From: Candidatus Eiseniibacteriota bacterium | GTDB taxonomy: Bacteria > Eisenbacteria > RBG-16-71-46 > SZUA-252 | Length of the DNA stretch: 64,000 nucleotides | Assembly: GCA_003235575.1 (NCBI GenBank) | Contig: QJVW01000115.1 | Span: 12,290-76,289 of the forward strand | Direction: 5' to 3' | Shown: piece after piece, positions 1 through 64,000 of the stretch | Layout: every line of letters starts with the position of its first letter | Numbering within the stretch: the first letter of the stretch is position 1 | Notes under the pieces: model-generated | What the model was told of the DNA's origin: nothing | What the model saw: the letters and a program-made list of their open reading frames with translations, nothing else | Databases searched by the model: none | Made by a program: the position numbers and the translations under genes

Positions 1-490
1 GAACGGCGAGGGCGGTCGCGGCCGGCGAACGGTCGACGGCGACGCCGGTCCATCCCGGCAGCGCTTGGAGCATCGCGATCGCGACGGCCCCCGTCCCGGT
101 CCCAAGGTCGAGCAGCCTCCCCCCGGGCGCCGCGGCGACGGCCCCGAGCGCATCGAGCGCCGCCTCGACCAGTGCTTCGGTTTCCGGACGGGGAATGAAG
201 ACGCCCGGCTCCACGTCGAGCGTGATCTCGTGGAAGTCGACTTCCCCGATCAGGTGCTGAAGCGGAACGCGCCGTTCGCGACGGGTTGCCAGGGATTCCA
301 GCGTGCGAGCCTCCTCGGGCGCGACGGCGGCGCCGGGCTCGCACCAGAACGCGGAGCGGGAGAGACCCAAGCCGTGCAGGAGCAGCGCCTCCGCTTCCAC
401 GGCCGCGGTGGCGATCCCCGCGCGCTCGAAGCGCCCCCGCAGGGCGGCCAGCGCCGCGGCGCGACTGCGCTGCGGAAGCGGCGCGTTCAC
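1..490 (-). CDS. prmC: Release factor glutamine methyltransferase PrmC/HemK, N-terminal part (gene continues beyond the window start)
   Basis: Minus-strand translation gives MNAPLPQRSRAAALAALRGRFERAG...FIPRPETEALVEAALDAL...LLDLGTGTGAIAIAML, matching the HemK N-terminal region and the GTGTG SAM-binding motif. A GTG start at about 490 overlaps the prfA TGA (GTGA overlap). The ORF track does not list it because it runs off the window edge. Confidence 0.8.
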   Translation of the reverse strand, partial: MNAPLPQRSRAAALAALRGRFERAGIATAAVEAEALLLHGLGLSRSAFWCEPGAAVAPEEARTLESLATRRERRVPLQHLIGEVDFHEITLDVEPGVFIPRPETEALVEAALDALGAVAAAPGGRLLDLGTGTGAVAIAMLQALPGWTGVAVDRSPAATALAV

Positions 491-1572
491 GCCGGGCTCC
501 CGGCCCCGCTCGCGGCGAGGCGCTCCGCTTGCTCCGCGGCGAAGAGGGCGTCCACCAATTCGTCCAGATCGCCCTCCATGACGTCCTGGAGCTTGTAGAG
601 GGTGAGCCCGATGCGGTGGTCGGTCACGCGGCCCTGCGGGAAGTTGTACGTGCGGATCTTCGCGCTCCGGTCCCCGGTCGAGACCTGGGACTTCCGTGCG
701 GCCGCCAGCTTTCGCTCCTGCTCCTGGCGCTGCAGATCGAGAAGCCGGGCTCGAAGCACCTTCAGGGCCTTCGTCTTGTTCTTCAGCTGGGAGCGCTCGT
801 CCTGGCACTGGACGACGATCCCCGACGGCAGGTGGCGGATGCGCACGGCCGAGTCGGCGGTGTTCACGCTCTGGCCGCCCGGTCCCGAGGAGCGGAAGAC
901 GTCCACCTGAAGGTCCGACGGCTTGATCTCGATGTCGAGCTCCTCCGCCTCGGGGAGCACCGCGACCGTGACCGCCGACGTGTGGATGCGGCCGCTGGCC
1001 TCCGTCGCCGGCACCCGCTGCACGCGGTGGACGCCGCTTTCGTACTTGAGGCGGCTGTACGCGCCTTCGCCGTGGATCATGAGCACGGCCTCCTTGACGC
1101 CGCCCATGCCGCCCACGGCGCTCAGCTCCATGATCTCCACCTTCCAGGCGTGGCGCTCCGCGTACTTGGTGTAGAGCCGCTGCATCTCGGCGGTGAAGAG
1201 GCCGGCCTCGTCCCCGCCGACGCCGGCGCGGATCTCGACGATCACGTTTCGGTGGTCCAGCGGGTCGGGCGGAAGGAGCAGGCGCGGGAGCTCCGCTTCC
1301 AGCCGCTGTCGCTCCGCCTCCAGCGATTCGAGTTCCGCGTGCGTCATCGCCAGCAGCTCGGGGTCCTTCTCGCTCTTCAGCATCGCCTCGGCGCCCGTAA
1401 TCTGCCCGCGCACGTCCTCGTAGCGCGCGATGGTCGTGACCAGCGTTTCGAGCGCGCTCCGCTCCTTCGAGACGCGCCTCAATTCCGTGGGATTGGAATG
1501 AATCGACGGATCTTCGAGGAGGCGGGTCAGTTCTTGGTAGCGGGCTTTCGCCTTGTCGAGCGCATGTTCCAT
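487..1572 (-). CDS. prfA: Peptide chain release factor 1
   Basis: 361 aa with the GGQ motif (RSSGPGGQSVNTADSAVRIRHLPSGIVVQCQDERSQLKNK) and class-I release factor domains. Conserved prfA-prmC pairing. Confidence 0.95.
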   Translation of the reverse strand: MEHALDKAKARYQELTRLLEDPSIHSNPTELRRVSKERSALETLVTTIARYEDVRGQITGAEAMLKSEKDPELLAMTHAELESLEAERQRLEAELPRLLLPPDPLDHRNVIVEIRAGVGGDEAGLFTAEMQRLYTKYAERHAWKVEIMELSAVGGMGGVKEAVLMIHGEGAYSRLKYESGVHRVQRVPATEASGRIHTSAVTVAVLPEAEELDIEIKPSDLQVDVFRSSGPGGQSVNTADSAVRIRHLPSGIVVQCQDERSQLKNKTKALKVLRARLLDLQRQEQERKLAAARKSQVSTGDRSAKIRTYNFPQGRVTDHRIGLTLYKLQDVMEGDLDELVDALFAAEQAERLAASGAGSPA

Positions 1573-1588
1573 GACGCGGAGGAGACTA

Positions 1589-2470
1589 CTACAGGACGGC
1601 GCGCAGCGCCGCGATCGCGACTTCGAGCATGTCGCGGGACGGCTCGCGCGTGGTCAGGCGCTGCAGCTGCAGGCCCGGCTCGCTCATCCATCGCACCCAC
1701 GGCTTGTCGTAGTGCGCGCCCGCGAAGCGGATGATCTCGAAGGAGATGCCCGCGATCACCGGGATCAGGGCGAAGCGGATGAGGCGATCGACCAGCGTGT
1801 CGGGCCGGCCGAAGAACGCGAACACCACGAAGCTGACGATCACCACCAGGAAGAGGAACGAGGTGCCGCACCGGGGGTGGAACCGGCTCTGGGCGTCCGC
1901 GAATTCCGGCGTCAACTCCTCGCCGGACTCGAGATTGTGAATCGTCTTGTGCTCGGCGCCGTGGTACTGGAAGACGCGCTTCATCTCCCCCCACAGACCG
2001 ATGCTCAGGATGTAGACCAGGAAGAACACGAGGCGGATGCCGCCGTCGATCAGGTTGTAGAAGAACGGATCGCGCACGCCCGTGAGATCGGTGAGCTTGA
2101 GCGGAAGCCAGAAGAAGATGCCGATGCCGAGAATGAAGGAGATCAGCACGGTGAGCCCCATGCCGAGCCCCAGCGTGCCGTACCGGCGTTCGCCCTTCGG
2201 CCGCTCGCTCTCCCCCGCGACCGCGGCGTCCGCGGAGAACGCGAGCGCCGCCACGCCGATGCGCAGCGATTCCACGAGGACGATGGCGCCCCGAAGGATG
2301 GGAAGGCCCAGAAGGGGGAAGCGACGCGACAACGATACGTAGTCGCGCGACTGCACCTGGATGGTGCCGTCGGGAAGGCGCACGGCGGTCGCGATCCGGT
2401 GCGGGGATCGCATCATGACCCCCTCGATCACGGCCTGTCCGCCGATCGGCGCGTACGGCTTGGGCATGGA
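1589..2470 (-). CDS. DUF1385 family protein (YqhQ-like membrane protein), likely starting at the internal [10 protein letters not shown]
   Basis: [22 protein letters not shown]...QYHGAEHK...CGTSF are hallmark DUF1385 motifs. The longer track ORF (to 2623) would overlap rpmE. This family typically sits between rpmE and prfA. Confidence 0.8.
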
Positions 2471-2508
2471 GTGTCCGGAAATTCCGGGGCGAAAGCGGGG
2501 CGGGCGCC

Positions 2509-2739
2509 TTAGGAGGCGGGCGCCGCCGGCTTGGCCTCTTTCATGCCGTACTTCTTGCGGAACCGCTCGATGCGACCGGCGGTATCGACCAGCTTCTGCT
2601 TCCCGGTGAAGAACGGATGACACTGGGAGCAGATTTCGACGTGCATGGCTTCCTTCGTCGTCGCCCGCGTTTCCACGATGTGACCGCAGGCGCAGATGAT
2701 CTGCGTATTGAAGTAGCCGGGGTGAAGGTTCTTCTTCAT
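2509..2739 (-). CDS. rpmE: 50S ribosomal protein L31
   Basis: 76 aa [49 protein letters not shown]; the Zn-ribbon form of L31. Confidence 0.95.
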
Positions 2740-2774
2740 GGGTTGCTCCGCTTCTCCGCGTGGTGGAACGGTGG

Positions 2775-4172
<1,398 letters not shown>

Positions 4173-4337
4173 GACTTGTGCCGAACGGCGGTCCTCTGAG
4201 GGGGTGGCTACGTTTTGAAGGGTTCGCGTTTGTTCCGGTGAGTGTGCTGCCCGGGGTTCGCGGCCCTTAGGGGCATTCGCGCTGGGCTTCGAAGGTCCCC
4301 TTCCGGGCGGGCCTTGTCAGGTTGGTGCGACGAGAGA

Positions 4338-4366
4338 AATCTAGCGGACCAAAGGCGCGGTGTCAA
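4338..4366 (-). promoter_or_regulatory. Candidate sigma70-type promoter for rho (TTGACA-N17-TAGATT on the minus strand), about 160 nt upstream of the rho start
   Basis: The minus strand reads ...gggcTTGACAccgcgcctttggtccgcTAGATTtctctcg. This gives a long leader, consistent with Rho autoregulation. Confidence 0.4.
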
Positions 4367-4369
4367 GCC

Positions 4370-4403
4370 CCGTGGACCGCGGCTGCAAAACAGCCGCGAT
4401 CCA
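4370..4403 (-). other. 12-bp imperfect stem-loop (GTGGA(C/T)CGCGGC / GCCGCG(G/A)TCCAC) immediately 3' of the TPR gene stop and 5' of the rho -35 element
   Basis: Inverted repeat with one mismatch around a tgcaaaaca loop. There is no clear U-tract, so it is not a canonical intrinsic terminator. Confidence 0.3.
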
Positions 4404-4415
4404 CGGTGTTCAATC

Positions 4416-6083
4416 CTACTTGGCCGCGGGCTGGGCGGGGAAGCTGCCCGTGGAGAAGATCTGCCCCCCCATGAACGTCACCGACTTTCCCTTGCCCCAG
4501 TAGAACCAGCTCTCGAAGGACTTCCCATCCTCCCGATGGTTGTAGACCTCGTCCGGATACCCGTCCGCGGCCAGGACCCCGGTCTGCTTGCATCCCTTGC
4601 CAACACGGTTTTCGGCGGAGTCGACCCAGATCTTTAGATCATTTCCCGTCCGCTGCTGGCCGTCCTTCAGGGCCTTGTACATGGCGTATTCGGCGGAGGA
4701 TGCCTCCTTGTTCCCCTTCTTGAGATACGAAAGGAAGAGGAACTGATGCGTTTCCACGTTCTTGGCGTCGATCTCGACGGCGTTTTGCAGGTTCTTGATG
4801 GCGCCGTCGTAGTCCTCGGCGTAGAACTTGGCCTGCCCCGCCAACCCCTGCAAATCCTCGTTCTTGGGGTACTCCAGGAGCCCCTTGTCCAGGATCTGGG
4901 CCGCCTTCTTGTACTGCGACTGATTGCTCGCGATGACCGCGGCGTTGTAGATCGCGGTCTGGCGTTCGTCCTTCGCTTCGGGGGGCGCCAAGTCGTAGAG
5001 GAGACCATAGTTAGCCGAGGCGCTGTCGAAGGCGGCCTTGCGCTCAGGGTTGTCCTTGGCAAGGGGCTCCGCATAGCGCATCCACGACTCGGCGATACGG
5101 TCGAGATAGACGATGCGATTCGTCGTATCGGTCTCCATCGCCGCCCAGTACGCGGGTATCGATTCCTTGTACTTCTTCTCGTTGTAGAGACGGTTGCCAC
5201 GTCCCATCGCCGCGGCGCGGAGGTTCAGGATCAGCTTCTCCTCGTCCTCCTTCTTGGGCTTCAGCGCCAGACCGGCCTTCGCGGCGGCGATGGCGTCGTC
5301 GATGCGCCCCACGCGCTCGTACAGGAACGACAGGTTCATGTGCGCTTCGACGGAGGTCGGATCGACCATGGCCGCCAACTCGAAGTTGTAGACCGACTCC
5401 AGGATTTTCGATGCGCCCTCGTAGTCGGGGAACACGGTCGAATCGGCGACCGCCAACTCGTTCGCCGGATCGCCGCCGAACGGGGTCAGCGACATCTGCG
5501 TCGGTTCGTCTCCTGTCGGCGGGAAGTAATAGGCGGTGTTGTCGTCGAGGTAGTACCAAACCTCGTGCTTGCCGCCGCCCTCGGACCACTTGGCGAAGTC
5601 CGTCGGCGCGCCCTTCTCCGCCTCGAGTTTCGCCTGCGGCGTGCCCTCGGCCATGGTGCGGTCGCTGAGGACCTCGACGTTCCCCGCGCGACTCATCGCC
5701 GCGACGCCCTTGTTGTAGAGCCCGGCCAGCGCCGCGTCGCGATTCTGCTTCATCTCCTTCAGGCGCTTCTTGTCGTCCTGCTCCGTGGCCATCTCGATGC
5801 CGATCTGGAAGGCGGCGCCGGCGGAGCGGTATTGCCGCATTTGGACACGCGCGATCCCGAGCAGGCCGTAGAGCTGCAGGTTGTCCGGCTCTTCCTGACG
5901 CGAACACTCGAGAAAGCGGACCGCCTTGTCCCAGACCTTCTGCTGGACGTACACCTTGCCGCTGGTGAAGCAGAGCCCGGCCATGGCGACGGGAGCCGTA
6001 ACGGCAAGGACCGCAAACAGAGCGGCCGCGGCGAAAAAGACGCGCTTGGGGCGCAGGCTAAGTCGTTGCATTCGTTCCTCCAT
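4416..6083 (-). CDS. Tetratricopeptide-repeat protein with an N-terminal signal peptide
   Basis: 555 aa with signal peptide (RVFFAAAALFAVLAVTAPVAMAG) and multiple TPR-like helical repeats (LQLYGLLGIARVQMRQYRSAGAAFQIGI..., ESIPAYWAAMETD..., AAQILDKGLLEYPKNEDLQGLAGQAKFYAEDYDGAIKNLQNAVEID). Confidence 0.75.
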   Translation of the reverse strand: MEERMQRLSLRPKRVFFAAAALFAVLAVTAPVAMAGLCFTSGKVYVQQKVWDKAVRFLECSRQEEPDNLQLYGLLGIARVQMRQYRSAGAAFQIGIEMATEQDDKKRLKEMKQNRDAALAGLYNKGVAAMSRAGNVEVLSDRTMAEGTPQAKLEAEKGAPTDFAKWSEGGGKHEVWYYLDDNTAYYFPPTGDEPTQMSLTPFGGDPANELAVADSTVFPDYEGASKILESVYNFELAAMVDPTSVEAHMNLSFLYERVGRIDDAIAAAKAGLALKPKKEDEEKLILNLRAAAMGRGNRLYNEKKYKESIPAYWAAMETDTTNRIVYLDRIAESWMRYAEPLAKDNPERKAAFDSASANYGLLYDLAPPEAKDERQTAIYNAAVIASNQSQYKKAAQILDKGLLEYPKNEDLQGLAGQAKFYAEDYDGAIKNLQNAVEIDAKNVETHQFLFLSYLKKGNKEASSAEYAMYKALKDGQQRTGNDLKIWVDSAENRVGKGCKQTGVLAADGYPDEVYNHREDGKSFESWFYWGKGKSVTFMGGQIFSTGSFPAQPAAK

Positions 6084-6218
6084 GAATTGGAATACCCGGA
6101 ACCAGGCCTTCGCGTTCCAGGCTGTTTCGATTCAATCGGTCGGGGGCACCCCTGTCAAGGGCATTCGCCTCGGCCATCCGGGACGAGACGTCCCCATATG
6201 CCATTGTCCGAAAGAGAG

Positions 6219-8252
6219 TTATAGCAGTTGGTGGGGGTCCACGTCGACGGCCCATCGCACGCCGGGAAACCGCTCCTCGCGTAGGCGGGTCAGGGTCCGA
6301 GCAAGCGTTTCACGCAGGGCCGGCCTGGAGACGCTCTTCATCAGGAGATGCCAGCGATGCTCGCCTCGGAGGCGCGCTAGGGGCATCGGAGCGGGGCCTA
6401 GGATCTGGACCGGGCGATCCGCGGCGGCCCGGCTCACCATGCGGCGCACCGCCGCACCGGCGGCTTCCACGCGCTCCAGCGTGCGGCCACGCAGCTCGAT
6501 CTCCACGATGCGGCCGTAGGGGGGATACCTGAGTTCGCGCCGCTCGGCCGCTTCCCGTTCGAAGAACACGGCGTAGTCCTGCGCGGCGGCCGCCCGAAGC
6601 GCCGGACTCGTCGGGTCGAACGACTGCATGATCACCTCCCCCGGAAGATCCCCGCGACCGGCGCGGCCCGCCACCTGCGTCAGCAGCTGAAAGGTCCGCT
6701 CGGCGGAGCGGAAGTCGGGAAGGTAGAGGGACAGGTCGGCCACGATCACGCCGACCAGCGTGACGCCGGGAAAGTCGAACCCCTTCGCGACCATCTGCGT
6801 GCCGAGCAGAAGATCCGTCTCGCGGGCACGAAACGCGCCCAGGATCGCGGACGCGGAGCCGCGTCGGCGAACGGAGTCGAGATCGAGCCGCGCAAGCCGC
6901 GCGGAGGGGAAGAGCGTCGCCACTTCGCGCTCCACCTTCTGGATTCCGAGACCTCCGAACCAGAGATCGACGGCGCCACAGGCGGGGCACCCCGCCGGGA
7001 CCTTTCTCCGAAGTCCGCAATAGTGGCACCGCAGTCCGGCCTCGTCGGCATGGACCGTGAAGGGGACGTCGCAGCGGTCGCAGTGGGCGACGTGACCGCA
7101 GCCGCGGCACTGGAGATACGTCGAGTGACCGCGGCGATTGAGAAATAGGATCCCCTGTTCGCCCCGCTCGAGCGTTCGTCCGATCGCCTCGACGAGGAGC
7201 GGCGTGATGATGCGCGAGACCGTGCTCTTGCCTCCCGCACGCCCGGCCGAGACCGACGAACGCAGATCGGCGAGACGAACCGTCGCCATCGGCCGGCGGT
7301 CCACGCGGTTCGGCAATTCGAGCAGCGCGTAGTCCCCTCGGGTGGCACGCGCGTAGCTTTCGAGGCTGGGCGTGGCGGTGGTCAAGACGACCGCGGAGCG
7401 GCTCCGCTGCGCCCGCACCAGCGCGACGTCGCGCGCGTGATACCGGGGTGATTCGTCCTGCTTGTACGCGCCGTCCTGCTCTTCGTCGATCACGGTCAGG
7501 CGCAGGTCCGGAAACGGAAGGAAGACGGCCGAGCGCGTTCCCACCACCAGATCGAGCGCCCCGTCGGCCGCGGCCCGCCACACGTCGGCGCGCTCGCGCG
7601 CCAGAAGTCCGCTGTGGTAGACCGCCGACCGCTCGAACCCGGCGCGACGAAACGCGTCGAGCGCCTGGGGGGAAAGCGCGATCTCGGGCACGAGGATGAG
7701 CGCCTGGCCGCCGGCCGCGATGGCGTGGCGCGCCGCGTGCAGGTAGACCGCGGTCTTGCCGCTCCCCGTCACCCCGTGGAGCAGGAACGGCGCGAATGAA
7801 GGAGCAGCGATGCCGGCCTCGATCGCCTCCAGCGCGCGGCGCTGATCGTCGTTGAGCGCGGACCGGACTGGCGGCGCCTCGGCGTGCCACCCCTCCTCCT
7901 CGAGGTACGCGGCGCGCGGCGCGCGGCGGCGGAGCCCCGTCGGGGAGGGGGCCGCGGCGTGCAGCACCTCGCCGAGCGAAGCGGCGTAGTAGTCGGCCAC
8001 CCAGCGCGCGAGCGAGAGGATTTCGCCGCTCACGATCAGCCGCGGCTCGGGAATGCCGGCGATGGATCGAATGCGATAGGCGGGGGCGGCGGCGGCCGGT
8101 TCGGCGCCGAGAACCGTGCCCCAGATCTTTCGGGCGCGGACGGGAACGAGGACGCGCAGACCGGGCACAACGGGCTCATCGTCCGGGAGGGCGTACACAA
8201 GGTGCTCGTGGCCGGAGATCGGGACGGGAACGGCGACGCGAACGAGGGGCAT
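6219..8252 (-). CDS. priA: Primosomal protein N' (replication restart helicase PriA)
   Basis: 677 aa with Walker A (GVTGSGKTAVYL), DEEQD helicase motif II, the Cys-rich Zn-binding region (CHYCGLRRKVPAGCPACG) and a C-terminal domain. Confidence 0.95.
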   Translation of the reverse strand: MPLVRVAVPVPISGHEHLVYALPDDEPVVPGLRVLVPVRARKIWGTVLGAEPAAAAPAYRIRSIAGIPEPRLIVSGEILSLARWVADYYAASLGEVLHAAAPSPTGLRRRAPRAAYLEEEGWHAEAPPVRSALNDDQRRALEAIEAGIAAPSFAPFLLHGVTGSGKTAVYLHAARHAIAAGGQALILVPEIALSPQALDAFRRAGFERSAVYHSGLLARERADVWRAAADGALDLVVGTRSAVFLPFPDLRLTVIDEEQDGAYKQDESPRYHARDVALVRAQRSRSAVVLTTATPSLESYARATRGDYALLELPNRVDRRPMATVRLADLRSSVSAGRAGGKSTVSRIITPLLVEAIGRTLERGEQGILFLNRRGHSTYLQCRGCGHVAHCDRCDVPFTVHADEAGLRCHYCGLRRKVPAGCPACGAVDLWFGGLGIQKVEREVATLFPSARLARLDLDSVRRRGSASAILGAFRARETDLLLGTQMVAKGFDFPGVTLVGVIVADLSLYLPDFRSAERTFQLLTQVAGRAGRGDLPGEVIMQSFDPTSPALRAAAAQDYAVFFEREAAERRELRYPPYGRIVEIELRGRTLERVEAAGAAVRRMVSRAAADRPVQILGPAPMPLARLRGEHRWHLLMKSVSRPALRETLARTLTRLREERFPGVRWAVDVDPHQLL

Positions 8253-8287
8253 GGTGCGCGGAGGATAGCACCCTGGCGTCTGCGGTA

Positions 8288-8367
8288 GGCGTGAGGGCGC
8301 GATGAAGGGTTTCGGGGTCCGACAGCGACAGCCATGCCCCCGAAACCCTTCATCGCGCCCTCACGCC
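8288..8367. repeat. Perfect 30-bp inverted repeat (GGCGTGAGGGCGCGATGAAGGGTTTCGGGG ... CCCCGAAACCCTTCATCGCGCCCTCACGCC) separated by a roughly 20-nt loop
   Basis: Read directly from the sequence in the 283-bp spacer between the REC gene stop (8536) and the priA start (8252). The stem is much longer than an intrinsic terminator stem and has no flanking T-tract. Confidence 0.8.
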
Positions 8368-8535
8368 GGCATCGGTGGAGCGACTATTCCGGACACTCGG
8401 ACGCTCCACGACGCCCGTGACGGGAGGAGAATTGTCCCTGCAGGCGATTGTCTGCCGTCGTTAGAGCCGGCGGGGACAATTCTTCTCACGTCCCGCGCGG
8501 GACGTTGGATTGGCTGACGAGGATTGCGGCGGGAA

Positions 8536-8964
8536 CTACGAGGAGGGCGTGGAGCGCTCCGACACCGTCTGTCCCAGGATGGCGTTGATCCGCTCGACCA
8601 GCTTGCGGGGACTGAACGGCTTCGTGATGTAGTCGTCGGCGCCGACGTCAAAGCCCATCTTCTGGTCGACGTTCCTTCCCTTCGCGGAGAGCAGGATCAC
8701 GGGGACGTTTCGCGTTTCCGGGTTCGACTTGACCGCGCGGCAGACTTCGTAGCCGTCCAGCTTCGGCATCATGATGTCGAGGACGATCAGGTCGGGCTTG
8801 TCGCTGCGCACGCGCTCCAGGGCCTGCTCGCCGTCGAGGGCGGTCAGCACTTCGTAGCCTTCCATCCCCAGGCTGAAGTCGAGAATGTGGACGATGTAGA
8901 TTTCGTCGTCCACGACGAGAATCCGCCCCTTCGACATCGGCTCTCCTCCCGGTACGTGTGCCAT
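8536..8964 (-). CDS. Stand-alone response-regulator receiver domain protein (CheY-like), probably starting at the internal MSKGRILVVDD (about 8937)
   Basis: RILVVDDEIYIVHILDFSL...DLIVLDIMMPKLDGYEVCRAVK...VPVILLSAKG...GADDYITKPF are canonical REC motifs (DD, D, T, K). No output domain. Confidence 0.9.
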   Translation of the reverse strand: MAHVPGGEPMSKGRILVVDDEIYIVHILDFSLGMEGYEVLTALDGEQALERVRSDKPDLIVLDIMMPKLDGYEVCRAVKSNPETRNVPVILLSAKGRNVDQKMGFDVGADDYITKPFSPRKLVERINAILGQTVSERSTPSS

Positions 8965-8972
8965 ACCGATAT

Positions 8973-11564
8973 CTATCGGCCCGCTCCGGATGCTTCTGGA
9001 GTCGGAAACGGTGGCCGATCTTGTTGCGGCACAATCAGTTCAACAAGCGTCGCCACCACGGCCTCATCGAACTGCGTCCCGCTGTGGCACCGCAGTTCCG
9101 CCACCGCCTCCTCGTGGCTGATCGGCTGGCGGTACGGCCGCCCCAGCGTCATCGATTCGTAGGCGTCGACGACGGCGATGATCCGTGCGCCCAAGGGAAT
9201 CTGATCGCCGCGCAATCCGCGCGGATAGCCGCGGCCGTCGATACGCTCGTGGTGCGCCAGAATGATTTCGGTCACGTTGGAGTGGAACTCGATCGGTTTC
9301 AGCAATTCGACGCCGCGGGCCGGATGTTCCGCCACGTGCGCCCAGGTATCGGGATCCAGCTCGCCCGGCTCGTGGAGGATGCCCGGCGATACGTGCGCCA
9401 TGCCGACGTCGTGGATTCGGGCCGCGTACGCCAGCACCGAGAGGTCCTGTTCGTTCATGCCCATCTTCCGGCCGATCGCCGTCGCGCGCTCCGCCATCGA
9501 GCCGCCCGTCAGGCGCAGGCGGCTTCGGCGGGTGTGGTCGATGATGGCCGCCAGCGCGTGGGAGGCCTGCTCCGCCCGGTCGGCGGACGCCTCGTGCGCC
9601 GAGGCATGTTCCCAGGCGCGCGCGACCCGATCCGCCAGCGACGTCAGGAGCGCCTCGTCGTCCTGCGTGAACGGGGTGCAGGAGATCTTGTTGTTGATGT
9701 TGATGACGCCCACGACCCGCTCATCCACCTTCACCGGGACGGACAGGAGCGACTTCGTTTCGTACTGGTTGTGGTTTCGTCGTCCGAACCGCTCGTCGTC
9801 TTCGATGTTGGTGATCAGGAGCGGCTGGCCGTGCTTGGCCACCCATCCCGCGATCGAATCGCCGACACGGATCCGCGTGCCGCAAACCACCTCTTCGCGC
9901 AGTCCGCGCGCGGCCTTGATGTAGAGCTCCTCCCGCTCGTCGTCGAGGAGCATGAACGACGCGATCTGGGCGTCCATCACTTCGGCGACCATCTCGACCG
10001 TGAGACGGGTCAGGTGATCGGACACCGAACGCGTCGGGGACCATGTCGCGTGGGTGATCACGTTGGCGTCGCTGGGCGTGGCCGGCAGGGAGACGTGGAA
10101 GCGGGAGCCGTGCCCCGGCTCGCTTTCCGCCGTGATCTCGCCCCCGTGCCACTCGACGATGCTCTTCGCGATCGAAAGCCCGAGCCCGACACCGGGGTAC
10201 TCGCGCGACAGCGAGCCGTCCACCTGGTAGAAGCGGTCGAACACCTTGGCCAGCTCACTCTGCGGAATGCCGATGCCGGTGTCCTCGACCGTCAGGCGCA
10301 CGGTGCTTCCCTCGCCCGCCACGCGGAACGTCGCCGTCCCGCCGCGCGGGGTGAACGTCACCGCGTTCGTTCCCAGGTTCTGCAGCAGCCGGCGAATCAG
10401 ATTCCGGTCCGCCTCGACGATCACCTCCGAGACGTCGATCGCCGCGACGAGCTGGATTCCCTTCGATTCCGCCTGGGGCTTGAGGATCGCGATCTCCTCC
10501 TCGACCAGATCGACCAGGTTCAAGGGCTCGCGGCTCATGCGGAAGCGTCCCGACTCGAGCCGCGTCAGTTCGAGGATCGCCTCGATGAGGCGGGTCAATT
10601 TCCGGGTCTGCTCGTCGATCACGCCCAGGAAGTCGCGCTGCATCGCGGTGTTCTTCGAACCAACGTGCTGTTGCAGCGCCTCGACGTACGCGTGAATGTG
10701 CGTCAGCGGGGTCTTCAACTCGTGCGAGACGGTGGAGACGAACTTGGACTTCATTTCGTTCAGCTCCTCCGCGCGCTCCGTCGCCTCCTCCAGCTGGCCC
10801 ATGCTCTCCTGCAGCCGCTGGACGAGGGCCGCGTTTTCGAGGGCGACCACCGCGTGGGTCGCCAGGATCTCGATCATCTCGACGACCTCGCGCGTGGGAA
10901 GCTTTCGGTCGGCGGGGTCGTCCACCGAGAGATACCCGATCACGGCGCCGTCCTTGCCCGACAGCGGCACGATCAGCACATCCTCTTGGTGCCACTCGCC
11001 GTCGCGCCGGACGCCGAGGTCGGGCGTCCAGCTGTGCGGGTCGTTCTCCCCCCAGAACTTGTGCTCGTGTGGGATGAAGTAGGAGCGGCCGATGCGGAAT
11101 TCCTCGCGCAGCCACGATTCGAACTCGGACGCCGGGACGTCGTAGTTCTCGAGCGCCGTGATCGCGTCGCGCTCCAGCCCCGCGAAGGCCCGCGCCTCGT
11201 AGGTTCCACTTCGAACGTTCAGCACGCGAAGCAGGACGATGCGGTAGCCGACCGCGGAGGTCACGGCGTGCACGATTTCGTGCAGCACCCGATCCAGGCC
11301 CAGGTTCGAGCTGATGGATGTTGCGATTTCCAACACCTTCTGGAGCCTGGTCGCGCGCTGCCGGCTGGTGAGGAGTTGGTCGCGGTAGAGACGCCCCATC
11401 TCCTCGGCGGCCAGCGACAGCTGCTCGTTGCGCTGCATCGCGGCGTCCAGCGAGCCGCGCAGGCGCCGCGCTTCGCGCATGGCGGTCCGACGGCGGCGGA
11501 CGGCCTCGAAGAGAAGGAGCGCCGCGGCCGCGAGCGCCCAGGAGAGCGCGTGGCCGGTCGTCAT
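8973..11564 (-). CDS. Hybrid sensor: TM-GAF-HisKA-HATPase_c-GAF-HD-GYP (histidine kinase fused to a c-di-GMP phosphodiesterase-type domain), paralog 1
   Basis: N-terminal TM segment; H-box VSTVSHELKTPLTHI; N-box RRLLQNLGTNAVTFT; G1 VEDTGIGIP; G2 GVGLGLSIAKSIVEWHGGEI; two GAF-like regions; C-terminal HD-GYP (RIHDVGM ... ILAHHERIDGRGYPRGLRGDQIPLGARIIAVVDAYESM). Confidence 0.9.
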   Translation of the reverse strand: MTTGHALSWALAAAALLLFEAVRRRRTAMREARRLRGSLDAAMQRNEQLSLAAEEMGRLYRDQLLTSRQRATRLQKVLEIATSISSNLGLDRVLHEIVHAVTSAVGYRIVLLRVLNVRSGTYEARAFAGLERDAITALENYDVPASEFESWLREEFRIGRSYFIPHEHKFWGENDPHSWTPDLGVRRDGEWHQEDVLIVPLSGKDGAVIGYLSVDDPADRKLPTREVVEMIEILATHAVVALENAALVQRLQESMGQLEEATERAEELNEMKSKFVSTVSHELKTPLTHIHAYVEALQQHVGSKNTAMQRDFLGVIDEQTRKLTRLIEAILELTRLESGRFRMSREPLNLVDLVEEEIAILKPQAESKGIQLVAAIDVSEVIVEADRNLIRRLLQNLGTNAVTFTPRGGTATFRVAGEGSTVRLTVEDTGIGIPQSELAKVFDRFYQVDGSLSREYPGVGLGLSIAKSIVEWHGGEITAESEPGHGSRFHVSLPATPSDANVITHATWSPTRSVSDHLTRLTVEMVAEVMDAQIASFMLLDDEREELYIKAARGLREEVVCGTRIRVGDSIAGWVAKHGQPLLITNIEDDERFGRRNHNQYETKSLLSVPVKVDERVVGVININNKISCTPFTQDDEALLTSLADRVARAWEHASAHEASADRAEQASHALAAIIDHTRRSRLRLTGGSMAERATAIGRKMGMNEQDLSVLAYAARIHDVGMAHVSPGILHEPGELDPDTWAHVAEHPARGVELLKPIEFHSNVTEIILAHHERIDGRGYPRGLRGDQIPLGARIIAVVDAYESMTLGRPYRQPISHEEAVAELRCHSGTQFDEAVVATLVELIVPQQDRPPFPTPEASGAGR

Positions 11565-13948
11565 GGCGTCACGCCCTCCGTGCGCCCGGTCGGGCGCGCG
11601 GCGCCGGTCGACGGCGGGCGCGCGTCCCCGGCCTCGTCCAGCGCGGCCGCCAGCGCTTCGACGACGTTCGGATCGAACTGCGTCCCGGAGGCGCGGCGGA
11701 GTTCCGCCAGCGCTTCGGCGTCGGAGACGGGATCGCGGTACGGACGTCCCGCGGTCAGCGCCTCGAAGGCATCGACGGCGGCGAGGATGCGCGCCGCCAG
11801 GGGGATTTCCTCCCCGCGCAAGCCGCGTGGATATCCCTCGCCGTCCATCCGCTCGTGATGGGCCAAGATGATCTCGTGCACCTTGGGCGCCGACTCCAAC
11901 GGACGCAGCAGCCGGATGCTCGATTGGGGATGGCTTTCCACGTCACGGCGCTCCCGCTCGCTCCACACCTGGCTGCTGCACCAGGGCGCATTCTCCAAGG
12001 TGAGCATGCCCACGTCGTGCACGCGCGCGATGTAGCCGAGGATGGCGATCTCGTCCTCGGGCAGGGACAGGCGGCGCGCCACGTCGGTGGCCAGCTTGAA
12101 CGAGCGGCGCGTGTTGGGAATCAGCCGCTGACGGCGCGCCCGGATCACCGCCCGGAGGCTGGAGAGGGTCGCGGCGATGTCCGCCTCGGTCGGCTGATGG
12201 TGCAGACGCTCCAGCGCGGCCGAGACGCGCGCCACGATCGCGACCAGCAGCCGGAGGTCGTCCTCGTCGAACGGCAGCCCGTCGGACTTGTTGTTCACGT
12301 TGACGACGCCGACCGTCTCCCCGGCGATGAGGATCGGCGCGGCCAGCAGCGATTTCGTCTCGTACTGCGGGTGGCTCATCTTCCGGAATCGCCGGCTGCT
12401 CTCGATGTCCCGGACCAACAGCGGTTCACCGTGGTGCGCCACCCAGCCCGCGATGGAATCCCCGACGCGCACCTGCGTCCGGGCCACGGTGTCGGGGTCG
12501 AGGCCGTGCGCCGCTTGGACCCGAAGGCTCGTGCCGGTCTCGTCGAGGAACATGAAGGACACAATTCCCGCGTCCATGACCTCGGCGACCATGGTGACGC
12601 ACTGCTGCAGCACGTTCCGGCGCTCCGGCTGAACGAAGAGCGGCTCCAGCGAGCGAATGAGCCTGAGGAAGCCGTGCTGATGGAGCGGCAGTTCGAAGAC
12701 GAACCGCGTTCCTCGGCCGACCTCGCTCTCGACGTGGATCGCGCCTCCATGCAGCTCGACCACGCTCTTCACGATCGCGAGTCCTAGCCCGGTCCCCTCG
12801 GTCCGCGCCCCACCGCCGTCCTCCACGCGGTAGAAGCGCTCGAAGACGTGGGGCAGCTTTTCGGTCGGAATGCCGTGGCCCTGGTCCTCCACCTCGAAGC
12901 GCGCCTGGTCGCCATGCATGGCGACACGCACGAAGATCTCGCGATCCTCCGGCGAGAACTTCGCGGCGTTATGGAGCAGGTTCACGAACACCTGCTTCAG
13001 GAGATCGAAGTCCGCTTCTACCGGCGGCAGGTCGTCCGAGACGGTCACGCGCAGCTGGAGCCGCTTCTGTTGCAGCGTGGGCTCCACCGTGAGGCGCGCG
13101 TCCTCGACGACCGCGGGGATCCCGAGGGGCTCGACGCGAAGACGGCGCCGGCCGGAGTCCATCCGGCTCAAGTCGAGCACATCGTTCACCATGCGGGTGA
13201 GACGGTCCGCCTCTTCATTGATGACGGAGAGGAACTTCTCCTGCATGTCGAAGGACGGCCGACCCAGGTTGTCGAGCAGCGATTCCGTGTAGGCCTTGAT
13301 CGCGGTGAGCGGCGTCCGCATCTCGTGCGAGACGACGGAGATGAGATCCGACTTCGTCTGGTCCATGCGCCGGAGCGCGAGTCGCGCCTCGTCCAGGCTG
13401 CGCGCGGACGCGTGGAGTTCCTCGCGCACGCGAAGGCGATCGACCGCCATGCCGATTTGATCGGCCAGGAACAGTAGGGTGCGGCGGCGGCGGCTGGTCA
13501 CCGGGCGGGCGCGCCGATACCCGACCACCGTCAGGCCCAGGAGGGTCGTGCCGATCCGGAGGGGCATTCCGACCAGCGTCGCGGGGGCGTCCCCGCTCCA
13601 TCCGATCTCGTCGGGTCCCGCCCGCGACGCGTCGGACGCTTCGTGCGCGAGAAACGTCTCGTGGCGAAGCACCTGCCCCAGAAATCCGTCCTGATCGGGC
13701 ACCAGGAGCACGCGGCGCCCGCCCGCGCGATCGCGTTCGTACGCGTAGCCCTCCAGATCGCCCGACTCGTCGTTCAGCAGGAGCAGCGCGAACTGGTCGG
13801 CGCCGGCGATGTCGAGGACGTGCTCCGCCAGGGCGTGAAAGACGGTGTCGGGATCCGTGGCGGCCTGAAGCGCGAAGGAGAGGCTGCCCAGCCGATCAAG
13901 AACGCGGAACGGCGTCGCGGTGCCGCGCGGCGCGTCAGACCCATTCAT
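11561..13948 (-). CDS. Hybrid sensor: GAF-HisKA-HATPase_c-GAF-HD-GYP, paralog 2 (tandem duplicate of the previous gene)
   Basis: H-box VVSHEMRTPLTAI; G1 VEDQGHGIP; G2 GTGLGLAIVKSVVELHGGAI; second GAF; HD-GYP (RVHDVGM ... ILAHHERMDGEGYPRGLRGEEIPLAARILAAVDAFEALT). Its stop overlaps the downstream paralog's start by 4 nt. Confidence 0.9.
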   Translation of the reverse strand: MNGSDAPRGTATPFRVLDRLGSLSFALQAATDPDTVFHALAEHVLDIAGADQFALLLLNDESGDLEGYAYERDRAGGRRVLLVPDQDGFLGQVLRHETFLAHEASDASRAGPDEIGWSGDAPATLVGMPLRIGTTLLGLTVVGYRRARPVTSRRRRTLLFLADQIGMAVDRLRVREELHASARSLDEARLALRRMDQTKSDLISVVSHEMRTPLTAIKAYTESLLDNLGRPSFDMQEKFLSVINEEADRLTRMVNDVLDLSRMDSGRRRLRVEPLGIPAVVEDARLTVEPTLQQKRLQLRVTVSDDLPPVEADFDLLKQVFVNLLHNAAKFSPEDREIFVRVAMHGDQARFEVEDQGHGIPTEKLPHVFERFYRVEDGGGARTEGTGLGLAIVKSVVELHGGAIHVESEVGRGTRFVFELPLHQHGFLRLIRSLEPLFVQPERRNVLQQCVTMVAEVMDAGIVSFMFLDETGTSLRVQAAHGLDPDTVARTQVRVGDSIAGWVAHHGEPLLVRDIESSRRFRKMSHPQYETKSLLAAPILIAGETVGVVNVNNKSDGLPFDEDDLRLLVAIVARVSAALERLHHQPTEADIAATLSSLRAVIRARRQRLIPNTRRSFKLATDVARRLSLPEDEIAILGYIARVHDVGMLTLENAPWCSSQVWSERERRDVESHPQSSIRLLRPLESAPKVHEIILAHHERMDGEGYPRGLRGEEIPLAARILAAVDAFEALTAGRPYRDPVSDAEALAELRRASGTQFDPNVVEALAAALDEAGDARPPSTGAARPTGRTEGVTP

Positions 13949-14955
13949 GCGCGTGGCTCCGTGCGATGCGATTCCCTTGCCGGACCGACAAGCGTCCCGT
14001 CCGACCGGCGATCCGGCACGATGCAGCTGCCGTGGATGGCTTTTCCCAGCTTCTTGAGTTCCCTGACGATGTCGTTGACCTGCGCGCTGTGCTGGATGTC
14101 GCGGCCGACGTTCGTCACGACGGGGATCGTCACCGAGAGAAGACCGAAGTTCTTCACCCCACCCTGACGGTTCGAGAGCACCGTGATGAACCCGCGCTCG
14201 GCGTCTTCCGGGTCGTACTGACTCGCAATGTTGCTGTCGAACTCGCGCTTCACGCAGTCGGCCACCAGGCCCGCCCGATCCGGGACGGTCATGATCACGA
14301 AATCGTCGCCGCCGATGTGGCCGACGAAGTCCCCTCCTCCACCGACCTTCTCCACGGCTCGGCCCAGGAGCTCCGCCGTGAATTGGATCAGCGCATCGCC
14401 CCGTGCGTATCCGTAGTAGTCATTGAACGCCTTGAAATTGTCGAGATCGATATGGAGAAAGGCGAACTTCTCACCCGCTCCGATGCGCCGCGTCAGTTCG
14501 TTTTCGATGAGCACGTTTCCGGGAAGGCCGGTCAGCGCGTTCGACGAGAGCAGCGCGCGGCGGCTCCGGAGCTGGTTGCGAACGCGAAACAGGACCTCCT
14601 CGTTCGCGAACGGTTTGGTCACGTAGTCGTCCCCGAACGCGTTCAGTCCCTCGAGGCGCTCCTCCAGCGATGATCTGGCCGTGAGGAAGATCACGGGAAT
14701 GCGGCTGGTCAGGGGGTTCGCCTTCAGGCGGCGGCAGACTTCGTACCCATCCATGCGCGGCATCGCCACGTCGAGCAGGATGAGATCGGGGGGATCGCGT
14801 CGAACCTCCTCCAGCGCGCTCAGTCCGTCGGCGGCGGTGCGAACGTCGTAGTTCGCGTCCGCCGCTCCGCGCAGTGCCTGCTCCAAGAGGAGGCGAATGT
14901 GCAACTCGTCCTCCACCACCAGAATGCGCCCGCGATCAGCCGGCTGCTCGCTCAC
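13945..14955 (-). CDS. Response regulator REC-GGDEF (diguanylate-cyclase-type domain with the variant motif GGDDF), with a likely GTG start at about 14955
   Basis: REC: RILVVEDELHIRLL...DLILLDVAMPRMDGYEVCRRLK...DDYVTKPF. GGDEF domain: FLHIDLDNFKAFNDYYGYARGD...GHIGGDDFVIM. The track ORF extends to 15201 through an Arg-rich implausible N-terminus. No RxxD I-site precedes GGDDF. Confidence 0.8.
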   Translation of the reverse strand: MSEQPADRGRILVVEDELHIRLLLEQALRGAADANYDVRTAADGLSALEEVRRDPPDLILLDVAMPRMDGYEVCRRLKANPLTSRIPVIFLTARSSLEERLEGLNAFGDDYVTKPFANEEVLFRVRNQLRSRRALLSSNALTGLPGNVLIENELTRRIGAGEKFAFLHIDLDNFKAFNDYYGYARGDALIQFTAELLGRAVEKVGGGGDFVGHIGGDDFVIMTVPDRAGLVADCVKREFDSNIASQYDPEDAERGFITVLSNRQGGVKNFGLLSVTIPVVTNVGRDIQHSAQVNDIVRELKKLGKAIHGSCIVPDRRSDGTLVGPARESHRTEPRA

Positions 14956-15119
14956 GATTTCCCCCGGGGAGATAGTGGAAGTTGCGTTCTCTCCAGGAAT
15001 TAATCGTCCGATCCGGCACCTTCTTGAGTGAAACGAGTGGGGATCGAACCGCGTCGGGACGGGGGGCGCCCGACGGTAACCGATTGCCTTGTAGTGGGTT
15101 GCCGACCTACGACGGCGGG

Positions 15120-16133
15120 CTAGGCGTGGGGAAAGGCGTCGAGGTTCGGAACGACCGACGCCGTCACGGGCGTGACGATGCCGCGACGCCGCGCGTGCCA
15201 CCCGGCGAAGGCGATCATCGCGCCGTTGTCACGGCAAAGGGCCGGCGAGGGAAATACGGCGGGGATGCCGCGTTCGCCCGCGAGCCGGCCGGCCTCGCGG
15301 CGAAGCAAGGTGTTGCAGGCGCAGCCGCCGGCGATGGCGATCGCCTTCGAGGGGTGTCGGTCGAGCGCGAGCGCCAGGCGCTCGATCAGCGCGTTCACCA
15401 CCGCGCGCTCCGTGGCGGCAGCCACATCGCGAATTCGCCCCTCGGACATCGGGCTCTTCTCCCGTTCCACCGCGAGTTTCACGGCGGTCTTGAGCCCGCT
15501 GAAGCTGACGTCCAGGTTGTCGTTGCCGAGCCGCGCCACCGGAAACGCGAACGCGTCGGGGTTTCCCTCGCGCGCGAGCCGGTCGACGTGCGGACCGCCG
15601 GGATACGGCAGGCCGAGCAGCTTCCCGACCTTGTCGAACGCCTCGCCGGCGGCGTCGTCGCGCGTCGATCCCAGGCGCCGGACGGATGCCGCATCCGTGA
15701 CGTGGTAGATCTCGGTATGTCCGCCCGATGCGACCATCCCCAGATATGGAAACGGCAGGTCCTGCTCGATGCCGGGCGAAAGAAGATGCGCCTCGACGTG
15801 GTTCACGCCGACGAAGGGTATGCCGCGCGCTTGGGCGAAGCCCTTCGCGAATTCGAGCCCGACGAGGAGCGAACCGACCAACCCCGGCCCGATCGTCGCG
15901 GCCACGGCGTCGATCGCGGCGATGGGGCGATCCGCCTTCGCGAAGACCTCGGCGATCACGCGAGGAAGGAGCGTCAGATGGGCGCGCGAAGCGAACTCGG
16001 GCACGACGCCGCCGTATTCGAGGTGGATGTCCTGCGAGGCGACGACGTGCGCGAGCAGCCGGCCATCTTCCACGATGCCGGCGGCGGTGTCGTCACAGGA
16101 GGTTTCGATCCCGAGGATGAGCATGGGTATCAA
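15120..16133 (-). CDS. tsaD: tRNA N6-adenosine threonylcarbamoyltransferase TsaD (Kae1/Gcp family)
   Basis: MIPMLILGIETSCDDTAAGIV...HVEAHLL...GGCACNTLLR; metal-binding HxxH and ASKH-fold motifs. TTG start. Confidence 0.9.
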   Translation of the reverse strand: MIPMLILGIETSCDDTAAGIVEDGRLLAHVVASQDIHLEYGGVVPEFASRAHLTLLPRVIAEVFAKADRPIAAIDAVAATIGPGLVGSLLVGLEFAKGFAQARGIPFVGVNHVEAHLLSPGIEQDLPFPYLGMVASGGHTEIYHVTDAASVRRLGSTRDDAAGEAFDKVGKLLGLPYPGGPHVDRLAREGNPDAFAFPVARLGNDNLDVSFSGLKTAVKLAVEREKSPMSEGRIRDVAAATERAVVNALIERLALALDRHPSKAIAIAGGCACNTLLRREAGRLAGERGIPAVFPSPALCRDNGAMIAFAGWHARRRGIVTPVTASVVPNLDAFPHA

Positions 16134-16166
16134 TGGTAGCGCAGGCGATTCGCCAGGTGGGGCGGT

Positions 16167-16730
16167 ATGCTGATGGGACCGATGGCTTCCCGAATGTTCC
16201 CGTTCCTTCCGCCGCTCGCCGCGGCCCTCCTGGCTCTCGGCTCTGCCACGGCGGCATACGCGACGCCGATGCCGCTTCGCTTCGACGGCACCGAGCGTGC
16301 CCGCATCGCGGCGCCCGACGTCGACCGCCGGTCGGTCACGGGCACGCTATCCGGTGCTGCCGGCGACACGGTGCTCCTTCTCGCCGGGCCCCGCGAGCTC
16401 CGAATCCCGGTCCGTCAGGTGGTGCGGTTCGAGCGAAGCCGCGGGATGCGCACGACGCGTAGCCGGGGTGTGGTGACGGGCCTCGTGGTCGGCGCCCTCG
16501 CGGGCATGGCCCTGAGTGCAGGGAAAGCGTCTCGTCCGACGTGGAGTCGTCTCGGTCCCGCCGTGATCTTGCTGGGCGGGGCCGCAGGCGGCGGCATCGT
16601 GGGGGCGCTGGTGGGAGGCGCCCTGACAACGGAGCGCGAAGCGGAGTCATGGGAACGAATACCCTTGGACCGACTCCGAGCCGATTTGGCGTCGCACGCA
16701 GCCGCGGAGGTGATCGATTCCGAGCAGTAG
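16167..16730 (+). CDS. Hypothetical exported/membrane protein (signal peptide plus Gly/Ala-rich hydrophobic C-terminal segments)
   Basis: Signal peptide MASRMFPFLPPLAAALLALGSATAAYA, then VVGALAGMALSAG and LLGGAAGGGIVGALVGGAL. Its amino-acid composition is not antisense-like, and it lies in the divergent tsaD/atpC intergenic region. No recognisable family. Confidence 0.45.
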   Translation: MLMGPMASRMFPFLPPLAAALLALGSATAAYATPMPLRFDGTERARIAAPDVDRRSVTGTLSGAAGDTVLLLAGPRELRIPVRQVVRFERSRGMRTTRSRGVVTGLVVGALAGMALSAGKASRPTWSRLGPAVILLGGAAGGGIVGALVGGALTTEREAESWERIPLDRLRADLASHAAAEVIDSEQ

Positions 16731-16851
16731 AGCGGGGCGCCCGAGGCGCGCGGGATCCAGCGCCATTCGCGCCGTCCGGGAGCGGGGAGCCATCCCCGTC
16801 GGCGCCTGACTCACGAAGCCGGAGGGGATGGCTCCCCGCTTCCGGACCCCG

Positions 16852-17280
16852 CTACGCTCGTTCGCTGATCGCCGCGGCCAGTCGGTTCTTCGCGCGTTCC
16901 AGCGCCCGCATCGCGCGCTCGCGGTCGATGGGTTCGTCGCCGCCGGCGCCGTCGTTCTGCAGCCGCTGCTGGGCCCGTTGGAGCGCCGACTTCGCGCGTT
17001 CCACGTCGATCGCGCCCGCGACCTCGGCCGCATCGGCCAGCACCGTCGCCCGATTTCCCGATACCTCCAGAAAGCCGCCGCTCACGGCGTAGAACGAACG
17101 CTTCCCCTCTTCGTCGCGGACTTCGAGACGGCCGGGGCGGAGCGAGGTGATCAGCGGGGCGTGATGGGCCAGGACTCCCAGGTACCCCTCGGAGCCCGGC
17201 GCCTGCAGCGCGGTCACGGGCGCCTCGAGCAGCAGGCGCTGCGGCGTCACCAGGCGGAACGTGAAGGTCGTCTCGGCCAT
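16852..17280 (-). CDS. atpC: F1Fo ATP synthase epsilon subunit; the real start is the internal MAETTFTF
   Basis: MAETTFTFRLVTPQRLLLEAPVTALQAPGSEGYLGVLAHHAPLITSLRPGRLEVRDEEG...; the N-terminal beta-sandwich plus C-terminal helices of epsilon. Confidence 0.9.
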   Translation of the reverse strand: MAETTFTFRLVTPQRLLLEAPVTALQAPGSEGYLGVLAHHAPLITSLRPGRLEVRDEEGKRSFYAVSGGFLEVSGNRATVLADAAEVAGAIDVERAKSALQRAQQRLQNDGAGGDEPIDRERAMRALERAKNRLAAAISERA

Positions 17281-17303
17281 CGCTGCGTCGCGGGAGGCTC
17301 GGC

Positions 17304-18752
<1,449 letters not shown>

Positions 18753-19604
18753 TTACTTGAGCGCCTCGGCGCCTGCCACGATCTCGACGAGTTCGCGGGT
18801 GATCGTGGCTTGCCGGGTCCGATTCATGTGCAGGGTCAGGTTCTGGATCATTTCGTTCGCGTTCTTCGTCGCCGATCCCATCGCCACCATGCGCGCGCCG
18901 TGCTCCGACGCCGCCGATTCGGCCATCGCCATGTAGAGGCGCATGGCCAGGACGTAGGGGACGAGCCGCTCGAGGATCACCTCCGGCGACGGCTCGTACA
19001 GGTAGTCGCGGGAGACCGCCGGTCCCGTCGCCGTCCGCCCCATCGGAAGGTACGGCTCGACCACGATCGTGCGATTCAGCGCGCTCTTGAAATGCGTGTA
19101 GACGAGGTCCACTTCATCGATCTCGCCGGCCTCGAAGCGCTCCGCCAGCGTGCGGCTCATCTCCTCCGCGAATTTCCACGAGGCCACGCCGCCCATCGAC
19201 GTGTTCGAGGCGAGGATGGTGGCCTTCCGTCGGCGGAAGTAGTCGTATCCCTTCTTGCCGATCAGCACCATCGAGGTAGGCACAGACGCCTCGCGTACGA
19301 TGCCCTCGACCATCTTGTTCAGGTTCACGTTGAAGGCGCCGCAAAGGCCGCGATCCGACGTGACGTGCACGATCGCACGGCGCTTCACGTCCCGGCGCGC
19401 GAACGCCGGGTGCATGATCTCTCCCGACGCGTTGGCCAGGTTCCCCAGCACCTCGCGCAGCTGCTCGCCGTACGGGCGCGCGGACTCCACGGCGGTCTGG
19501 GCGCGGCGCAACTTCGCCGCGGAGACCATCTCCATGGTCTTCGTGATCTGGGCCGTGCTCGCTACGGAGCGGATCCGGCGCCGGATGTCGCGAAGGGTCG
19601 CCAC
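18753..19604 (-). CDS. atpG: F1 ATP synthase gamma subunit
   Basis: MATLRDIRRRIRSVASTAQITKTMEMVSAAKLRRAQ; canonical gamma N- and C-terminal helices. Confidence 0.95.
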   Translation of the reverse strand: MATLRDIRRRIRSVASTAQITKTMEMVSAAKLRRAQTAVESARPYGEQLREVLGNLANASGEIMHPAFARRDVKRRAIVHVTSDRGLCGAFNVNLNKMVEGIVREASVPTSMVLIGKKGYDYFRRRKATILASNTSMGGVASWKFAEEMSRTLAERFEAGEIDEVDLVYTHFKSALNRTIVVEPYLPMGRTATGPAVSRDYLYEPSPEVILERLVPYVLAMRLYMAMAESAASEHGARMVAMGSATKNANEMIQNLTLHMNRTRQATITRELVEIVAGAEALK

Positions 19605-19608
19605 GTCG

Positions 19609-21129
19609 CTAGGCCATTCCCTTCTTCACGAAGGCGGCCTTGAACTGCTCCACGGCCTTCTTCAGCTTCGCCTCGATCGCGTCGGTCATTTCGTACTTGG
19701 CGCGGATGTCGTGCATCATGTCGCCGAATTCCTCGTCGAGGAACGCGAAGAAGCCGGTCTCGAACGCCCGGACCGAGGTCGTCGGCAGATCGTCGAGGTA
19801 GCCGTTCGTTCCGGCGTAGATGATGGCGACCTGTCGCTCCACCGACATCGGCTGGTATTGCCCCTGCTTCAGGAGTTCCACCATGCGCTCTCCGCGCGTC
19901 AGCTGCGCCTGCGTGGCCTTGTCGAGGTCCGAGCCGAACTGCGCGAAGGCCGCCAACTCGCGATACTGCGCGAGGTCGAGCCGGAGGCGTCCGGCGACTT
20001 TCTTCATGGCCTTCGTCTGCGCCTTGCCACCGACGCGCGAAACCGAAATACCGACGTTGATGGCGGGCCGCACGCCCGAGTAGAAGAGGTCGGTTTCCAG
20101 GAAGATCTGCCCGTCCGTGATCGAGATGACGTTCGTCGGAATGTACGCCGACACGTCGCCCGCCTGCGTCTCGATGATCGGAAGCGCGGTCAGCGACCCG
20201 GCGCCCAGCGAATCGTTCAGCTTCGCGGCGCGCTCCAGGAGGCGGGAGTGGAGATAGAACACGTCCCCCGGGAAGGCTTCGCGGCCCGGCGGCCGCCGGA
20301 GCAGCAGCGACAGCTGTCGGTACGACGCGGCGTGCTTCGACAGATCGTCGTAGATCACGAGCGCGTGCCCGCCGCGGTCCCGAACGTCCTCGCCGATGGC
20401 GCAGCCGGTGAAGGGCGCGATGAACTGAAGCGGCGCGGCTTCCGAGGCGCCCGCGTTGACGACCGTCGTGTATTCCATGGCGCCGTGGTCTTCCAGGATC
20501 TTCACGACCTTCGCGATCGTGAAGTCCTTCTGGCCGATGGCCACGTAGATGCAGCGGATGTCCCCGCCCTTCTGGTTGAGGATCGTGTCCACCGCGACCG
20601 CGGTCTTCCCCGTCTGGCGGTCCCCGATGATGAGCTCGCGCTGGCCCCGCCCGATCGGAATCATCGAATCGATGGCCTTCAATCCGGTCTGAACGGGCTG
20701 ATTCACGGGCTGACGATCCACGACGCCCGGAGCGCGGCCTTCGATCGGGTTGTACTTGTCCGTGACGATGGGGCCCTTGCCGTCGATCGGCTGGCCGATC
20801 GCGTTGATCACGCGCCCGGCCATCGCGTCCCCGACGGGCACCGAGGCGAGGCGCCCGGTGCGGCGCACCTCGTCGCCCTGCTTGATCTGTTCGGTGGAGC
20901 CGAAGAGCGCGATCCCGACGTTGTCCTCTTCGAGGTTCAGCACGACGCCGGTGACGTCGCCGGGAAAGAGCACCAACTCGCCGGCCATCGCGTCGTCGAG
21001 GCCCCACACGCGGGCGATCCCGTCGCCCACCTGGAGCACCGTCCCGACGCTCTCCATCTTGAGCCGGGACTCGTACCGCTCGAGCTCCTGCTCCAGTACC
21101 GCGCTGACTTCCTCGGGCTTGAACGCCAT
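19609..21129 (-). CDS. atpA: F1 ATP synthase alpha subunit
   Basis: 506 aa with the P-loop [20 protein letters not shown] and the alpha signature regions. Confidence 0.97.
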
Positions 21130-21132
21130 GCT

Positions 21133-21690
21133 TTAACCCCTGCCGTGTACCCGCGTCTGAAGGAGTTGACGGCGGATCCGCCAGAGCTCCGTCGCGAGGG
21201 TTCCGTCGATGAGCGTGTGATCCATCGCGACGACCGCGCCGCCCACGACGGCGGGGTCGGTCTCGCGCTGGAGGAGAATGCGATAACCCGTGCGCCCGCC
21301 GAGCGCCTTCGCGAGGCGGTCCGCCTGGGCGTCCGTGAACGGAACGGCGCTGCGCACCGTGGCGCGCACGATGCCTTGCGCCCGCTCCGCGATCTGAAAG
21401 AACTCCTGCGCGATGCTGGAGAGGTGATCCAGCCTCCCGCGCCGCAGCAGCAAGATCAGGAGTCCGTACACGCCGGGCCCCATGGAGGGTTTCCACCGGC
21501 GCTCCAGGAACTCCAGCTTCTCCGACCGGGCGATCGAAGGCGTTTCGAAAAACCGCCGGACGCGCACGTCGCGCTCGAATAGCAACCCCATCGCGCGCAG
21601 CTCCTCCTGGGTGCGGTCCAGATCACCCCGGCGCTGCGACAAGGACAGGAGGGCGCGCGCGTAGCGGCGCGAGAGACCGACCGAAATCAC
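21133..21690 (-). CDS. atpH: ATP synthase delta (OSCP) subunit
   Basis: 185 aa MISVGLSRRYARALLSL...; OSCP family pattern. Confidence 0.85.
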   Translation of the reverse strand: MISVGLSRRYARALLSLSQRRGDLDRTQEELRAMGLLFERDVRVRRFFETPSIARSEKLEFLERRWKPSMGPGVYGLLILLLRRGRLDHLSSIAQEFFQIAERAQGIVRATVRSAVPFTDAQADRLAKALGGRTGYRILLQRETDPAVVGGAVVAMDHTLIDGTLATELWRIRRQLLQTRVHGRG

Positions 21691-22178
21691 CCGGCGGCCT
21701 CCACGTCGGCCAGGAACGCATCGACCAGCTTCTTGTGCTTCTCCGCGGTGAGCTCTTCCTGGACCACCTTGCCCGCGATGCCCATGGCGAGGGCCACGAC
21801 CTCGTTGCGAAGCGTCACCTGCGCCTTGTCGCGCTCCATGGCGATATCCTCGCGGGCGCGCGTCAGGATCTCCTGCGCTTCCTTGCGCGCCAGATCGCGC
21901 AGCTCCGTGCCGACCCGCTGCCCTTCGGCGACGGCCGCCTGGATGCGCTCGCGGCTCTCCGCTTCGATCTTCTTCAGATGCGCTTCGTATTCCTGCTTCA
22001 ACCCCGCGACCGCCGCCTTTTCCTGCTCGATCCGGTCGTACTCCGCTTGGATGCGATCACGGCGTTCCTTCATCGGCGGATAGATGATCGCCATGAAGGC
22101 GCCGCGCACCAGGAAGAAGAAGACCGCGAACGAAATCGCGTGGGCGAGGAGCTGATTCCAGTGAACGAATTGATCCAT
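21687..22178 (-). CDS. atpF: ATP synthase Fo subunit b
   Basis: 163 aa with an N-terminal TM helix followed by a long charged coiled coil (EAHLKKIEAESRERIQAAVAEGQ...). Confidence 0.85.
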   Translation of the reverse strand: MDQFVHWNQLLAHAISFAVFFFLVRGAFMAIIYPPMKERRDRIQAEYDRIEQEKAAVAGLKQEYEAHLKKIEAESRERIQAAVAEGQRVGTELRDLARKEAQEILTRAREDIAMERDKAQVTLRNEVVALAMGIAGKVVQEELTAEKHKKLVDAFLADVEAAG

Positions 22179-22237
22179 GTCGTGCCTCGGGCACGGCGCG
22201 CGTCCGACCGCGGGGGCCGGCCGCTATCGCCGCCGCC

Positions 22238-22522
<285 letters not shown>

Positions 22523-23926
22523 TCAATGGGCATGACCGCTCTCCTCGTGTCCGTGCGCCTCGTGCGGCAGCATCATGTAGAGGTAGACGGTCGTCAGAAG
22601 CGCGAAGATCAACGCCTGAACGATGGCGGTCAGGGTCTGAAGCAACATGAACAGCGCCGTGATCCCCGCCATCGGCGGCACGGCCAGCGCGACGAGGCTC
22701 GCCTTCAAGCAAAGCGCCGCCACGCCGACGAAGACGACGATCAACGTGTCCTCGCCGAAGATGTTGCCGAAGAGTCGGCAGGAGAGGCTGACCGGCTTCA
22801 CCAGTTCCCCCAGGATGTGAACGGGGATCATGACCGGGAGCATGGCGAAGCCGACGATGTCGCGGGGCGAACCGGCGAGATGGTCGAGGTAGCCGAGCGG
22901 CCCCAGGTTGATCACGCCGGAGATCTGCACGTAGAGGAACGTCACCAAGGCGAGCGCGAGCGTCACGTCGAGGGTCGAGGTGGACGACTTCAGGCCCGGG
23001 ATGATGCCGATCAGGTTCATCATCAGGATGTAGAAGAAGATCGCCATGATGAATGGAAAATACTTGTGCAGGTGCCTGCCGAGCATGCCGCCGCAGACGT
23101 CCTCCATGCTCTCGATGATCCATTCGATCGCGTTCTGAAGTTGGCCGGGGACCGGCGAGGGCTTGCGCATGCCGATCCACGTCAGCCCCAGGAACAGAAA
23201 GCCCGCGAGCCAGGCGAAGACGAGATACTCGTTGTCGTGCATCCAGCGGACGACCGGCGCGTCGGGGAAGTAGTCGTTCGCGATCGTGACCCAGTTGGGA
23301 AGGTGCTCGCCGCCACCCTCGTGCTCGCCGCCGTCGTGTGCTCCCTCGGCATGCGTCGCGTCCGTGTGGGCGGCCTCGGCCTGCTCGCGTTCGGCGGCCG
23401 CCGGCTCCTCCGTGAGGGGGGCGCCGACTTCGGTGGCCGTCGCGGCATCCCCGGCGCCGTGGTCCTGCGCGAACGCGCGGACGGCGACGGGAAGCGCGAG
23501 GAGTCCCGCGATGAGAATGGTCGCGGCGAGCTTGGCCGAGCTCCGGGCGGGAGCTGCCGTTGTCGTTGCCCGCCGCGATGAATGCGCGTCACCGGCCGAG
23601 AAGGCCAGCATGATCGATTTGAGTACGAGAGCCAGGAGCGGCATCGAAAGCCCAGCGACGAGGGGCAGGAATTCCGCGCCGCGCCACTGCAGTACCGCGA
23701 ACGCGCCCCCGTAGACGATCACGAACTTCGCGGTCCCCACGAGGAACCCCTTCGCGCGCATCCAATCGCCCGTCGTCCGCGTCGGTGCGACCACGGCTCC
23801 TGTGAAGAGTTTCACAAGCCTGGTGAGAAAGAAGAAATTCGCGGCTGCCAAGATCTGCCCCGCGGCGAGCGAGAGCGCTGCGTTCGGATGGCGCGGCAAC
23901 AGAACCGCGACGAGCGCCGCGGCCAT
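22523..23926 (-). CDS. atpB: ATP synthase Fo subunit a, with an in-frame N-terminal AtpI-like module; an internal ATG at about 23611 starts a signal-peptide-like sequence
   Basis: The C-terminal roughly 250 aa are subunit a (LGRHLHKYFPFIMAIFFYILMMNLIGIIPG...CRLFGNIFGEDT...). The N-terminal roughly 105 aa resemble AtpI (4 TM helices). No stop codon separates the two modules. MLAFSAGDAHSSRRATTTAAPARSSAKLAATILIAGLLALPVAVRAFAQD looks like a subunit-a presequence. A His/Glu-rich linker (HTDATHAEGAHDGGEHEGGGEH) follows. Confidence 0.85.
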   Translation of the reverse strand: MAAALVAVLLPRHPNAALSLAAGQILAAANFFFLTRLVKLFTGAVVAPTRTTGDWMRAKGFLVGTAKFVIVYGGAFAVLQWRGAEFLPLVAGLSMPLLALVLKSIMLAFSAGDAHSSRRATTTAAPARSSAKLAATILIAGLLALPVAVRAFAQDHGAGDAATATEVGAPLTEEPAAAEREQAEAAHTDATHAEGAHDGGEHEGGGEHLPNWVTIANDYFPDAPVVRWMHDNEYLVFAWLAGFLFLGLTWIGMRKPSPVPGQLQNAIEWIIESMEDVCGGMLGRHLHKYFPFIMAIFFYILMMNLIGIIPGLKSSTSTLDVTLALALVTFLYVQISGVINLGPLGYLDHLAGSPRDIVGFAMLPVMIPVHILGELVKPVSLSCRLFGNIFGEDTLIVVFVGVAALCLKASLVALAVPPMAGITALFMLLQTLTAIVQALIFALLTTVYLYMMLPHEAHGHEESGHAH

Positions 23927-23993
23927 GAACCACGAAACGCGCAGCGCTCGGGAAAGTAGCGTGGGATTGGATGCGGCGAACCGGCGCAGAACT

Positions 23994-24287
23994 CTAGTCC
24001 TCCCGTTGAGCCATTCTCACGATCTTGACCGTTTCGCGCACTCCGGCGACGAAACCGAGTCCCAGCAGCGTCAGCTGCAGCCAGGGCTCTGTCCGGAACT
24101 TCTTATCGAGATAGTTCCCGAGGAAGTACCCGACGATTGGCGCCAGAGCGAGGATGAACGGGATCGAGGACAAGAGTCCGATTTGCCGCCAATCCGTGAC
24201 CTTGTTGGGTCGCTTCTCGGTCACTTCACGGCCTCCGCGCTGGGCGGCTGGAGCGCGTCCCCCACGAACGCGTTCCGAATTGGACAA
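23994..24287 (-). CDS. atpZ: AtpZ/AtpR-type small membrane protein (ATPase_gene1 family), the first gene of the atp operon
   Basis: WRQIGLLSSIPFILALAPIVGYFLGNYLDKKFRTEPWLQLTLLGLGFVAGVRETVKI is a two-TM hairpin characteristic of the family found upstream of atpI. TTG start. Confidence 0.7.
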   Translation of the reverse strand: MSNSERVRGGRAPAAQRGGREVTEKRPNKVTDWRQIGLLSSIPFILALAPIVGYFLGNYLDKKFRTEPWLQLTLLGLGFVAGVRETVKIVRMAQRED

Positions 24288-24318
24288 CCGGAATCGAGGC
24301 CACGACCTCGAGCCAGGA

Positions 24319-24348
24319 AAAATACGTCAGACGCGTGACTTCGGTCAA
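24319..24348 (-). promoter_or_regulatory. Candidate sigma70-type promoter for the atp operon (TTGACC-N18-TATTTT on the minus strand), about 25 nt upstream of atpZ
   Basis: The minus strand reads ccgTTGACCgaagtcacgcgtctgacgTATTTTtcctgg. A pattern match only. Confidence 0.35.
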
Positions 24349-25039
24349 CGGCAAAGAGGCTGTGGGGCGGATCACCCAGCCCGACACTTGATGCGCTCAA
24401 CATAATAGAGGGGTCCCGCGGAAACCCGCCCGGGCGCTCAACGGCGCCGCGCGGACGAGCCGCAATGGACCCCTAAGTAGATGGCGGGACGCCTCTTCGC
24501 CTCCTCGGCTTCACCACACCACGGCCCCGACTCCGCAGTGCTCTCCCCCAAACAGAGGACGCCCCGCCAAACCTATCGAATCAAGTAACTTACAAACAAC
24601 GCCATCCTGTTCCCTTGGAATCGCATCAACCGTGCCCATGTAGGGCTCCTGGGCTCAATCGGATTAATGTATTGCAAAATATTACGTTATGGATCTTCCA
24701 CGCCCGCCCGATGGGCGGATACGGGGGGAAGCCGTATCCCGGCGGCGACGCTCCAAGGCGCCATGGACGATCGATCGTCCGTAAATGCTTGTAATGAATA
24801 CACTAAGCGACCGTCCACCTCCGGACTCGCCGGCGTCCACGCCGGCTGCGCCTGCCGGATCTCTCGGTCGGGCATCACGGGAATGGCCCGCACCGCGCCC
24901 TTCCCAGTGGGGCCCCGATTCGGCCTGTGTTCCCGGCACAGAACGGTGGCCCGCATGCCGATCTCTGCTGGGGAACCCTACTCGCGCGCGTCTCATACGG
25001 ATCCGCGCGCGGATATCCCTTTGGCTCGGGAACGGTGCT

Positions 25040-25609
25040 ATGACGCGGGGCAATTTCGGAAACCACTGGATGGCCGAGGAGCGTGAGAAGCGGCTTGTGC
25101 TCGCGGCGCAGCAGGGAGACCGACAGGCGTTTCTATCGCTGGTAAAGCACTACCAGCGTCAGGTCTATGGCCTCGCCTACGCGCTGACGCGGGACCACGA
25201 CCACGCCGCGGATCTTGCCCACGACGCGTTTCGTCGCGCTTGGGCGGGCATCAAGGGCATCCCGGAGGGAAAGCGGTTCTTCCCCTGGCTCCTACGCACC
25301 ACGCGCAACCTCTCGCTCACCCACGCGCGGCGCCGCGCGGGCGAGCCGACATCCATGACCGCGCTGGGGCGAATTCCGGTCGCCCCCGAGAGCGAGGACG
25401 CCGACGCCTACCGGCTGATGCTCGAAACGCTCCGAGAGCTTCGTCCCGACGAGCAAATGGCCCTGGCCCTGCGCGTCGTGGAGCGGCTGCCGTACGAGGA
25501 GATCGCACGACTGCTCGACCACTCCGCGGGGATCACGCTGGCGCGTCTGTCGTCGGCGCGCGGCGTCCTGCTCGCGCGGGCGGGCCAAGGTGGTGGGGGG
25601 AGCGTGTGA
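25040..25609 (+). CDS. ECF-type RNA polymerase sigma factor (sigma-70 regions 2 and 4); likely start at MTRGN (25040) or MAEERE (about 25070)
   Basis: LVLAAQQGDRQAFLSLVKHYQRQVYGLAYALTRDHDHAADLAHDAFRRAW (region 2) and LPYEEIARLLDHSAGITLARLSSARGVL (region 4 HTH). The track ORF from 24785 carries an implausible Pro/Arg-rich N-terminus. Confidence 0.85.
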   Translation: MTRGNFGNHWMAEEREKRLVLAAQQGDRQAFLSLVKHYQRQVYGLAYALTRDHDHAADLAHDAFRRAWAGIKGIPEGKRFFPWLLRTTRNLSLTHARRRAGEPTSMTALGRIPVAPESEDADAYRLMLETLRELRPDEQMALALRVVERLPYEEIARLLDHSAGITLARLSSARGVLLARAGQGGGGSV

Positions 25610-27063
25610 TTCACTTGACGCTCCATCAGCTTTCCGCGCACCTCGACGGCGAGCTCGCCGAGGCATCCACGGAACTCGTGCGCCGTCACTTGTCGCAGTG
25701 TTCCGAATGCACGGAGCGCTTCGCGCTCATCGAGGCGCAGGAGGAGATCCTGGAATGCCTCCTGAACCACGACCCCGGCGAAGCGTTCTTCGACTACTTC
25801 GTGGACAACTTCGACTTCAGCAGCCGGAAAAGCGCGCCGCGACGGTGGCCGCGACCGGCCGCGACCCCGATCGACGCTCGCGATCCGGAGGGCGAAGGCG
25901 TCTCCCCCACGGAATCCGCGGAGTCCCCCTTCGCCGCCTCCGCCACGCCGATCGAACACGACCCGGCGCGCTTGATTCCGAATCAGGCAACGCCCGTCGG
26001 CGAGCCGTCGCCGCCACCGCCGTCCATGTCGGAATCGGAGCCCGTTTCCGTCGAGCACCGAAACCCGGCTCCGATCCAAGCGCCCATCGCCGTTCAGGTC
26101 CCGGCCCCGCGCCCGGTGAGCGTCGCCGCACCCGTGCCCGTCGCGCCGCGGGTTGCCGAGTCGGGTCGGCCCGCCTCGCCGACCCTCTACGGCCGCCGCG
26201 CGGAGGATCGGAAGCCGCCGGCCCGATGGCCGATGGCCGCCGGATGGATCGTCGCGGGAATCGTCGGCGTCATCGCGTTGAGCGTCGCCTTCGTGGGCAC
26301 GCGGCAGCGAGTAGCGCCGCTCCCCATTCCGACGGTCGCCACGCCACCGCCGCCCGAGGTCGTGTCGGACGCGCCGGCGGAGCAGGTGGCCACGGTGTCG
26401 CAACCCGAGGAAGCAATCGCGACGGCCCCTGCGGATACGCTTGTCCCGCCCGTGGAGGTCGCCGCCGTCGTGGATGCCGCAGCCGATCCCGAGCCGGCAG
26501 CTCCGTCCGCTCCCACGGTGGAGACGCGCCCAAAGGTGGAGCCGTCCAAGAGCGTCGAGCCGCCCCCCGCGCGGGAACCGGCACGGCGGGCGCCGATCGA
26601 GCCCCCGCCGGCGCCGCGGCCGCCCCGGCACATGGTGCCGGTGAGAACGATCATCACGAAGACGACGACCGCCCCCGAACCATCCGCTCCGACACCCACA
26701 CCGTCGGCGCCCTCTTCGTCGGAGCGAGACCGGCTCCCGTCCCCTTCCGCGGCTACGGTCGCGCGGGAGATGGCCCACGCCAAGGACCTGAGCCTGGTCG
26801 CCGCCCGCACGATGACGGCGCCGGCGTTCGAGTCGGCCGCGGAGGCCTGGGAAACGCTCCTGCCCCGGTTGTCGGAATCCCCTGAGAGCGAAGCGATCGC
26901 CCGCCGGGAGATCGCGCAGGCGCGATTCCAGGCATGGGCTGTCGAGGGGACCCCTGGCCGCAGGGAACTCGCCATCACCGCGGCACGCGCCTACCTCCTC
27001 TATGCCCCGCCGGGCCCCGACCGCGACCAAGGTTGGACCTGGCTGGGCCGCCTCAAGCGGTAG
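25606..27063 (+). CDS. Anti-sigma factor: N-terminal zf-HC2 (HxxxCxxC), single TM helix, and a long Pro-rich extracytoplasmic region with a TPR-like C-terminus
   Basis: The GTG start overlaps the sigma-factor TGA (GTGA overlap). VIHLTLHQLSAHLDGELAEASTELVRRHLSQCSECTERF is the zinc-finger anti-sigma motif. TM segment WPMAAGWIVAGIVGVIALSVAFVG. PAPRPPRHMVP is one of the Pro-rich repeats. Confidence 0.8.
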   Translation: MIHLTLHQLSAHLDGELAEASTELVRRHLSQCSECTERFALIEAQEEILECLLNHDPGEAFFDYFVDNFDFSSRKSAPRRWPRPAATPIDARDPEGEGVSPTESAESPFAASATPIEHDPARLIPNQATPVGEPSPPPPSMSESEPVSVEHRNPAPIQAPIAVQVPAPRPVSVAAPVPVAPRVAESGRPASPTLYGRRAEDRKPPARWPMAAGWIVAGIVGVIALSVAFVGTRQRVAPLPIPTVATPPPPEVVSDAPAEQVATVSQPEEAIATAPADTLVPPVEVAAVVDAAADPEPAAPSAPTVETRPKVEPSKSVEPPPAREPARRAPIEPPPAPRPPRHMVPVRTIITKTTTAPEPSAPTPTPSAPSSSERDRLPSPSAATVAREMAHAKDLSLVAARTMTAPAFESAAEAWETLLPRLSESPESEAIARREIAQARFQAWAVEGTPGRRELAITAARAYLLYAPPGPDRDQGWTWLGRLKR

Positions 27064-27211
27064 GGACCACTTCGGTTCGGGCGGACGGACCGTAGGCCGA
27101 CGCCGCGGAGGCACCCCCTCAAGACCTCAAGAACGCGGTCCTTAGAGCCGATGGATCGTTTCGAGGCACATCCGCATGCAGTCAACTGCAATCACCTGAG
27201 AAGCGAGCGAC

Positions 27212-29623
27212 ATGGGCGTCATGGACGAAGGAATCCTTCGGGAGTTCCTTGCCGAGAGCCTGGAAGGGCTGGGGCAAGTGGAGCGCGATTTGGTTGCGCT
27301 CGAACGCGATCCCGGCGACGTCGCCAAGATCGGCGGCGTCTTTCGCGTGTTCCACACGATCAAGGGAACGTGCGGATTCTTCGGCTTCACGAAACTCGCC
27401 GCGGTAACGCACGCCGGCGAGAGCCTCCTGAGCCGGCTTCGTGGCGGCGAGCGGGCGCTCTCGCCGGAGATCGTGAACGCCCTCCTCGCTTTGGTCGACA
27501 CGGTCCGAGCCATTCTCGGCAGGATCGAATCGTCGAAGGAAGAAGGAGAGGGCAATTTCGCCCGCCTCATCCAAAGGCTCAACCGCCTGGAGGAGGAAGG
27601 CGCCACCGAAGCACCACCGGCCGCTACGGAACCGCCGCCCGCGCCGACGGCTGCGGGCGCCGCGACGGAGCCGCCCGCTCCCGAAGCGGACACGGCGGTC
27701 ATCCCGCGTGACGGCGGGCTCTTCGGACCCCTCATCGCGAGCGGAAGACTCGACCCCGAAGCGGTCGCGATCGCCGCGCAGCAGCAGCGGCTGGGCGACC
27801 CCCGGCGTCTGGGCGAGATCTTGGTGGACCATGGCGCGCTGCAACCCCAGGACATCCTGGACGCGCTCCTCGTGCGGAGCGAAATGGCGGCCAGCACCCT
27901 CGCGGAGTCGAGCATCCGGGTCGACGTTCACCTCCTGGATCTCCTGATGAACCTTGTGGGCGAACTGGTTCTCGCCCGCAACCAGCTGCTTCAAAACGTC
28001 GCCTCGCAGGATCACGCGGATCTACCCGGAACGGTGCAGCGGTTGAATCACATCACGACCGAGCTGCAGGAGCGGATCATGAAGACCCGCATGCAGCCGA
28101 TCGGCAACGTATGCAACAAGCTCCCGCGCTTGGTGCGCGACATCGCGTCCGCCTGCGGGAAGCAGGTCCGGCTGGAGCTGGAGGGGGTCGATACCGAACT
28201 GGACCGCACGATCATCGAGGCGATTCGCGATCCGTTGACGCACCTCATCCGCAACGCCATCGACCACGGCATCGAGACGACGGAAGCGCGCGTCGCGAAC
28301 GGCAAATCGCCCGAAGGTCTGCTCGTGGTTCGCGCCTTCCACGAAGGCGGGAAGGTGCACCTCGAGGTCGAGGACGACGGCGCGGGGCTGTCCCTCGAGT
28401 CCATTCGCGAACGGGCGCTCCGCCAGAACCTCATTCCGGCGGACCGCGCGGCGCGCATGACGGAGCGCGACTGGTACAACGTGATCTTCCTGCCCGGGTT
28501 CACGACCGCCGCGCGCGTGACGAACGTCTCCGGGCGCGGCGTGGGCATGGACGTGGTGAAGACGAACGTCGAGCGGATCGGCGGCGCGATCGACGTCGAC
28601 TCGAGGCCCGGACACGGCACCACGATGCGGATTCGGATTCCCCTCACGCTCGCCATCGTGCCCGCGCTCGTTATCTCGGTGGACGGCGAGCGCTACGCCA
28701 TTCCGCAGGTGAACCTGATCGAGTTGGTCCGCGTGGAGCGCGCCGAGGCGTCCACGCGCCTTGTGACCGCGTACGACGTGCCGGTGCTTCGCTACCGCGA
28801 GCGGCTCCTTCCCCTGCTCGACCTCCGAGCCATTCTCGGCACCGCGCCGACGCCCGCGCGCGCGGATGGCCCGGAGGGTGACGCGATCTCGATCGTCGTG
28901 CTCCACGCCGACGGTCTCACGGTCGGCCTCGTCGTGGACACCATCGAAGCGTCGCAGGAGATCGTGGTGAAGCCACTGGGCGAGCCGCTTCGCCAAATTC
29001 CCGTGTTCGCGGGCGCGACCATCCTCGGCGACGGCGCGGTCGCGCTCATCCTCGACGTCCCCGGGCTGGCCCGCCACGCCAGGATCTCCCGCTCGGACGG
29101 CGAGATCGAGGAGAGCGCGCCGGCGGAGAACGTGGACCGCGGCGCCATGGATCGCCAGACCCTGGTGGTGTGCACGGTCGGCCCGCGCTGGACCGTCGCG
29201 ATCCCGCAGACGCAGATCGCGCGGCTGGAGGAATTCCGCCGGGCGGACGTGGAGCGGTCGGGCGATCGCGCCATCATCCAGTACCGGGGCGGTCTTCTCC
29301 CGCTCGTGTCCCTTGGCGCGCTGCTCGATCTGGGCGGAACGCACGCGGCGACCGACATCGAGTGGATCGGCGACGCCGACCCCCTCCGCGTGGTGGTTCA
29401 CGAGCGCGAGGGACGCGCCGTCGGTCTGATCGTGGAGGCCGTCGTGGAGATCGTCGAAGAGCGCGTGGCGCCGGGAGGCGGCGACGCATCCACCGGGTTC
29501 GCCGGCGCGGTGGTGGTGCGCGGATCGGTCACGGAATTGATCGACCTCGAAGGGTTGCTGCGGCAGGCGGACGTTCATCGCCACAGCGCGCTGGCGGCGT
29601 CGGCGGAAGGGGGCGCCCGATGA
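27212..29623 (+). CDS. cheA: Chemotaxis histidine kinase CheA with two C-terminal CheW-like (P5) domains
   Basis: P1/Hpt FRVFHTIKGTCGFFGF; P3 dimerisation VDVHLLDLLMNLVGELVLARNQL; P4 N-box HLIRNAIDHGIE, G1 VEDDGAGL, G2 GRGVGMDVV, then GTTMRIRIPLTLAI; CheW domain 1 (ISIVVLHADGLTVGLVVD...) and CheW domain 2 (QTLVVCTVGPRWTVAIP...LIVEAVVEIVE). Confidence 0.95.
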   Translation: MGVMDEGILREFLAESLEGLGQVERDLVALERDPGDVAKIGGVFRVFHTIKGTCGFFGFTKLAAVTHAGESLLSRLRGGERALSPEIVNALLALVDTVRAILGRIESSKEEGEGNFARLIQRLNRLEEEGATEAPPAATEPPPAPTAAGAATEPPAPEADTAVIPRDGGLFGPLIASGRLDPEAVAIAAQQQRLGDPRRLGEILVDHGALQPQDILDALLVRSEMAASTLAESSIRVDVHLLDLLMNLVGELVLARNQLLQNVASQDHADLPGTVQRLNHITTELQERIMKTRMQPIGNVCNKLPRLVRDIASACGKQVRLELEGVDTELDRTIIEAIRDPLTHLIRNAIDHGIETTEARVANGKSPEGLLVVRAFHEGGKVHLEVEDDGAGLSLESIRERALRQNLIPADRAARMTERDWYNVIFLPGFTTAARVTNVSGRGVGMDVVKTNVERIGGAIDVDSRPGHGTTMRIRIPLTLAIVPALVISVDGERYAIPQVNLIELVRVERAEASTRLVTAYDVPVLRYRERLLPLLDLRAILGTAPTPARADGPEGDAISIVVLHADGLTVGLVVDTIEASQEIVVKPLGEPLRQIPVFAGATILGDGAVALILDVPGLARHARISRSDGEIEESAPAENVDRGAMDRQTLVVCTVGPRWTVAIPQTQIARLEEFRRADVERSGDRAIIQYRGGLLPLVSLGALLDLGGTHAATDIEWIGDADPLRVVVHEREGRAVGLIVEAVVEIVEERVAPGGGDASTGFAGAVVVRGSVTELIDLEGLLRQADVHRHSALAASAEGGAR

Positions 29624-30057
29624 GCGAGGAACGCGTGCTGTGCACGTTCCGCGTCGCCGAGCATCTCCTCGGGCTCGACATTTCCGTCATCCAGGAGGTG
29701 TTGCGCCAGCAGGAGATCACGAGGCTTCCGCTCGCGGCGCCCGCGGTGCGCGGCGTCATCAATCTGCGCGGGCGGATCGTGCCCGCCCTCGATCTCCGAC
29801 GCTGCCTCGATCTCCCCGTCGCCGAGGGGGGGCGTCACGACGCGAACATCGTGGCGCGCGAACGGGAGGATGCGCCCGTGAGCCTGCTCGTGGACGAAAT
29901 CGGGGACGTCGTCACGGTGCCCCTGGAGTTGTGCGAAGGAGCTCCGGAAACCATGCGCGCCGCGGCGCGCGAGTTGATCCGCGGGGTGTTTCCCGTTCAC
30001 GACCGGCTGCTTCTCGAACTGGACCTGGGAAAGGTCCTGCGGGTGGCCTACGCCTAG
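29620..30057 (+). CDS. cheW: Chemotaxis coupling protein CheW (the ATG overlaps the cheA stop: ATGA)
   Basis: 145 aa [60 protein letters not shown]. The track ORF 29170 reads through from inside cheA. Confidence 0.9.
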
Positions 30058-30106
30058 ACACCGGGAGGCCCGGCACGGCCGGCCGTCACGGAAGGAGCGA
30101 ACTGTC

Positions 30107-31858
30107 ATGGTTCTCACGATTCGTCGCCAACTGGTCGGGAGCGCGCTCTTGGCGCTTCTGGGGTTCGTCATCTTCGGCGTCGTGGCCTGGTTCACGCTGA
30201 ACGAACTCAAGGTCAACGGCCCGCGTTACCACCGCATCGTCCAGGGCAAGGACCTGGTGGCCGACACCGTGCCGCAATCGGCCACCTTGATCGAGTCCTA
30301 CCTGGGCGTCCACCAGATGCTCGGCGAGACCGACCGGCGACGGCTGGACGACCTGATCCGCGAAAGCCAGCAGCTCCGCGTGCAATTCGAGGAGCGTCAC
30401 CAGCACTGGGAGCAAACGCTTCCCCCGGGCCCCCTGCGCCAGGCGCTCCACGAGCGCGCCTATCCCCCCGCGGCGGAGTTCCTGCGGGTGCGCGACGACG
30501 CGTTCATTCCCGCGGTGCGCGGAGGCGACGAGGAAACGGCGCGGCAGATCGCGGAAGGCGTTCTCAAACCGCTGTACGAGCAGCACATGAAGGCCGTCAT
30601 GGAAGTCGTGCAGCTGGCGACCACGCAGACGGAGCACGAGGAGGCCGAGGCGCTGGCGATCGCCCAGCAGCGGTCCACCCTGGTCCCGCTGGTCGGCCTG
30701 CTCCTGGCGGCGATCACGCTCGCCATCGGGCTGATCCTCTCTCGTCGGATCGTGCGCGCCATCGAGCAGATGCGCCGGGTCGCGGAGCGGACCGCCCGCG
30801 GGGACCTCACGTCCCGCGTCCAGTACACGGCGAAGGACGAGCTCGGAGACCTGGCCGCGTCGACGAACGAAATGGTCGAGTCGCTGCGCGAGGTGCTGTC
30901 GCACATCGGCGAGCGCTCGGTGACGCTGGCCACCGCCTCGGAGGAACTCTCCACCGTCTCCACGCAAATGATCGGAAGCGCCGAGGAAACGTCGCGCCAG
31001 GCGAGCACGGCCTCGGCCGGATCGGAGCAGGTGAGCCGCAGCGTGGAGAGCGTCTCGGCGTCCGTGGAGGAGATGATCGCGAGCATTCAGGAGATCTCCA
31101 AGAACACCAGCGAGGCGGCGCGCGTCGCCACGGTGGCTTCGGGAGAGGCGGACGTCACGAACGCCGCCGTGAACAAGCTCGGCACCAGCAGCGCGGAGAT
31201 CGGCAAGGTGGTGCAGGTCATCAACACCATCGCCCAGCAGACCAACCTCCTGGCGCTGAATGCGACGATCGAGGCCGCCCGCGCGGGCGAGGCCGGAAAG
31301 GGATTCGCGGTGGTCGCCAACGAGGTGAAGGAACTCGCCAACGAGACCGCGACCGCGACGAAGGACATCGGCCGGAAGATCGAGGCCATTCAGGCGGACA
31401 CGACGGACGCGATTCAGGCCATCGGGAAGATCAGCGAGACGATTCAGCAGATCACGGATATCTCCAACTCCATCGCGACCGCGCTGGAACAACAGCTTTC
31501 CACGTCGGGTGAGATCGGCCGGAACCTCGCCGAGGCGGCCCGCGGGAGCGCCGAGATCAGCGGCGGCATCGTGGCGGTCGCCGAGATCGCCCGGGATACC
31601 GCCGGCAGCAGCGAAAGCACGCAGAAGGCGGCGGAGGAACTGGCGCGGTTGGCAGCGGAGCTCCGCGGACTCACGCAGCGGTTTCACTACGCCGAACAGG
31701 GCGTCGACGCGCCGGTCCCCGAGGGGCCGTTCGCGGCGACCACGCCGGGCACGGTGGTGGCCTGGGATGCCGGCCGGGCGGCGGCGCAGCGACCTACGAA
31801 CGAGCGGGACGAGAGACGTCGCGCCGAGGACCGGGACACGCTGGCGGATGCCGGTTGA
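30107..31858 (+). CDS. Methyl-accepting chemotaxis protein (2 TM, roughly 150 aa periplasmic four-helix-bundle-like sensor, HAMP, MCP signalling domain)
   Basis: TM1 [19 protein letters not shown]; TM2 [17 protein letters not shown]; HAMP; highly conserved tip [33 protein letters not shown]. Confidence 0.93.
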
Positions 31859-31918
31859 TCTGACGTCCCGACGAAGCGCGCCGGCGCCGGCCGCCGGAGC
31901 ACGCGGAAGAGGAGGAGC

Positions 31919-32305
31919 ATGATGAAGGCCATGGTGGTAGACGACTCGAGCGCGATGCGCGCGATTCTCACGAAGCAGCTCCGGGAACTGGGCTTCGACG
32001 TCGTGCAGGCGTCGAACGGACAGGAGGCGCTTCGCCTGCTTCACGAAGATGGCGTCGTGGATCTCGTCCTCCTCGATTGGAACATGCCGGGGATGGACGG
32101 GGCCGAAGTGCTGTCGCTGTTTCGCTCCGAGCCCGCCTACCGCGAGATGCGGGTGATGATGGTGACGACGGAGAGCGAGATGTCGCAGGTGACGGTGGCG
32201 TTGGAGGCGGGGGCGAACGAATACCTCATGAAGCCGTTCGACCGCGAGTCCCTCGTCGAGAAGCTCATCCTGCTCGGGATGGATCCGAGCGGCCACACCG
32301 TTTAG
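31919..32305 (+). CDS. cheY: Chemotaxis response regulator CheY
   Basis: 128 aa MMKAMVVDDSSAMRAILTKQL...DLVLLDWNMPGMDG...VMMVTTESE...EYLMKPF; single REC domain. Confidence 0.9.
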   Translation: MMKAMVVDDSSAMRAILTKQLRELGFDVVQASNGQEALRLLHEDGVVDLVLLDWNMPGMDGAEVLSLFRSEPAYREMRVMMVTTESEMSQVTVALEAGANEYLMKPFDRESLVEKLILLGMDPSGHTV

Positions 32306-32315
32306 CGAGGGGCGC

Positions 32316-33395
32316 ATGGGCCGGATTCGAATTTTGGTCGTGGACGACGTCGCGATCGTTCGGCGTTTGGTCGTGAACGCGTTGGCGGTGGACGCGGACA
32401 TTCAGGTCGTCGGGACCGCGGCGAACGGCCGCGAGGCGCTGGCGAAGATTCCCCAGGTCCGCCCCGACTTGATCATTCTGGACTACGAGATGCCGGAGAT
32501 GGACGGCCTCGAGACGCTGAAGGAAGTGCGGCGACTGCACCCCGGCATTCGCGTCATCTTCTTCTCCTCGTACACGCGCCAGGGGGCGAAGGTCTCGCTG
32601 GAGGCGCTCTGGCAGGGAGCCGATGACTACGCCGCGAAGGTCACCGCCGACAATCTCGCGGCGGCGACGCTTTGCGTTCAAAACGACCTGTTGCCGAAGA
32701 TCCGAGCCCTCTGCGCACGCATCACGCGCGACGCGCCGGGCCTTCCTGCGGCGCCCGCGCCGGTGGTGGAAGCCGGCGGCGCGCCCTCCCACGCTCCCGC
32801 CGAAATCGTGGCGATCGGCGCCTCCACGGGCGGACCGCGCGCGCTCTCGGCGGTGATCGAGTCGTTGCCGAACGATTTCGCCCTGCCCATTCTCGTCGTG
32901 CAGCACATGCCGCCGTTGTTCACGCGGTCGTTGGCCGAGCGGCTGGCTTCCCGTTCGACGTTTCGCTGCATCGAGGCGGTCGACGGGTGCGTGGTCGAAC
33001 GGGGCACGATCCTGATCGCACCGGGCGACTGGCACCTGGTGGCGGTCCGGGAGGGAGACGTGGTCCGCGCGCACCTGACGGCGGATCCCCCCGAGAATTC
33101 GTGCCGGCCGGCTGTCGATCCGCTCTTCCGCTCGGTGGCCGAGGCCTACGGCGCCGGGGCGATGGGCATCCTCCTGACCGGCATGGGTCAGGACGGGCTG
33201 GCGGGGGCGCGTCGCATCCGCGAGCGGGGCGGCTCCGTGCTGGCGCAGGACGAGGCGAGCAGCGTGGTCTGGGGGATGCCGGGCGCCGTCGCGCGCGCCG
33301 GGCTCGCGAACAAGATCGTGCCGCTTCCGGAAATGGCGAGCGAGATTCTCAAACTCTCGAAGGCGGCGGGGCGCAATCGCGCCGCGGTTTCGTGA
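32316..33395 (+). CDS. cheB: Chemotaxis protein-glutamate methylesterase CheB (REC plus methylesterase)
   Basis: REC: RILVVDDVAIVRRL...DLIILDYEMPEMDG. CheB catalytic domain: IVAIGASTGGPRAL...VVQHMPPLFTRSLAERL...GMGQDGLAG. Confidence 0.95.
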   Translation: MGRIRILVVDDVAIVRRLVVNALAVDADIQVVGTAANGREALAKIPQVRPDLIILDYEMPEMDGLETLKEVRRLHPGIRVIFFSSYTRQGAKVSLEALWQGADDYAAKVTADNLAAATLCVQNDLLPKIRALCARITRDAPGLPAAPAPVVEAGGAPSHAPAEIVAIGASTGGPRALSAVIESLPNDFALPILVVQHMPPLFTRSLAERLASRSTFRCIEAVDGCVVERGTILIAPGDWHLVAVREGDVVRAHLTADPPENSCRPAVDPLFRSVAEAYGAGAMGILLTGMGQDGLAGARRIRERGGSVLAQDEASSVVWGMPGAVARAGLANKIVPLPEMASEILKLSKAAGRNRAAVS

Positions 33396-34279
33396 CCGAC
33401 CAAAGCACGGGACCCCGCGCCGGCGCCGTCGTGCCGCGACCAGACGCGCCCGGAGTCGATCCGGCCGGCTATGCCTACCTGCAGCGGCTGATGCTGGAGG
33501 AGACCGGGACCATTCTCGAGCCGGGCAAGGAGTACCTCGTCGAAGCGCGGCTCCATGCGTTGGCGCAGCGGGAGGGCTGTGCCTCGGCATCGGCCCTTCT
33601 CGAAGCGCTCCAGACGGAGGAGATTCCGGGACGCCTCCATCGATGGGTGATCGAGGCGATGCTGAACGGTGAGACCTCGTTCTTCCGGGATCACTATCCG
33701 TTCGAGGCCTTGCGAACATCCATCCTTCCGGAATTGATGGGACGACGCGCCGCGGTCAAGACGCTCCACGTCTGGAGCGCGGCGACGGCCAGCGGCCAGG
33801 AGGCGTACAGCCTGGCGATGTTGATCCTCGAGTCCGCGCCCGCCTTCCAGGATTGGCGGATCCGGATCCTCGCCACCGACGTCTCGGAATCGATGCTCGA
33901 ACGCGCCCGGGCGGGCGTGTACCGGCAAATCGAAGTGAATCGGGGGCTTCCCGCCCCCTGCCTCGTGAAGTATTTCGAGCGGTCCGGCCAGGACTGGAAG
34001 GTGAAGGAGCACGTGCGCTCGATGGTCGAATTCGACCACGTCAACCTGGCGCGACCCTGGCCGGCGCTTCCCCAGCTGGACGTGATTTTTCTTCGGAACG
34101 TGCTCCTGTACTTCAGTTCACAAGCCCGCAGGACGATCTTAGAGGGTGTCACGCGACATCTCCGCCCCGACGGGTACCTGTTCCTGGGGGGCGGAGAAAC
34201 GGTTCTCGCTCTCGACCGTACGTACGAATCCATCCGGGTCGGCAAGGCGGTCTGCTTTCGCCGCAAGGCGGCGGTTTGA
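33392..34279 (+). CDS. cheR: Chemotaxis protein methyltransferase CheR (the GTG start overlaps the cheB stop)
   Basis: TSFFRDHYPFEAL...LHVWSAATASGQEAYSLAML...IRILATDVSESMLERARAGVY...DVIFLRNVLLYFS; SAM-dependent methyltransferase CheR motifs. Confidence 0.92.
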   Translation: MTDQSTGPRAGAVVPRPDAPGVDPAGYAYLQRLMLEETGTILEPGKEYLVEARLHALAQREGCASASALLEALQTEEIPGRLHRWVIEAMLNGETSFFRDHYPFEALRTSILPELMGRRAAVKTLHVWSAATASGQEAYSLAMLILESAPAFQDWRIRILATDVSESMLERARAGVYRQIEVNRGLPAPCLVKYFERSGQDWKVKEHVRSMVEFDHVNLARPWPALPQLDVIFLRNVLLYFSSQARRTILEGVTRHLRPDGYLFLGGGETVLALDRTYESIRVGKAVCFRRKAAV

Positions 34280-34310
34280 GCCGGAATCGCAGGACCGACG
34301 AGGGAAACCC

Positions 34311-34793
34311 ATGAGCACGGCGACCATCGATCTTCAGGAATGGCTGACCTGCCTCACCGATGTGGCGAACGATTTGGCCACGAACCATCTCCGGTTCGAG
34401 AGCAGCACGGAACAGGCCGACGCCACGATCGGGGCCGGCGTTCATCCGGCCGTCTACGTCGCCATTCTCGGCTCGCGAAACAGCATGCACCTGGGTCTCT
34501 CCGCCACCACGGCGGGATGTCATGCGCTGGCGCGCGCCTTTCTCGGCCTGCGCGGACGCGAGGATCTCACGGAGCGGGAAGTCATCGACGGGATGAGCGA
34601 GATCCTGAACATCCTGGCGGGCAAGGTGAAGTCCCGCATGTCGACGCGCGATGGATCCCTGAAGCTGGGGCTTCCGATGTTCGTGGCCGGCACCGTCGGG
34701 CACGGCGAGGGCGTCGAGAGGGCGGATCACGAGGTGTTCCTGGGACCGGTCCCGTGCCGGCTCCACGTCTTCCGGCAGAGCCGATCGGTGTAA
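34311..34793 (+). CDS. cheX: CheX/CheC-family chemotaxis phosphatase (CheY-P phosphatase)
   Basis: 160 aa; MSEILNILAGKVKSRM is the characteristic CheX motif and AVYVAILGS...MHLGLS fits the fold. The real ATG is internal to track ORF 34146. Confidence 0.7.
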   Translation: MSTATIDLQEWLTCLTDVANDLATNHLRFESSTEQADATIGAGVHPAVYVAILGSRNSMHLGLSATTAGCHALARAFLGLRGREDLTEREVIDGMSEILNILAGKVKSRMSTRDGSLKLGLPMFVAGTVGHGEGVERADHEVFLGPVPCRLHVFRQSRSV

Positions 34794-34807
34794 GGGGGCC
34801 TACGGTC

Positions 34808-36202
34808 ATGAATCGTCGATCACCAATGTTCACGCGACGCGCGATCCTCTTGATCCCCTTCCTCGCGGCGTTGGTGTTCGCGGTCCCCGCAGCCGACCGG
34901 GCGGACGCAAGCCGGGGGCGGAGCAACCTGGTCCTCGCGGGCGGCGTTCCCGGGGAAACCTTCGGATGCTCCGTGGCCTCCGCGGGCGACGTCAACGGCG
35001 ACGGGTATGTGGACGTCATCGTAGGCGCCTACCAGAGCGGAACCGCCGGGAGCCCAACCGGTCGCGCCTACATCTATTACGGCGGTCCCGGCGCCGACGA
35101 GCGGGCGGACGTGATCCTGACGGGAGAAGCCGCCGGGGACGCGTTCGGCGTCAGCGTGGCCGGCGCGGGCGACGTGAACCGGGACGGCTATGCCGACGTC
35201 ATCGTCGGCGCCTATGAGAACGACGGTCGCGGCGCGAACGCCGGCCGCGCGTACATCTATTTCGGCGGACCGAAGATGGATGCCAGCGCCGACGTCGTCC
35301 TGAACGGCGAAGCGGCGGGCGACGCATTCGGGTATTCCGTGGCGGGCGCGGGCGACGTGAACCGTGACGGCTATGCCGACGTTCTGGTGGGAGCGTACGA
35401 GAACAGCGCCGCCGGCCCCGGCGCCGGGCGCGCGTATCTGTACCACGGCGGGCCGAAGCCCGACGCGGTGGCCGACGTGATCCTCACCGGTGAAGCCGCG
35501 GGAGACCGTTTCGGCATCTCGGTGGCGGGCGCGGGCGACGTGAACGGCGATGGATTCGCCGATGTCGTCGTCGGCGCCTACCAGAACGACGCCGGGGGCC
35601 GGGATGCCGGGCGCGCCTACGTGTACTACGGCGCCCCGCGCCTGGGCATGCGACCGAACGCCGTCTTGACGGGATCCGCGGAGGGCGACGCCTTCGGCTT
35701 CGCCGTCGCGGGCGCCGGAGACGTCAACAAGGATGGGTTCGCGGACGTGATCGTCGGCGCCTACCACAACGACGCCGGCGGAAAGGACGCCGGAAGGGCG
35801 TTCGTCTACTTCGGGGGCGCGAACTTCTCGACGAAGGCTGACGCCGTTCTGACCGGCGAGGGCGCGGGCGATGCCTTCGGATACGCCGTCGGCGCCGCCG
35901 GCGACGTGAACGCCGACGGCTACGCCGACCTCTTGGTCGGCGCGTATGGAAACGACGCGGGCGGGTCCGCCGCGGGCCGGGCCTACGTGTTCTACGGGGG
36001 CACGACGCCCCACCTGACCTCCGACTTCAGCCTCACCGGTGGATCGACCCTCGACAACCTCGGCTTCGCGGTCGCGGGATCCGCCGACCTGAACGGCGAC
36101 GGCTACGCGGATATCGTCGTCGGGGCGCCCTACAGCGACTCGGGGCGCGCGCACGTCATCACGACGGTGGGCGCGAACTCCCGCCCCGTCGCCTCGCGCT
36201 AG
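34808..36202 (+). CDS. Secreted FG-GAP repeat (integrin-alpha-like beta-propeller) protein with seven or more repeats
   Basis: Signal peptide MNRRSPMFTRRAILLIPFLAALVFAVPAADRADA. Roughly 60-aa repeats of F/YG.SVA.AGDVNGDGYADVIVGAY...GRAYVYYGG, the FG-GAP/Ca-binding D-x-N-x-D-G signature. It is the last gene of the che operon. Confidence 0.9.
   Translation: MNRRSPMFTRRAILLIPFLAALVFAVPAADRADASRGRSNLVLAGGVPGETFGCSVASAGDVNGDGYVDVIVGAYQSGTAGSPTGRAYIYYGGPGADERADVILTGEAAGDAFGVSVAGAGDVNRDGYADVIVGAYENDGRGANAGRAYIYFGGPKMDASADVVLNGEAAGDAFGYSVAGAGDVNRDGYADVLVGAYENSAAGPGAGRAYLYHGGPKPDAVADVILTGEAAGDRFGISVAGAGDVNGDGFADVVVGAYQNDAGGRDAGRAYVYYGAPRLGMRPNAVLTGSAEGDAFGFAVAGAGDVNKDGFADVIVGAYHNDAGGKDAGRAFVYFGGANFSTKADAVLTGEGAGDAFGYAVGAAGDVNADGYADLLVGAYGNDAGGSAAGRAYVFYGGTTPHLTSDFSLTGGSTLDNLGFAVAGSADLNGDGYADIVVGAPYSDSGRAHVITTVGANSRPVASR
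34930..36190 (+). repeat. Roughly 180-bp periodic coding tandem repeats (FG-GAP units) within the preceding CDS
   Basis: The repeated nucleotide blocks ggcgcgggcgacgtgaac(c/g)g(c/t)gacggctatgccgacgt recur about every 180 bp. Confidence 0.7.
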
Positions 36203-36263
36203 CAGCGATCTCCCGCTCCACCACGCACGACGAATCGCTTCGTAGGTGCCGATTCCGGATGAT

Positions 36264-36282
36264 GCGCGGATTCGTTCCGCGC
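36264..36282. terminator. GC-rich 7-bp hairpin (GCGCGGA ttcgt TCCGCGC) in the 90-bp gap between the convergent FG-GAP gene and the REC-GAF-HD-GYP gene
   Basis: Perfect stem seen in the sequence with no U-tract. It may act as a bidirectional terminator. Confidence 0.25.
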
Positions 36283-36292
36283 GGGGCCGGGC

Positions 36293-37966
36293 CTAGGACG
36301 TGTGCCCGGCTTCCTCGGGGTCAGCCGCTGTGCGCGGGGGCGCCCAGGGCGCCGTGTTCTTCACGACGGGGATGGTGCCTTTGTTGAGGGCTTCCACGAA
36401 CACGGAGACGACTTCCGGCGCGAACTGGGTTCCCGCCTTCTCGGTCATCTGCGCCACCGCCTGTTCCATGGTGAGCCCGGCGCGATAGGGGCGATCCGTG
36501 GTCATGGCGTCGAATGCATCCGCGACGTTCACGATCTTCGCCGCGAGCGTCATCTCCTCGCCCGTCAACCCATCGGGGTATCCCTTTCCGTCCACCCGCT
36601 CATGGTGGTGACGGATCATGTCGATGCAGCGCTCCAGGAAGCGGACGCCGCGGACCATCTCGGCGCCGCGGACGGGATGCATCTTGACCATCCTCCACTC
36701 CTCGTCGGTCAGCGCACCCGGCTTGTGGAGGACCTTGTCCTCGGTGTGTACCTTTCCGATGTCATGCAGGAAGGCGCCGAATTGGATCCGCTGCACCTCC
36801 TCGGGGTCGAACTCCAGCGCCCGCGCGATGCCCACCGAATAGGCCGCGACGCGCTCGGTATGGCCGTGCGTGTACGGATCCTTCTCTTCGATCCGGGAGA
36901 CGAGCAGCCGGACGGTGGAGACGTAGGCCTCCTGGAGATCCTTGAATAGCCGCGCGTTCTCGATGGCGATGCCGGCCGATTCCGAGAGCGCACGAAGCAT
37001 TTCCAGGTCCGCCGCCTGGAACTCCTGGCCGCTGACCTTCTCCCCGATCGCCAGGACGGCGACCAGCCGGTTCTTCATGATGACCGGCGAGACCAGCGTC
37101 AATCCCGCCGCGTAGAGCTGCCCCACCTCGCGCTCGAACCCGCGGTGGTGCTCCACGGAGGCGAGTCGCACCGGGCGCGGGTCCTCGCTCCCGGGTGCGT
37201 GGAGGGAACGAATGAATTCTCCGTTGTAGTCGAGCACGATCGAGCGCGCCTGCTCCTCCTTCATGCCCTTGAAATTGGAGGCGTCCAGGCGCGTCGGGCT
37301 CTCCCGGTCGTCGGTGAGGAAAAGACAGGCGGCGTTGACGCGCAGCTGGCCCATCACGCTGAGGATCAGCGTTCCCAAGAGGCCTTCGAGATCAAGCGAC
37401 GCGTTGAGCTGGTGCGTCAAGCCCATCAGCGTCTCGAGGCTGTAGACCTGGAACCGAAGCTCCTTGTTCCGGACCAGCAGATCCTCGCGGTTTCGCTGCA
37501 CCTCGGATTCCAGCTCCTGGTTCTTTCCCGCCAGGGCGTCGTGCCGCTCCAGCCGCTCGAAGATGCGACGGACCTTGATGAGCAGTTCCTTGGGAGAGAA
37601 CGGCTTCGTCAGGTAGTCGTCCGCGCCGTGCATCAGCCCCTGCAGCCGCGAGTCGACCTCCGCGCTGGCGGACACCATCACGATCGGGATATGCGCGGTG
37701 TCGCGCGTACTCTTCATCGCGGCGCACACTTCGAATCCCGTCTTCTTCGGCAGACGCAGGTCCAGGATCACGAGATGCGGCGGGGTGCGGCGCACGATCT
37801 CCAGCGCATCCTCCCCCGACATCGCGGTCAGGACGCGGTATCCGTTCTGGGTCAGCGAGATCTGAAGCAGCTCGACAACGCGGCGATCGTCGTCCACGAC
37901 GAGGATGGTCCGCTTTCCTTTCGCAGGACCGGCTTCGGTGGCCGGCCGGAGGCTTTCGGTGCTCAC
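36293..37966 (-). CDS. Response regulator REC-(coiled coil)-GAF-HD-GYP (c-di-GMP phosphodiesterase-type output)
   Basis: REC: TILVVDDDRRVVELLQ...HLVILDLRLPKKTGFEVCAAMK...DDYLTKPF. GAF-like middle region. HD-GYP: FLHDIGKVH ... IRHHHERVDGKGYPDGLTGEEMTLAAKIVNVADAFDAMT. Confidence 0.9.
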   Translation of the reverse strand: MSTESLRPATEAGPAKGKRTILVVDDDRRVVELLQISLTQNGYRVLTAMSGEDALEIVRRTPPHLVILDLRLPKKTGFEVCAAMKSTRDTAHIPIVMVSASAEVDSRLQGLMHGADDYLTKPFSPKELLIKVRRIFERLERHDALAGKNQELESEVQRNREDLLVRNKELRFQVYSLETLMGLTHQLNASLDLEGLLGTLILSVMGQLRVNAACLFLTDDRESPTRLDASNFKGMKEEQARSIVLDYNGEFIRSLHAPGSEDPRPVRLASVEHHRGFEREVGQLYAAGLTLVSPVIMKNRLVAVLAIGEKVSGQEFQAADLEMLRALSESAGIAIENARLFKDLQEAYVSTVRLLVSRIEEKDPYTHGHTERVAAYSVGIARALEFDPEEVQRIQFGAFLHDIGKVHTEDKVLHKPGALTDEEWRMVKMHPVRGAEMVRGVRFLERCIDMIRHHHERVDGKGYPDGLTGEEMTLAAKIVNVADAFDAMTTDRPYRAGLTMEQAVAQMTEKAGTQFAPEVVSVFVEALNKGTIPVVKNTAPWAPPRTAADPEEAGHTS

Positions 37967-39666
37967 GAGTTGGTCTCCATGGAAACGGACGTATGGTTTC
38001 CGGTCGCGTCGCGCGCGCCGGCGTGCTGGTCGGAATCGCGGGTCTCGGCGGCGTGACCGCCGTCCGGAATGGTCGCGCCGGCGCCCAGGGGGTCGAGCAC
38101 GGCCCGATCCACGGCATGACCGGAGGCGCGCTCGGCGGCGGCGGCCGACGCCTGTTCGGCCCGGAGGCGGGAACGGCGCTCGGTCTTCTCCAGCACGCCC
38201 AGGAACACCTCCACCATCGAGGGATCGAACGGGGCGCCCCAGTTTTCCGAGATGACCTGTCGCGCCTTGTCGCGCGGCAGGGCCCGCCGATAGGGCCGTT
38301 CGCTGGTCATCGCGACGTACGCGTCGACCAGGGAGACGATGCGGGCGCCGAGGGGAATGTCCTGCCCCTTCAGGCCCGACGGATAGCCCTCGCCGCCCCA
38401 GCGCTCATGGTGATTGCGCACGACCTCCACGACCTCGGGCGAGAAGTCCATCTCCTCGAGGATCTGCGCACCACGCGCCGGATGTTGCTTGATCAGCGAC
38501 CACTCCTCCGCGGAGAGATGCGCCGGATTCTTGAGGATGAGATGACTGACCGCCAGCATGCCGATGTCGCGGAGTGCCGCCCCGTAGATCAACGCCTTCA
38601 CGTCGGCGCGGGGCACTTGGAGGAGCCGCGCCATGGCGGTGACCAGGCGCACCACGCGCTCGGTGGATCCCTTCGCATACACGTCGCGGCTTTCGATGAG
38701 GGACATCATGCCCCGCACCACGCCCAGATTTCGATCTTCCATCTGGCGATGGAACCGGGCATTGGCGATCGCGACGGCGGCCTGGTGCGCCAGAATCGTG
38801 AGCAGGTCCCGCTCGTCCTCCTGGAAACCGCGGTCTCCGCCGCGCGCGCCCAGGAAGAGCATGCCGATCAGTTCGCGACGCACCCACAAGGCGACGCCCC
38901 ATTCGAGTCCGGAGGCGCGGAGCGTGCGCGCGGCGCCCGCGGCGTCGGGGAGCGCCTCGGCTCCGACCATCGGCTCCGCGGCCGCCGTGGGCGCCAGCGC
39001 CAGGGCGTCCTCGAGGGTCGTGAACGTGTCGGCCTCCGCCATGGCCGCGATCGAAGCCGCCGACAGTTTCGTGTCGCGGAATTGGTCCCGCGCGAATCCA
39101 CGAACCTGGCGGGGGATGAGAACGCCCTCGCGGTCCGGGTCGTCGAGAAAGAGCGCCAGGCGCTCGACGCCGAATTGGCCCATGACCGAGAGCCCGAAGA
39201 GGTTGAGCACCTCATCCAGATCGTGGGCGAGGTTCAGCGCCTGCGTGATCTCGAAGAGATTTCTGAACTCGACGATCTTCAGGCGCAGCTTGGTTTGCAG
39301 CGCGGCGTGCTCCGCCACGCTCGGCCCGCCGGGCGGAACCGACGCTTCCTCCGTGGGGGAGTTCGAGGCGTAGATCTGCGCGCCCGATTCGAGGAGCGCC
39401 TCGCGGACGCCGCCGCGAATCCCCCGGACGATGATCCGCCGGGCCGCGCCTTCGTAGGCGCGCGCTTGCCGCTGGATCACGGACACGGCGAGCGCGGAGA
39501 CGTCGCTGACCTCGTCGAAGTCGAGGTGCACTTCCCGCGCGTCCCGGGCCAGACATTGAACCAGGAGTTGATCGAGCGCGCGTGCGCCCGCGGCGTCGAC
39601 GACCCCCCGGAGCGAGAACCGGAACTCGTCGCGCGGTTCGCCGCGGACGAGGTGAAGGCCCTTCAA
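37963..39666 (-). CDS. STAS (anti-sigma-antagonist-like)-GAF-HD-GYP protein; probable TTG start overlapping the upstream stop (TTGA)
   Basis: STAS: LKGLHLVRGEPRDEFRFSLRGVVDAAGARALDQLLVQCLA...EVHLDFDEVSDVSALAVSVI...RIIVRGIRGGVREALLESG. GAF region. HD-GYP: AALRDIGMLAV ... VRNHHERWGGEGYPSGLKGQDIPLGARIVSLVDAYVAMT. The track ORF extends to 40500 through roughly 270 aa of Arg/Gly-rich sequence that overlaps the upstream gene and is implausible. Confidence 0.75.
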   Translation of the reverse strand: MKGLHLVRGEPRDEFRFSLRGVVDAAGARALDQLLVQCLARDAREVHLDFDEVSDVSALAVSVIQRQARAYEGAARRIIVRGIRGGVREALLESGAQIYASNSPTEEASVPPGGPSVAEHAALQTKLRLKIVEFRNLFEITQALNLAHDLDEVLNLFGLSVMGQFGVERLALFLDDPDREGVLIPRQVRGFARDQFRDTKLSAASIAAMAEADTFTTLEDALALAPTAAAEPMVGAEALPDAAGAARTLRASGLEWGVALWVRRELIGMLFLGARGGDRGFQEDERDLLTILAHQAAVAIANARFHRQMEDRNLGVVRGMMSLIESRDVYAKGSTERVVRLVTAMARLLQVPRADVKALIYGAALRDIGMLAVSHLILKNPAHLSAEEWSLIKQHPARGAQILEEMDFSPEVVEVVRNHHERWGGEGYPSGLKGQDIPLGARIVSLVDAYVAMTSERPYRRALPRDKARQVISENWGAPFDPSMVEVFLGVLEKTERRSRLRAEQASAAAAERASGHAVDRAVLDPLGAGATIPDGGHAAETRDSDQHAGARDATGNHTSVSMETNS

Positions 39667-41369
39667 GCGTCCGCTCCTGCCGCCGGCGCGGCGGCGCCGA
39701 TGGCGTCCGGCGTTCCCAGGAGGCGGAGACGGCGCATGACGGCCGCCGGGTGGAGCACCAGCGTCACTTGGTTGTCGACCCCCACGATACCGCCCAGAAC
39801 CTCCTCGACCGGGTAGAGCCGCGGTGGAAGGGGGGAGAGCCGCGCATTCTCGCGCCAGACGATACGGTCGAAGCCCACCGCGCCGGTCTCCTTGCCGGAG
39901 CGAAGGATCGCCAGCGGGCCGTCGGCCGGTTGCGGCGGCGAATCGTCCGCCTGCCCCGGACCGAACAGCGACGCGAGGGGCACGACCCTGGCGCCACCTC
40001 CCCCTCCCGACCAGACCAACTCCTCGCGGGAAGCGTGGATTCGTTCGATGGCGCTCCACGGGAGCGCGATCCGCTGTCCCGAGACTTCGACGATGAGAAA
40101 ACCCCGCAGCGAACGCGCCATGGGAAACTGCATGTGCACGACCGAGGTCCCGGGCTTCCCGCCCTGATGCGTGACGAAGCCGCCTAGCTCTTCGAGCGCG
40201 GATTCCAGCCGCGCGATGGATTCCGAATCGAAGGCGACGCGGCCCTCGATCGCCAACCTCGCCTCCAAGCCCTCGCGCGCGGCGGTGACGCGAAGCTGGC
40301 GCGACGTCTCCCCTTCCGGAGATTCGGCCGTTTCCAGAACGCGATAGATCGACGGCAGGAGCATCGATCCGATTTCGGGCTCGAAGCCGACGCCGCCCGT
40401 GTGCACCGTCAGGACGCTTCGCCGCTCCGCCGTGTCGCGGCGGGCCGCGGCGGCGTAGATCTCGTCCACGAATCGGTCCAGCGGATCCAGGAATTCCCAC
40501 AGCAGGTGTTCATCCAAGTCGCGCGCCCGACGTTCCAGCGAGTACTGAACGCCCAGCAGTTGATGGATGTCGTGGGACAGCGAACGCATCCCGGTCGCGA
40601 CCTCCTCCAGGGTCTGATGCACCTCGATGGCCCGGGCCGTGACGTTTTGGCGGCGCGCGGGCGACGGTTCCGCCGGACCGCGACCGCTCGACGCAGTCTC
40701 GCCGGGAGCCAGACGGTCGGGATCGATGGCCTTCATGAACTGGTCCCACTCCGCCAGCACCCGCTGGACGGATCGGAGCATCGCGCCCAACCCCTCGCTG
40801 ATCGAGCCCATGCGGTCGTTCTGGCTGACGAGCGAGGACTTGATCTCAAAGGTCAGCGCGAGCAGGTTCTCCCGCGGCGCCATGTCCGGCGTCGCCTCGT
40901 CGATCACCCCGCGCGACGCGTTCAGCGCCTGCGCCTTCGCGCGGCTCAGCGAGGAACGCAGGTTGTCGATGGCGTCCCCGACGGAGGAAGCGTGGGCGAG
41001 CAGGGCGGCGAAGCCTTCGGTTCGCAATTGCTGCGCCAGGCGATCCTGCGCCTCGAGCGCCACGCGGCAATGCGCCACCAGCGTCTCGCGCTCCTCGGGG
41101 CGCACGTTGCCGAGCCGCACGAGGCTCTCCTGCAGCTCGCGCGCCAGGGACGCCACGCTCCCGATATCGAGCCAATCCGCGCTTCGCTCCACGAGCCGCA
41201 CGGAGAGTTCGACGATGGGGCCGAGTTCGTGCGATCCGAGATCGGGCTCCTCCGTGTCGAGGAAGGTGCGCACGATGTCGATCTCCTCGCGCATGAGCGC
41301 GCTGAACGTCGCGCTCAACCGAGACATGATTTGCTCGTTGCTGAGGTGTTCCGAAGCGGCGGTGCGCAT
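39663..41369 (-). CDS. CheA-like scaffold protein with degenerate Hpt and ATPase domains (no phospho-acceptor His, no N/G1/G2 boxes) and an intact C-terminal CheW-like domain
   Basis: The P1-like region ELSVRLVERSADWLDIGSVASLAREL aligns with FRVFHTIKGTCGFFGF of the canonical cheA in this window but has E/R where the His should be. The P4-like EFLDPLDRFVDEIYAAAARR lacks the N-box Asn/His, and SVLTVHTGGVGF replaces the DxGxG motif. ...GTSVVHMQFPMARSLRGFLIVEV then the CheW domain (IALPWSAIERI...GPLAILRSGKETGAVGFDRIV). Confidence 0.75.
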   Translation of the reverse strand: MRTAASEHLSNEQIMSRLSATFSALMREEIDIVRTFLDTEEPDLGSHELGPIVELSVRLVERSADWLDIGSVASLARELQESLVRLGNVRPEERETLVAHCRVALEAQDRLAQQLRTEGFAALLAHASSVGDAIDNLRSSLSRAKAQALNASRGVIDEATPDMAPRENLLALTFEIKSSLVSQNDRMGSISEGLGAMLRSVQRVLAEWDQFMKAIDPDRLAPGETASSGRGPAEPSPARRQNVTARAIEVHQTLEEVATGMRSLSHDIHQLLGVQYSLERRARDLDEHLLWEFLDPLDRFVDEIYAAAARRDTAERRSVLTVHTGGVGFEPEIGSMLLPSIYRVLETAESPEGETSRQLRVTAAREGLEARLAIEGRVAFDSESIARLESALEELGGFVTHQGGKPGTSVVHMQFPMARSLRGFLIVEVSGQRIALPWSAIERIHASREELVWSGGGGGARVVPLASLFGPGQADDSPPQPADGPLAILRSGKETGAVGFDRIVWRENARLSPLPPRLYPVEEVLGGIVGVDNQVTLVLHPAAVMRRLRLLGTPDAIGAAAPAAGADA

Positions 41370-41392
41370 GGAGTCGGCTCCCTTCGGCGTGC

Positions 41393-42922
41393 CTACCTGG
41401 GTCCGCCCGGCTGAATTCCCTCGAGCCAGTCGGGGATCTTTGGTTCGATCGGCGCCGTCGACGGGGTCTCGCCCTCCGGCTCGGCCGCGGCCGCGGGCGC
41501 GTCGTTCGCTTCCGGCACCGCGTCGTGAAGCGACGCGGGATCGACGGGGCGCGGCTCCACGTGATCTTTGGGCCCCGCCGGCGTGACGGGTTCGAACGGA
41601 TCGTCGAACGAAGCGTCCGCCGAGGGCGCCTCCGCCGGGGGCTCGAAGCGGCTCACCTCGTCCTCTACGGGAACGCCGTCCGCCGCGGCGCCGTCGGCCG
41701 GGCCTTCCGTGATCGCGGCGTCGTGGTTCTCGTCGATTTCGATCGCACTCATCCGTGACGGTTCGCTCTCCTCGACCCCGACGGGTTCGGCCACCGTCGG
41801 CGGCATCGCCGCTCCCTCTTCGAATTCTTCGATCGACGCACCGAGCCGCTCGCGCAACCCGCGGGTCCGCGCCACCAGCGATTCCAAGGACTCCAGCGCC
41901 GCCGGCGATACCGCCGGCGCGCCGACATCCGCATCGGTGCCGATCGACGCCACCGCGGCCTTCGCGTCCTCGCTGCTCGATTGAATGGAGGCGATGGTGT
42001 CGCCCACCTTGAATTCGATCTCGCTCGAGAGCCGGGAGATCGTGTCGGTGGCCTCGCGCGCGTACTCCGCGAGGCGACGCGTTTCCTCGGCGATCGACGC
42101 GAACGCCTCGCTGCCCGAGCGGGTGGCCTCGAGGGCCGCGTTCAGCGCCAGAAGCGTCGCGCGGTTGGTGACTTTCTCGGCCACGCCGGTCAGTTCGTTC
42201 GCGCGCATCAGCCCCGCGGCCAGATCCTCGATGCCGTCGGCGGCCGTGCGCACCAGCGCGTCGACCATCGCGGCGGGCGACCCGTTGCCGCCGTTCCCCG
42301 CCGGCGTGGAGCCCGACTGAAGCGTCCGCAGGACGGCGGCGAGATCGGTCTCGAGCGAGGCGAGCCCCTCGTCATAGGTCCGAAGCGTACCGACCGCCTT
42401 GCGCCCGACCTCGCGATCGTACGGCGCGGTGGGAGGAACGGCTTCGTCGGAGCCGATCAACTCATCGGCCGCGTACGCGGGACGCGGCTCATGAACCTCC
42501 GGCTCCGTTGGGGAGTCGTCCTGATCCCGGCGCACCTTCTCGAGCTCGAGGAGCGCCATCGCCGAGGCGCGTTGCGCGGCGGCGCTGGACGCGACCTCCC
42601 GGTAGAGCGACTGCCACGGTTCCGTGCGAAACGAGGCCGGCGGCTCGTTCGGCGCTTGGTCGGAAAGCGCGATGTCGAGTAGCGCGGACACCTTCGCGGC
42701 GGGCGCGCCCGCGGCCTGAGCGGCCAGCGCCGTGCAAATGCCGGCGCTGGCGAGGCCGACGACGACCCCGACGGCGACGCCAAGCGTTCCGCCGAGGCCG
42801 AACGCGGCTGCGGCAGCCGCGACGGCGCCGAGGAACGAGACGACGAACACGCCAGCGGACGGCTTGGCGGCGCCCTGCCTATCCGGCGTGTGCTTCCCCG
42901 ATTCGCGAGCGGCATCCGTCAT
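41393..42922 (-). CDS. Short membrane-anchored MCP-like protein (divergent MCP signalling tip, no HAMP, acidic/Pro-rich disordered C-terminal tail of about 200 aa)
   Basis: N-terminal hydrophobic segments VFVVSFLGAVAAAAAAFGLGGTLGVAVGVVVGLASAGICTALAA. MCP tip homolog ELTGVAEKVTNRATLLALNAALEATRSGSEAFASIAEETRRLAEYAREATDTISRLSSEI (compare [33 protein letters not shown] in the canonical MCP). The tail is rich in E/D/P/A. Confidence 0.7.
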   Translation of the reverse strand: MTDAARESGKHTPDRQGAAKPSAGVFVVSFLGAVAAAAAAFGLGGTLGVAVGVVVGLASAGICTALAAQAAGAPAAKVSALLDIALSDQAPNEPPASFRTEPWQSLYREVASSAAAQRASAMALLELEKVRRDQDDSPTEPEVHEPRPAYAADELIGSDEAVPPTAPYDREVGRKAVGTLRTYDEGLASLETDLAAVLRTLQSGSTPAGNGGNGSPAAMVDALVRTAADGIEDLAAGLMRANELTGVAEKVTNRATLLALNAALEATRSGSEAFASIAEETRRLAEYAREATDTISRLSSEIEFKVGDTIASIQSSSEDAKAAVASIGTDADVGAPAVSPAALESLESLVARTRGLRERLGASIEEFEEGAAMPPTVAEPVGVEESEPSRMSAIEIDENHDAAITEGPADGAAADGVPVEDEVSRFEPPAEAPSADASFDDPFEPVTPAGPKDHVEPRPVDPASLHDAVPEANDAPAAAAEPEGETPSTAPIEPKIPDWLEGIQPGGPR

Positions 42923-42938
42923 GACGTGCTCCCTTCCT

Positions 42939-43505
42939 TCATCGACTACCGAGCCCGCTCAGGCGAAAGGCGGCGGGCGGTGCGACCGAATCCATCAACG
43001 ACCAGTAATCCAGATGCCGTGCGTGGCGGCCTTGAACGTCGTACACGGCGAGGACGGCGGGCTCGCCGTCGGCGGGCGCCGCCGTGGCGGAGGCCTCCAA
43101 CTCGGAGAGGTCGGCCACGTCGCCGGCCGCGACGGCCGGAGGAACAGGCTCGGGGTCCGGAACGGCGCACTTCAGTTCCACCACGTCGCGCCCCGGAATC
43201 AGCCGCGGCATGCCACGAACCAGGAGCGCGATCCGATCGGTGCCCCGCTCGAGGACCACGGCATAGGCGGGCGGGCTCGGCGATGCGTCGCCGCCGAGCG
43301 CGGATTCGACGTCGATCGCCGGCACGACGGAGCCGCGAAACGCGACCACGCCGGCCATCGGAGGAACGCGTCCCGGAAGCCGCGCCAGGTGCTCGGCCTC
43401 GAGCAGTCCCGCCACTTCGTCCACGGGGGCGGCGAGAAGTTCGTCGCCGGCCTCGAAGACGACGAGGCCGCGCACGCCGAGCACCGTCCGCCTTGGTTGA
43501 TCCAT
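42939..43505 (-). CDS. CheW-like coupling protein with an acidic C-terminal extension (start at the internal MDQPRR)
   Basis: MDQPRRTVLGVRGLVVFEAGDELLAAPVDEVAGLLEAEHLARLPGRVPPMAGVVAFRGSVVPAIDVESALG...AYAVVLERGTDRIALLVRGMPRLIP is a CheW fold. The track ORF starts 21 codons upstream. Confidence 0.75.
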   Translation of the reverse strand: MDQPRRTVLGVRGLVVFEAGDELLAAPVDEVAGLLEAEHLARLPGRVPPMAGVVAFRGSVVPAIDVESALGGDASPSPPAYAVVLERGTDRIALLVRGMPRLIPGRDVVELKCAVPDPEPVPPAVAAGDVADLSELEASATAAPADGEPAVLAVYDVQGRHARHLDYWSLMDSVAPPAAFRLSGLGSR

Positions 43506-43965
43506 GGAGCCACTCCGTCCTTTGAAGGCGAGCTGAAACCTGTACGAATGAAGAAAGGCAAGTAACATGCCACGAACGACTTCCGCCGAATCACGCTAAC
43601 CCTTTGCCGTGTAGCGGCTTCGTACTCATCCAATCGGCAGGTTCCCGGCGTTGTGGAGGGCTTTTGGTCAGCGGCCGCCGGGCGTGTTGCAATCCTGGCC
43701 GTATTCCGCAATCCCCCACCCATCCGGCGGTAAAACACACCCACCCAGAGGGCTAAATCCGACCAGAGGCTGGGCTGATCGAGCCCTTCGGCGCCGCCGC
43801 GGCGGCGAATCCACTTGCGACCATGTTGTTGTAAATAAATCGCTTACACGTCTGGAGCGACGTTTCCGGCGGCTCGGCACGCGGCGTGCAGTGGCAGGGA
43901 GTCGAAGGCCGCGGAGATCGGAAGCCGCGGCGAGGAGTGGACGGAAAAGAGAGGGGGGCAGGGAC

Positions 43966-44745
43966 ATGGCGGGAACGAGAAAGGCGGTCGCGGGCAAGGC
44001 AGCTCTCCGGAAGATCCGGCCGCACGCCTATGTAGCCATGAATTGCCTTCTTCTTACTCGGGCGGAAGGTACGCCTCAAAACGGTGATCCCTTGCCGCAG
44101 GAGGATGTGAATGCGTACCTCGACGCGTTGCGCGACCAATTGGAAGCCAACGTGCCGCTTCCGCCCGAGCGGACCCGTCTTCTATCTCGGTACGACATCG
44201 CCGCGTGGCGGCGTCTGGCCGGCGCGACCCACGGCTCGCTGAAGTACACGATCTACCGGACCGCGCAAGACCTGCTGCTCGTGTCGGTGGGGATCTTCGA
44301 ACAGAGCGGTCCGTACGTGCCGTCCCGTCGCGAGGGAATGCTGCCCGGCGAGGAAGCCGACATGGGACGGAGTCCGGGCTGGTACCACTTCTCGTACACG
44401 TACGGCGAGCTTCTCGAGAATCCGACGTCGACGTTGGGAACGGTGCTCGAGAAGCTGACCGTGAGCCTGGAGCGGTACCACAAGATGCTCTCGCACATGA
44501 AGGGCGAGTACTGGAGCATGGTGTCGCGGTTCGAGGATGCGCACGTGCTTCGGCTCGAGCGCACGGTGGACGAGGACGCCAGGGAACAGGCGATCCGTGA
44601 AATGCAGGACCGTCTTCTCGACGCCTACGGCGAATGGAAGCGCACCGGGCAACGGAAGCACTTGGACCAAATCCGCGGCATCGCGCGCGAGATCCGCACG
44701 CTTTCGCCCGACTTCACCTTCTCGCTTCCCGCGGGGAATCCCTAG
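43966..44745 (+). CDS. Hypothetical protein (259 aa), divergently transcribed from the Che-like cluster; start at the internal MAGTRK
   Basis: Amino-acid composition is not antisense-like (Y, W, K, E-rich: GWYHFSYTYGELLENPTSTLGTVLEKLTVSLERYHKMLSHMKGEYWSMVSRFE). I recognise no family. The upstream 105 codons of the track ORF are Arg/Gly-rich. Confidence 0.55.
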   Translation: MAGTRKAVAGKAALRKIRPHAYVAMNCLLLTRAEGTPQNGDPLPQEDVNAYLDALRDQLEANVPLPPERTRLLSRYDIAAWRRLAGATHGSLKYTIYRTAQDLLLVSVGIFEQSGPYVPSRREGMLPGEEADMGRSPGWYHFSYTYGELLENPTSTLGTVLEKLTVSLERYHKMLSHMKGEYWSMVSRFEDAHVLRLERTVDEDAREQAIREMQDRLLDAYGEWKRTGQRKHLDQIRGIAREIRTLSPDFTFSLPAGNP

Positions 44746-45006
44746 CGCGAAGCGACCCAGACCCCCCGCGTGGCCTCCGGCCCCCGACCCGATGCAACAC
44801 CCGGAGGCCACGCACCCCCCCTGTGGCAGTGAGGCCGGTCCCGAAAGGGATCGGCCTTCTGCTTGTAGCGACATCGCCCGTTGCCGAGCCGATTCGCTTG
44901 AGCGGGTTGCGGGTGCCGCGGGAACGGAATAATCCCCTTCTGGACGCGAACAGAAAATGCCACGGTCCCGAAGGGGATTATTCCGCGCCCGCGGCGGCGG
45001 CGCGAA

Positions 45007-45456
45007 TCAGCCGGCCGGTCGTTCGTAGAGCGCGTCCGGACATCGCTCCTCGTTCCTGGAACCGTCCCCCCAGGCAATGGCGCGAAAGCCGTGGCGCTCG
45101 TAGAACCGGCGCGCGGGTTGGTTCTCCTGAAACGTGTACAGGCGGATGGGCCGCCCGGCGGCGAGCGCGATTCCCCGTTCGAGGAGCAGCGTTCCCATGC
45201 CGTGTCGGGCATGCGCCGGATCGACGTAGAGCTGATCGATCCAAAAGAATTCGCCGTCGCCGGAATACGCCATCATGGCGACGACGGTTTCGCAGTGGAC
45301 AGCCACAAGGGTGCGATGCGTTGGCACGAGGCGATCACGAATCCACGAACGCACCGCCTCCTCGGAGTGAGCCAGGTGCACGAATGGCATGCCGATACGC
45401 CACGCACGAAGGTACAGGTCGGCGATCGCATCGCAGTCGGTGTGGACCGCGACGCG
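45007..45456 (-). CDS. GNAT family N-acetyltransferase (likely TTG start; the track ORF extends to 45591, overlapping guaB)
   Basis: VAVHTDCDAIADLYLRAW...VAMMAYSGDGEFFWIDQLYVDPAHARHGMGTLLLERGIALAAG...ARRFYERHGFRAI; the GNAT acetyl-CoA-binding motif A (Q/RxxGxG/A). Confidence 0.7.
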   Translation of the reverse strand, partial: RVAVHTDCDAIADLYLRAWRIGMPFVHLAHSEEAVRSWIRDRLVPTHRTLVAVHCETVVAMMAYSGDGEFFWIDQLYVDPAHARHGMGTLLLERGIALAAGRPIRLYTFQENQPARRFYERHGFRAIAWGDGSRNEERCPDALYERPAG

Positions 45457-45466
45457 CAATCGGACG

Positions 45467-47993
<2,527 letters not shown>

Positions 47994-48047
47994 TTTTTTT
48001 CCGCCCGTTTCCCGCCCCCGGTCGGGGCCGCGCCGCGTGGTACGCTC

Positions 48048-49145
48048 GTGGCAATCATGAACGTTCGCCCCAACCCCCGTGACGCCACCTTGGAGCGCCT
48101 GGCCGCCCGCGCCATCGCCGAGGGCGATCTCCTGCCCGACGGCGCCGCTCCTGTCGTGGTCGCCGTTTCGGGCGGCGCCGATTCCATGGCGCTGCTCCAT
48201 TTCCTGCTTTCGTGGGCGCGCGACCAGGGGGCCCCGCGGGCCGTCGTCGCGGCGCACGTGAACCACCGCCTGCGGGGTGGCGCCTCCGACGAGGATGCGT
48301 CGTTCGTGGCGGCGGAGGCATCGGCGTGGGGCGCCGAGGTGGAAATCGTGGACGCGGAGATCCCCGCGCCGGCCCGCGGGCGCGCCGCGATGGGCGCCGC
48401 CATCGAGGCCGAGGCGCGCCGGGCGCGCTATGCGGCGCTGGCCGCCGTCGCCGCCCGGCACGGCGCGGACCGGATCGTGGCCGCGCATACGGCGGACGAC
48501 CAGGCGGAGACGGTGCTGCTCCGGCTGATCCGGGGCGCGGGGCTCCGCGGCCTGGCCGGCATGGCGCCGATGGCGCGGGTCCAGGGCGTGCGCGTGGTTC
48601 GACCCTTCCTTGCGCTGACGCGACGCGACGTCCAGGAATACGCCGCCCGCCATCGAATTCCCTTCCGCGAGGACGCCACGAACGCCGGCACGGCGGCCGC
48701 GCGCAACTTCGTCCGGCATGAAATCCTTCCCCGCATCGAGGCGCGGCTCAATCCAGCCGCGCGTTCGGCGTTGGTCCGGGCGGCGGCCGCGATCCGTGAA
48801 ACGGACGCCTATCTGGAGCGCCGGGCGGCGCGCGCGTATGGGCGCGTCGTGGCGGGCCGGGAGCCGGGGAAGATCATTCTTGATGCCCCCCGCCTGCTCC
48901 ACTACCCTAAGCCCTTGCGGACTTATGTGTTCCGCTGCGCGGTGCGCGAGCTGACGGGGAACCTCCGCGATGTCTCTGCGGTACACCTCCGAGCGCTTCA
49001 TCAGCTGGCCGAATCCCGACGCGGCCGCGAGGCCGACCTCCCGGGAGCATTGCAAGCACGACGCGAACGAAACAGGCTGATTCTGAGCCGCGCGCGCCCG
49101 CGGAAGCACGAACCGGCGGCGCTTCGCGCGCCATCCAAGGCTTGA
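48048..49145 (+). CDS. tilS: tRNA(Ile)-lysidine synthetase
   Basis: The PP-loop VVVAVSGGADSMALLHFLL (SGGxDS) and the TilS N-type ATP pyrophosphatase domain. Confidence 0.9.
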   Translation: MAIMNVRPNPRDATLERLAARAIAEGDLLPDGAAPVVVAVSGGADSMALLHFLLSWARDQGAPRAVVAAHVNHRLRGGASDEDASFVAAEASAWGAEVEIVDAEIPAPARGRAAMGAAIEAEARRARYAALAAVAARHGADRIVAAHTADDQAETVLLRLIRGAGLRGLAGMAPMARVQGVRVVRPFLALTRRDVQEYAARHRIPFREDATNAGTAAARNFVRHEILPRIEARLNPAARSALVRAAAAIRETDAYLERRAARAYGRVVAGREPGKIILDAPRLLHYPKPLRTYVFRCAVRELTGNLRDVSAVHLRALHQLAESRRGREADLPGALQARRERNRLILSRARPRKHEPAALRAPSKA

Positions 49146-49187
49146 GAGCCCGCGGCTTTTGCCGATAACGAAAGGACCAGAAGGCCC

Positions 49188-51314
49188 GTGAACGAAGTCC
49201 CCAACCGAGAGACCGACGTGACCCAACGCACCGATCGTGGCGCACGACTGGAAGCCCGCAAGGCATCGGGCGGCGATCGCCCTTCGCGCCGCCGGCCCGC
49301 GCCCCCTCCGCCGAAGAACCAGCCGCCGCGAAAGCCGTCGCCGTTCGGCCCGGCGCGTCCGCTTCGGACCGCGCTGCTCTGGCTGATCCTCGTTCTCGCG
49401 GTGCTGGTGTTCGTCCAGGTCTACGGCGAGATCAAGTCGAAGGTCCACGAGATCCCCTACAGCGAGTTCCTCACGCAGGTGGACCAGGCGAACCTCAAAT
49501 CGGTCACGATCGTGGGCCGCGAGGTGGTCGGCGAGCTGAAGCAGAGCGCGCTGACGCACGTGGAGGGAAGGCCGGTTTCCTTCGTCTTCTTCAAGGTCTA
49601 CCTCCCCGCCGAAGACAAGGACCTCGGGCGCGCCATCCTCGCCAAGGATGCGGCCACGATGGTGAACTCGAAGCCCGAGGGGATGAACTGGTGGGGGATC
49701 TTGCTCTCGTACCTTCCCTTCATCGCGCTCCTGGTTCTCTGGATGGTGATGATCCGGCAGCTGCAGTCGGGCGGAGCGAACGCGATGAAGTTCGGCAAGA
49801 GCCGCCCCAAGATCGCGCTGGAATCGGCGCCGAAGGTGACGTTCAAGGACGTGGCGGGCGCCGACGAAGCGAAGTTCGAGCTCGAGGAGATCATCGAGTT
49901 CCTGCGCGAGCCGAAGAAGTTCCAGCGTCTGGGCGGACGCCTTCCGAAGGGCGTGCTGCTCCTGGGTCCCCCGGGCACGGGCAAGACCCTGCTGGCGAAG
50001 GCCGTGGCGGGCGAGGCGGGCGTGCCCTTCTACTCGCTGTCGGGCTCCGACTTCGTCGAGATGTTCGTCGGGGTCGGCGCCTCCCGCGTGCGCGACCTGT
50101 TCGACCAGGGAAAGCGGAACGCCCCCTGCATCATCTTCATCGATGAAATCGATGCCGTGGGTCGCCATCGCGGAGCGGGGCTCGGCGGCGGACACGACGA
50201 ACGCGAGCAGACCCTGAACCAGCTGCTGGTGGAAATGGACGGCTTCGAGACGAACGACGGCGTGATCCTGATCGCCGCCACCAACCGTCCCGACGTGCTC
50301 GATCCCGCGCTGCTGCGCCCGGGCCGGTTCGACCGGCAGGTCGTCGTGGATATTCCGGACGTCCGCGGACGCGAGGGGATCCTCCGCGTTCATTCGCGAA
50401 ACATCCCGCTGTCGGACGACGTCGAGCTGTCGGTCCTCGCCAAGGGCACCCCGGGCATGGTGGGCGCCGATCTGGCGAATCTGGTCAACGAAGCGGCCCT
50501 GCTGGCGGCGCGTCGCAACCACAAGAAGGTGTTCCTGGCGGACCTCGAGGACGCGAAGGACAAGGTCATGATGGGCGGCGAGCGCCGGAGCCTGGTGATC
50601 ACCGACGCGGAAAAGAAGGCGACGTCCTACCACGAGGCGGGCCACGCCCTGGTCGCCTATCTGCAGCCGGGGAGCGACAAGGTGCACAAGGTCACCATCA
50701 TCCCGCGCGGGCGCGCGCTTGGGCTCACGTCGTATCTGCCGCAGGAGGAACTGCATTCCTTCTCGCGCGACTACTGGCAGCGCGTTCTGGTGCACATGAT
50801 GGGCGGGCGCGCCGCCGAAGAGATCGTGCTGAACCAGGTCACCACGGGCGCCCAGGACGACATCCGGCGCGCCACGGTGATCGCGCGCCGGATGGTCTGC
50901 GAGTGGGGCATGAGCGAGAAGCTTGGCCCGCTCAATTTCGGCGGCAAGGATGAACTGGTGTTCCTCGGCCGTGAAATCTCACACAGCCGCGACTACAGCG
51001 AGAACACCGCGATCCTGATCGACGAGGAGGTTCGCGCGCTGGTGGAAGGCGCCGATAACCGCGCCAAGAAACTCCTGAGCGATAACGTCGACAAGCTTCA
51101 CGCGATCGCCCTCGCCCTCCTGGAGCGCGAGGTGCTCGACGGCGAGGAAATCGAGAAGCTGCTGCGCGGCGAAACGCTCGAGCCGCTCTCGCCGCGCGGG
51201 CACGGCGGCGACAACGATCCGAAGGCCGCCGCGGAGGCGACGCCGGCCTCGGACTCCGAGCGCGTGGCGCCGTCGCGCGTGACCCCGGCCACGGAGAGCC
51301 CCGGCATCGCCTGA
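49188..51314 (+). CDS. ftsH: ATP-dependent zinc metalloprotease FtsH
   Basis: TM segments; AAA Walker [19 protein letters not shown], Walker [11 protein letters not shown], the SRH; Zn-binding HEAGHAL. The N-terminal roughly 60 aa are basic and Pro-rich, so the true start may be internal. Confidence 0.95.
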
Positions 51315-51374
51315 GGCCGGAGGCATTCCCGGCCTCGCGGCGATCTTCGCCGAGCGCGGGAGGCCCGTTCCACG

Positions 51375-52238
51375 ATGATCTTCACCCACCGCCACGGATC
51401 GTGGGACTGGGAGCAGGACGAACGCGCCCGGCTGGTCGGCATTCTGAACGTCACACCCGATTCCTTCTACGACGGCGGACGCTGGAACGACCCCGATCGC
51501 GCGCTCGAGCACGCCCTTCGCCTGGCGGAGGAGGGCGCCGACGCCGTCGACGTGGGCGGGCAGAGCACGCGGCCGGGAGTCGGCGCGCCGGTCGGGCCGG
51601 AGGAGGAGTGGCGGCGGATCGGCCCCGTGCTCGAGCGTCTCGCGGACCGCCTGTCCGTTCCCGTATCCGTCGACACGTTCCACGCCGAGGTCGCCCGACG
51701 GGCGCTCGCGGCCGGGGCGGCGATCGTGAACGACGTGAGCGGGCTGACCGCCGATCCGGACATGCTCGCGGTCGTCGCGGCGTCCGATGCCGGGCTCGTC
51801 ATCATGCACGCGCTCGGGGCGCCGGGGGACCTGCACGCGCCCCGCGCCTACGGCGACGTCGGGGCGGAAGTCCGTGATTTCCTCGCCGCGCGCGCGGCCG
51901 AAGCGACGGCCGGCGGCATCGCCCCCGAACGAATCGCCCTGGACCCCGGCATCGGCTTCTCGAAGCGGGCGGAGCAGAGCCTGGACGCCCTGCGGGCGCT
52001 TCCGCGCTTGACCGAACTCGGCCGTCCCCTGTACATCGGAGTATCGCGAAAGTCGTTCCTGGCTCCGTTGACGAGCCGCCCCGCCGAAGCGCGGCTCGCG
52101 GCGAGCCTCGGCGCCACCGTGGCCGCGGTGACGCTGGGAGCCCGGATCGTGCGTACCCATGACGTCGCGGCCACGCGCGACGCGCTGCGCGCGGCCGCCG
52201 CGATTCTCCACCCCGAACGCGAGATGAGCCGATCATGA
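51375..52238 (+). CDS. folP: Dihydropteroate synthase
   Basis: LVGILNVTPDSFYDGGRW...VDVGGQSTRPG...; the pterin-binding DHPS fold. Confidence 0.9.
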   Translation: MIFTHRHGSWDWEQDERARLVGILNVTPDSFYDGGRWNDPDRALEHALRLAEEGADAVDVGGQSTRPGVGAPVGPEEEWRRIGPVLERLADRLSVPVSVDTFHAEVARRALAAGAAIVNDVSGLTADPDMLAVVAASDAGLVIMHALGAPGDLHAPRAYGDVGAEVRDFLAARAAEATAGGIAPERIALDPGIGFSKRAEQSLDALRALPRLTELGRPLYIGVSRKSFLAPLTSRPAEARLAASLGATVAAVTLGARIVRTHDVAATRDALRAAAAILHPEREMSRS

Positions 52239-53029
52239 TCGACGTCAGACCACAGCTCCTGCTCGACGTCCTCGACGTGCTGATCGTCGCGTTCCTCTTC
52301 TACCGGCTCTTCGCGATGATCAAGGGCACGCGCGCGTCCCAGATGTTCGTCGGCCTCGTGGTGATCGTGTTCGCCTCGATCGTCGCGCAATGGTTCCGCC
52401 TCAGCGCGCTCAACTGGATCATCGCCAGCCTCAAGACCGTGTGGGTGATTCTGTTCGTCATCCTCTTCCAGCCGGAACTCCGCGCGCTCCTGACGCACAT
52501 CGGACAGAATCGGCTGGTCCGCGCCCTCATCCGCGTCGAGGAGTACGGCGTGGTGAGCGAGGTCATCAAGGCGGTGGAGGAGATGAGCAAGGATCGGCGC
52601 GGCGCCCTGATCGTCTTCGAGCGGGACATGGGCCTGCGCAACTACGTGGAAACCGGAACCCGGCTGGAGGCGACGGTCTCCGCCGAGCTGCTGGAAACCG
52701 TCTTCACGCCGCATTCCCCGCTCCACGACGGCGCCGCGGTCATCCGCGGCGACGAATTGGTCGCGGCGGGGTGCATTCTCCCGTTGAGCCCGACCGAGGG
52801 GCTGTCCCCGCTTCTGGGGACCCGCCATCGGGCGGCGCTGGGACTGGCGGAGGAAACCGACGCGGCGGTGCTGGTCGTGTCGGAGGAAACGGGCGCCATC
52901 TCCATCGCGCATCGCGGCGAGTTGAAGTGGAACCTGGACGAGGGACAGCTTCGCAGCGAACTGGCCGCGATCTTCAATCCGCGCCCCGAGGATGGGCGGG
53001 AAACCGGCGAGGAATCGCAGCCCGCCTAG
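52235..53029 (+). CDS. cdaA: Diadenylate cyclase CdaA (c-di-AMP synthase; three N-terminal TM helices plus DAC domain)
   Basis: N-terminal TM helices. DAC domain: PLHDGAAVIRGDELVAAGCILPLS...GTRHRAALGLAEETDAAVLVVSEETGAISIAHRGEL. The ATG overlaps the folP stop. Typical ftsH-folP-cdaA neighbourhood. Confidence 0.85.
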   Translation: MIDVRPQLLLDVLDVLIVAFLFYRLFAMIKGTRASQMFVGLVVIVFASIVAQWFRLSALNWIIASLKTVWVILFVILFQPELRALLTHIGQNRLVRALIRVEEYGVVSEVIKAVEEMSKDRRGALIVFERDMGLRNYVETGTRLEATVSAELLETVFTPHSPLHDGAAVIRGDELVAAGCILPLSPTEGLSPLLGTRHRAALGLAEETDAAVLVVSEETGAISIAHRGELKWNLDEGQLRSELAAIFNPRPEDGRETGEESQPA

Positions 53030-53979
53030 GGAAGCTCGCGGCGGGCCGAAGCCGGCGGCCCCATTCTTCCGCGCACGTACCCGCCCAGATACGCCGCGTC
53101 ATAGACGACCTTCAGGAACGGCACCAGGAGAAGCGCCTCGAGCGGGGCGATTCTGCCGAGCCCCCGCCGTCCCTGCTGGATCACGAAGAGCGCGACGCCC
53201 AGGGCCAGCGCCCACCACGCCGGACGGAACAGAAATCCCGCGAGAAGCAGCGCGATCGCCGCTCCGTACTTGATCGCGATCGTTCCGTAGAACCACGCCT
53301 GCACGCGCGACTCGCCGTCCCCGAACCCGAACCGCCGGTGCTGCCGGTAGAAGGTTTCCAGGTTGCCGCGCGGACTCCAGCCCACGACCGCGTCGGACGC
53401 GAAAGCGAACCGACATCCCGCCGCCTTGAGCGCCAGCGCAAAGGGCGTGTCCTCGTTGTGGGCCAGCGTCTCGTCGAAGCCGCCCGCCTTCTCCCACGCC
53501 GCCCGGCGGAACGCGATCGATCGCGTGGACGGAAGGAATCGCTCCGGGTTCACCTCCTCGAGCGCGGGGGCGGAGACCACGCCCGCCGCCCGCTCGAACG
53601 GGGTGTGGGCGATGGGTCGGTAGAAACCGGCGACGACATCGATGGCGGCATCCTCCTCGAGCGGGTGGAGGATTCGCTCCAGCCATGTCGGCTCCACTTG
53701 GACGCCAGCGTCCGTGCAGGCGATCACGTCGTGGCGCGCCGCGTCGATGGCGGCGTTCCGCCCCACGGAGCGGTTTCCGGGGGTGAGGAGGACGCGGAGT
53801 CTCGGCTCGACGCGCGCGCGCGCCCGCAGTCGCTCGACGGTGTCGTCGGTGGAGCCTCCGTCCGCGATCACCAGCTCGTCGGGCGCGCGGCTCCCCTGAA
53901 ACAGCGAATCGAGGAGCGCATCGACGCTCCCCGACTCGTTGCGTACGGTGATGATGACGGTGGCGGGTTCGCGACCCAC
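53026..53979 (-). CDS. Family 2 glycosyltransferase with C-terminal TM helices
   Basis: VIITVRNESGSVDALLDSL...ELVIADGGSTDDT...DxD-like DAG. The GT-A fold. Confidence 0.8.
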   Translation of the reverse strand: MGREPATVIITVRNESGSVDALLDSLFQGSRAPDELVIADGGSTDDTVERLRARARVEPRLRVLLTPGNRSVGRNAAIDAARHDVIACTDAGVQVEPTWLERILHPLEEDAAIDVVAGFYRPIAHTPFERAAGVVSAPALEEVNPERFLPSTRSIAFRRAAWEKAGGFDETLAHNEDTPFALALKAAGCRFAFASDAVVGWSPRGNLETFYRQHRRFGFGDGESRVQAWFYGTIAIKYGAAIALLLAGFLFRPAWWALALGVALFVIQQGRRGLGRIAPLEALLLVPFLKVVYDAAYLGGYVRGRMGPPASARRELP

Positions 53980-53998
53980 GAACGTCGCGTGTCCCGGT

Positions 53999-56758
53999 CT
54001 ACCAGCCGCCCGGCCGCGTTTCGCACACGGCGTACGGGCGCTTCCCCGACGTGGGGAATTGGAAGTAACGGAACGCCGCCTGCTGGATGTCGTCGGGGGT
54101 CACGGCGAGGAGTCTCGCGGGAAACGCGGCCACGTAGCCCTCCGGAAGCCCGTAGATCTCCGCGCGCACGTTCTGGAAGGCGCGCCCGGCGCTCGTCGCG
54201 AGGCTCATCTGATACGTCCCGATCGCGTGTTGGCGCGCGTTCTCGTAGTCCTTGGCGTAGAGGTCGATGAGACGGATGCCCGCGGTGGAGCGGAACTGGC
54301 CGAACAGCATCTTCACCGCCTGTTCCTCCTGCAGCGGCCCGTCGACCGAAATGGTCGCGATGATGGTCGTCTCGTCCGCCGCGTGGAACACCTCGGACTT
54401 CGTGTCGACGACGGCAAGACTCTTCTCGCGGACGAAGGTCCTCAGCCAGCCGCGGGGATTCGCATAGAGGGAGTTGATGACGTAGAGCACCGGAACATCC
54501 GCGCTGGTCACCGTCGGTCCGTTGAACGCGAGCGACACGGTGCACTCCTTGCCCTCGCCCAGCTCCCACTCCTCGCGGAATCCATCGAACGGTCCTTCCT
54601 TCGGCACCGGCCCCGGCTCGAAGGGACCGTCGCGGACGTCGCCGAACGCGGCCGCCACGGCGGGAGCGACCTCGCCCGCGTCCACATCTCCGAACACCGC
54701 GACCACGACATTCGGCTTCACGACGAAGGTGTCGTAGAACCGCTGGACCTCGGCGAGCGGCATCGTCGCGAGGGGGACACGCGAACCGAGAAGCGGAAGT
54801 CGGTACCCGCTCACCTTGTACTTCGTTTCGAAGATCAGATGCTGACGCCGCGCCGCGTCATCCGCGAACCATCGGGATTGTTCGTCGAGCGCCAGCAGTC
54901 GCGTCGCGTCCACCGTCACCGAGTCGAGGTCGGGGTGGGCCAGCATGGCGCCCAGCCGCGTGAGCGCGTCCTTCCATCGCTCCGACGGCACCGTCAAGGA
55001 CAGCCCCCACATATCGCGATCCTGGTACGGGAGGAGGCGCCCCAGTTCGGGAAGGGAGAACCGGTATGCCCGGCCGCCGGCCTTCGGATCGGAGGAGGTC
55101 AGAAGCGTCTCCCGCAACAGCCGCGTGATCCCGTTGTTCTTGTCCGTCTCGTACCGAACGCTTCCTTCCAGGAATACCGTGATGGTCGCCAGCGCGGGCC
55201 CGTGATCCTCGCTCGCGAGGACGCGGATCCCGCCGTCGACCGTGGAGCGGGTCACGAAGCCGCGGCCCGCGTCACGAGCCTCCTCCGGCACCGACTCGAG
55301 AGGCTTGTCCACGCGACGGCTGCGTTCCTTGTCGTCGCTCACGGTCGCGAACGGACCCTTGCCTTGGTACGGGGCGTTGGCCAGGGTAAGGCTCTCGAGC
55401 ACCCGCGACTCCAGGCCCTCGAACAGACCAAGGCTGTCGACGACGTCCTTGGGGGCCATGGCTACGACAACGGCCTCCTTCGGATCCAGATACTTGCGCG
55501 CCACGGCGACGAGATCCTCGGGGCGGAGCGCGCGAAGCCGTTCGGCGTAGACCTCGTCGCCGCCGACCGTCCCCTGCATCGCCGCGATGGCCGTCACGCG
55601 CCCGACACCGGCGAAGTCCGTCTGCGCCACGAAGTCGCGCGCCAGGATCGCCTCGATCGTGCTGCGGAATTCCTCGGTGTCGATGGGCGTGAAGCGTGCG
55701 CGCGCGACCTCCGAGAAGAGGACCGACTCCGCCTCATGGATGTCCTCGGGCCGAACGATGATGGAGAACATGACGCTCCCACCGTCGGGCTCGAAGGAGC
55801 GCTGCGCCGAGGCGCCCAGGAAGGGACCCTCGCCGAGGCGCTGCTGAAGGCGCGCTTCGCCGTAGTCCGCCATCAACGCGACCAGGGCGTCGAGCGCCAG
55901 CGCGTCCGCGGTGCCCCACGCGGGAGCGCGAAAACCGATCGTCAGCGCGGCGGCGCCACCGGCGCCCGAAGGATTCATCGCCGCGACCACCTTGGGGCCG
56001 TCCAGCGAACGCTCCTTCACGCGGCGCTGGCGGGGCGGCTTCTTGTTCGGTAGCGGCGCAAACGCCTTCGTGACGATCCGCTCGACGTTCTCGGGATCCA
56101 CGTCCCCCACGACGACGATCATGACGTTCCCGCCGACGAACCACGTTTCGTGGAAGCGCGAGATCAGCGGGGCAGTGAGCGCGGCGATCTCCTGCTCGGG
56201 AACCGTGCGGGGCGAGCCAAGCGCCGTGCCGGGATGGAGCGCGGCCAAGAGCGGGTTGGCGGAAGCCAGCACGGCGTGGCCAAGGTTGTTGCGGGACGTC
56301 GTGCGCGCCGCCGCCTTCGCGTTCTCCACCGCTTCGGAATCGAAGTTCGGACGCGCGATCGCCTCGCCGAGGGCCGTGGCCACCGCTTCGAACTCGTCCG
56401 CGGGGGCGTCGATCTCGAAGAGAATGTGGCCCGTGGCCGCCTCGCCCCAGTACCGCCCGCCGATCAACTGGATCGACTCGTCGAACTCGACCTTCGAGCG
56501 GGTGGCGGTCCCCTCCCAGGGAAGCTGCGCCAGGACCGACGCCGCGCCGCGCTCGGGACGCGTCTCGTCGCGGGTTCCTGCCTGGACCCAGACTTGAAGC
56601 GAAACGACCGGCCGCGTCCGGTTCTCGCGGACGATCAGCGTGGTCTTGTTGGGAAGCGTGCGAACGAGGTGAGGGGCGGCCCCGGCAAAGGAGGCGCCCG
56701 CGAGCAGGACGATCGTGACCGCGAGCGACGCGGCGTATCGACGAATCGGGTGGCGCAT
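53999..56758 (-). CDS. Secreted peptidase M16 (pitrilysin/insulinase) family protein, two tandem M16 units, apparently lacking the HxxEH zinc motif
   Basis: Signal peptide MRHPIRRYAASLAVTIVLLAGASFAGAA. Two repeats of the M16 N- and C-domain architecture. The position normally holding HxxEH reads GAASVLAQLPWEGT in unit 1 and GITRLLRETLLTS in unit 2. Confidence 0.75.
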   Translation of the reverse strand: MRHPIRRYAASLAVTIVLLAGASFAGAAPHLVRTLPNKTTLIVRENRTRPVVSLQVWVQAGTRDETRPERGAASVLAQLPWEGTATRSKVEFDESIQLIGGRYWGEAATGHILFEIDAPADEFEAVATALGEAIARPNFDSEAVENAKAAARTTSRNNLGHAVLASANPLLAALHPGTALGSPRTVPEQEIAALTAPLISRFHETWFVGGNVMIVVVGDVDPENVERIVTKAFAPLPNKKPPRQRRVKERSLDGPKVVAAMNPSGAGGAAALTIGFRAPAWGTADALALDALVALMADYGEARLQQRLGEGPFLGASAQRSFEPDGGSVMFSIIVRPEDIHEAESVLFSEVARARFTPIDTEEFRSTIEAILARDFVAQTDFAGVGRVTAIAAMQGTVGGDEVYAERLRALRPEDLVAVARKYLDPKEAVVVAMAPKDVVDSLGLFEGLESRVLESLTLANAPYQGKGPFATVSDDKERSRRVDKPLESVPEEARDAGRGFVTRSTVDGGIRVLASEDHGPALATITVFLEGSVRYETDKNNGITRLLRETLLTSSDPKAGGRAYRFSLPELGRLLPYQDRDMWGLSLTVPSERWKDALTRLGAMLAHPDLDSVTVDATRLLALDEQSRWFADDAARRQHLIFETKYKVSGYRLPLLGSRVPLATMPLAEVQRFYDTFVVKPNVVVAVFGDVDAGEVAPAVAAAFGDVRDGPFEPGPVPKEGPFDGFREEWELGEGKECTVSLAFNGPTVTSADVPVLYVINSLYANPRGWLRTFVREKSLAVVDTKSEVFHAADETTIIATISVDGPLQEEQAVKMLFGQFRSTAGIRLIDLYAKDYENARQHAIGTYQMSLATSAGRAFQNVRAEIYGLPEGYVAAFPARLLAVTPDDIQQAAFRYFQFPTSGKRPYAVCETRPGGW

Positions 56759-56886
56759 GGATTCAATTCCTCCGGACGTTTCCGCGAAATCGCGGACCTA
56801 TCGAGCCTACCGCATTCCGGGCGAAAACGCGAACCCCGGCGGGGATGCCGCCGGGGTTCCAGGACCGCGAGCGTCGCGGTGCGCCG

Positions 56887-57096
56887 CTAGGAGGCGATCT
56901 TGACGACGTTCGCGGCTTCGCGCGCGCGCCTGCCGATCACCGGTTCGAATTCGACGATTTCACCTTCGTGCAGCGTCCGAAATCCGTCGGACTGAATCGC
57001 CGAGTGGTGGACGAAATACTCCTCGCCGGAATCCATCTGGATAAAGCCGTATCCCTTGGCTTCGCTGAACCACTTCACCGAACCGCGATTCTTCAA
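56887..57096 (-). CDS. Cold-shock protein (CspA family), TTG start preceded by an AAAGGAGG Shine-Dalgarno
   Basis: MKNRGSVKWFSEAKGYGFIQMDSGEEYFVHHSAIQSDGFRTLHEGEIVEFE (RNP1-like KGYGFI, RNP2-like VFVHH). The track ORF to 57396 is an overextension. Confidence 0.88.
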   Translation of the reverse strand: MKNRGSVKWFSEAKGYGFIQMDSGEEYFVHHSAIQSDGFRTLHEGEIVEFEPVIGRRAREAANVVKIAS

Positions 57097-57166
57097 CGGT
57101 GTGAATCCTCCTTTCGGTTCGAAGGGCCCGATGGCGCTGAGAGGCGTGGAGGGGGGTCTTGCCTGA

Positions 57167-57478
57167 CTACCCCCGGGTACTCTTCGAGGATTGGAAACAG
57201 TCGCGACAGTAGACCGGCTTCCCGGGTGTAGGCCGGAAAGGAACCTGCGTCGTCGTGCCGCAGGACGAACAGACCGCCTCGTGAAACTCGCGCGGGCCGC
57301 CGCCCATCGATCCGCCCCCGCCCGTGCCGGCCGACATCTTCTTGGCGTCCCGGCAACGCCGGCACCGCGTCGGCTCGTGTTGGAAGCCGCGCTCACGGTA
57401 AAAGGCCTGTTCCCCCGCCGTGAACACGAATTCCTCGCCGCAATCGCGGCATTTGATTACCTTGTCCACATCAGACAT
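57167..57478 (-). CDS. Small zinc-ribbon protein (two CxxC...CxxC ribbons; zf-trcl-like 'probable zinc-ribbon' family)
   Basis: KCRDCGEEFVFTAGEQAFYRERGFQHEPTRCRRCR and CSSCGTTTQVPFRPTPGKPVYCRDCF, separated by a Gly-rich linker. It lies immediately upstream of csp on the same strand. Confidence 0.7.
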   Translation of the reverse strand: MSDVDKVIKCRDCGEEFVFTAGEQAFYRERGFQHEPTRCRRCRDAKKMSAGTGGGGSMGGGPREFHEAVCSSCGTTTQVPFRPTPGKPVYCRDCFQSSKSTRG

Positions 57479-57675
57479 GAAGCCTCCGAGACGCTCTCGC
57501 CACTGAAAATGAAATTACCCCCGGCAGGCGAGACTGGCCGGGGGTTCGATGGACAGCAATCGAGGGAACCTGGGGGAGCGTTCGGAGATTTGAACCGAGA
57601 CGAAGAGTCACTGCATTCCACTCGTTGCTTCCGGGACTCTGGGGGGGCACGCGGTGCGATGAGCACCCTGAGCGA

Positions 57676-59370
57676 ATGTTAAGTATAGTCGTGAAACCAA
57701 GTTGTGTCAAGAGATTCCTGCACGTCGCCTCGGTTTTCGTCCTGGTCGCCGGGCTGGGAACGGGGGGTGGCGCGGGGTGCGCCGGAGCGGCGACCGAGGG
57801 GTCGGGCGGGGATTCCCTGGTCATCCTCCACACCAACGACGTCCACTCCCAATTCGACCCGCTGGAGATGGACGGGGACCGCCGCCTGGGCGGCGCGGCG
57901 GCGCGGGCCCGGATTCTGGAGCGCCAGCGGGCCCTCGGGGGCCGCGTGATCCTGCTCGACGCGGGCGACCTGGTCCAGGGCACCCCCTACTACAACACGT
58001 TCCGGGGCGAGCCCGATCACCGCCTCCTGGATCTCCTCGGCTACGACGCCATCGCGCTCGGCAATCACGACCTGGACGATGGCCCCGCCGCCTGGCGTGC
58101 GCGTGCCACGGCCACCCGAACGCCGATTCTGAGCGCCAACGTCTTCGCGGACGCCGAAAGCGCGTGGGCGGGCCCCGCCGACCCGCCGGTTCCCGCGGCC
58201 GCTCGCCGTGGCGCCCGATGGGTGGGCGGCGATCGCGTGGCGGACCGCGTGGAGGCGCGCTACCTCGCCGCGCCGTTCGTGATCCTGGAGCGCGGCGGCC
58301 TTCGCATCGCGGTCTTCGGCCTGATGACCGAAGCGCTGACCCGAATCGTGATCCCCTCCCGCAATCATGGAGTGATGGTTGGAGACCCGATCGCGGCGGC
58401 GGCGGAGTTGGTGCCGCGTCTTCGCCGGAACGCGGACGTCGTGGTCGCGCTCACGCACCTCGGCGTGGCGGACGACCGGAGGCTCGCGGAGCGGGTCGCC
58501 GGCATCGACGTGATCATCGGAGGCCACAGCCACACGCCGCTCTTCCGGCCGGCCTCGGCCCGGGGGCCCGGCGCGGCCGCGACGCCGATCGCGCAGGCCG
58601 GGTCGCGCGGCGCGTACGTGGGGCGGACCACCCTCACCTGGCAGACCCCCGACCGGATACGCTGCCGGGGACAGCTGATCGAGGTGCGACCGGAGGAAGG
58701 GGGCGACCCGAAGATCGACGCCTTTCTGGACCGATACCGTCGCGATCTCTCGAAGGGCCTGGAGGCGGTTGTGTTCCACCTTCCGCACCGGGTTTCGTCT
58801 CATGGCCTTCGCCTCGGCGAGTCGCCGCTTGGAAACTTCGTCGCCGACGTGATCCGGCTTCGAACCGGCGCGGACATCGGCGTGATGAACGCGGGCGGAA
58901 TGCGTGCATCGCTGCCGGCGGGCGACGTCACGGTCGGAGACATCATGCGGGTGCTCCCGTTCGAGAATCGTCTGGTGGTCGCTTCCATGAGCGGCACGCA
59001 GGTGCGGGCGCTGCTCGACCGGGCGGCGAGACGGATCGGCAAGGGCGGGTTCGGACACTTCTCCGGAGTCCGTTACGTCGTTCGAGGGGATCGCGCGGCG
59101 GAAATCTACGTCGGCGGAAGACCGGGAGCCGGGGGCGCGCCGCTCGACGCGAATCGGATCTACCGCATCGCGACGATCGATTTCGTCGCCGAGGGGGGGG
59201 ACGGCCTGATGCCCTCCCGGGATTCCATCCTGTTCGAGGAGACCAACACACGGCTCGACGAAGCGGCGAGCGAGTTCTTGCGGGACCACCCCGAGTACCG
59301 ATTCGAGAAGGACGGCCGCGTCGGCTGGCGGGGTGCGACGAAAGCCCTTCGCGACATGGGGGTCCGCTAG
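57676..59370 (+). CDS. Bifunctional metallophosphoesterase/5'-nucleotidase family protein (signal peptide)
   Basis: LVILHTNDVHSQ, GDLVQGTPY, GNHDLD and GGHSHT are calcineurin-like motifs. The C-terminal 5'-nucleotidase substrate domain is also present. Start at the internal MLSIVVKPS. Confidence 0.85.
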   Translation: MLSIVVKPSCVKRFLHVASVFVLVAGLGTGGGAGCAGAATEGSGGDSLVILHTNDVHSQFDPLEMDGDRRLGGAAARARILERQRALGGRVILLDAGDLVQGTPYYNTFRGEPDHRLLDLLGYDAIALGNHDLDDGPAAWRARATATRTPILSANVFADAESAWAGPADPPVPAAARRGARWVGGDRVADRVEARYLAAPFVILERGGLRIAVFGLMTEALTRIVIPSRNHGVMVGDPIAAAAELVPRLRRNADVVVALTHLGVADDRRLAERVAGIDVIIGGHSHTPLFRPASARGPGAAATPIAQAGSRGAYVGRTTLTWQTPDRIRCRGQLIEVRPEEGGDPKIDAFLDRYRRDLSKGLEAVVFHLPHRVSSHGLRLGESPLGNFVADVIRLRTGADIGVMNAGGMRASLPAGDVTVGDIMRVLPFENRLVVASMSGTQVRALLDRAARRIGKGGFGHFSGVRYVVRGDRAAEIYVGGRPGAGGAPLDANRIYRIATIDFVAEGGDGLMPSRDSILFEETNTRLDEAASEFLRDHPEYRFEKDGRVGWRGATKALRDMGVR

Positions 59371-59392
59371 CGCCGGGCGGCAGGCGCCCGCG

Positions 59393-61060
59393 TCACGGTG
59401 AGCGCCGAAGCGCGACGTCGACGCCGCGCGCGTTCGGCGGCAGGTCGATGGGCCCGATCGTCGTTGCTTCGTACCCCTCGGCGGTCACCGTGAGACGGTA
59501 GGCGCCGGGCGGCACGTTGGCGATGGCGTATCCGCCACCCGCGTCGGTGCGGGTCGTCCCGCGGGGCGGTGCGTCCCCCGGCGCCGCCCACTCCGCGCTC
59601 GCGACGTCGCCCACGCGCTCCCAGGCGACGGTCGCTCCGGCGATCACCGCGCCGCGATCGCCGTCGCGAACGATCCCTTCCACGAACGGGAACAGAATCG
59701 CCGCGCGCGCATCCACCATGCCCCACCCGTAGTCGGGCGCGGGGCGATCGGCGCGATCGGCGCTCATCGTGATCGCCTCGCGTACGGCGTCCGGGCTCCA
59801 GTGGGGGTGCGCCTGGATCACCAGCGCCGCCACGCCCGCCACCAGGGGCGCCGAGAAGGATGTGCCCCCGTTCCGCGTGTAGCCTTCCCGCCCGGCGGGA
59901 TCGACGACCAGGACTCCGGCGCCGGGCGCGACCACGTCGGGCTTCACGCGGCCGTCCCCGGTGGGGCCGCGGGAGGAGAACGCGGCCAGCCGGCCCCCGG
60001 TGTCCGTCGCCCCCGCGGCGATGACGTACGGCGCGTCGGCCGGCGCGCCGACGGAGTACGCCGCGGGACCGTAGTTCCCCGCCGCGTTCACGAGGAGAAG
60101 CCCCCGCTCCCAGGCCACGTTCGCCATGCGGGTGGTGACGGCGGTGCGGCCATCGCGCTGGCGCGCCCGATACCAGTCGTCGAACGTGATCGACGTGGTG
60201 ACGATGTCCGCGCCCATCGCTTCGACCCACTCGAGACCGGCGCACCAGAGATCCTCCTCGAACGGCTGCTCCACGTCCGTTCGCTCGGTCTTGGCGAGCA
60301 GAAAGGAGGCGCCGTAGGCCGCGCCCACCATGCGGCCGGGATCGTAGGCCGCCAGCAGGCTCAGCACCTGGGTGCCGTGATCGTGCTGGTGCGGCGGCTC
60401 CCGGGAATCGTTCCGCGTATCGTCGTCCCCCTGGACGAAGTCGTGACGCGCCCGGACATGAATCCGGCGGAACGCCTCGTGTTCGAGCGCGAATCCCGTA
60501 TCGAGGACCCCGATCACGATCCCCTCTCCGTGATAACCGAGGGCGTGCGCTTCGGGAACGCCGATGCGCGCGAGCTGCGGGTAGGAAGGGCCGGCGTCGG
60601 CGACGTCCCCTCCCTCCGGCGGCGAAGCGTCTGCCGCATTGGTGGACCCGAAACGGGCCGGCGTGGGCGAGGCGGCCGCAGGGCCCGCGCGCCGGCCCCT
60701 CGCGACGGGAAACACCTCCGCGACAAACGGCATGGACCGGATCGCGGAGAGCGTCCGCTCGGTCGCCGTCACGCTCACCGCGTTCAACCAGCGCGATTCC
60801 GTCCGGATCGCCGCGCCGGCGGCCGCGACCGCTGCTACGTATCGCGCGGAGGGCGAGCGATCCGTCGCGGCGACCGTCGGGAGCGCGGCGCGGTCGGTGG
60901 CGTCGCCGTGGTCACGGAAGAAGACCCAGTGTCGCACCGGGACGGATGCGGCGCCGTTGACCGTCGGTTCCGGAGCGGGCGATTGCGCGTCCGCGGGACA
61001 TGCCGCGAGCCACGCGGCGGCGATCGCAAGGACGATCGCGAGCGATGGTGTGCGGCGCAC
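59393..61060 (-). CDS. Subtilisin-like serine peptidase (S8 family) with signal peptide/lipobox and a C-terminal carboxypeptidase-regulatory-like domain; start probably at the internal GTG (VRRTPSLAIV)
   Basis: Catalytic triad contexts VIGVLDTGF (Asp), HGTQVLSLLAA (His) and GTSFSAPLVAGVAALV (Ser). Signal peptide LAIVLAIAAAWLAAC. C-terminal VTAEGYEATTIGPIDL. Confidence 0.85.
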   Translation of the reverse strand: MRRTPSLAIVLAIAAAWLAACPADAQSPAPEPTVNGAASVPVRHWVFFRDHGDATDRAALPTVAATDRSPSARYVAAVAAAGAAIRTESRWLNAVSVTATERTLSAIRSMPFVAEVFPVARGRRAGPAAASPTPARFGSTNAADASPPEGGDVADAGPSYPQLARIGVPEAHALGYHGEGIVIGVLDTGFALEHEAFRRIHVRARHDFVQGDDDTRNDSREPPHQHDHGTQVLSLLAAYDPGRMVGAAYGASFLLAKTERTDVEQPFEEDLWCAGLEWVEAMGADIVTTSITFDDWYRARQRDGRTAVTTRMANVAWERGLLLVNAAGNYGPAAYSVGAPADAPYVIAAGATDTGGRLAAFSSRGPTGDGRVKPDVVAPGAGVLVVDPAGREGYTRNGGTSFSAPLVAGVAALVIQAHPHWSPDAVREAITMSADRADRPAPDYGWGMVDARAAILFPFVEGIVRDGDRGAVIAGATVAWERVGDVASAEWAAPGDAPPRGTTRTDAGGGYAIANVPPGAYRLTVTAEGYEATTIGPIDLPPNARGVDVALRRSP

Positions 61061-61068
61061 CGGGAAGC

Positions 61069-62460
61069 CTAGTACGTGTACCGGACGGTGTAGGTCAGCG
61101 TCGTCTCGCCCTTGGCCGGCACGTCCAGATCGAATTCGACGTCCTCGGCGCCTTCGGCGCGAAAGTCGGACGACTTCTCCGTGATCTCCCACGTGCCGTA
61201 GATCGTCTCGGCCACGGTGACGCGTGCCTTGTCGGCACCGGTATTCCGCAGCCGGATCCGATAGCGATCCTCGGTGATGTTCCGCGCCAGGCGGGCATGG
61301 GACATCCGCGTCCGCTCGCCGGTCAGGTCGACGGCGACGCCGCAGGTAAGCCGGACCGGGGAGCCGGGCGGCGTGTGCGGGATCGCGTCCTCACCCACCA
61401 GCGTGGTCACGCCGCTGGGATCGGGGGCGAAGACGCGGACCCGCCCGGCGGGCAGCGGGATGCCGAGCGACGAGGACTTGTCGTTCTCGAAGACGACCAG
61501 CGCCTGGACCCTGGCGCCGTCCCGCGCGCCGTCGTAGCGGTAGGCGCGTCGTGCCGCGACGTCGCGCGCGTCGACGAGCGGAACTTGCAGCGAACCGTCG
61601 GCGGGAAGATCGATCCGGCCGGGGATCGCATAGAGGCGATACGCGAACAGGCCCGATGACGAAGCGGCGTTGCCGGCCGATCCGCTTCCGATCGCCGCGC
61701 CGCCGCGATCCGGGAGTCCGTCCTCCGAATGGAGATCCCCGGCGACGAGCGAAATCTTGCTCCCGGGAAACGAGACACCCGATTGATTCGAGATCGAAGC
61801 CCAACCCGAGAGCGAGAGGAAGCGGTCGTCCTTCGAGAGCGTGGCGACGTACTCCGTGCTCCAGTGGAGGCCCGCCGTCAGATACCGGAGCGTCGCGGAC
61901 CGCTCGCCGGCCTGGTCGCTGCGAACGAGCCAGCGCAGCGAGGGCGTCGCCGCCAGTCCCCACGGGTCGGAGCGGGAGGAGAACTGCATCTCCTGAATCT
62001 GCGACCGGCGCAGCATCAGGAGCGCGTCGGTGGAATCCGCCCGGCGAATGAAGATCTCGTCGCCATCGATGCCGACCAGCACCCCGCTGGTCGATCGGTT
62101 CAGCCACCGAAAGTGGATCGTATCGCCGAGAAACCGCCGGAACAGCTTTTCGCTGCTCCAGAGATCGTATCGGAAGAGTTGTTGCCGCACGTCGAGCCCG
62201 GGGCCAACCAATCGCACGGACGTCGAATCGATCCGCAGGGGTGTTCCCTCGAGGAGAACCTCGTTCTCGCCCTTCGCGAGCACGGCGCGGCGGGGCTCTC
62301 GGATCAACGCGGTGTCGTGTTGGTAGATCACGATTTCCGCAGGTCCATCCGGGCGCAACGGAATCGGGGCGGCGGTGGATTGGGACGAGCCGGCAAGGAC
62401 AAGGGGGCTCAGGAGCGCGAGGAGCAGGGCACGGCGTGGCATGCGGAACCATCGCATCGA
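61069..62460 (-). CDS. DUF4139/DUF4140 family protein (secreted; start at the internal MRWFRMPRRALLL)
   Basis: Signal peptide RALLLALLSPLVLAGSSQSTAA. Family-typical beta-rich sequence ending ...TLTYTVRYTY. Confidence 0.65.
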   Translation of the reverse strand, partial: SMRWFRMPRRALLLALLSPLVLAGSSQSTAAPIPLRPDGPAEIVIYQHDTALIREPRRAVLAKGENEVLLEGTPLRIDSTSVRLVGPGLDVRQQLFRYDLWSSEKLFRRFLGDTIHFRWLNRSTSGVLVGIDGDEIFIRRADSTDALLMLRRSQIQEMQFSSRSDPWGLAATPSLRWLVRSDQAGERSATLRYLTAGLHWSTEYVATLSKDDRFLSLSGWASISNQSGVSFPGSKISLVAGDLHSEDGLPDRGGAAIGSGSAGNAASSSGLFAYRLYAIPGRIDLPADGSLQVPLVDARDVAARRAYRYDGARDGARVQALVVFENDKSSSLGIPLPAGRVRVFAPDPSGVTTLVGEDAIPHTPPGSPVRLTCGVAVDLTGERTRMSHARLARNITEDRYRIRLRNTGADKARVTVAETIYGTWEITEKSSDFRAEGAEDVEFDLDVPAKGETTLTYTVRYTY

Positions 62461-62754
62461 ACGTTCACCTCCGCAGCGTGAAGGACTGGACAGCATGGAA
62501 GATCGACGGTACGCGGGAGTGCGCGAGGGGTCAAACATTCCGTTGACACTTCGCGGGAGGCGCGGCTACCGTTCCACGCGTCCGCAGGGGCTTTTTGGGC
62601 CTCCGTGGATGATCCGCCCGCACGGGAACATCCTCGAAATCAGGCTCGGGCTCGGCGCCCGAGCGGCAGGACGAAACGTGAGACGCAGACCGACGTTGAT
62701 GTACCCTCGATCCACCCCTATTTCCCAACTCTTCATGTGGAGGCTACGGACGCA

Positions 62755-62958
62755 ATGCGCAAGCGTGGAACCGTGAAGTGGTTCAACGAGTCCAAGGGTT
62801 TCGGATTCATCTCCCAGCCGGGGGGCGAAGACGTCTTCGTCCACTACTCGTCCATCCAGGGGGAGGGATTCAAGACCCTCGCCGAAGGCCAGACGGTGGA
62901 ATTCGAAGTCGTCGACGGGCCGAAAGGCAAGCAGGCCTCGAACGTGACGACGGTCTAA
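62755..62958 (+). CDS. Cold-shock protein (CspA family)
   Basis: [68 protein letters not shown] start, preceded by a roughly 200-nt upstream spacer. Confidence 0.92.
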
Positions 62959-63109
62959 CCAGGCTCCGTTACAGCCACTAGACGAGCGAAGATCGACCGC
63001 CCCGGGGGTTCCCTCCGGGGCGTCTTCGCGAGATGGAGCGGCGCCGGTCCTTCGCCGCCCCCGTTCGGGTGGCGCGGAGGTTTCCCGCCCGTTATACTCC
63101 GGCGCTCGT

Positions 63110-64000
63110 ATGCCCGACGACCCGCACCAACCCGACGAACCCGAGCCTCTGCCCTTCCCGGAGCCTCCTCCGGGCGAGTCCGGCGAGTCCGACGAGTCTG
63201 GGGTTCTTCGCTTCTTGCGGCGTGCCTGGGAGCTGATCGTAGGCCCGGCGCGACGGCTCACCGATCCAGCTCTCTTCCACAAGGTTTCCCTCGCGGCCTT
63301 CCTGGCGTGGGTCGGCCTCGGCGCCGACGGTCTGTCGTCGTCGGCCTACGGACCCGAAGCCGCGTTCCTCGCGCTCGGCGAGCACGCGTTCCTGGCCATC
63401 CCGCTCGCGCTCCTCGTGGGTTTCACGGTGCTGATCATTTCGGCGTCGTATATCCGCATCATCGAGCGCTTCCCCGCCGGCGGCGGCGGGTACGTGGTGG
63501 CGTCGAAGCTGCTTGGCCCCAGCGCGGGACTGATTTCCGGGAGCGCGCTGATCATCGACTACATTCTGACGATCACCATCTCCCTCGCCGCGTGCTCGGA
63601 CTCGCTCTTCAGCCTGGCATCGCCGAACCTTCAGCCCTACAAGTTGGCGTTCACCATCGCGCTGCTCATGATCCTGACGATTCTCAACCTGCGCGGGGTC
63701 CGGGAATCGGTGACGATCATCTCGCCGATCTTCCTCATCTTCCTCCTGTCGCACGTCGGCGCCATCGTGGGGGGGATCTTCCTCAACGCGCACCGCGTGC
63801 CGACGGAGTTTCATCACCTGGCGGTGCAGTCGACGGCGGATATCCAGGTCACCGGCTGGCTCCCGCTCGCGATGATCCTGCTACGCGCCTTCACACTCGG
63901 CGGAGGAACGTTCACCGGCATCGAGGCCGTGAGCGAGGGCGTGCCGCTACTGCGCGAACCGAAGGTCGAGACCGCGAAGAAGACGATGCGCTACATGGCC
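63110..64000 (+). CDS. APC-superfamily amino-acid/cation permease, N-terminal part (gene continues past the window end)
   Basis: MPDDPHQPDEP... then TM-rich sequence with ...SSSAYGPEAAFLALGEH...GGGGYVVASKLLGP...IIDYILTITISLAACSD...GIEAVSEGVPLLREPKV, matching APC transporter signatures (a G-rich first TM, the GIEAVSEG motif). Confidence 0.8.
   Translation, partial: MPDDPHQPDEPEPLPFPEPPPGESGESDESGVLRFLRRAWELIVGPARRLTDPALFHKVSLAAFLAWVGLGADGLSSSAYGPEAAFLALGEHAFLAIPLALLVGFTVLIISASYIRIIERFPAGGGGYVVASKLLGPSAGLISGSALIIDYILTITISLAACSDSLFSLASPNLQPYKLAFTIALLMILTILNLRGVRESVTIISPIFLIFLLSHVGAIVGGIFLNAHRVPTEFHHLAVQSTADIQVTGWLPLAMILLRAFTLGGGTFTGIEAVSEGVPLLREPKVETAKKTMRYMA

Follow-up and report, generated by a model that had tools for sequence, protein, structure and literature searches.

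What is a perfect 30-bp inverted repeat doing in the short interval between a signalling operon and the gene for the replication-restart helicase PriA? The question is raised by a 64-kb stretch of DNA (64,000 nucleotides, in the following referred to as the window) from an organism that its PriA relatives place in Candidatus Eisenbacteria. A spacer of 283 nt separates priA from the gene of a single-domain response regulator (RR), both flanking genes being encoded on the minus strand (Table 1). A first-pass annotation of the DNA had reported the repeat, here termed H1, in this spacer, and a repeat search over the window confirms it with the letters as quoted: two arms that are complementary at 30 out of 30 positions enclose 20 nt and end in GGCGTGAG and CTCACGCC, respectively. 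Given the composition of the window (67.8% G+C), chance would produce about 8e-11 inverted repeats with perfect 30-bp arms and a spacing of 0–40 nt. The RNA fold of H1 reaches -79 kcal/mol, with z = -8.0 relative to dinucleotide-shuffled sequences, and the DNA fold -45.5 kcal/mol (z = -10.3). The structured element that had been placed between the signalling operon and priA is genuine and very stable.

All 80 nt of H1 recur unaltered in L081 and L082, two further assemblies of this organism that were obtained independently from different JGI samples and whose PriA sequences are identical to PriA of the window. An assembly artefact can therefore be excluded. Among the three strain variants H1 is invariant, with about 10 substitutions being distributed over the remainder of the spacer (203 nt). 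In conclusion, H1 is a genuine element far beyond chance expectation, and it is single-copy in the data at hand.

Table 1. Position of the features discussed; coordinates refer to the window except for the H2 orthologs, which are numbered within their own loci (a dot denotes that no strand applies).
Feature	Position	Strand	Remarks
priA	6219..8252	-	677 aa; Pfam PriA_3primeBD, DEAD, Zn_ribbon_PriA, PriA_C; ATG at 8252
Probable extended -10 box of priA	8262..8271	-	GTGCTATCCT
H1 arm, priA-proximal	8288..8317	.	+ strand GGCGTGAGGGCGCGATGAAGGGTTTCGGGG; pairs 30/30 with 8338-8367
H1 loop	8318..8337	.	20 nt; minus (sense) strand reads GCATGGCTGTCGCTGTCGGA
H1 arm, priA-distal	8338..8367	.	compared with L165, 5 pairs altered on both sides
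Small middle hairpin	8375..8409	.	perfect 8-bp stem GTGGAGCG/CGCTCCAC, 19-nt loop
H2	8412..8499	.	imperfect 34-bp stem, 20-nt loop
Single-domain response regulator (RR)	8536..8964	-	last gene of the upstream HK-GAF-HD signalling operon; stop codon 8536-8538; start at 8937 in the JGI gene call
HK-GAF-HD sensor kinase	11564..8973	-	precedes RR
H3	16769..16852	.	35-bp stem, 14-nt loop; between convergent atpC and a 187-aa ORF
H4	44915..44995	.	31-bp stem, 19-nt loop; between convergent genes
H2 ortholog, L166	5842-5935		
H2 ortholog, L167	5381-5480		
H2 ortholog, L084	1758-1839		
H2 ortholog, L004	3669-3746		

Nearly the entire spacer is occupied by hairpins. Proceeding from the RR stop codon, 36 nt are followed by the large hairpin H2, which after only 2 nt gives way to a small middle hairpin; a further 7 nt lead to H1, and H1 is separated by 16 nt from a GTGnTACCAT box, which lies 9 nt in front of the priA ATG. 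H1, situated 169 nt past the RR stop codon, is the third and last hairpin of this cluster, the two others having been absent from the first-pass annotation. Clusters of hairpins located within 80 nt of a stop codon and less than 15 nt apart have been reported for inter-operon termination regions (PMC8355165), and the order observed in the RR-priA spacer fits this pattern.

At the priA end of the spacer, exactly 9 nt separate the end of the GTGnTACCAT box from the priA ATG in about 50 Eisenbacteria relatives, irrespective of the gene located upstream, and a Shine-Dalgarno sequence in front of priA is absent from the relatives examined. Consensus match and missing Shine-Dalgarno sequence together suggest that the box is probably an extended -10 element with the transcription start site 1–3 nt before the ATG. 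As a by-product of the comparison, the box thus points to a leaderless or near-leaderless priA mRNA across this group. Due to the position of the putative -10 box between H1 and the ATG, H1 would not be part of a priA leader and would appear in RNA solely at the 3' end of the upstream transcript. The earlier description, by which H1 was implied to lie in the upstream leader of priA, is hence not supported. For the same reason a 5'-UTR element or riboswitch of priA was rejected, and Rfam is likewise empty: within the spacer only generic miRNA-precursor hairpins were matched, at 14–45 bits compared with gathering thresholds of 56–168, and the one match above threshold in the window is a tRNA elsewhere. 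The end of H1 falls at about the -35 position relative to the box.

Several features of H1 resemble intrinsic terminators, including bidirectional and clustered ones. It is a G+C-rich stem-loop past a stop codon, marks the boundary between two transcription units, immediately precedes the next promoter, belongs to a closely spaced cluster and adjoins a hairpin that is orthologous to canonical terminators (see below). However, intrinsic terminators usually display a U-tract of 7–9 nt, a loop of about 3–8 nt and a stem of about 5–20 bp, whereas H1 has no U-tract, a loop of 20 nt and a stem of 30 bp. Reading the sequence directly, no run of U or T is found 3' of the stem on either strand, the sense strand continuing with UACCGCAGACGCC and the opposite strand with GGCAUCGGUGGAG, and a terminator scan over H1 returned no site. 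The first-pass annotation was therefore correct in stating that H1 is not a canonical intrinsic terminator. Its additional argument, by which stem length speaks against a terminator, is weakened by the neighboring hairpin H2, the stem of which is of similar length and which nonetheless corresponds to a textbook terminator in one of the relatives.

The order RR-priA is conserved in about 50 relatives, with a spacer of usually 34–132 nt. In distant relatives a canonical terminator is located directly after the RR stop codon, as exemplified by CGCGGGCGGCC-tcc-GGCCGTCCGCG-TTTTC in L010, L012 and L108. Orthologs of H2 are present in L004, L084, L001, L166 and L167 and, in degenerate form, in L163, and over these six orthologs double compensatory changes are seen in 24 out of 30 pairs. 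In L166 the ortholog has the outline of a textbook terminator, in which an 18-bp stem is flanked by A6 and U6. This comparison indicates that H2 occupies the place of the intrinsic terminator found in the relatives and is its elaborated descendant. Public assemblies of these loci break at the hairpins discussed here; the L001 contig (1-50), for instance, begins inside the H2 loop.

Among the relatives, H1 is less widely distributed than H2. The window and L163 are sister to L165 in the PriA tree, ((window, L163), L165). At a PriA identity of 85–86%, L165 harbors H1 at the same position, with a perfect inner stem of 19 bp, an imperfect outer stem and a loop of 19–20 nt. The loop has thus kept its length, and 11 of its 20 positions are identical to those of the window. 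Within the stem, five pairs differ on both sides and none on a single side, compared with 0–1 double changes in slid-register controls. [quoted passage not shown] Since this covariation comprises two distinct sequences only, the significance attainable by shuffling has a floor of about 1/32, the observed value being 12/500. The presence of a diverged, covarying and syntenic ortholog in L165 indicates that H1 is inherited vertically.

Comparison of orthologous priA upstream regions, which had been named as a check on the repeat, was extended beyond L165. In L163, the nearest relative (PriA identity 89–90%), H1 is shrunk to a 7-bp stem, and in the relatives of clade B (L084, L001, L166, L167 and L005) it is absent, which shows that the hairpin is dispensable. 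A candidate ortholog in L004 (GGTGAGGGCGGG...CCCGCCCCCACC) was kept out of the evidence, its interior being hidden by a gap in the scaffold together with a poly-C artefact. At the position where H1 would be expected in this locus (3926-3975), a run of N is accompanied by about 45 C, probably an artefact of sequencing or scaffolding.

The two closest relatives, and only these, carry an additional gene between RR and priA, which codes for a SAM-dependent methyltransferase of 278 aa (L163, 1805-2641; L165, 1-70). The gene lies between H2 and H1, and in L165 H1 follows it directly, with the stop codon of the methyltransferase gene falling within the outer arm of H1. Based on the PriA tree, the simplest history appears to be that the gene was present in the ancestor of the clade and was subsequently lost from the genome studied here, leaving H1 behind. 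By tblastn no methyltransferase remnant was found, and a presumed pseudogene remnant beside H1 (CGATGCCGGCG-TGA compared with CGATGCTGGCG...TGA) proved not to be significant (z = 1.0, p = 0.17). Unrelated inserts of 1.4–2.2 kb occupy the same spacer in L019, L086, L088, L009, L091-L094, L103, L104, L110 and L114. The variety of inserts, along with spacer lengths from 34 nt to 2.2 kb among relatives, identifies the spacer as a hot spot of insertions and deletions.

Hairpins of comparable size are not restricted to the priA locus. Five strong hairpins were detected in the 64-kb window, all of them intergenic, and four of the five (H1–H4) share an unusual geometry with stems of 30–37 bp, loops of 14–20 nt and an overall length of 80–93 nt. 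The fifth, at 4366-4410, is terminator-like and of ordinary form. H2, H3 and H4 each lie at the 3' end of a gene, and in the case of H3 and H4 the neighboring genes converge. By their predicted folds, H3 and H4 are of the same structural class as H1, not relatives in sequence. Next to H4, around 44838-44870, lies a terminator of ordinary type (GGCCGGTCCC-gaaa-GGGATCGGCC-TTCTGCTT).

Taken together, the location at the end of a transcription unit, the membership in a hairpin cluster, the promoter that follows, the adjoining H2 with its terminator orthologs and the conserved pairing argue for a termination-type role of H1, and from these features we infer a function in termination or insulation. 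In our judgement the chances are about even that H1 is a non-canonical, U-tract-less terminator or 3'-end hairpin which insulates the priA promoter and whose perfect pairing is preserved by concerted changes of template-switch type. Among the functions that had been listed as options for the repeat, the putative blocking or termination of transcription has the best support. In the proposed mechanism, H1 would act on the nascent transcript of the upstream unit as a non-canonical terminator or as a hairpin that forms the 3'-end, so that H1 and H2 jointly would stop or trim read-through RNA and thereby shield the priA promoter from upstream transcription. In the present genome H1 may be a partly orphaned 3' hairpin, originally situated after the small methyltransferase gene that has since been lost. 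Template switching at replication would alter both arms together and in this way preserve perfect pairing, possibly assisted by selection for the stem.

With regard to the actual step, H1 could constitute a roadblock or pause site, protect the 3'-end after Rho-dependent termination (a rho gene is encoded within the window) or be processed by RNase III. Intrinsic termination in the strict sense is doubtful for H1, because mycobacterial RNA polymerase, representing the one high-GC system tested in vitro, did not terminate at hairpins lacking a U-tract (PMC3993855). Protective hairpins at 3'-ends, such as REP-type stabilisers and Rho-trimmed ends, likewise are stable palindromes without a U-tract at the 3' end of genes. 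H1 differs from these in not belonging to a repeated family, and a simple stabiliser role fits poorly, since a perfect RNA duplex of 30 bp would be a substrate of RNase III and would probably be cut. Compared with the transcriptional step, the mechanism by which the stem is kept perfect is the better supported part of the explanation. The exclusively double and partly adjacent changes between the window and L165 represent the signature of template switching between the two arms, from which we infer this mechanism for H1.

Upstream of rho, the minus strand contains an ordinary hairpin with a 20-bp stem and a 5-nt loop (4366-4410), which follows a TPR gene. The best sigma-70-like promoter match of the region, TTGACA-17-TAGATT (4338-4366, minus strand), is located directly past this hairpin. 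The hairpin is kept in L163 and L084, where TTGACA also follows it directly.

Template switching has been documented to make perfect stems and to fix them in a single step (PMC8794818, PMC5941160), and it can yield the pattern of changes seen in H1 without any selection. This leads to the alternative that H1 is a functionless palindrome, a by-product of template switching by which pre-existing sequence was copied as its reverse complement upstream of the priA promoter. The palindrome would be re-perfected time and again by the same mechanism and be tolerated because the spacer already contains the terminator H2. Inverted repeats formed by template switching (quasipalindrome correction) indeed share with H1 the perfect arms, the multi-base compensatory changes and the preservation of perfection; as a mutational mechanism they do not define a functional class, and published examples are mostly much shorter than H1. 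The perfect arms, the restriction of stem changes to double ones and the adjacent dinucleotides are what this alternative predicts, and it would be in line with the collapse of H1 in L163, its absence from clade B and the indel-prone nature of the spacer. Moreover, a C-rich GCCCTC(A/C)C sequence resembling the promoter-side arm, albeit a weak match, is located upstream of priA in relatives lacking H1. On the other hand, H1 has been kept at the same place and with the same loop length across a PriA difference of 14–15%, and it is invariant in the three strain variants amid varying surroundings, whereas long palindromes free of selection would be expected to decay or to be deleted. Furthermore, four hairpins of the same geometry, all at gene 3' ends, would be left unexplained. 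A functionless palindrome, although the main rival to the insulator reading, is considered unlikely.

In itself H1 is one more inter-operon hairpin and matters little. Its value is that of a natural case, in the uncultured phylum Candidatus Eisenbacteria, in which a very long perfect stem has been maintained between species exclusively via double, adjacent compensatory changes, and it hence bears on the question whether covariation results from selection or from template-switch mutation. H1 also belongs to a small set of hairpins at gene ends with large loops and without U-tract, which could inform on termination and 3'-end formation in high-GC lineages, in which canonical terminators are scarce.

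Instead of acting in the upstream transcript, H1 might act as DNA, either by extruding a cruciform or as the site of a dimeric or multimeric protein that modulates the adjacent priA promoter. The overlap of H1, which ends 16 nt away from the extended -10 box, with the nominal -35 position would be well suited to such a role, as would the very stable DNA fold given above, and changes confined to Watson-Crick pairs are expected if both strands matter equally. However, 5 of the 19 inner arm positions differ between the window and L165, arguing against sequence-specific binding, and the priA promoters of about 45 relatives work without H1. Known operator palindromes are, in addition, far smaller than a 30-bp arm with a 20-bp spacer. 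An element acting at the DNA level is regarded as quite improbable.

Similarly improbable, in our assessment, is a separate RNA function, by which H1 would encode a small or antisense RNA, be a target of RNase III processing in its own right or act as the loop-loop partner of H2. Susceptibility of long perfect duplexes to RNase III would agree with the second of these options. For the third, the sense-strand loops of H1 and H2 (8318-8337 and 8446-8465) can pair along about 11 bp, interrupted by a single bulge (-17.2 kcal/mol, p = 0.006 uncorrected), but a kissing interaction was rejected, as the complementarity does not survive correction for the approximately 20 comparisons made. Also in favor of an RNA function, H2 folds better by about 9 kcal/mol on the opposite (+) strand; the difference arises because mismatches on the sense strand are mostly A.C. 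Against a separate RNA gene stand the lack of any Rfam family at threshold and of any promoter-like site in the RR-priA spacer by scan. The idea that H1 derives from H2 by inverted duplication, with the middle hairpin at the center, was prompted by a model alignment and by similarity of the loops; tests of the loops over the orthologs were weak, and the signal vanished (z = -0.02) once the central 8-bp palindrome was left out.

The first-pass annotation had also considered a REP- or MITE-like repeat. H1 shares with REPINs and MITEs a length of about 80 nt, long terminal inverted arms around a non-palindromic center and an intergenic position, most relatives have a much shorter spacer without H1, and several hairpins of similar size are present in the window. 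The insertion of such a mobile repeat into the spacer is nevertheless very improbable. A search of the window for copies of either arm returned only the two arms themselves, even with 3 mismatches allowed, although a family of about 100 copies or fewer could by chance escape from the 64 kb of genome covered. No further copy was found in about 1.7 Mb of related loci, by blastn against plasmids and phages or by an exact 22-mer scan of viral contigs (0 matches); the same scan of metagenome contigs, a collection that lacks the known contigs of the organism itself, likewise gave 0 matches. With filters switched off, a covariance model of H1 detects only H1–H4 (111, 48.8, 46 and 39.7 bits), no other match exceeding 15 bits. 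The scores of H2–H4 mainly reflect the shared shape: in Smith-Waterman comparison with shuffles, 15 of the 16 tests of H1 with the other three hairpins gave z values of about 0, and H1–H4 were rejected as one sequence family. Among those genes of the window that were screened, no associated transposase was seen. The flanks of H1 (GCGGTA and GGCATC) contain no target-site duplication, and L165 does not offer an empty insertion site, the position being occupied by the syntenic H1 that has diverged by compensatory change.

It is hardly to be expected that H1, possibly together with H2, is a dedicated regulatory device of priA, or that H1–H4, with their conserved loops of 14–20 nt, form a lineage-specific class of 3'-end elements read by a loop-binding factor. 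PriA recognises hairpin primosome-assembly sites of phiX174 and ColE1, and, if such a device existed, binding of PriA to the promoter-side hairpin or cruciform would amount to structure-sensing autoregulation of the replication-restart helicase. Nothing speaks in favor of the recombination site that had been suggested as well. Integron attC features are absent: the arms are perfect and lack the GTTRRRY core, and the neighbors are RR and priA without an integrase or a cassette array.

Long hairpins of a different kind were encountered in Pyrinomonadaceae loci that had been fetched as distant acidobacterial relatives by PriA (L034, L036, L046, L054, L055, L065 and L074). Many hairpins with stems of 30–50 bp are present in these loci, their arms being composed of tandem units of 6–8 nt such as GTGATAA/GTGACAA. 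In L073 (3706-4902), four copies of the palindromic unit CTTCGGCACGGAAGTGCCGAAG are found, which look like a REP-type family.

Follow-up and report, generated by a model that had tools for sequence, protein, structure and literature searches.

A conserved tsaD–priA operon that may couple branched phosphotransfer to c-di-GMP through kinases with variant HD-GYP domains

Four same-direction genes on the minus strand form a signaling operon that is conserved across an uncultured bacterial phylum; it departs in unusual ways from systems already described but is not a new kind. Judging from sequence, we propose that this translationally coupled operon of a Candidatus Eisenbacteria-type genome encodes a branched two-component circuit connected to c-di-GMP, in which HD-GYP domains carried by the kinases would provide feedback by sensing the dinucleotide or weakly hydrolyzing it; we assign this reading a probability of roughly 0.55. 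Positions refer to the window, the whole 64-kb stretch of DNA that was analyzed, and the features that we discuss are as follows.

13945–14955, minus strand: g1, response regulator-cyclase of 336 aa with a REC domain, a coiled-coil linker, and a GGDEF-fold domain (Pfam, PleD alignment, orthologues, AF2)
11561–13948, minus strand: g2, soluble sensor kinase of 795 aa with GAF, HisKA, HATPase_c, GAF, and variant HD-GYP domains (Pfam, 114 orthologues, PDB profile alignment, AF2)
8973–11564, minus strand: g3, paralogous sensor kinase of 863 aa with a coiled coil and weak GAF, HisKA, HATPase_c, GAF, and variant HD-GYP domains (Pfam, identity to g2)
8536–8937, minus strand: g4, single-domain receiver of 133 aa with D54, S84, and K106 (Pfam)
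14977–15028, minus strand: conserved AT-rich element ahead of g1 that may act as promoter or leader (alignment of the tsaD–g1 spacer)
8288–8499, no strand assigned: a pair of long, GC-rich hairpins within the g4–priA spacer of 283 nt
36293–37966: orphan REC-GAF-HD-GYP regulator, 22 kb from the cluster

The four ORFs were confirmed at 8536–14955. Translation of g1 begins at a GTG preceded by a GGGGGA Shine-Dalgarno sequence, and the resulting N terminus matches 19 homologues. Stop and start codons overlap as ATGA, read directly, at the g1/g2 (13948–13945) and g2/g3 (11564–11561) junctions, both with GGAG or GGAGG ~9–12 nt upstream. The gap ahead of g4 is 35 nt from the ATG at 8937, which follows a Shine-Dalgarno sequence and is the start that JGI called and that orthologues use, or 8 nt from an alternative ATG at 8964; an earlier sequence-only reading had given 9–28 nt. 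That reading was right about the place of the four-gene cluster, its ORFs and domain order, and both ATGA overlaps. Its view of an operon-like organization also holds, as the 4-nt overlaps and the gene order are kept in relatives and terminator-like sites inside the cluster did not rise above shuffle expectation. Pfam assigned Response_reg (1e-27) and GGDEF (8e-15, covering just the N-terminal half of the profile) to g1; HisKA, HATPase_c, GAF, and HD_5/HD (1e-34) to each of g2 and g3, with an N-terminal GAF domain in g2 and a weaker counterpart in g3; and Response_reg and nothing else to g4. The order REC-GGDEF, two HK-HD-GYP proteins, and a lone REC had been recognized, but the GAF domains and the noncanonical GGDDF and HDVGM motifs had been missed. 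The two kinases are paralogous over their full length (38% identity, E 4e-153), and the receiver of g1 shares 45% identity with that of g4.

Both flanks carry candidate regulatory elements. Upstream, CTCAAGA (15028–15022) is followed after 16 nt by GATTAATTCC (15005–14996) and after a further ~11 nt by CAACTTCC (14984–14977). These blocks are invariant in four diverged genomes, whereas the rest of the GC-rich tsaD–g1 spacer is unalignable, and the element could be the promoter or leader of the four genes; a scan for the sigma-70 consensus gave no match. Downstream, one hairpin (8288–8367) has perfect arms of 30 nt and the other (8412–8499) has 34-nt arms that are 82% complementary. They have no T-tract; in Rfam, nothing but generic hairpin (miRNA) models matched, with scores far under threshold; and they are absent from the related loci L083 and L084, in which the g4–priA gap is 34 and 59 nt. 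In this genome the unit probably ends, on its 3′ side, at the hairpins, which may serve as a terminator.

We treat the cluster as a conserved unit because it lies between tsaD and priA in 12 of the 12 related Eisenbacteria/Latescibacteria-type loci examined, and overlaps of 1–4 nt between its genes are retained in relatives. The number of kinases varies: L003, L005–L011, L018, and L019 carry one or two copies between the REC-GGDDF and lone REC genes. Loci with a single kinase of the 'a' type (L011 and L019) or the 'b' type (L018) still retain both receivers, indicating that one kinase could serve the two; in L008, each kinase is followed by a lone REC. The slowest-evolving gene of the neighborhood is g4, with 80–85% identity where TsaD shows 48–52% and PriA 44–49%. 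Its nearest solved receivers are of the PhoP/PleD-D1/YycF type. The earlier label 'CheY-like' describes a resemblance in size only; a genuine che cluster, CheY included, occupies 27–34 kb.

The g1 protein has a receiver at residues 11–124, with D62 as the phospho-acceptor, and a GGDEF-fold domain at residues 138–314 whose motif is GHIGGDDF (nt 14299–14322). Comparison with 20 orthologues and with 81 homologues from other phyla identified the invariant residues of g1: contacts to GTP are kept, and D170, K175, N178, D187, K301, and K305 are conserved across phyla. An AF2 model (pLDDT 83.8) had WspR, DgcR, and PleD as its top Foldseek matches in the PDB. The GGDEF profile is matched at positions 5–87 of 161, and the C-terminal half of the domain contains an extra β-hairpin. 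No RxxD I-site was found in the PleD alignment, the 20 orthologues, or the cross-phylum homologues, and His replaces the usual Arg two residues ahead of GG. This His and the GGDDF motif might alter the activity or the substrate of g1, which counts against the cyclase model; a GGDDF motif has been found active in vivo once only, in GSU1937 of Geobacter sulfurreducens (PMC8835794). The claim that g1 is a c-di-GMP synthase is favored by its WspR/DgcR-like fold and GTP-contact residues; its motif departs from GGDEF in reading GGDDF, and the protein has no I-site. A link from kinase to g1 is made plausible by Omnitrophota, Planctomycetota, and Elusimicrobiota, where the gene directly before REC-GGDDF encodes a TM-GAF-HisKA kinase whose DHp helix 1 is very similar.

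The phosphotransfer residues are intact throughout. The phosphorylatable His is H208 in g2 and H281 in g3, none of 114 full-length kinase orthologues departs from the H, N, G1, and G2 boxes, and the receiver residues (acid pocket, D, T/S, and K) are likewise intact and invariant. A hydrophobic anchor at the N terminus of g3 (residues 6–22, nt 11499–11549) is kept in the L083 and L084 orthologues. DHp helix 1 bears a distinct, conserved signature in each kinase lineage (IKAYTETL versus IRAYVEAL), and the main specificity positions (T, A, and Y after the His) are the same in g2 and g3. The flanking receivers are plausible acceptors, as had been suggested, but they are not the only ones: the window encodes three further receiver proteins, among them the orphan REC-GAF-HD-GYP regulator, whose receiver is as similar to that of g4 (45%) as is that of g1. 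No HisKA kinase other than g2 and g3 was found in the 64-kb window, and the orphan could be a further or alternative target of these two.

The HD-GYP domains of the kinases deviate from the canonical site. The motifs lie at nt 12005–12022 (HDVGM), 11828–11860 (HHERMDGEGYP), and 11735–11746 (RPYR) in g2 and at nt 9399–9416 (IHDVGM) and 9222–9254 (GYP) in g3. The 114 orthologues keep HD, H, HH, GYP, D, and RPYR without exception, but all of them (114/114) lack the first metal-binding His and have Met for the Lys of HDxGK. Among 46 diverse kinase-fused representatives, equivalents of PmGH H189 and K225 occur in none and H221 in 23. The g2 and g3 modules have lost an 'H-site' consisting of the first His, the HDxGK Lys, and the Glu185 equivalent, while retaining the other metal ligands and the residues that contact c-di-GMP (GYP Tyr, RxYR). 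Of the KPG lid motif, g2 has nothing and g3 only EPG, and the lid region models poorly, which makes c-di-GMP binding itself putative. Because the canonical HD-GYP domain of the orphan regulator has every residue lost in the kinases, the deviations are specific to the kinase-fused domains. The AF2 model of g2 residues 435–795 matched PmGH best (4mcw, top Foldseek hit, 347 columns), and PDB profile searches also matched PmGH (E 1e-33), with DvhD as the second-best hit. Hydrolysis is doubtful because the H189 and K225 equivalents are missing: PmGH H189A, K225A, and H221A are inactive (PMC4159591). DvhD shows that an inactive HD-GYP domain can serve as a c-di-GMP receptor with stalk movement (PMC13090378). 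On the other side, equivalents of E185 and H189 are likewise missing from Xanthomonas RpfG (PMC4159591), a close Lysobacter homologue was reported to hydrolyze c-di-GMP robustly (bioRxiv 2021.11.05.467447), and a binuclear enzyme is conceivable given the retained HD and HH. We consider sensing at least as likely as hydrolysis.

In the model that we favor, soluble g2 and membrane-anchored g3 would sense signals through their GAF domains, autophosphorylate on H208 and H281, and pass phosphate to D62 of g1, a WspR/DgcR-type REC-GGDDF cyclase that would then dimerize and synthesize c-di-GMP. Phosphate would also reach D54 of g4, a second branch in which g4 may either drain off phosphate or, like DivK, be an allosteric partner to the kinases. 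The GAF-HD-GYP module of the kinases would most likely bind c-di-GMP and either hydrolyze it slowly or relay its occupancy through the stalk helix to the kinase, as in DvhD, and either route would supply the product feedback of which g1, having no I-site, is itself incapable.

A rival model along the lines of the sequence-only reading takes g2 and g3 as bifunctional kinase/phosphodiesterases with fully active HD-GYP domains: phosphorylated g1 would make c-di-GMP, the kinases would break it down, and with g4 the circuit would be closed. Strong constraint on HD, H, HH, GYP, D, and RPYR, a C-terminal architecture equal to that of the active enzyme PmGH, the reported activity of RpfG-type proteins without E185 and H189 equivalents, and retention of the cluster as a unit all speak for it. 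We nevertheless hold it unlikely, since every kinase-fused representative examined lacks the first His and the HDxGK Lys, half also lack the HD His, and each of these three substitutions abolishes PmGH activity. The balance of synthesis and degradation that it envisaged assumes two canonical domains, against the GGDDF motif and the lost H189 and K225 equivalents. Nor is the circuit demonstrably self-contained, because the canonical orphan 22 kb away is a more obvious candidate for a phosphodiesterase under phosphorylation control and is not accompanied by a kinase of its own within the window.

Gene adjacency might alternatively record duplication history, leaving two insulated tandem pairs, g1 with g2 and g3 with g4, that answer separate cytoplasmic and membrane-associated signals without cross-talk. 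The paralogy of both kinases and receivers, the kinase gene adjoining each receiver gene, the distinct helix-1 signatures, and the L008 arrangement fit such pairs, but single-kinase loci carrying both receivers, identical main specificity positions, and the coupling or close spacing of all four genes make insulation improbable. More improbable still is that neither nucleotide domain is catalytic and that GGDDF and the variant HD-GYP are interaction modules tethering g1 to the kinases, with output through g4. Both active-site motifs are indeed noncanonical, RpfG, which likewise has no E185 or H189 equivalent, reportedly binds GGDEF proteins via its GYP motif (PMC4159591), and g4 is by far the most conserved gene here. 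However, in many phyla the GGDDF domain keeps its metal, phosphate, and guanine-contact residues without variation, even in genomes without an HD-GYP partner nearby, so that an enzyme is expected rather than a scaffold, and GSU1937 demonstrates that GGDDF can be active.

Our preferred reading, a branched system with kinase-borne feedback, has its closest precedents in the following systems. In Caulobacter and Agrobacterium, several HisKA kinases (DivJ, PleC, and PdhS) serve the single-domain receiver DivK and the REC-GGDEF protein PleD, whose genes are linked (PMC7003649; bioRxiv 2020.04.29.069633), and at the domain level the first receiver of PleD is the best or nearly the best match for the receivers of both g1 and g4. 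Here, in contrast, kinases and both receivers share one operon, g1 has one REC domain and GGDDF without an I-site, and the kinases have a GAF-HD-GYP module, which is missing from DivJ and PleC. WspR (PA3702) and DgcR share with g1 the order of REC, helical linker, and GGDEF fold and are its best full-length structural matches, but g1 differs in GGDDF for GG[DE]EF, His for Arg, the missing RxxD, and the extra β-hairpin. GSU1937 is likewise a GGDEF-family enzyme with GGDDF, but it is a membrane Hypr-type protein (Ser348) making cGAMP and c-di-GMP, whereas g1 has D187, typical of GTP-specific cyclases, and a REC input. The C-terminal 360 residues of g2 and g3 reproduce the GAF-stalk-HD-GYP of Persephonella marina PmGH (PDB 4MCW/4MDZ) and keep the equivalents of H221, D222, H250, H276, H277, D305, Y285, R314, and K317 (as Arg), but lack E185, H189, K225, and the KPG lid and are fused behind a histidine kinase. 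Desulfovibrio vulgaris DvhD (PAS-HD-GYP, PDB 9RBZ/9RC0; PMC13090378) has an incomplete metal site, binds c-di-GMP without hydrolyzing it, and signals through the preceding stalk helices; it lost HD (SQ) and HH (MN) and kept the first His and the Lys, the opposite of g2 and g3, and its output is a periplasmic domain rather than a kinase. RpfC/RpfG of Xanthomonas also couples a two-component system to HD-GYP, but RpfG carries it on the response regulator (REC-HD-GYP). Finally, SgmT of Myxococcus xanthus (PMC3509222) is a histidine kinase with a degenerate C-terminal c-di-GMP-metabolizing domain as receptor; it is an orphan whose partner binds DNA, and it uses a GGDEF domain with an I-site, where g2 and g3 use HD-GYP.

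Four co-directional genes, which we call g1 to g4, lie on the minus strand at positions 8536-14955, as the sequence-only reading had described.
13945-14955, minus strand: g1, REC-GGDDF regulator, 336 aa, with a GTG start after GGGGGA and an N-terminus that agrees with 19 homologues
11561-13948, minus strand: g2, kinase-GAF-HD-GYP protein, 795 aa
8973-11564, minus strand: g3, second kinase-GAF-HD-GYP protein, 863 aa
8536-8937, minus strand: g4, lone receiver, 133 aa from an ATG preceded by a Shine-Dalgarno sequence
Pfam assigned Response_reg and GGDEF to g1, HisKA, HATPase_c, GAF, and HD_5/HD to both g2 and g3 (with an extra N-terminal GAF in g2 and a weaker one in g3), and Response_reg alone to g4. 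The g2 and g3 proteins are full-length paralogues (38% identity), and the g1 receiver is 45% identical to g4. A hydrophobic N-terminal anchor followed by a basic cluster is conserved in g3 alone and is absent from g2. Reading the junctions directly, we found that the stop/start overlaps claimed at 13945-13948 and 11561-11564 are real, each being an ATGA (13948-13945 for g1/g2 and 11564-11561 for g2/g3) with GGAG or GGAGG about 9-12 nt upstream, within the preceding gene. The gap of 9-28 nt that had been given for the junction before the final receiver gene has to be corrected: it is 35 nt from the Shine-Dalgarno-preceded ATG, which is also the start chosen by the JGI gene call and the orthologues, or 8 nt if an upstream ATG is used. 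Co-direction, overlapping or short junctions, and an order conserved across genomes mark the cluster as a probable operon.

The unit is also constant in its position. The window has an identical counterpart in a JGI metagenome contig. Named close homologues mostly carry Candidatus Eisenbacteria labels, and relatives at 57-70% protein identity show the same series of atp operon, tsaD, REC-GGDEF-like gene, two kinase-HD-GYP genes, lone REC, priA, TPR protein gene, and rho, with junction overlaps of 1-4 nt. Ten more distant genomes of Eisenbacteria/Latescibacteria type have REC-GGDDF, then one or two kinase-GAF-HD-GYP genes, then a lone REC, between the same tsaD and priA flanks. There is some variation around this plan: at one homologous locus (L008, 5140-12698) a lone REC follows each of two kinase-HD-GYP genes, and at three others (L005, L006, and L009) an extra short HisKA kinase (~277 aa) directly follows REC-GGDDF and the large kinases have 5-6 predicted transmembrane segments.

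A scan of the cluster with consensus models, which may not fit this phylum, found no sigma-70 promoter and four terminator-like sites (3.4 expected). Known RNAs, riboswitches included, were considered for the leader and spacers and rejected, as an Rfam search of these regions gave no family at the gathering threshold and, at E ≤ 1, only generic hairpin matches on two inverted repeats; within the whole window, only a single tRNA gene (47919-47990, plus strand) scored above an Rfam gathering cut-off. The noncoding features at the borders of the unit, together with two further hairpins, are as follows.
14977-15028, minus strand: AT-rich element in the tsaD-g1 spacer, made up of CTCAAGA, 16 nt, GATTAATTCC, ~11 nt, and CAACTTCC, and conserved in four diverged genomes
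8288-8367: long intergenic GC-rich hairpin (in this and the next three, arms are 30-35 nt and loops 14-20 nt)
8412-8499: long intergenic GC-rich hairpin
16769-16852: long intergenic GC-rich hairpin
44915-44995: long intergenic GC-rich hairpin
The AT-rich element, with equivalents at loci L083, L084, and L003, is probably a promoter or leader of a type that the sigma-70 scan does not detect. At the other end, the g4-priA spacer is 283 nt long and holds two long hairpins, as against 34-59 nt in relatives; in this genome the unit therefore probably ends here, and in the relatives priA may belong to the same transcription unit as g4. The two hairpins 3′ of g4 do not occur in the same spacer of L083 and L084. 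All four hairpins are mutually unrelated in sequence and lack T-tracts; candidate readings are T-tract-less terminators and insertion scars. We rejected a repeated mobile element for hairpin 8288-8367 because its arm was found only there and the three other long hairpins are unrelated to it.

The sequence-only reading had taken the receivers of g1 and g4 as the only phospho-acceptor partners of the two kinases. We found no further HisKA kinase within the 64-kb window; the window does encode three more receiver proteins (CheY, CheB, and an orphan REC-GAF-HD-GYP), among the following signaling genes.
27212-29623, plus strand: CheA, with Hpt, dimerisation, and HATPase domains and two CheW-like stretches
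30107-31858, plus strand: MCP with HAMP
31919-32305, plus strand: CheY, 128 aa
32316-33395, plus strand: CheB
36293-37966, minus strand: orphan REC-GAF-HD-GYP, 557 aa, canonical, with GHTERV, HDIGK, and KPG all present
37963-40500, minus strand: STAS-GAF-HD-GYP, 845 aa, with a degenerate RDIGM and without the first His
The last two genes overlap by 4 nt and have no adjacent HisKA kinase. The orphan receiver shares 45% identity with g4 and 42% with the g1 receiver, the same level as that between g1 and g4. With three more receivers present, and the orphan among them as close as g1 and g4 are to one another, it is incorrect that only the flanking receivers could serve as partners, and the canonical phosphorylation-controlled phosphodiesterase may be the distal orphan. 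As to which kinase pairs with which receiver, g2 and g3 share the residues at the main positions of DHp helix 1, and the helix-1 residues of the receivers differ in no pattern that would assign partners.

The description of g4 as a receiver that stands alone and is CheY-like holds for its architecture and finds no support as to a role in chemotaxis. The protein matches Response_reg (3e-30), has no second domain, and retains DD, D54, S84, and K106. It lies outside any che context, the CheA-MCP-CheY-CheB cluster at 27212-33395 being separate, and the solved receivers nearest to it are of the PhoP/PleD/YycF type, CheY and DivK ranking far below these. Against loci L007, L010, L011, L018, L019, L083, and L084, g4 keeps 80-85% identity, as compared with 44-52% for TsaD and PriA. 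It evolves far more slowly than its housekeeping neighbors, which suggests several constrained interaction partners.

In g1, the receiver residues E15/D16, D62, T92, and K114 either stay constant or change conservatively across 20 orthologues and 81 cross-phylum homologues. The second domain gives a partial Pfam GGDEF match (8e-15), and the AlphaFold (AF2) model of g1 (pLDDT 83.8) shows a full receiver joined by a helical linker to a GGDEF-type fold, with WspR, DgcR, and PleD as the best full-length PDB matches in Foldseek. The signature motif departs from GG[D/E]EF: GGDDF stands opposite GGEEF of PleD in the alignment, and GH[IV]GGDDF is constant in the family, a constancy that is partly circular because GHIGGDDF was one of the two search patterns of the genome scan. 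Residues D170, K175, N178, D187, K301, and K305, conserved in 77-81 of 81 sequences, are the equivalents of PleD D327, K332, N335, D344, K442, and R446 (assigned partly from the PleD alignment and partly by manual reading of the C-terminal motif), which in PleD make metal, phosphate, and guanine contacts. An allosteric RxxD I-site five residues before GG is frequent and optional in diguanylate cyclases; g1 lacks its Arg, with GGGD opposite the PleD RxxD, and homologues have G-x-x-D or vary at this place. Activity has been demonstrated for one enzyme with GGDDF, GSU1937 (PMC8835794), and the motif, unusual as it is, is therefore no bar to g1 being an enzyme. From sequence and model, g1 is a predicted cyclase that would convert GTP to c-di-GMP; it has the receiver, fold, and contact residues of the class and lacks GG[D/E]EF and the I-site.

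When one genome per species was scanned by pattern, the REC-GGDDF family proved to have at least 588 relatives, spread over many phyla (Eisenbacteria, Latescibacteria, Omnitrophota, Planctomycetota, Elusimicrobiota, Chloroflexota, Actinomycetota, Bacillota, Vulcanimicrobiota, and Gemmatimonadota), so any function assigned to it would apply to many phyla. We clustered the neighbors at 80 genome loci; ORF calls were unusable in 23 high-GC loci, and only robust recurring neighbors were counted. The REC-GGDDF gene comes after genes for a FIST protein and a TM-GAF-HisKA kinase in Omnitrophota, Planctomycetota, and Elusimicrobiota (this context covers L023, L026, L028, L037, L051, L053, L058, L076, and L079, from Omnitrophota/Planctomycetota and others), and this recurrent kinase neighbor supports g1 as a genuine kinase substrate. 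In Actinomycetota (L047, L049, L054, L059, L060, L071, L074, and L080) the gene has rpe on one side and ribD-ribE-ribBA-ribH on the other; priA, fmt, and rsmB are found upstream, and no kinase is adjacent. The Cas10-like GGDD also prompted a reading of the cluster as anti-phage defense (Cas10/mCpol GGDD-type or CBASS). We rejected it: PADLOC returned only generic REC and HATPase matches, and the cluster stands among core housekeeping genes (atp operon, tsaD, priA, and rho) rather than in a defense island.

The kinase motifs of g2 and g3 are intact. In g2 the H, N, G1, and G2 boxes read SHEMRTPL, HNAAKF, DQGHGI, and GTGLGL, with equivalents in g3; these motifs are invariant in 114 full-length g2 orthologues, and Pfam HisKA and HATPase_c score well above cut-off. 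The C-terminal 360 residues form a GAF-stalk-HD-GYP module built like that of PmGH, the active Persephonella marina GAF-HD-GYP enzyme (PDB 4MCW/4MDZ) whose numbering we use; PmGH ranks first in the structure comparison and also matches strongly by profile. Much of the HD-GYP signature is retained: the HD dyad, the third His, the HH pair, and the Asp305 equivalent are invariant in the 114 g2 orthologues and present in g3, and the HD, third His, HH, and Asp align with PmGH, PA4781, and V-cGAP3. GYP and RPYR, the latter matching the c-di-GMP contact motif RxY[K/R], each occur in 114/114 g2 orthologues (motif definitions as in bioRxiv 2021.11.05.467447). The part of the metal site made by the first His, the Lys of HDxGK, and the Glu185 equivalent (the H-site) is lost. 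Neither an acidic residue nor a His occupies the E185 and H189 positions in g2 or g3; the H189 position is N or T in these two and S/T/R in orthologues (His in 2/114), and the Lys of HDxGK (K225) is Met in all 114 g2 orthologues. The KPG lid, which binds the second guanine and is kept in the canonical HD-GYP of the window, is SSQ in g2 and EPG in g3. AlphaFold modeled the GAF-HD-GYP half of g2 with pLDDT below 50 at residues 648-663 and 674-682 (window ~11903-12007), and this stretch comes right after HDVGM, where canonical enzymes have the KPG lid. In PmGH, both H189A and K225A are inactive (PMC4159591).

This pattern extends well beyond the cluster. When 1.84 billion cluster representatives were searched with g2, the best 150 included at least 53 proteins with a co-linear HisKA-HATPase-GAF-HD-GYP architecture, and we counted residues over 46 of these kinase-fused representatives; H276, H277, and Y285 were fixed by the selection filter and hence are no evidence.
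Residues at PmGH positions in the kinase-fused representatives
H189 (first His): His in 0/46
K225: Lys in 0/46; Met in 30, Leu in 15, Ile in 1
H221 (His of HD): His in 23/46, Tyr in 22, Phe in 1
D222: Asp in 45/46
H250: His in 46/46
D305: Asp in 46/46
R314: Arg in 41/46
K317: Arg or Lys in 41/46
All kinase-fused examples examined here have thus lost two residues essential in PmGH and kept the ligand-contact residues. Since a canonical REC-GAF-HD-GYP is encoded in the same window, the deviations are specific to the kinase-fused domains and are not lineage-wide drift.

Judged by these residues, the HD-GYP domains of g2 and g3 are likely to bind c-di-GMP, and it is doubtful that they hydrolyze it efficiently. 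By analogy, two precedents would point opposite ways. The E185 and H189 equivalents are missing from Xanthomonas RpfG as well (PMC4159591), and a close RpfG homologue is reported to be active (bioRxiv 2021.11.05.467447), which would favor an enzyme; the Desulfovibrio vulgaris PAS-HD-GYP protein DvhD, with a defective metal site, is a c-di-GMP receptor whose stalk helices move on binding (PMC13090378), which would favor a sensor. A further reading, less likely than not at a probability of roughly 0.3, is that the kinase-fused HD-GYP domains are a distinct H-site-less subfamily, often also without the His of the HD dyad, in which a phosphodiesterase has turned into a cyclic-dinucleotide sensor that gates histidine-kinase activity. 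Of the models for the cluster as a whole, a branched two-component system that yields c-di-GMP and is subject to feedback has the best support: the kinases would pass phosphate to their putative receiver partners, phosphorylation would activate the cyclase g1, the HD-GYP module would bind the nucleotide and so affect the kinase, and g4 would have its role within the branched system.

Two-component control of c-di-GMP is well known, and the components and general logic of the cluster are not new. To our knowledge, the nucleotide domains in such control are always on the response regulator (WspR, PleD, and RpfG). What is new is an H-site-less HD-GYP carried by histidine kinases, a recurrent and diverse architecture; we found no described HisKA-HATPase-HD-GYP fusion in the accessible text of the HD-GYP census (its Table 3 aside) or of other papers. 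Also new are the pairing of this domain with an I-site-less GGDDF cyclase of a large unstudied family and the fixation of the whole module at a core-genome position of a candidate phylum. Our literature search found no description of c-di-GMP in Eisenbacteria; the fixed tsaD/priA position and the extreme conservation of g4 suggest a core physiological role in this uncultured phylum. Were the HD-GYP a sensor, it would offer a new route for direct c-di-GMP feedback on histidine kinases and would be the second receptor-type HD-GYP after DvhD. It would then close a feedback loop with the I-site-less GGDDF cyclase of its own operon, which would make the cluster a two-component oscillator or homeostat that is gated by a second messenger and fixed in a candidate phylum's core genome. 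Among known systems, the nearest functional analogue of the arrangement is DivJ/PleC-DivK-PleD of alphaproteobacteria, and the nearest structural relatives of its parts are WspR/DgcR, PmGH, and DvhD.

Follow-up and report, generated by a model that had tools for sequence, protein, structure and literature searches.

A conserved operon of two receiver-less histidine kinases with C-terminal GAF-HD-GYP modules of altered active site in an uncultured bacterial lineage

The window, i.e., the complete stretch of 64,000 nucleotides analyzed here, harbors two adjacent histidine kinase genes whose products, HK-A and HK-B, both end in a GAF-HD-GYP module with intact eponymous motifs and an altered active site. 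They form the center of a conserved signaling operon that probably combines two-component and c-di-GMP signaling. Our tentatively preferred reading is that the kinases would phosphorylate the receivers encoded on either side of them, and that their GAF-HD-GYP modules would mainly sense c-di-GMP, with slow hydrolysis at most.

All genes and domains of the operon are located on the reverse (-) strand in the order REC-GGDDF, HK-A, HK-B and single REC. The REC-GGDDF response regulator (13945-14955; 336 aa) opens the operon upstream of HK-A (11561-13948; 795 aa), which is followed by HK-B (8973-11564; 863 aa), and a CheY-like single-domain receiver (8536-8937; 133 aa) closes it 35 nt downstream of HK-B. 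Two ATGA stop/start overlaps, read directly in the DNA, join the genes and confirm the 4-nt overlaps described in an earlier, sequence-only reading of this region. The same reading had correctly delimited both kinase genes and recognized the fusion of a histidine kinase with HD-GYP without a receiver, but it overlooked the flanking genes, REC-GGDDF upstream and single REC downstream, as likely partner receivers. The start of the first gene is a GTG at position 14955, which is preceded by the purine run GGGGGA and yields the length of its orthologs (326-341 aa); the 418-aa open reading frame from position 15201 was rejected as an over-extended version of the same gene. The single receiver (Pfam Response_reg, E = 2.9e-30) starts with MSKGRILVV in agreement with its 133-aa orthologs. 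A search with Rfam across the whole window retrieved one tRNA as its sole match and thus neither a riboswitch nor any other RNA element ahead of the operon, and a scan for promoters and terminators gave no signal above chance.

Each of the two kinases contains HisKA, HATPase_c, two GAF stretches and HD_5/HD, all far above the Pfam gathering scores. HK-A is a soluble protein with the domain order N-terminal GAF, signaling helix, HisKA, HATPase_c, GAF2 and HD-GYP, and HK-B is composed of a short N-terminal hydrophobic helix, a coiled coil, GAF, HisKA, HATPase_c, GAF2 and HD-GYP. Pfam reports no Response_reg match in either protein. They are hence neither hybrid histidine kinases, which are defined by a receiver in the same chain, nor members of the RpfG family, in which an N-terminal REC controls the HD-GYP domain. 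A hidden receiver between the CA domain and HD-GYP was considered and ruled out, since this segment is a well-supported GAF domain. In HK-A it is GAF2 (12206-12619, residues 444-581; Pfam GAF_2, E = 3e-28) that occupies the slot where comparable hybrid kinases hold their receiver. The location of a GAF in the receiver's place means that phosphoryl transfer cannot directly control the HD-GYP domain.

The kinase cores bear all hallmarks of the HisKA type. The DHp domain of HK-A (HisKA, 13151-13354; Pfam E = 4e-21) presents the phospho-acceptor H208 in the motif SHEMRTPL, and its HATPase_c domain (CA, 12680-13012; E = 3.9e-32) comprises N, G1, F and G2 boxes. The corresponding domains of HK-B are HisKA (10548-10754; E = 2.7e-17), with the phospho-acceptor H281 in SHELKTPL, and HATPase_c (10077-10409; E = 3.7e-29). 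An alignment of 36 sequences that covers both paralogs documents the invariance of H208, E209, T212 and P213 and of N323/N327, D355xGxG359, F369..F372 and G385xGxG389 (HK-A numbering). The H-box His, Glu, Thr and Pro are also fixed in the sets of 114 and 118 sequences, and H281 is found in 118 of 118 HK-B orthologs. The complete series of H box (SHE[ML][RK]TPL), N box, G1 (DxGxGI), F box and G2 (GxGLGL) is invariant both in the 36-sequence alignment and in the 118 HK-B orthologs, so that the possibility of degenerate kinase cores, raised as an objection to the fusion, does not apply. Structural comparison of the DHp and CA core with HK853 and WalK (YycG) revealed 36-38% identity and TMt values of 0.77-0.90 (Foldseek), and the CA domain also matches the CusS core. 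The likeness to HK853 and WalK ends with the kinase core; input and C-terminal domains are unrelated. The highest NCBIfam scores are those of PnpS, WalK and PhoR, all below their cut-offs, and neither HK-A nor HK-B is an ortholog of any named kinase. For both HK-A and HK-B, we predict the catalytic competence of an orthodox HisKA-type kinase/phosphatase. Positions on the DHp surface, among them the HK853 specificity positions H+15, H+38 and H+41, distinguish HK-A from HK-B and do not vary among the orthologs of either kinase.

The two paralogs align end to end with 38% identity (E = 2e-152) and share 36-37% when compared in three genomes, whereas their orthologs share 56-70% (HK-A 56-59%, HK-B 65-70%). 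The block of REC-GGDDF, HK-A, HK-B and single REC, followed by priA, recurs in relatives that are only about 35% identical; the operon is located between tsaD and priA across those lineages, and the single receiver occupies the same place in eight loci (L001-L005, L085, L087 and L088). Judging by contigs of equal length in the HK-A and HK-B ortholog sets, both kinases seem to be present together on about 35 contigs. Because the paralogs are less similar to each other than the orthologs and the synteny extends to distant relatives, the duplication is ancient and predates the lineages that share the operon. The proposal of a recent divergence, which had been based on the tandem arrangement, is contradicted by these values. 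The conception of a rare architecture proved only partly appropriate. It fits that the kinase-GAF-HD-GYP fusion finds no mention in the running text of the published census of HD-GYP domains, although Table 3 of that census could list it, and that most of the matches listed in a scan of a genome collection represent separate kinase and REC-HD-GYP genes; among these matches are two members of the family (L005 and L006) and one variant that contains REC (L007). However, metagenomes harbor this fusion as a large, conserved family of more than 230 ortholog clusters, mostly named Candidatus Eisenbacteria, and it is present in about 49 of the 150 top-ranking representatives (50% identity level). In this uncultured lineage, mostly bearing the name Candidatus Eisenbacteria, the fusion is the norm.

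The HD-GYP domains of HK-A (11639-12157, residues 598-770; Pfam HD_5, E = 9.4e-35) and HK-B (9057-9536; E = 2.9e-34) score 119-120 bits against a cut-off of 27 bits. Their residues were mapped by profile alignments to 5z7c and 9rbz, by column counts and by the helix positions in the HK-A model. HK-A retains H644 D645, H673, H697 H698 E699, G705 Y706 P707, D726 and R735xYR738, and the equivalents in HK-B are H718 D719, H747, H771 H772 E773, G779 Y780 P781, D800 and R809xYR812. None of the more than 230 sequences (114 HK-A and 118 HK-B orthologs) deviates in HD, HHExxDGxGYP, the terminal Asp or RxYR. The GYP signature reported from the sequence is thus genuine, and both domains show the HD dyad and the motif HHExx(D/N)GxGYP that characterize HD-GYP (PROSITE PS51832). 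Of the metal-ligand set H...HD...H...HH...D, the first His is missing and the remaining six ligands are present.

The reference for these assignments is PmGH of Persephonella marina (PDB 4MCW), a free-standing c-di-GMP phosphodiesterase with the same GAF-HD-GYP layout as the C-terminal half of HK-A and HK-B, which here forms part of a histidine kinase. The structural alignment comprises 362-367 columns and hence the whole PmGH (Foldseek), and the GAF directly precedes HD-GYP via a helical linker (GAF2 444-581 and helix 562-606 in the HK-A model). PmGH residues H221, D222, H250, H276, H277, D305, GYP and R314 have identical counterparts, with Arg as a conservative substitute for K317 (RxYR). 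Missing are the equivalents of D183, E185, H189 and K225. H189 is replaced by N612 in HK-A and by T686 in HK-B; its equivalent is never His in the 114 HK-A orthologs (S/G/T/N) and mostly Thr or Asn in the 118 HK-B orthologs. The K225 equivalent is Met throughout (M648 in HK-A, M722 in HK-B; 114/114 and 118/118 orthologs). The columns of D183 and E185 hold Arg and Arg/Tyr/His in the HK-A orthologs. KPG is changed to EPG in HK-B and to S-S/A-R in HK-A, and RxYR is invariant in both families. The fused domain, earlier described as "c-di-GMP phosphodiesterase-type", thus has intact eponymous motifs, but two further residues of the canonical active site are consistently exchanged, and without counterparts of H189 and K225 it is unsafe to name these HD-GYPs c-di-GMP phosphodiesterases.

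In PmGH, the exchanges H189A or K225A essentially abolished hydrolysis, whereas mutants of GYP, R314 and K317 did not, and the sole metal remaining in the EDTA-treated PmGH-c-di-GMP complex was the G-site iron beside the GYP tyrosine (PMC4159591). The HD-GYP domains of HK-A and HK-B should still bind c-di-GMP, because one full metal site (the equivalents of D222, H250, H276 and H277), the GYP tyrosine and RxYR are kept, and they probably hydrolyze it poorly or not at all, because the equivalents of H189 and K225 are lost. The combination of retained binding features and lost residues suggests a mainly regulatory sensing domain. An argument to the contrary is that none of the more than 230 sequences varies in five metal ligands or in the Glu of HHE, a constancy more typical of an enzyme than of a pure receptor; in DvhD, HD and HH are both lost.

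The putative partner at the upstream end of the operon resembles PleD, WspR and DgcR in the combination of REC with a GGDEF-type domain and in the motif series DxDxFKxxND..G...GD, and it can be aligned to PleD and DgcR. Its receiver (Pfam Response_reg, E = 2e-27) has the phospho-acceptor Asp. The Pfam GGDEF match (E = 1.2e-14) covers profile positions 5-87, which is the first half only, leaving the C-terminal half outside. GGDDF is placed opposite GGEEF of PleD, and DLDNFKAFNDYYGYARGD aligns with DIDFFKKINDTFGHDIGD of PleD, documenting that the metal-binding Asp and the guanine-recognizing Asn/Asp (N335, D344) are present. The motif deviates from the consensus [G/A/S]G[D/E]E[F/Y]; GGDDF and (R/K)GD are kept in six lineages (the window and five others), and none of these six has an RxxD I-site. 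An enzyme with GGDDF can be active, as exemplified by GSU1937 (PMC8835794), but the half-length profile match indicates that the REC-GGDDF protein might lack cyclase activity.

Under our preferred reading, HK-A and HK-B would perceive different signals via their own N-terminal GAF sensors, and phosphate would pass from each kinase to the flanking receivers, which gene adjacency identifies as candidate partners. The phosphorylated PleD/WspR-like GGDDF protein would probably make c-di-GMP, and the C-terminal GAF-HD-GYP module would close the loop on the same polypeptide by binding c-di-GMP as feedback. This binding would presumably tune the kinase/phosphatase balance rather than provide a fast phosphodiesterase output.

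Possible, yet backed with less conviction, is the interpretation that each protein is bifunctional, i.e., a histidine kinase with an active HD-GYP phosphodiesterase, in which the input signal would simultaneously determine the phosphorylation of the GGDDF cyclase and the breakdown of c-di-GMP in a push-pull manner. The HD_5 scores far above the cut-off and the strict conservation of HD, H, HHE, D, GYP and RxYR are in line with catalysis. RpfG of X. campestris likewise has no equivalent of H189, and Lysobacter RpfG, which is close to it, has been reported to hydrolyze c-di-GMP robustly; the reported activity of RpfG-type proteins without the first His implies that the loss of this His alone is no proof of inactivity. 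In HD-superfamily cyclic-nucleotide phosphodiesterases, moreover, few protein ligands can suffice for a second metal (PMC8177086), and the GAF-HD-GYP protein Tlr0485 has been described as cAMP-responsive. However, the equivalents of H189 and K225, each of which is required in PmGH, are replaced in every member, and those of D183 and E185 are absent as well. In distant kinase-fused members the His of HD has changed to Tyr and the putative c-di-GMP contacts stay fixed, which fits the erosion of one metal site under selection for binding and not for catalysis.

It is improbable that the altered site reflects a changed substrate, with HD-GYP acting on or sensing another nucleotide such as 3'3'-cGAMP, pGpG or a GGDDF-specific product. 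The best PDB sequence match of the HD-GYP domain is the cGAMP-specific V-cGAP3 (5z7c), the only GGDDF enzyme known to be active is a cGAMP-producing Hypr GGDEF (PMC8835794), and KPG, the motif in contact with the second base, has become EPG in HK-B and is missing from HK-A. But the GGDDF protein has Asp at the position of PleD D344, within (R/K)GD, and not the Ser of Hypr cGAMP synthases, and RxYR corresponds to the c-di-GMP-linked RxY[K/R], not to the cGAMP-linked RxxQ/N. There is equally little to recommend a role of HD-GYP mainly as docking module, in which the GYP loop would bring the GGDDF regulator or a different GGDEF protein to the kinase, as reported for Xanthomonas RpfG and GGDEF proteins. 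In favor of it, a GGDEF-type protein is always encoded directly upstream, the GYP loop does not vary, and RpfG is likewise devoid of the first His. But docking would leave unexplained why four His, two Asp and the nucleotide-recognition motif RxYR are so strictly conserved, and an extra docking domain is unneeded since the receiver already docks on DHp in orthodox systems.

Several known systems are close to HK-A and HK-B. RpfC/RpfG-type systems and HisKA-HATPase-REC-HD-GYP hybrids likewise couple a histidine kinase to an HD-GYP output, but with a receiver between both, either in a separate REC-HD-GYP gene or in the same chain, where HK-A and HK-B have a GAF; one such protein with REC in the same chain, from Aminicenantes (L007), keeps the canonical His and Lys. 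The PAS-HD-GYP-like receptor DvhD of Desulfovibrio vulgaris (PDB 9RBZ/9RC0), which binds c-di-GMP without hydrolyzing it, ranks second among the PDB sequence matches (family profile, E about 3e-34). Like the kinases here, it has a domain of HD-GYP fold with an impaired metal site, preceded by a stalk helix that mediates dimerization. The pattern of decay is opposite, since DvhD retains the first His and the Lys but has lost HD (SQ) and HH (MN), whereas HK-A and HK-B retain HD and HH. ShkA and CckA of Caulobacter are kinases set by c-di-GMP binding C-terminal to or within the catalytic core, in a circuit with the REC-GGDEF protein PleD; the binding site is a pseudo-receiver in ShkA and the CA domain in CckA, and in neither case an HD-GYP domain. 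Their likeness to HK-A and HK-B is one of concept only, with c-di-GMP control being predicted here from sequence, and ShkA (6qrj) was retrieved by Foldseek for the kinase core only.

The altered active site extends beyond the two ortholog families. In none of the receiver-less, kinase-fused HD-GYP representatives (about 49) is the Lys present, Met or Leu standing in its place; the first His is missing from nearly all of them, and in many HD has additionally become YD. Multi-GAF HD-GYPs among the same matches are canonical. Outside the fused family, 48 of about 51 HD-GYPs from the fetched loci exhibit HDxGK, and most of these 48 also have the first His in a gH..RV context. In a neighbor-joining tree, calculated with the diagnostic columns masked and evaluated without a root, a single split separates 62 of the 67 non-Lys domains from the rest. 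A far-reaching and rather doubtful proposal is that the receiver-less kinase-fused HD-GYPs constitute a subfamily of single origin, in which a phosphodiesterase was turned into a receptor that binds c-di-GMP with the help of metal and thereby switches a histidine kinase. Together with the GGDDF cyclase and the single receiver, it would establish a self-contained feedback oscillator or bistable switch, encoded in a core operon that an entire candidate phylum would have inherited in the neighborhood of priA.

All component domains have been described before, and automatic annotation refers to such proteins as "histidine kinase/HD-GYP" or "HD domain-containing phosphohydrolase". Seemingly undescribed are the GAF in place of a receiver between kinase and HD-GYP, the same altered active site in every receiver-less fusion examined, and the deeply conserved operon in which an uncultured lineage combines a pair of these kinases with a GGDDF regulator and a single receiver. 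Should the HD-GYP domain be a c-di-GMP sensor, a kinase type controlled by c-di-GMP in a novel manner would be added, and HD-GYP domains would have a second way of becoming receptors, distinct from that of DvhD; if it is active, H189 and K225 would be dispensable for catalysis and the accepted ligand set would have to be revised. Either way, metagenomic counts of "HD-GYP phosphodiesterases" should keep this clade separate.

The degree of divergence between the paralogs is unequal along the chain. The second GAF is 48% identical between HK-A and HK-B (HK-B GAF2: 9612-10016; Pfam GAF, E = 3.9e-29), and the N-terminal GAF regions, with 22% identity, are the most divergent part, in agreement with the difference noted in the sequence-only reading. 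The sequence of GAF2 is closest to the GAFs of cyclic-nucleotide phosphodiesterases and cyclases; a PDB sequence search with HK-B GAF2 found 5w10, CyaB2, PmGH (third-best) and PDE5/6/2/10 as the nearest solved structures. The cNMP-binding NKFDE motif was dismissed for GAF2, as HK-B of the window has NK-x5-F-x3-DE with a final DE that is unconserved in either family. The N-terminal GAF domains had no informative match among PDB sequences. The putative sensor at the N-terminus of HK-A (13499-13912, residues 13-150) corresponds to the second Pfam GAF/GAF_2 stretch of this protein and adopts an alpha/beta GAF-like fold in the AF2 model (pLDDT about 80-90). HK-B starts with the hydrophobic segment LSWALAAAALLLFEAV followed by RRRR (11499-11549), which is conserved in the orthologs and may serve as a membrane anchor, though it is short for a transmembrane helix; its mean Kyte-Doolittle score over 19 residues amounts to 1.98 in L002 and stays below 1.6 in HK-B of the window.

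The two adjacent minus-strand genes HK-A (11561-13948, 795 aa) and HK-B (8973-11564, 863 aa), delimited by ORF and Pfam analyses, encode proteins with the common order GAF, HisKA, HATPase_c, second GAF (GAF2) and HD_5/HD. All Pfam scores are well over the gathering thresholds, the N-terminal GAF stretch being weak and GAF2 strong in both proteins, and the same search found a receiver in neither. HK-A and HK-B align end to end with 38% identity, and ATGA overlaps are present at both junctions, between the upstream REC-GGDEF-type regulator gene and HK-A and between HK-A and HK-B. This confirms the sequence-only reading of two receiver-less GAF-kinase-GAF-HD-GYP genes with 4-nt stop/start overlaps, whose finding is real with two differences. 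It is less exotic than proposed, because the family is old, conserved and already automatically annotated and not a recent duplication. It is also more specific, in that the HD-GYP domains fused to a kinase appear to form a subfamily of their own whose active site is altered. Known parts occur in a novel variant, and the altered-site pair shares a conserved operon with one GGDDF regulator and one single-domain receiver.

The phospho-acceptor His with the ExxT phosphatase motif, the N box, G1 (DxGxGI), the F box and G2 (GxGLGL) are invariant in a 36-sequence alignment with both paralogs and in 118 HK-B orthologs. The HisKA/HATPase_c transmitter is therefore complete, as had been claimed, and its core is intact rather than degenerate. 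The best NCBIfam matches of both proteins (PnpS, WalK, PhoR) are all sub-threshold, thus indicating generic HisKA-class kinases and not orthologs of a named one. The AlphaFold2 model of HK-A (mean pLDDT 79) comprises, from N to C terminus, a GAF-like fold, a 75-residue helix leading into the DHp hairpin, the CA domain, GAF2 and a helical HD-GYP. In Foldseek comparisons its core matches HK853 and WalK (TMt 0.77-0.90, 36-38% identity), and the C-terminal 362-367 columns match the entire Persephonella marina GAF-HD-GYP phosphodiesterase PmGH (4MCW). Judged from these matches to the model, each protein combines a GAF-kinase with a PmGH-like module.

The receiver-less kinase/HD-GYP fusion is uncommon across bacteria and standard in its own lineage, mostly Candidatus Eisenbacteria, so that its description as a rare architecture holds in the former sense only. 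The census text of Galperin and Chou, its Table 3 aside, names REC, GAF, PAS, DUF3391 and membrane sensors as HD-GYP partners and makes no mention of a kinase fusion. Among the matches listed in a scan of species-representative genomes for loci matching both halves, most represent a kinase beside a separate REC-HD-GYP gene, the Aminicenantes locus L007 encodes HisKA-HATPase-REC-HD-GYP in a single chain, and the receiver-less fusion is present only in the loci L005 and L006. The full architecture is abundant in metagenomes, where more than 115 HK-A and 120 HK-B ortholog clusters have it, the named ones being mostly Candidatus Eisenbacteria. Of the best 150 representatives at 50% identity, about 49 combine a kinase H box with an HD-GYP domain.

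The duplication is old. Across the lineages of the window, the 811-kb contig L001 and the soil metagenome contig L002, orthologs share 56-59% (HK-A) and 65-70% (HK-B) identity, whereas HK-A and HK-B share 36-37% in every genome. The block of REC-GGDEF, two kinase-GAF-HD-GYP genes, single REC and priA recurs in L001 and the soil contigs L002-L004, and also in L005, L085 and L087, which are relatives at just ~35% identity. Both results contradict the proposed recent divergence after tandem duplication. A further locus, L088, has one kinase-GAF-HD-GYP gene flanked by two receivers. In the domain-by-domain alignment, the N-terminal GAF is the most divergent part of the paralogs (22% identity), in agreement with the noted difference of these regions, and GAF2 and HD-GYP are the least divergent (47-48%). 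Surface positions of the DHp helix are constant inside the A and B families and different between them; they include the partner-specificity positions of HK853, a pattern that would fit, without proving, separate partner preferences. The L005 kinases (4561-7554 and 7564-10755) have several N-terminal hydrophobic stretches each, resembling a multi-pass membrane domain, where HK-A and HK-B carry soluble GAFs, which suggests an exchange of input domains with retention of the kinase-GAF-HD-GYP core. L005 (3720-4550) and L085 (6171-7004) also harbor a minimal kinase of 276-277 aa that is missing in the window, consisting of HisKA and HATPase_c alone without a sensor and placed after REC-GGDDF, ahead of the first large kinase.

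The HD dyad, the next His, HHE, GYP, the terminal Asp and RxYR are invariant in the HD-GYP domains of 114 HK-A and 118 HK-B orthologs, which sets them apart from HD hydrolases lacking the GYP signature. The assignment as a c-di-GMP phosphodiesterase-type domain stands for these motifs, but the equivalents of H189 and K225 of PmGH are replaced. According to profile alignments to the cGAMP-specific V-cGAP3 (5z7c) and the c-di-GMP receptor DvhD (9rbz), the first metal-binding His (gH..RV; H189) lies opposite N612 of HK-A and T686 of HK-B; A-family sequences have S, G, T or N in this column and in no case His, and T or N prevails in the B family. In the HK-A model N612 is located where helix 613-626 begins, as H189 is for helix alpha-6 of PmGH (PMC4159591). 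Met replaces the Lys of HDxGK (K225) throughout the 232 sequences, and Arg or other residues occupy the positions of D183 and E185. In PmGH, hydrolysis is essentially abolished by H189A, K225A and D183A, and not by mutations of GYP, R314 or K317 (PMC4159591).

Outside the fused family, HDxGK is present in 48 of about 51 HD-GYP domains from the fetched loci, most of them also with the first His in its gH..RV context. Every kinase-fused domain among the representatives has Met, Leu, Ile or Val instead of Lys, the first His is missing in essentially all, and YD replaces HD in many; the equivalents of D222, H250, H276, H277, D305, GYP and RxxR are constant. Multi-GAF HD-GYPs without a kinase from the same set are fully canonical. 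Canonical first His and HDxGK Lys are also found in L007 (5527-8130, Candidatus Aminicenantes MAG) with REC between kinase and HD-GYP, thus indicating that kinase fusion alone does not entail the altered site, which is limited to the receiver-less, GAF-linked clade. In a rough neighbour-joining tree of 126 HD-GYP domains with three diagnostic columns masked, one split separates 62 of 67 non-Lys from 57 of 59 Lys domains. Based on the shared residue states and this split, the receiver-less kinase-fused HD-GYPs appear to form a single subfamily; its H...HD...D metal site would be eroding, with the second site and nucleotide contacts retained. HDxGM also occurs in a few domains from L067 (Thermotogaceae MAG) and L043 (Omnitrophota MAG), which were not flagged as kinase-fused by the H-box pattern test and at least one of which retains the first His. 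As these domains lie off the main non-Lys split, Lys may have changed to Met on more than one occasion.

Reported active HD-GYPs are all di- or trinuclear (PMC8177086), and the EDTA-treated PmGH complex still binds c-di-GMP with one metal left beside the GYP tyrosine (PMC4159591). DvhD of Desulfovibrio vulgaris, which has the HD-GYP fold but an impaired metal centre, is a pure c-di-GMP receptor whose binding moves the stalk helices. We tentatively favor a c-di-GMP-binding module with slow or nil hydrolysis in HK-A and HK-B, which would feed back on its own kinase. Our reservation has two reasons: HD and HH are gone in DvhD but strictly kept in the HK-A and HK-B orthologs, and RpfG proteins without H189 are reported active (PMC4159591). 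Both would agree with a genuinely active phosphodiesterase, a reading that we hold somewhat less probable; against it stands the replacement of the H189, K225 and D183 equivalents, where alanine all but stops PmGH hydrolysis.

In hybrid relatives, the place of GAF2 is occupied by the receiver. Its closest sequences are the GAF domain of PDB 5w10, which we take to be that of Lcd1, and those of CyaB2, PmGH and PDE5/6/2/10. GAFs of this kind have been described as cAMP-responsive in Lcd1 (GAF-GGDEF) and Tlr0485 (GAF-HD-GYP). No conserved cyclic-nucleotide binding signature was found in GAF2 of the HK-A and HK-B families, where NKFDE is not maintained; the C-terminal module may nevertheless receive a cyclic-nucleotide input.

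By gene neighbourhood, HK-A and HK-B are part of an operon that encodes its own receivers. The single-domain receiver (8536-8937, minus strand, 133 aa) is located 35 bases downstream of HK-B; by eye, its conservation seems far above that of either kinase, its sequence departing from its counterparts in L001 and L002 at scattered sites only. The ATG at 8964 proposed by the ORF finder adds nine residues that are not in the orthologs. Directly upstream of HK-A, the regulator (13945-14955, minus strand) starts at the GTG at 14955 (336 aa) behind a GGGGGA purine run; the 418-aa ORF-finder version is over-extended, as orthologs have 326-341 aa. A 966-aa ORF antisense to HK-B and HK-A (8958-11858, plus strand) is most likely a shadow ORF, as often arises in DNA with 66-70% G+C.

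The regulator's receiver has the acidic pocket, acceptor Asp, Thr and Lys, and its output domain is alignable to PleD and DgcR, its C-terminal half extending beyond the Pfam GGDEF profile match. All six lineages examined (window; L001, 6982-8004; L002, 4367-5392; L005, 2686-3672; L085, 5169-6149; L087, 2942-3874) have GGDDF instead of GG[D/E]EF, retain (R/K)GD for guanine recognition and lack the RxxD inhibitory I-site. Since GSU1937 is the only GGDDF enzyme reported active (PMC8835794), cyclase activity of the regulator is a plausible prediction.

The operon is flanked on the minus strand by priA, a TPR gene, rho and a DUF1385 gene (1589-8252) and by tsaD and the ATP synthase operon (15120-21129). 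These housekeeping flanks have a matching order in L001, L005, L085 and L087, which argues for a stable chromosomal core and not an island. The sole Rfam match at the gathering threshold in the 64-kb window is a tRNA gene (47919-47990, plus strand).

Follow-up and report, generated by a model that had tools for sequence, protein, structure and literature searches.

Response regulators in which a receiver (REC) domain is joined through a helical linker to a GGDEF fold are exemplified by DgcR of Leptospira, WspR of Pseudomonas and PleD of Caulobacter. These proteins own a GG(D/E)EF motif, a DxLT...NRR segment, an R-x-GG sequence, an RxxD site and a linker in heptad register. The cross-subunit arginine (Arg147 in DgcR, numbered as in PMC8041772; Arg537 in IsPadC) is present in 94% of cyclases. 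The fourth residue of the motif, to which the initial annotation of the present locus had drawn attention, is indeed reported to be essential: an E-to-Q change kills GacA, and mutagenesis of WspR gives the same picture (PMC6456294). The literature is split on its role, which is given either as a cross-dimer general base or as a ligand of the second metal. In annotation rules and in reviews, a GGDEF domain without GG(D/E)EF usually counts as inactive.

According to the searchable text of Teixeira et al. (2021; PMC8041772), a ‘Group 0’ of small Rec-GGDEF proteins carries (S/N)PLT where others have DxLT. Its linker falls off the seven-residue ladder, for which a different activation mechanism is predicted. 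The group receives one sentence there, with no functional data, and this searchable text makes no mention of GGDDF, of the loss of Arg147 or of an insertion in ‘Group 0’. GSU1937, a Geobacter Hypr GGDEF protein with a transmembrane input, was the first enzyme with a GGDDF motif for which activity was demonstrated, and makes cGAMP (PMC8835794). PA3258 of P. aeruginosa (EAL-CBS-GGDEF), the orthologue of P. fluorescens RapA, is mainly a phosphodiesterase; its apparent cyclase activity was seen only with the EAL domain disabled, as a phenotype in a heterologous host, and screens in P. aeruginosa gave no phenotype. DVU2067, a conserved REC-GGDEF protein of D. vulgaris and possibly a relative of the protein described here, has ‘very low’ cyclase activity.

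The regulator gene and its neighbours

The window, i.e. the whole stretch of 64 000 nucleotides that was analysed, carries the following genes around the regulator.

8536..8964, minus strand: stand-alone receiver protein, ORF of 142 aa (Pfam Response_reg, E = 2.9e-30)
8973..11564, minus strand: hybrid sensor kinase 2, 863 aa, GAF-like region followed by HisKA-HATPase-GAF-HD-GYP (Pfam; motifs SHELKTP and HHERIDGRGYP)
11561..13948, minus strand: hybrid sensor kinase 1, 795 aa, GAF-HisKA-HATPase-GAF-HD-GYP (Pfam; H-box SHEMRTP, motif HHERMDGEGYP)
13945..14955, minus strand: REC-GGDDF response regulator, 336 aa, GTG start, with a length that fits its homologs
15120..16133, minus strand: tsaD, conserved upstream neighbour, given for context only (Pfam TsaD, E = 3.7e-84)

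With a GTG start at 14955 the regulator is as long as its homologs (336–342 aa), and a GGGGGA Shine–Dalgarno-like stretch lies 5′ of it; a longer ORF reaching 15201 was discarded, as it would run into tsaD. The REC-GGDEF architecture proposed in the initial annotation holds. In the minus-strand translation, Pfam matches Response_reg at residues 11–124 (E = 1.3e-27) and GGDEF (PF00990) at residues 140–222 (E = 8e-15; score 55.4 bits, cut-off 23.8), the latter match spanning only model positions 5–87 of 161. DgcR, WspR and PleD are the best structural matches of the protein, which is neither a PleD equivalog (NCBIfam NF007135; score 143.7 bits, cut-off 474) nor a DgcR equivalog (NF047654; score 64.7 bits, cut-off 500), both scores being far too low. 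Its nearest named relatives come from metagenome-assembled genomes (MAGs) whose phylum labels are inconsistent.

The regulator gene overlaps that of kinase 1 by 4 bp, and kinase 1, which follows the regulator in relatives too, overlaps by 4 bp with kinase 2, a protein with a hydrophobic N-terminus. The HD-GYP character first noted for the other members of the operon is real (HD_5 matches with E = 9e-35 and 3e-34, the HD and HHExxDGxGYP motifs being intact in both kinases), but the domains belong to hybrid histidine kinases and the fourth gene encodes only a receiver. The motifs are as intact as in HD-GYP proteins of the RpfG type, whereas the domain sits here behind a histidine kinase and a GAF domain instead of behind a REC domain; a term search within one HD-GYP survey did not return the kinase-GAF-HD-GYP architecture in the text covered. 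The stand-alone receiver, which probably starts at its second Met (position 8937) since its homologs have 133 aa, is 80–86% identical in related loci and occupies the same place in two of them (L001 and L002). The gene order, with its 4-bp overlaps, is conserved in relatives, and a metagenomic protein (P0262) has REC-GGDDF fused to HisKA-HATPase-HD-GYP, i.e. the first two genes in one. Because the neighbours of the regulator are HisKA-HATPase-GAF-HD-GYP hybrid kinases and a stand-alone receiver, the unit is predicted from its gene content to form a complete module for two-component signalling and c-di-GMP turnover.

Upstream, 164 nt lie between the regulator gene and tsaD, which precedes it in 20 loci. 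Neither this leader nor the operon contains a riboswitch or other known RNA (Rfam, E ≤ 1), and the fold of the leader is not unusual (z = −0.46). A scan for sigma-70 promoters and terminators gave no signal above chance, so that a transcript starting at the regulator cannot be separated from read-through from tsaD.

Receiver, linker and output domain of the regulator

The features of the regulator that enter the comparison are the following.

14584..14925, minus strand: REC domain, residues 11–124, with E15/D16, D62, T92, Y111 and K114-P115
14548..14604, minus strand: extended α5/linker helix, residues 118–136 (AF2 secondary structure)
14005..14541, minus strand: output domain with GGDEF fold, HxGGDDF subfamily, residues 139–317
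14515..14541, minus strand: N-terminal turn N139-A-L-T-G-L-P-G-N147 (alignments to PleD and to a canonical GGEEF domain)
14395..14448, minus strand: metal/substrate block D170-L-D-N-F-K175-A-F-N178-D-Y-Y-G-Y-A-R-G-D187 (HMMER alignment to PleD)
14299..14313, minus strand: motif G215-G-D217-D218-F219, preceded by H213-I and kept in homologs
14140..14217, minus strand: subfamily-specific insertion, residues 247–272 approximately (spacing, conservation, AF2 extra strands)
14041..14055, minus strand: K301-K-L-G-K305 on the predicted helix α4, invariant in the family

The receiver has all the residues expected of a PF00072 domain: the acidic pair E15/D16, the phospho-acceptor D62 (codon 14770–14772) and the switch residues T92, Y111 and K114-P115. 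Its phosphorylation residues are invariant across homologs. The KP motif and the (S/N)(P/A)LT turn stand exactly 25 residues apart in 201 of 202 family members. With its NALT turn, this linker and a length of 336 aa (the limit being <360 aa), the protein fits the description of ‘Group 0’, and the window family thus matches that class, as identified by motif and linker only.

The output domain retains the complete GGDEF fold (β1-α1-α2-β2-β3-α3-β4-α4-β5) with the motif on the β2–β3 hairpin, and every fold match listed for it is a GGDEF domain. The resemblance of ‘GGDD’ to Cas10/mCpol was considered and dropped: there is no profile match and no Cas10 among the fold matches listed. The sequence HIGGDDFVIM reported in the initial annotation is present in the minus-strand translation, with HIGGDDFVI at 14293–14319; the interval 14150–14250 on the minus strand, where it had been placed, reads KREFDSNIASQYDPEDAERGFITVLSNRQGGVK and corresponds to the downstream insertion. 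The canonical cyclase motif [G/A/S]G[D/E]E[F/Y] is missed at its fourth residue, an Asp. This side chain is one methylene shorter than that of Glu.

As the initial annotation had suggested, we aligned the domain to PleD. D170, K175, N178 and D187 align with PleD D327, K332, N335 and D344, and D217 with the metal ligand E370, so the metal and guanine ligands are common to PleD-type cyclases and the window protein. Across 83 cross-phylum sequences D170, K175 and D187 do not vary, while N178 is kept in at least 85%; taken together, the counterparts of the metal, guanine and transition-state residues of PleD (D170, K175, N178, D187, D217, D218) are invariant or nearly so. A Hypr-type cGAMP synthase was set aside, as this requires Ser or Thr at the place of PleD D344; GSU1937 has Ser there, whereas D187 is an Asp that is invariant in the family, and GSU1937 is comparable to the window protein by its GGDDF motif alone.

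What departs from DgcR, WspR and PleD is everything else in their signature, as the window protein has none of the five features given above. The turn N139–N147 stands for the canonical D-x-L-T-x-L-x-N-R, with N147, invariant in the subfamily, at the place of the cross-subunit arginine (Arg147 in DgcR), and the canonical Arg before the GG is replaced by H213. All of the proposed cross-dimer residues are thus changed, with N147 standing for R, Y/F183 for H, D218 for E and H213 for R. The absence of an I-site, correctly seen at the outset, also holds: the residues five positions before GGDDF are GGGD (206–209) and not RxxD, and the family alignment has no Arg at this position anywhere in the subfamily.

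Beyond the motif, 86 aa separate GG from the α4 Lys, compared with 70–72 in canonical domains, which corresponds to an insertion of about 15 aa; the AF2 model has extra strands there, and D251, G255 and R263 (in ‘SNRQGG’) are invariant or near-invariant. The alignments of the domain to canonical GGDEF domains, by HMMER (against the PDB) and by hhalign, both end just past the motif. By spacing and helix position only, K301 and K305 would be the counterparts of K442 and R446, the phosphate ligands in PleD.

A GGDDF signature across phyla

GGDDF is found in 120 of the 120 closest homologs and, among the 149 representatives that an unbiased phmmer domain search gave, in 141, which places it far from chance. 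Members of the subfamily occur in at least 593 species genomes and 538 representative clusters. As the genomes were scanned for the pattern HIGGDDFV, which selects for the motif, the result was cross-checked with the unbiased search. Fixed together with GGDDF are (S/N)(P/A)LT-x-LPGN in place of DxLT-x-L-x-NRR (NALT in 108 cases, NPLT in 49 and SPLT in 42), the His before GG, the Arg of the insertion and the 25-residue linker. GGDDF is thus the regular active-site signature of a subfamily that is large, old, spread across phyla and hardly studied. This subfamily is under strong purifying selection, and the gene at 13945–14955 is a typical member of it. A motif fixed to this extent means that the low-activity cyclase considered in the initial annotation, read as the outcome of a degeneration, is not the default reading.

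Like active cyclases, the GGDDF domain is found behind REC, HAMP, Cache or 4HB_MCP domains, and it is fused to EAL, HD-GYP or MshEN domains. Among the 89 longer representatives of the 149 that were submitted to a Pfam domain census, 16 have an EAL domain beside it. REC-GGDDF and HAMP-GGDDF proteins that lack a second output domain make up most of the family, and in most phyla the gene has no HD-GYP or EAL neighbour. The C-terminal domain of PA3258 belongs to the same subfamily. It is 37% identical to the window domain over 85% of its length, shares ANPLT-LLPGN, DIDSFKPFND-YGYARGD, DFVGHIGGDDF, NRHG and EAKRQAK, and has no RxxD either; its input is an EAL-CBS module where the window protein has REC, and its gene has no kinase or HD-GYP neighbours.

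Predicted activity and alternative readings

We propose, with a probability of about 0.6, that the regulator is a phosphorylation-activated c-di-GMP synthase that escapes product inhibition and is opposed by the HD-GYP domains carried by the kinases, both activity and product being predictions from sequence. The GAF domains of the two co-operonic hybrid kinases would detect a cytoplasmic ligand, and the kinases would phosphorylate D62; dimerization of REC would then join two GTP-loaded GGDDF domains, converting two GTP into c-di-GMP. As every proposed cross-dimer residue is replaced, the competent dimer would have a geometry unlike that of canonical cyclases, and since the RxxD site is absent no product feedback would be expected. 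The opposing hydrolysis may come from the HD-GYP domains that the kinases carry, and the stand-alone receiver may compete for phosphoryl groups.

This reading is favoured by the fixed signature, by the invariance or near-invariance of the ligand counterparts, by the K442/R446-like spacing of K301 and K305, by the invariance of the REC residues, by the placement behind REC, HAMP, Cache or 4HB_MCP, by the fusions to EAL, HD-GYP or MshEN, by the fused protein P0262 and by the conserved operon order, as well as by the activity of GSU1937 and the apparent cyclase activity of PA3258, a member of the same subfamily. It is weakened by the fourth residue itself (D218) and by the replacement of two arginines by N147 and H213, as well as by a C-terminal half that does not align by sequence and by the behaviour of PA3258, whose cyclase activity shows only as a phenotype in a heterologous host. 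The initial annotation had made its low-activity proposal depend on whether GGDDF variants in close homologs are fully active; GSU1937 and PA3258 do bear on this point, but they are distant relatives and not close homologs.

Conserved GTP ligands would also be expected for a pure GTP sensor, and an unlikely but serious alternative is that the domain binds GTP while being catalytically silent, or nearly so, the regulator acting through protein contacts. Phosphorylation and GTP loading might, for instance, gate the neighbouring HD-GYP domain or kinase, by analogy with the GEDEF domain of CC3396, which activates its EAL domain. The change of both proposed cross-dimer catalytic residues (D218 and N147), the mainly phosphodiesterase character of PA3258 with no cyclase phenotype in P. 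aeruginosa, the 16 of 89 domains that adjoin EAL and the physical coupling of the window gene to HD-GYP proteins all point this way. However, most members lack another output domain and most phyla lack an HD-GYP or EAL neighbour, the position-4 carboxylate and K175 are near-universal although binding alone needs neither, and the activities of GSU1937 and, apparently, PA3258 argue for catalysis.

It is quite doubtful that the HxGGDDF proteins form a mechanistically separate class of GGDEF folds, with a different dimer geometry (D218, N147, H213 and the R263 insertion taking over from the canonical Glu/Arg pair across the dimer), a switch that is not a register shift and maybe another product. 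The related idea of an active cyclase or nucleotidyl transferase with a different product or chemistry (a linear pppGpG-type molecule, another linkage or a mixed dinucleotide), brought about by the rebuilt dimer interface, the linker and the insertion, appears improbable. The coordinated changes at the four cross-dimer positions throughout the family, the off-register linker with the activation mechanism predicted for it in the text of Teixeira et al., and the insertion of about 15 aa with its invariant D251 and R263 could be read in this sense, as could the shift in product specificity caused by the same Arg loss in Hypr enzymes. Against it, the guanine-recognizing N178 and D187 are canonical where Hypr has Ser at the latter position, the fusion partners EAL, HD-GYP and MshEN are c-di-GMP signalling domains, and the phenotypes of PA3258 are c-di-GMP phenotypes.

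Finally, a regulator that binds c-di-GMP was also contemplated in the initial annotation. The non-canonical motif and the nearby c-di-GMP phosphodiesterase domains could be taken to suggest such a receptor, with a binding site of the inhibitory type like that of PelD or of degenerate GGDEF effectors; it is very improbable, as RxxD is missing here and family-wide and the active site is strictly conserved, unlike in effector-type degenerate domains.

If the GGDDF domains are active, the capacity for c-di-GMP synthesis has been underestimated in Omnitrophota, Acidimicrobiia, Clostridia, Eisenbacteria-type lineages and others, as well as for known proteins such as PA3258/RapA. If instead the subfamily is a separate mechanistic class, a widespread regulator would define a new signalling output. 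Because the Glu-to-Asp change goes with the loss of the cross-subunit Arg, the family offers a natural test of what the fourth residue does. The ‘Group 0’ Rec-GGDEF class is also supplied here with a sequence definition and a genomic context.

The subfamily occurs in many poorly studied phyla. Its genes often lie in housekeeping neighbourhoods, and they are often single-copy and syntenic.

The GGDDF active site

The regulator joins a receiver to a GGDEF domain with an unusual active site.

Features of the REC–GGDDF regulator
13945–14955, minus strand: regulator gene, 336-aa ORF
Residues 11–124: receiver domain (Pfam, E 1.3e-27)
Residues 140–222: GGDEF domain (Pfam, E 8e-15; model positions 5–87 of 161 only)
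14293–14319, minus strand: HIGGDDFVI on translation, with GGDDF at 14299–14313

The initial annotation had reported a GGDDF motif and no RxxD I-site, and both readings hold: HIGGDDFVI is encoded, and the I-site position is occupied by G206-G-G-D209. The interval that it named for checking the motif, 14150–14250, instead translates to a later segment of the protein.

A search of 5.8 billion proteins with the regulator gave 7921 matches, the best 120 of which are 60–100% identical, about 336 aa long and all GGDDF proteins (120/120). Relatives occur in at least 593 genomes when each species is represented by a single genome; the MAGs among them are labelled Eisenbacteria, Krumholzibacteriota, Latescibacteria, Omnitrophota, Planctomycetia, Actinomycetota/Acidimicrobiia, Elusimicrobia, Clostridia, Calditrichaceae and others. 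As this genome scan used HIGGDDFV among its patterns and so selects for the motif, we also searched 1.84 billion representatives by phmmer with the domain alone and no pattern. This returned 538 clusters at E <= 1e-30, with GGDDF in 141 of the 149 best representatives, nearly always preceded by H-x; the rare variants (HIVGDDF, HVAGDDF, HVGGDDY and HIGGEDF) mostly retain both acidic residues. Judged from these sequences, GGDDF is a family trait. The window protein typifies a large subfamily and is not a broken cyclase; it represents a coherent alternative form of this active site. Some Actinomycetota MAGs (loci L017, L018 and L021) carry two tandem REC–GGDDF copies, one HIGGDDF and one HVGGDDF.

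Residues that never vary in 83 family sequences drawn from many phyla include D170, D172, F174, K175, D179, G186, D187, G215, G216, D217, D218 and F219, and N178 is at least 85% conserved. The PleD counterparts in an HMMER alignment are the metal ligand D327, K332, the guanine ligands N335 and D344, and E370/E371. K301 and K305 are also invariant, with the spacing of PleD K442/R446, of which we infer them to be the counterparts, since neither a PDB profile search nor hhalign aligned anything to canonical GGDEF domains beyond the motif. Other positions differ family-wide: (S/N)(P/A)LT-x-LPGN replaces DxLT-x-L-x-NRR, Tyr or Phe replaces the His of the canonical GH pair, His replaces the Arg two residues before GG, and about 15 additional residues, with D251 and R263 invariant, lie between the motif and helix α4. 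In canonical cyclases, the fourth motif residue has been proposed as a cross-dimer general base, and a second cross-dimer residue, an Arg present in 94% of cyclases, stacks on the guanine of the opposite site (Hallberg et al., PMC6456294). In Teixeira et al. (PMC8041772), this Arg is DgcR R147, five residues past the Thr of D139-x-L-T142, H187 and Y286 are further cross-subunit contacts, and the fourth motif residue is argued to bind metal M2 instead. In the window protein, R147 of DgcR corresponds to N147, H187 to Y183 and the fourth motif residue to D218. The within-subunit substrate-binding residues are thus kept, whereas those proposed to act across the dimer are jointly replaced.

Partner domains and gene neighbourhoods

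In 89 longer representatives, the partners of the GGDDF-type domain are REC (42), HAMP (30), EAL (16), CBS (13) and HisKA/HATPase (6), with a few cases each of 4HB_MCP, Cache, HD-GYP or MshEN; the GGDDF-type domain here occupies the positions of canonical cyclases. Two metagenomic proteins, P0141 (PAS–GGDEF–EAL–CBS–GGDDF) and P0154 (REC–GGDDF–GGEEF, with an RxxD site in its canonical domain), contain both a canonical GGDEF/GGEEF and a GGDDF-type domain, which suggests that the two are not redundant. In a Dehalococcoidia protein, P0262, REC–GGDDF is fused with HisKA–HATPase–HD-GYP, supporting a functional link with kinase–HD-GYP proteins.

Read along its minus strand, the window contains, in order, the atp operon, tsaD, a 164-nt gap, the regulator, kinase 1, kinase 2, the stand-alone REC, two long hairpins, priA, a TPR protein and rho.

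Features downstream of the regulator
11561–13948, minus strand: kinase 1
8973–11564, minus strand: kinase 2
8536–8964, minus strand: stand-alone receiver gene
8412–8445 / 8466–8499: hairpin 2, 34-nt arms (82%), 20-nt loop
8288–8317 / 8338–8367: hairpin 1, perfect 30-nt arms, 20-nt loop

Overlaps of 4 bp join the regulator and the two kinases, which are HisKA–HATPase–GAF–HD-GYP hybrids whose H-boxes and HHExxDGxGYP motifs are intact. The other operon members had been described as HD-GYP proteins; this is correct for both kinases and overlooks the stand-alone REC. The kinases are tandem paralogs (8973–13948, minus strand) in which a complete HisKA–HATPase is joined to GAF and HD-GYP; a term search of one HD-GYP domain survey found no such kinase–phosphodiesterase fusion. 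The stand-alone receiver is unusually conserved: across related loci it is 80–86% identical, against only 45–68% for the GGDDF regulator of those loci. Its homologs are 133 aa long, so the second Met (~8937) is probably its true start. The hairpins, between it and priA (8253–8540; RNA fold z −8.45), may be an operon terminator or a REP-like element, and have no further copies in the 64-kb window.

Relatives share this gene order, and tsaD precedes the regulator in 20 loci. Two other contexts recur.

Other contexts of the regulator
FIST type, Omnitrophota and Planctomycetia (17 loci), FIST_N/FIST_C sensor protein and plain histidine kinase, then regulator: L034, L037–L045, L051, L052, L056, L060, L070, L074–L076, L080
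Housekeeping block, Acidimicrobiia/Actinomycetota (11–17 loci), priA-def-fmt-rpe-[RR]-ribD-ribE-ribBA-ribH-...-infC-rplT (ribE, ribBA, ribH, infC and rplT identified by eye only), regulator between rpe and ribD: L050, L058, L061–L064, L066, L071, L077, L081, L082

The embedding of the regulator in the housekeeping block, where no kinase adjoins it, points to long-term vertical inheritance there. The HD-GYP link is lineage-specific, and the core function of the family is therefore independent of HD-GYP.

It should be noted that the window holds a third ORF with an intact HD-GYP motif, HHERVDGKGYP (36293–37966, minus strand), followed by an overlapping 845-aa ORF (37963–40500); its 64 kb showed no further ORF of the GGDEF type. 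Very long ORFs antisense to real genes, such as 8958–11858 (plus strand, 966 aa) and 17391–19643 (plus strand, 750 aa), are expected in 68% G+C DNA and should not be taken as genes.

Proposed role of the regulator

In the window protein both the receiver and the GGDEF fold are intact, the GTP and metal ligands are conserved and there is no I-site; its operon includes kinases bearing HD-GYP domains, and P0262 provides a fusion precedent. We favour, with a probability of about 0.6, a phosphorylation-switched predicted c-di-GMP synthase opposed by kinase-borne HD-GYP. The co-operonic kinases would phosphorylate D62, and the receiver dimer would juxtapose two GGDDF domains making c-di-GMP without product inhibition; the HD-GYP domains of the kinases would remove it, and the stand-alone REC could act as a competing phosphoryl acceptor. 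A regulator that binds GTP and is catalytically silent is conceivable, at distinctly lower odds; activity is on record for a fusion construct of GSU1937, also a GGDDF enzyme (PMC8835794). An altered product or chemistry of the GGDDF domain is more doubtful still. A c-di-GMP receptor role is unlikely because RxxD is absent.

Group 0 and PA3258

PMC8041772 describes 'Group 0' as small Rec–GGDEF proteins that fall off the 7-residue linker ladder, have (S/N)PLT for DxLT and 'probably' use a different activation mechanism. In our family, 201 of 202 members have a KP-to-turn distance of exactly 25 residues, and the turn itself is NALT, NPLT or SPLT. From this match of turn motif and linker we conclude that the family probably corresponds to Group 0. 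Prior mentions comprise one sentence on Group 0 (PMC8041772) and notes of GGDDF in PA3258, in DdpB and in a protein from Streptomyces; this large subfamily is touched only in passing by the literature. Our incomplete literature search turned up no account of the combined signature, of the missing cross-subunit Arg, of the insertion or of how the subfamily is distributed.

When annotated plasmid records were searched at the protein level, one match was a P. aeruginosa 'bifunctional diguanylate cyclase/phosphodiesterase' (L083; NZ_CP137508.1, 1792–3540), adjoining a carboxy-terminal processing peptidase gene. The protein is EAL–CBS–GGDDF, and its C-terminal domain has all subfamily signatures (ANPLTLLPGN, DIDSFKPFNDLYGYARGD, DFVGHIGGDDF, NRHG and EAKRQAK). 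Its identification as PA3258 draws on several lines of evidence: the four positions at which PA3258 is reported to be polymorphic fit at a uniform offset of −19, A221 fits directly, and the gene neighbourhood presumably fits that on the PAO1 map. This 96-kb 'plasmid' record also carries what we take to be chromosomal PAO1 genes (the PA3257–PA3262 region). In P. aeruginosa screens PA3258 showed no phenotype; it has been called an orthologue of RapA, a phosphodiesterase of P. fluorescens. Finally, the 'GGDEF domain' residues 112 and 166 of PMC9394441 fall in the N-terminal EAL half of the PA3258 sequence and its 'EAL domain' residues 456 and 535 in the C-terminal GGDDF domain, so that the two labels appear to be swapped there.
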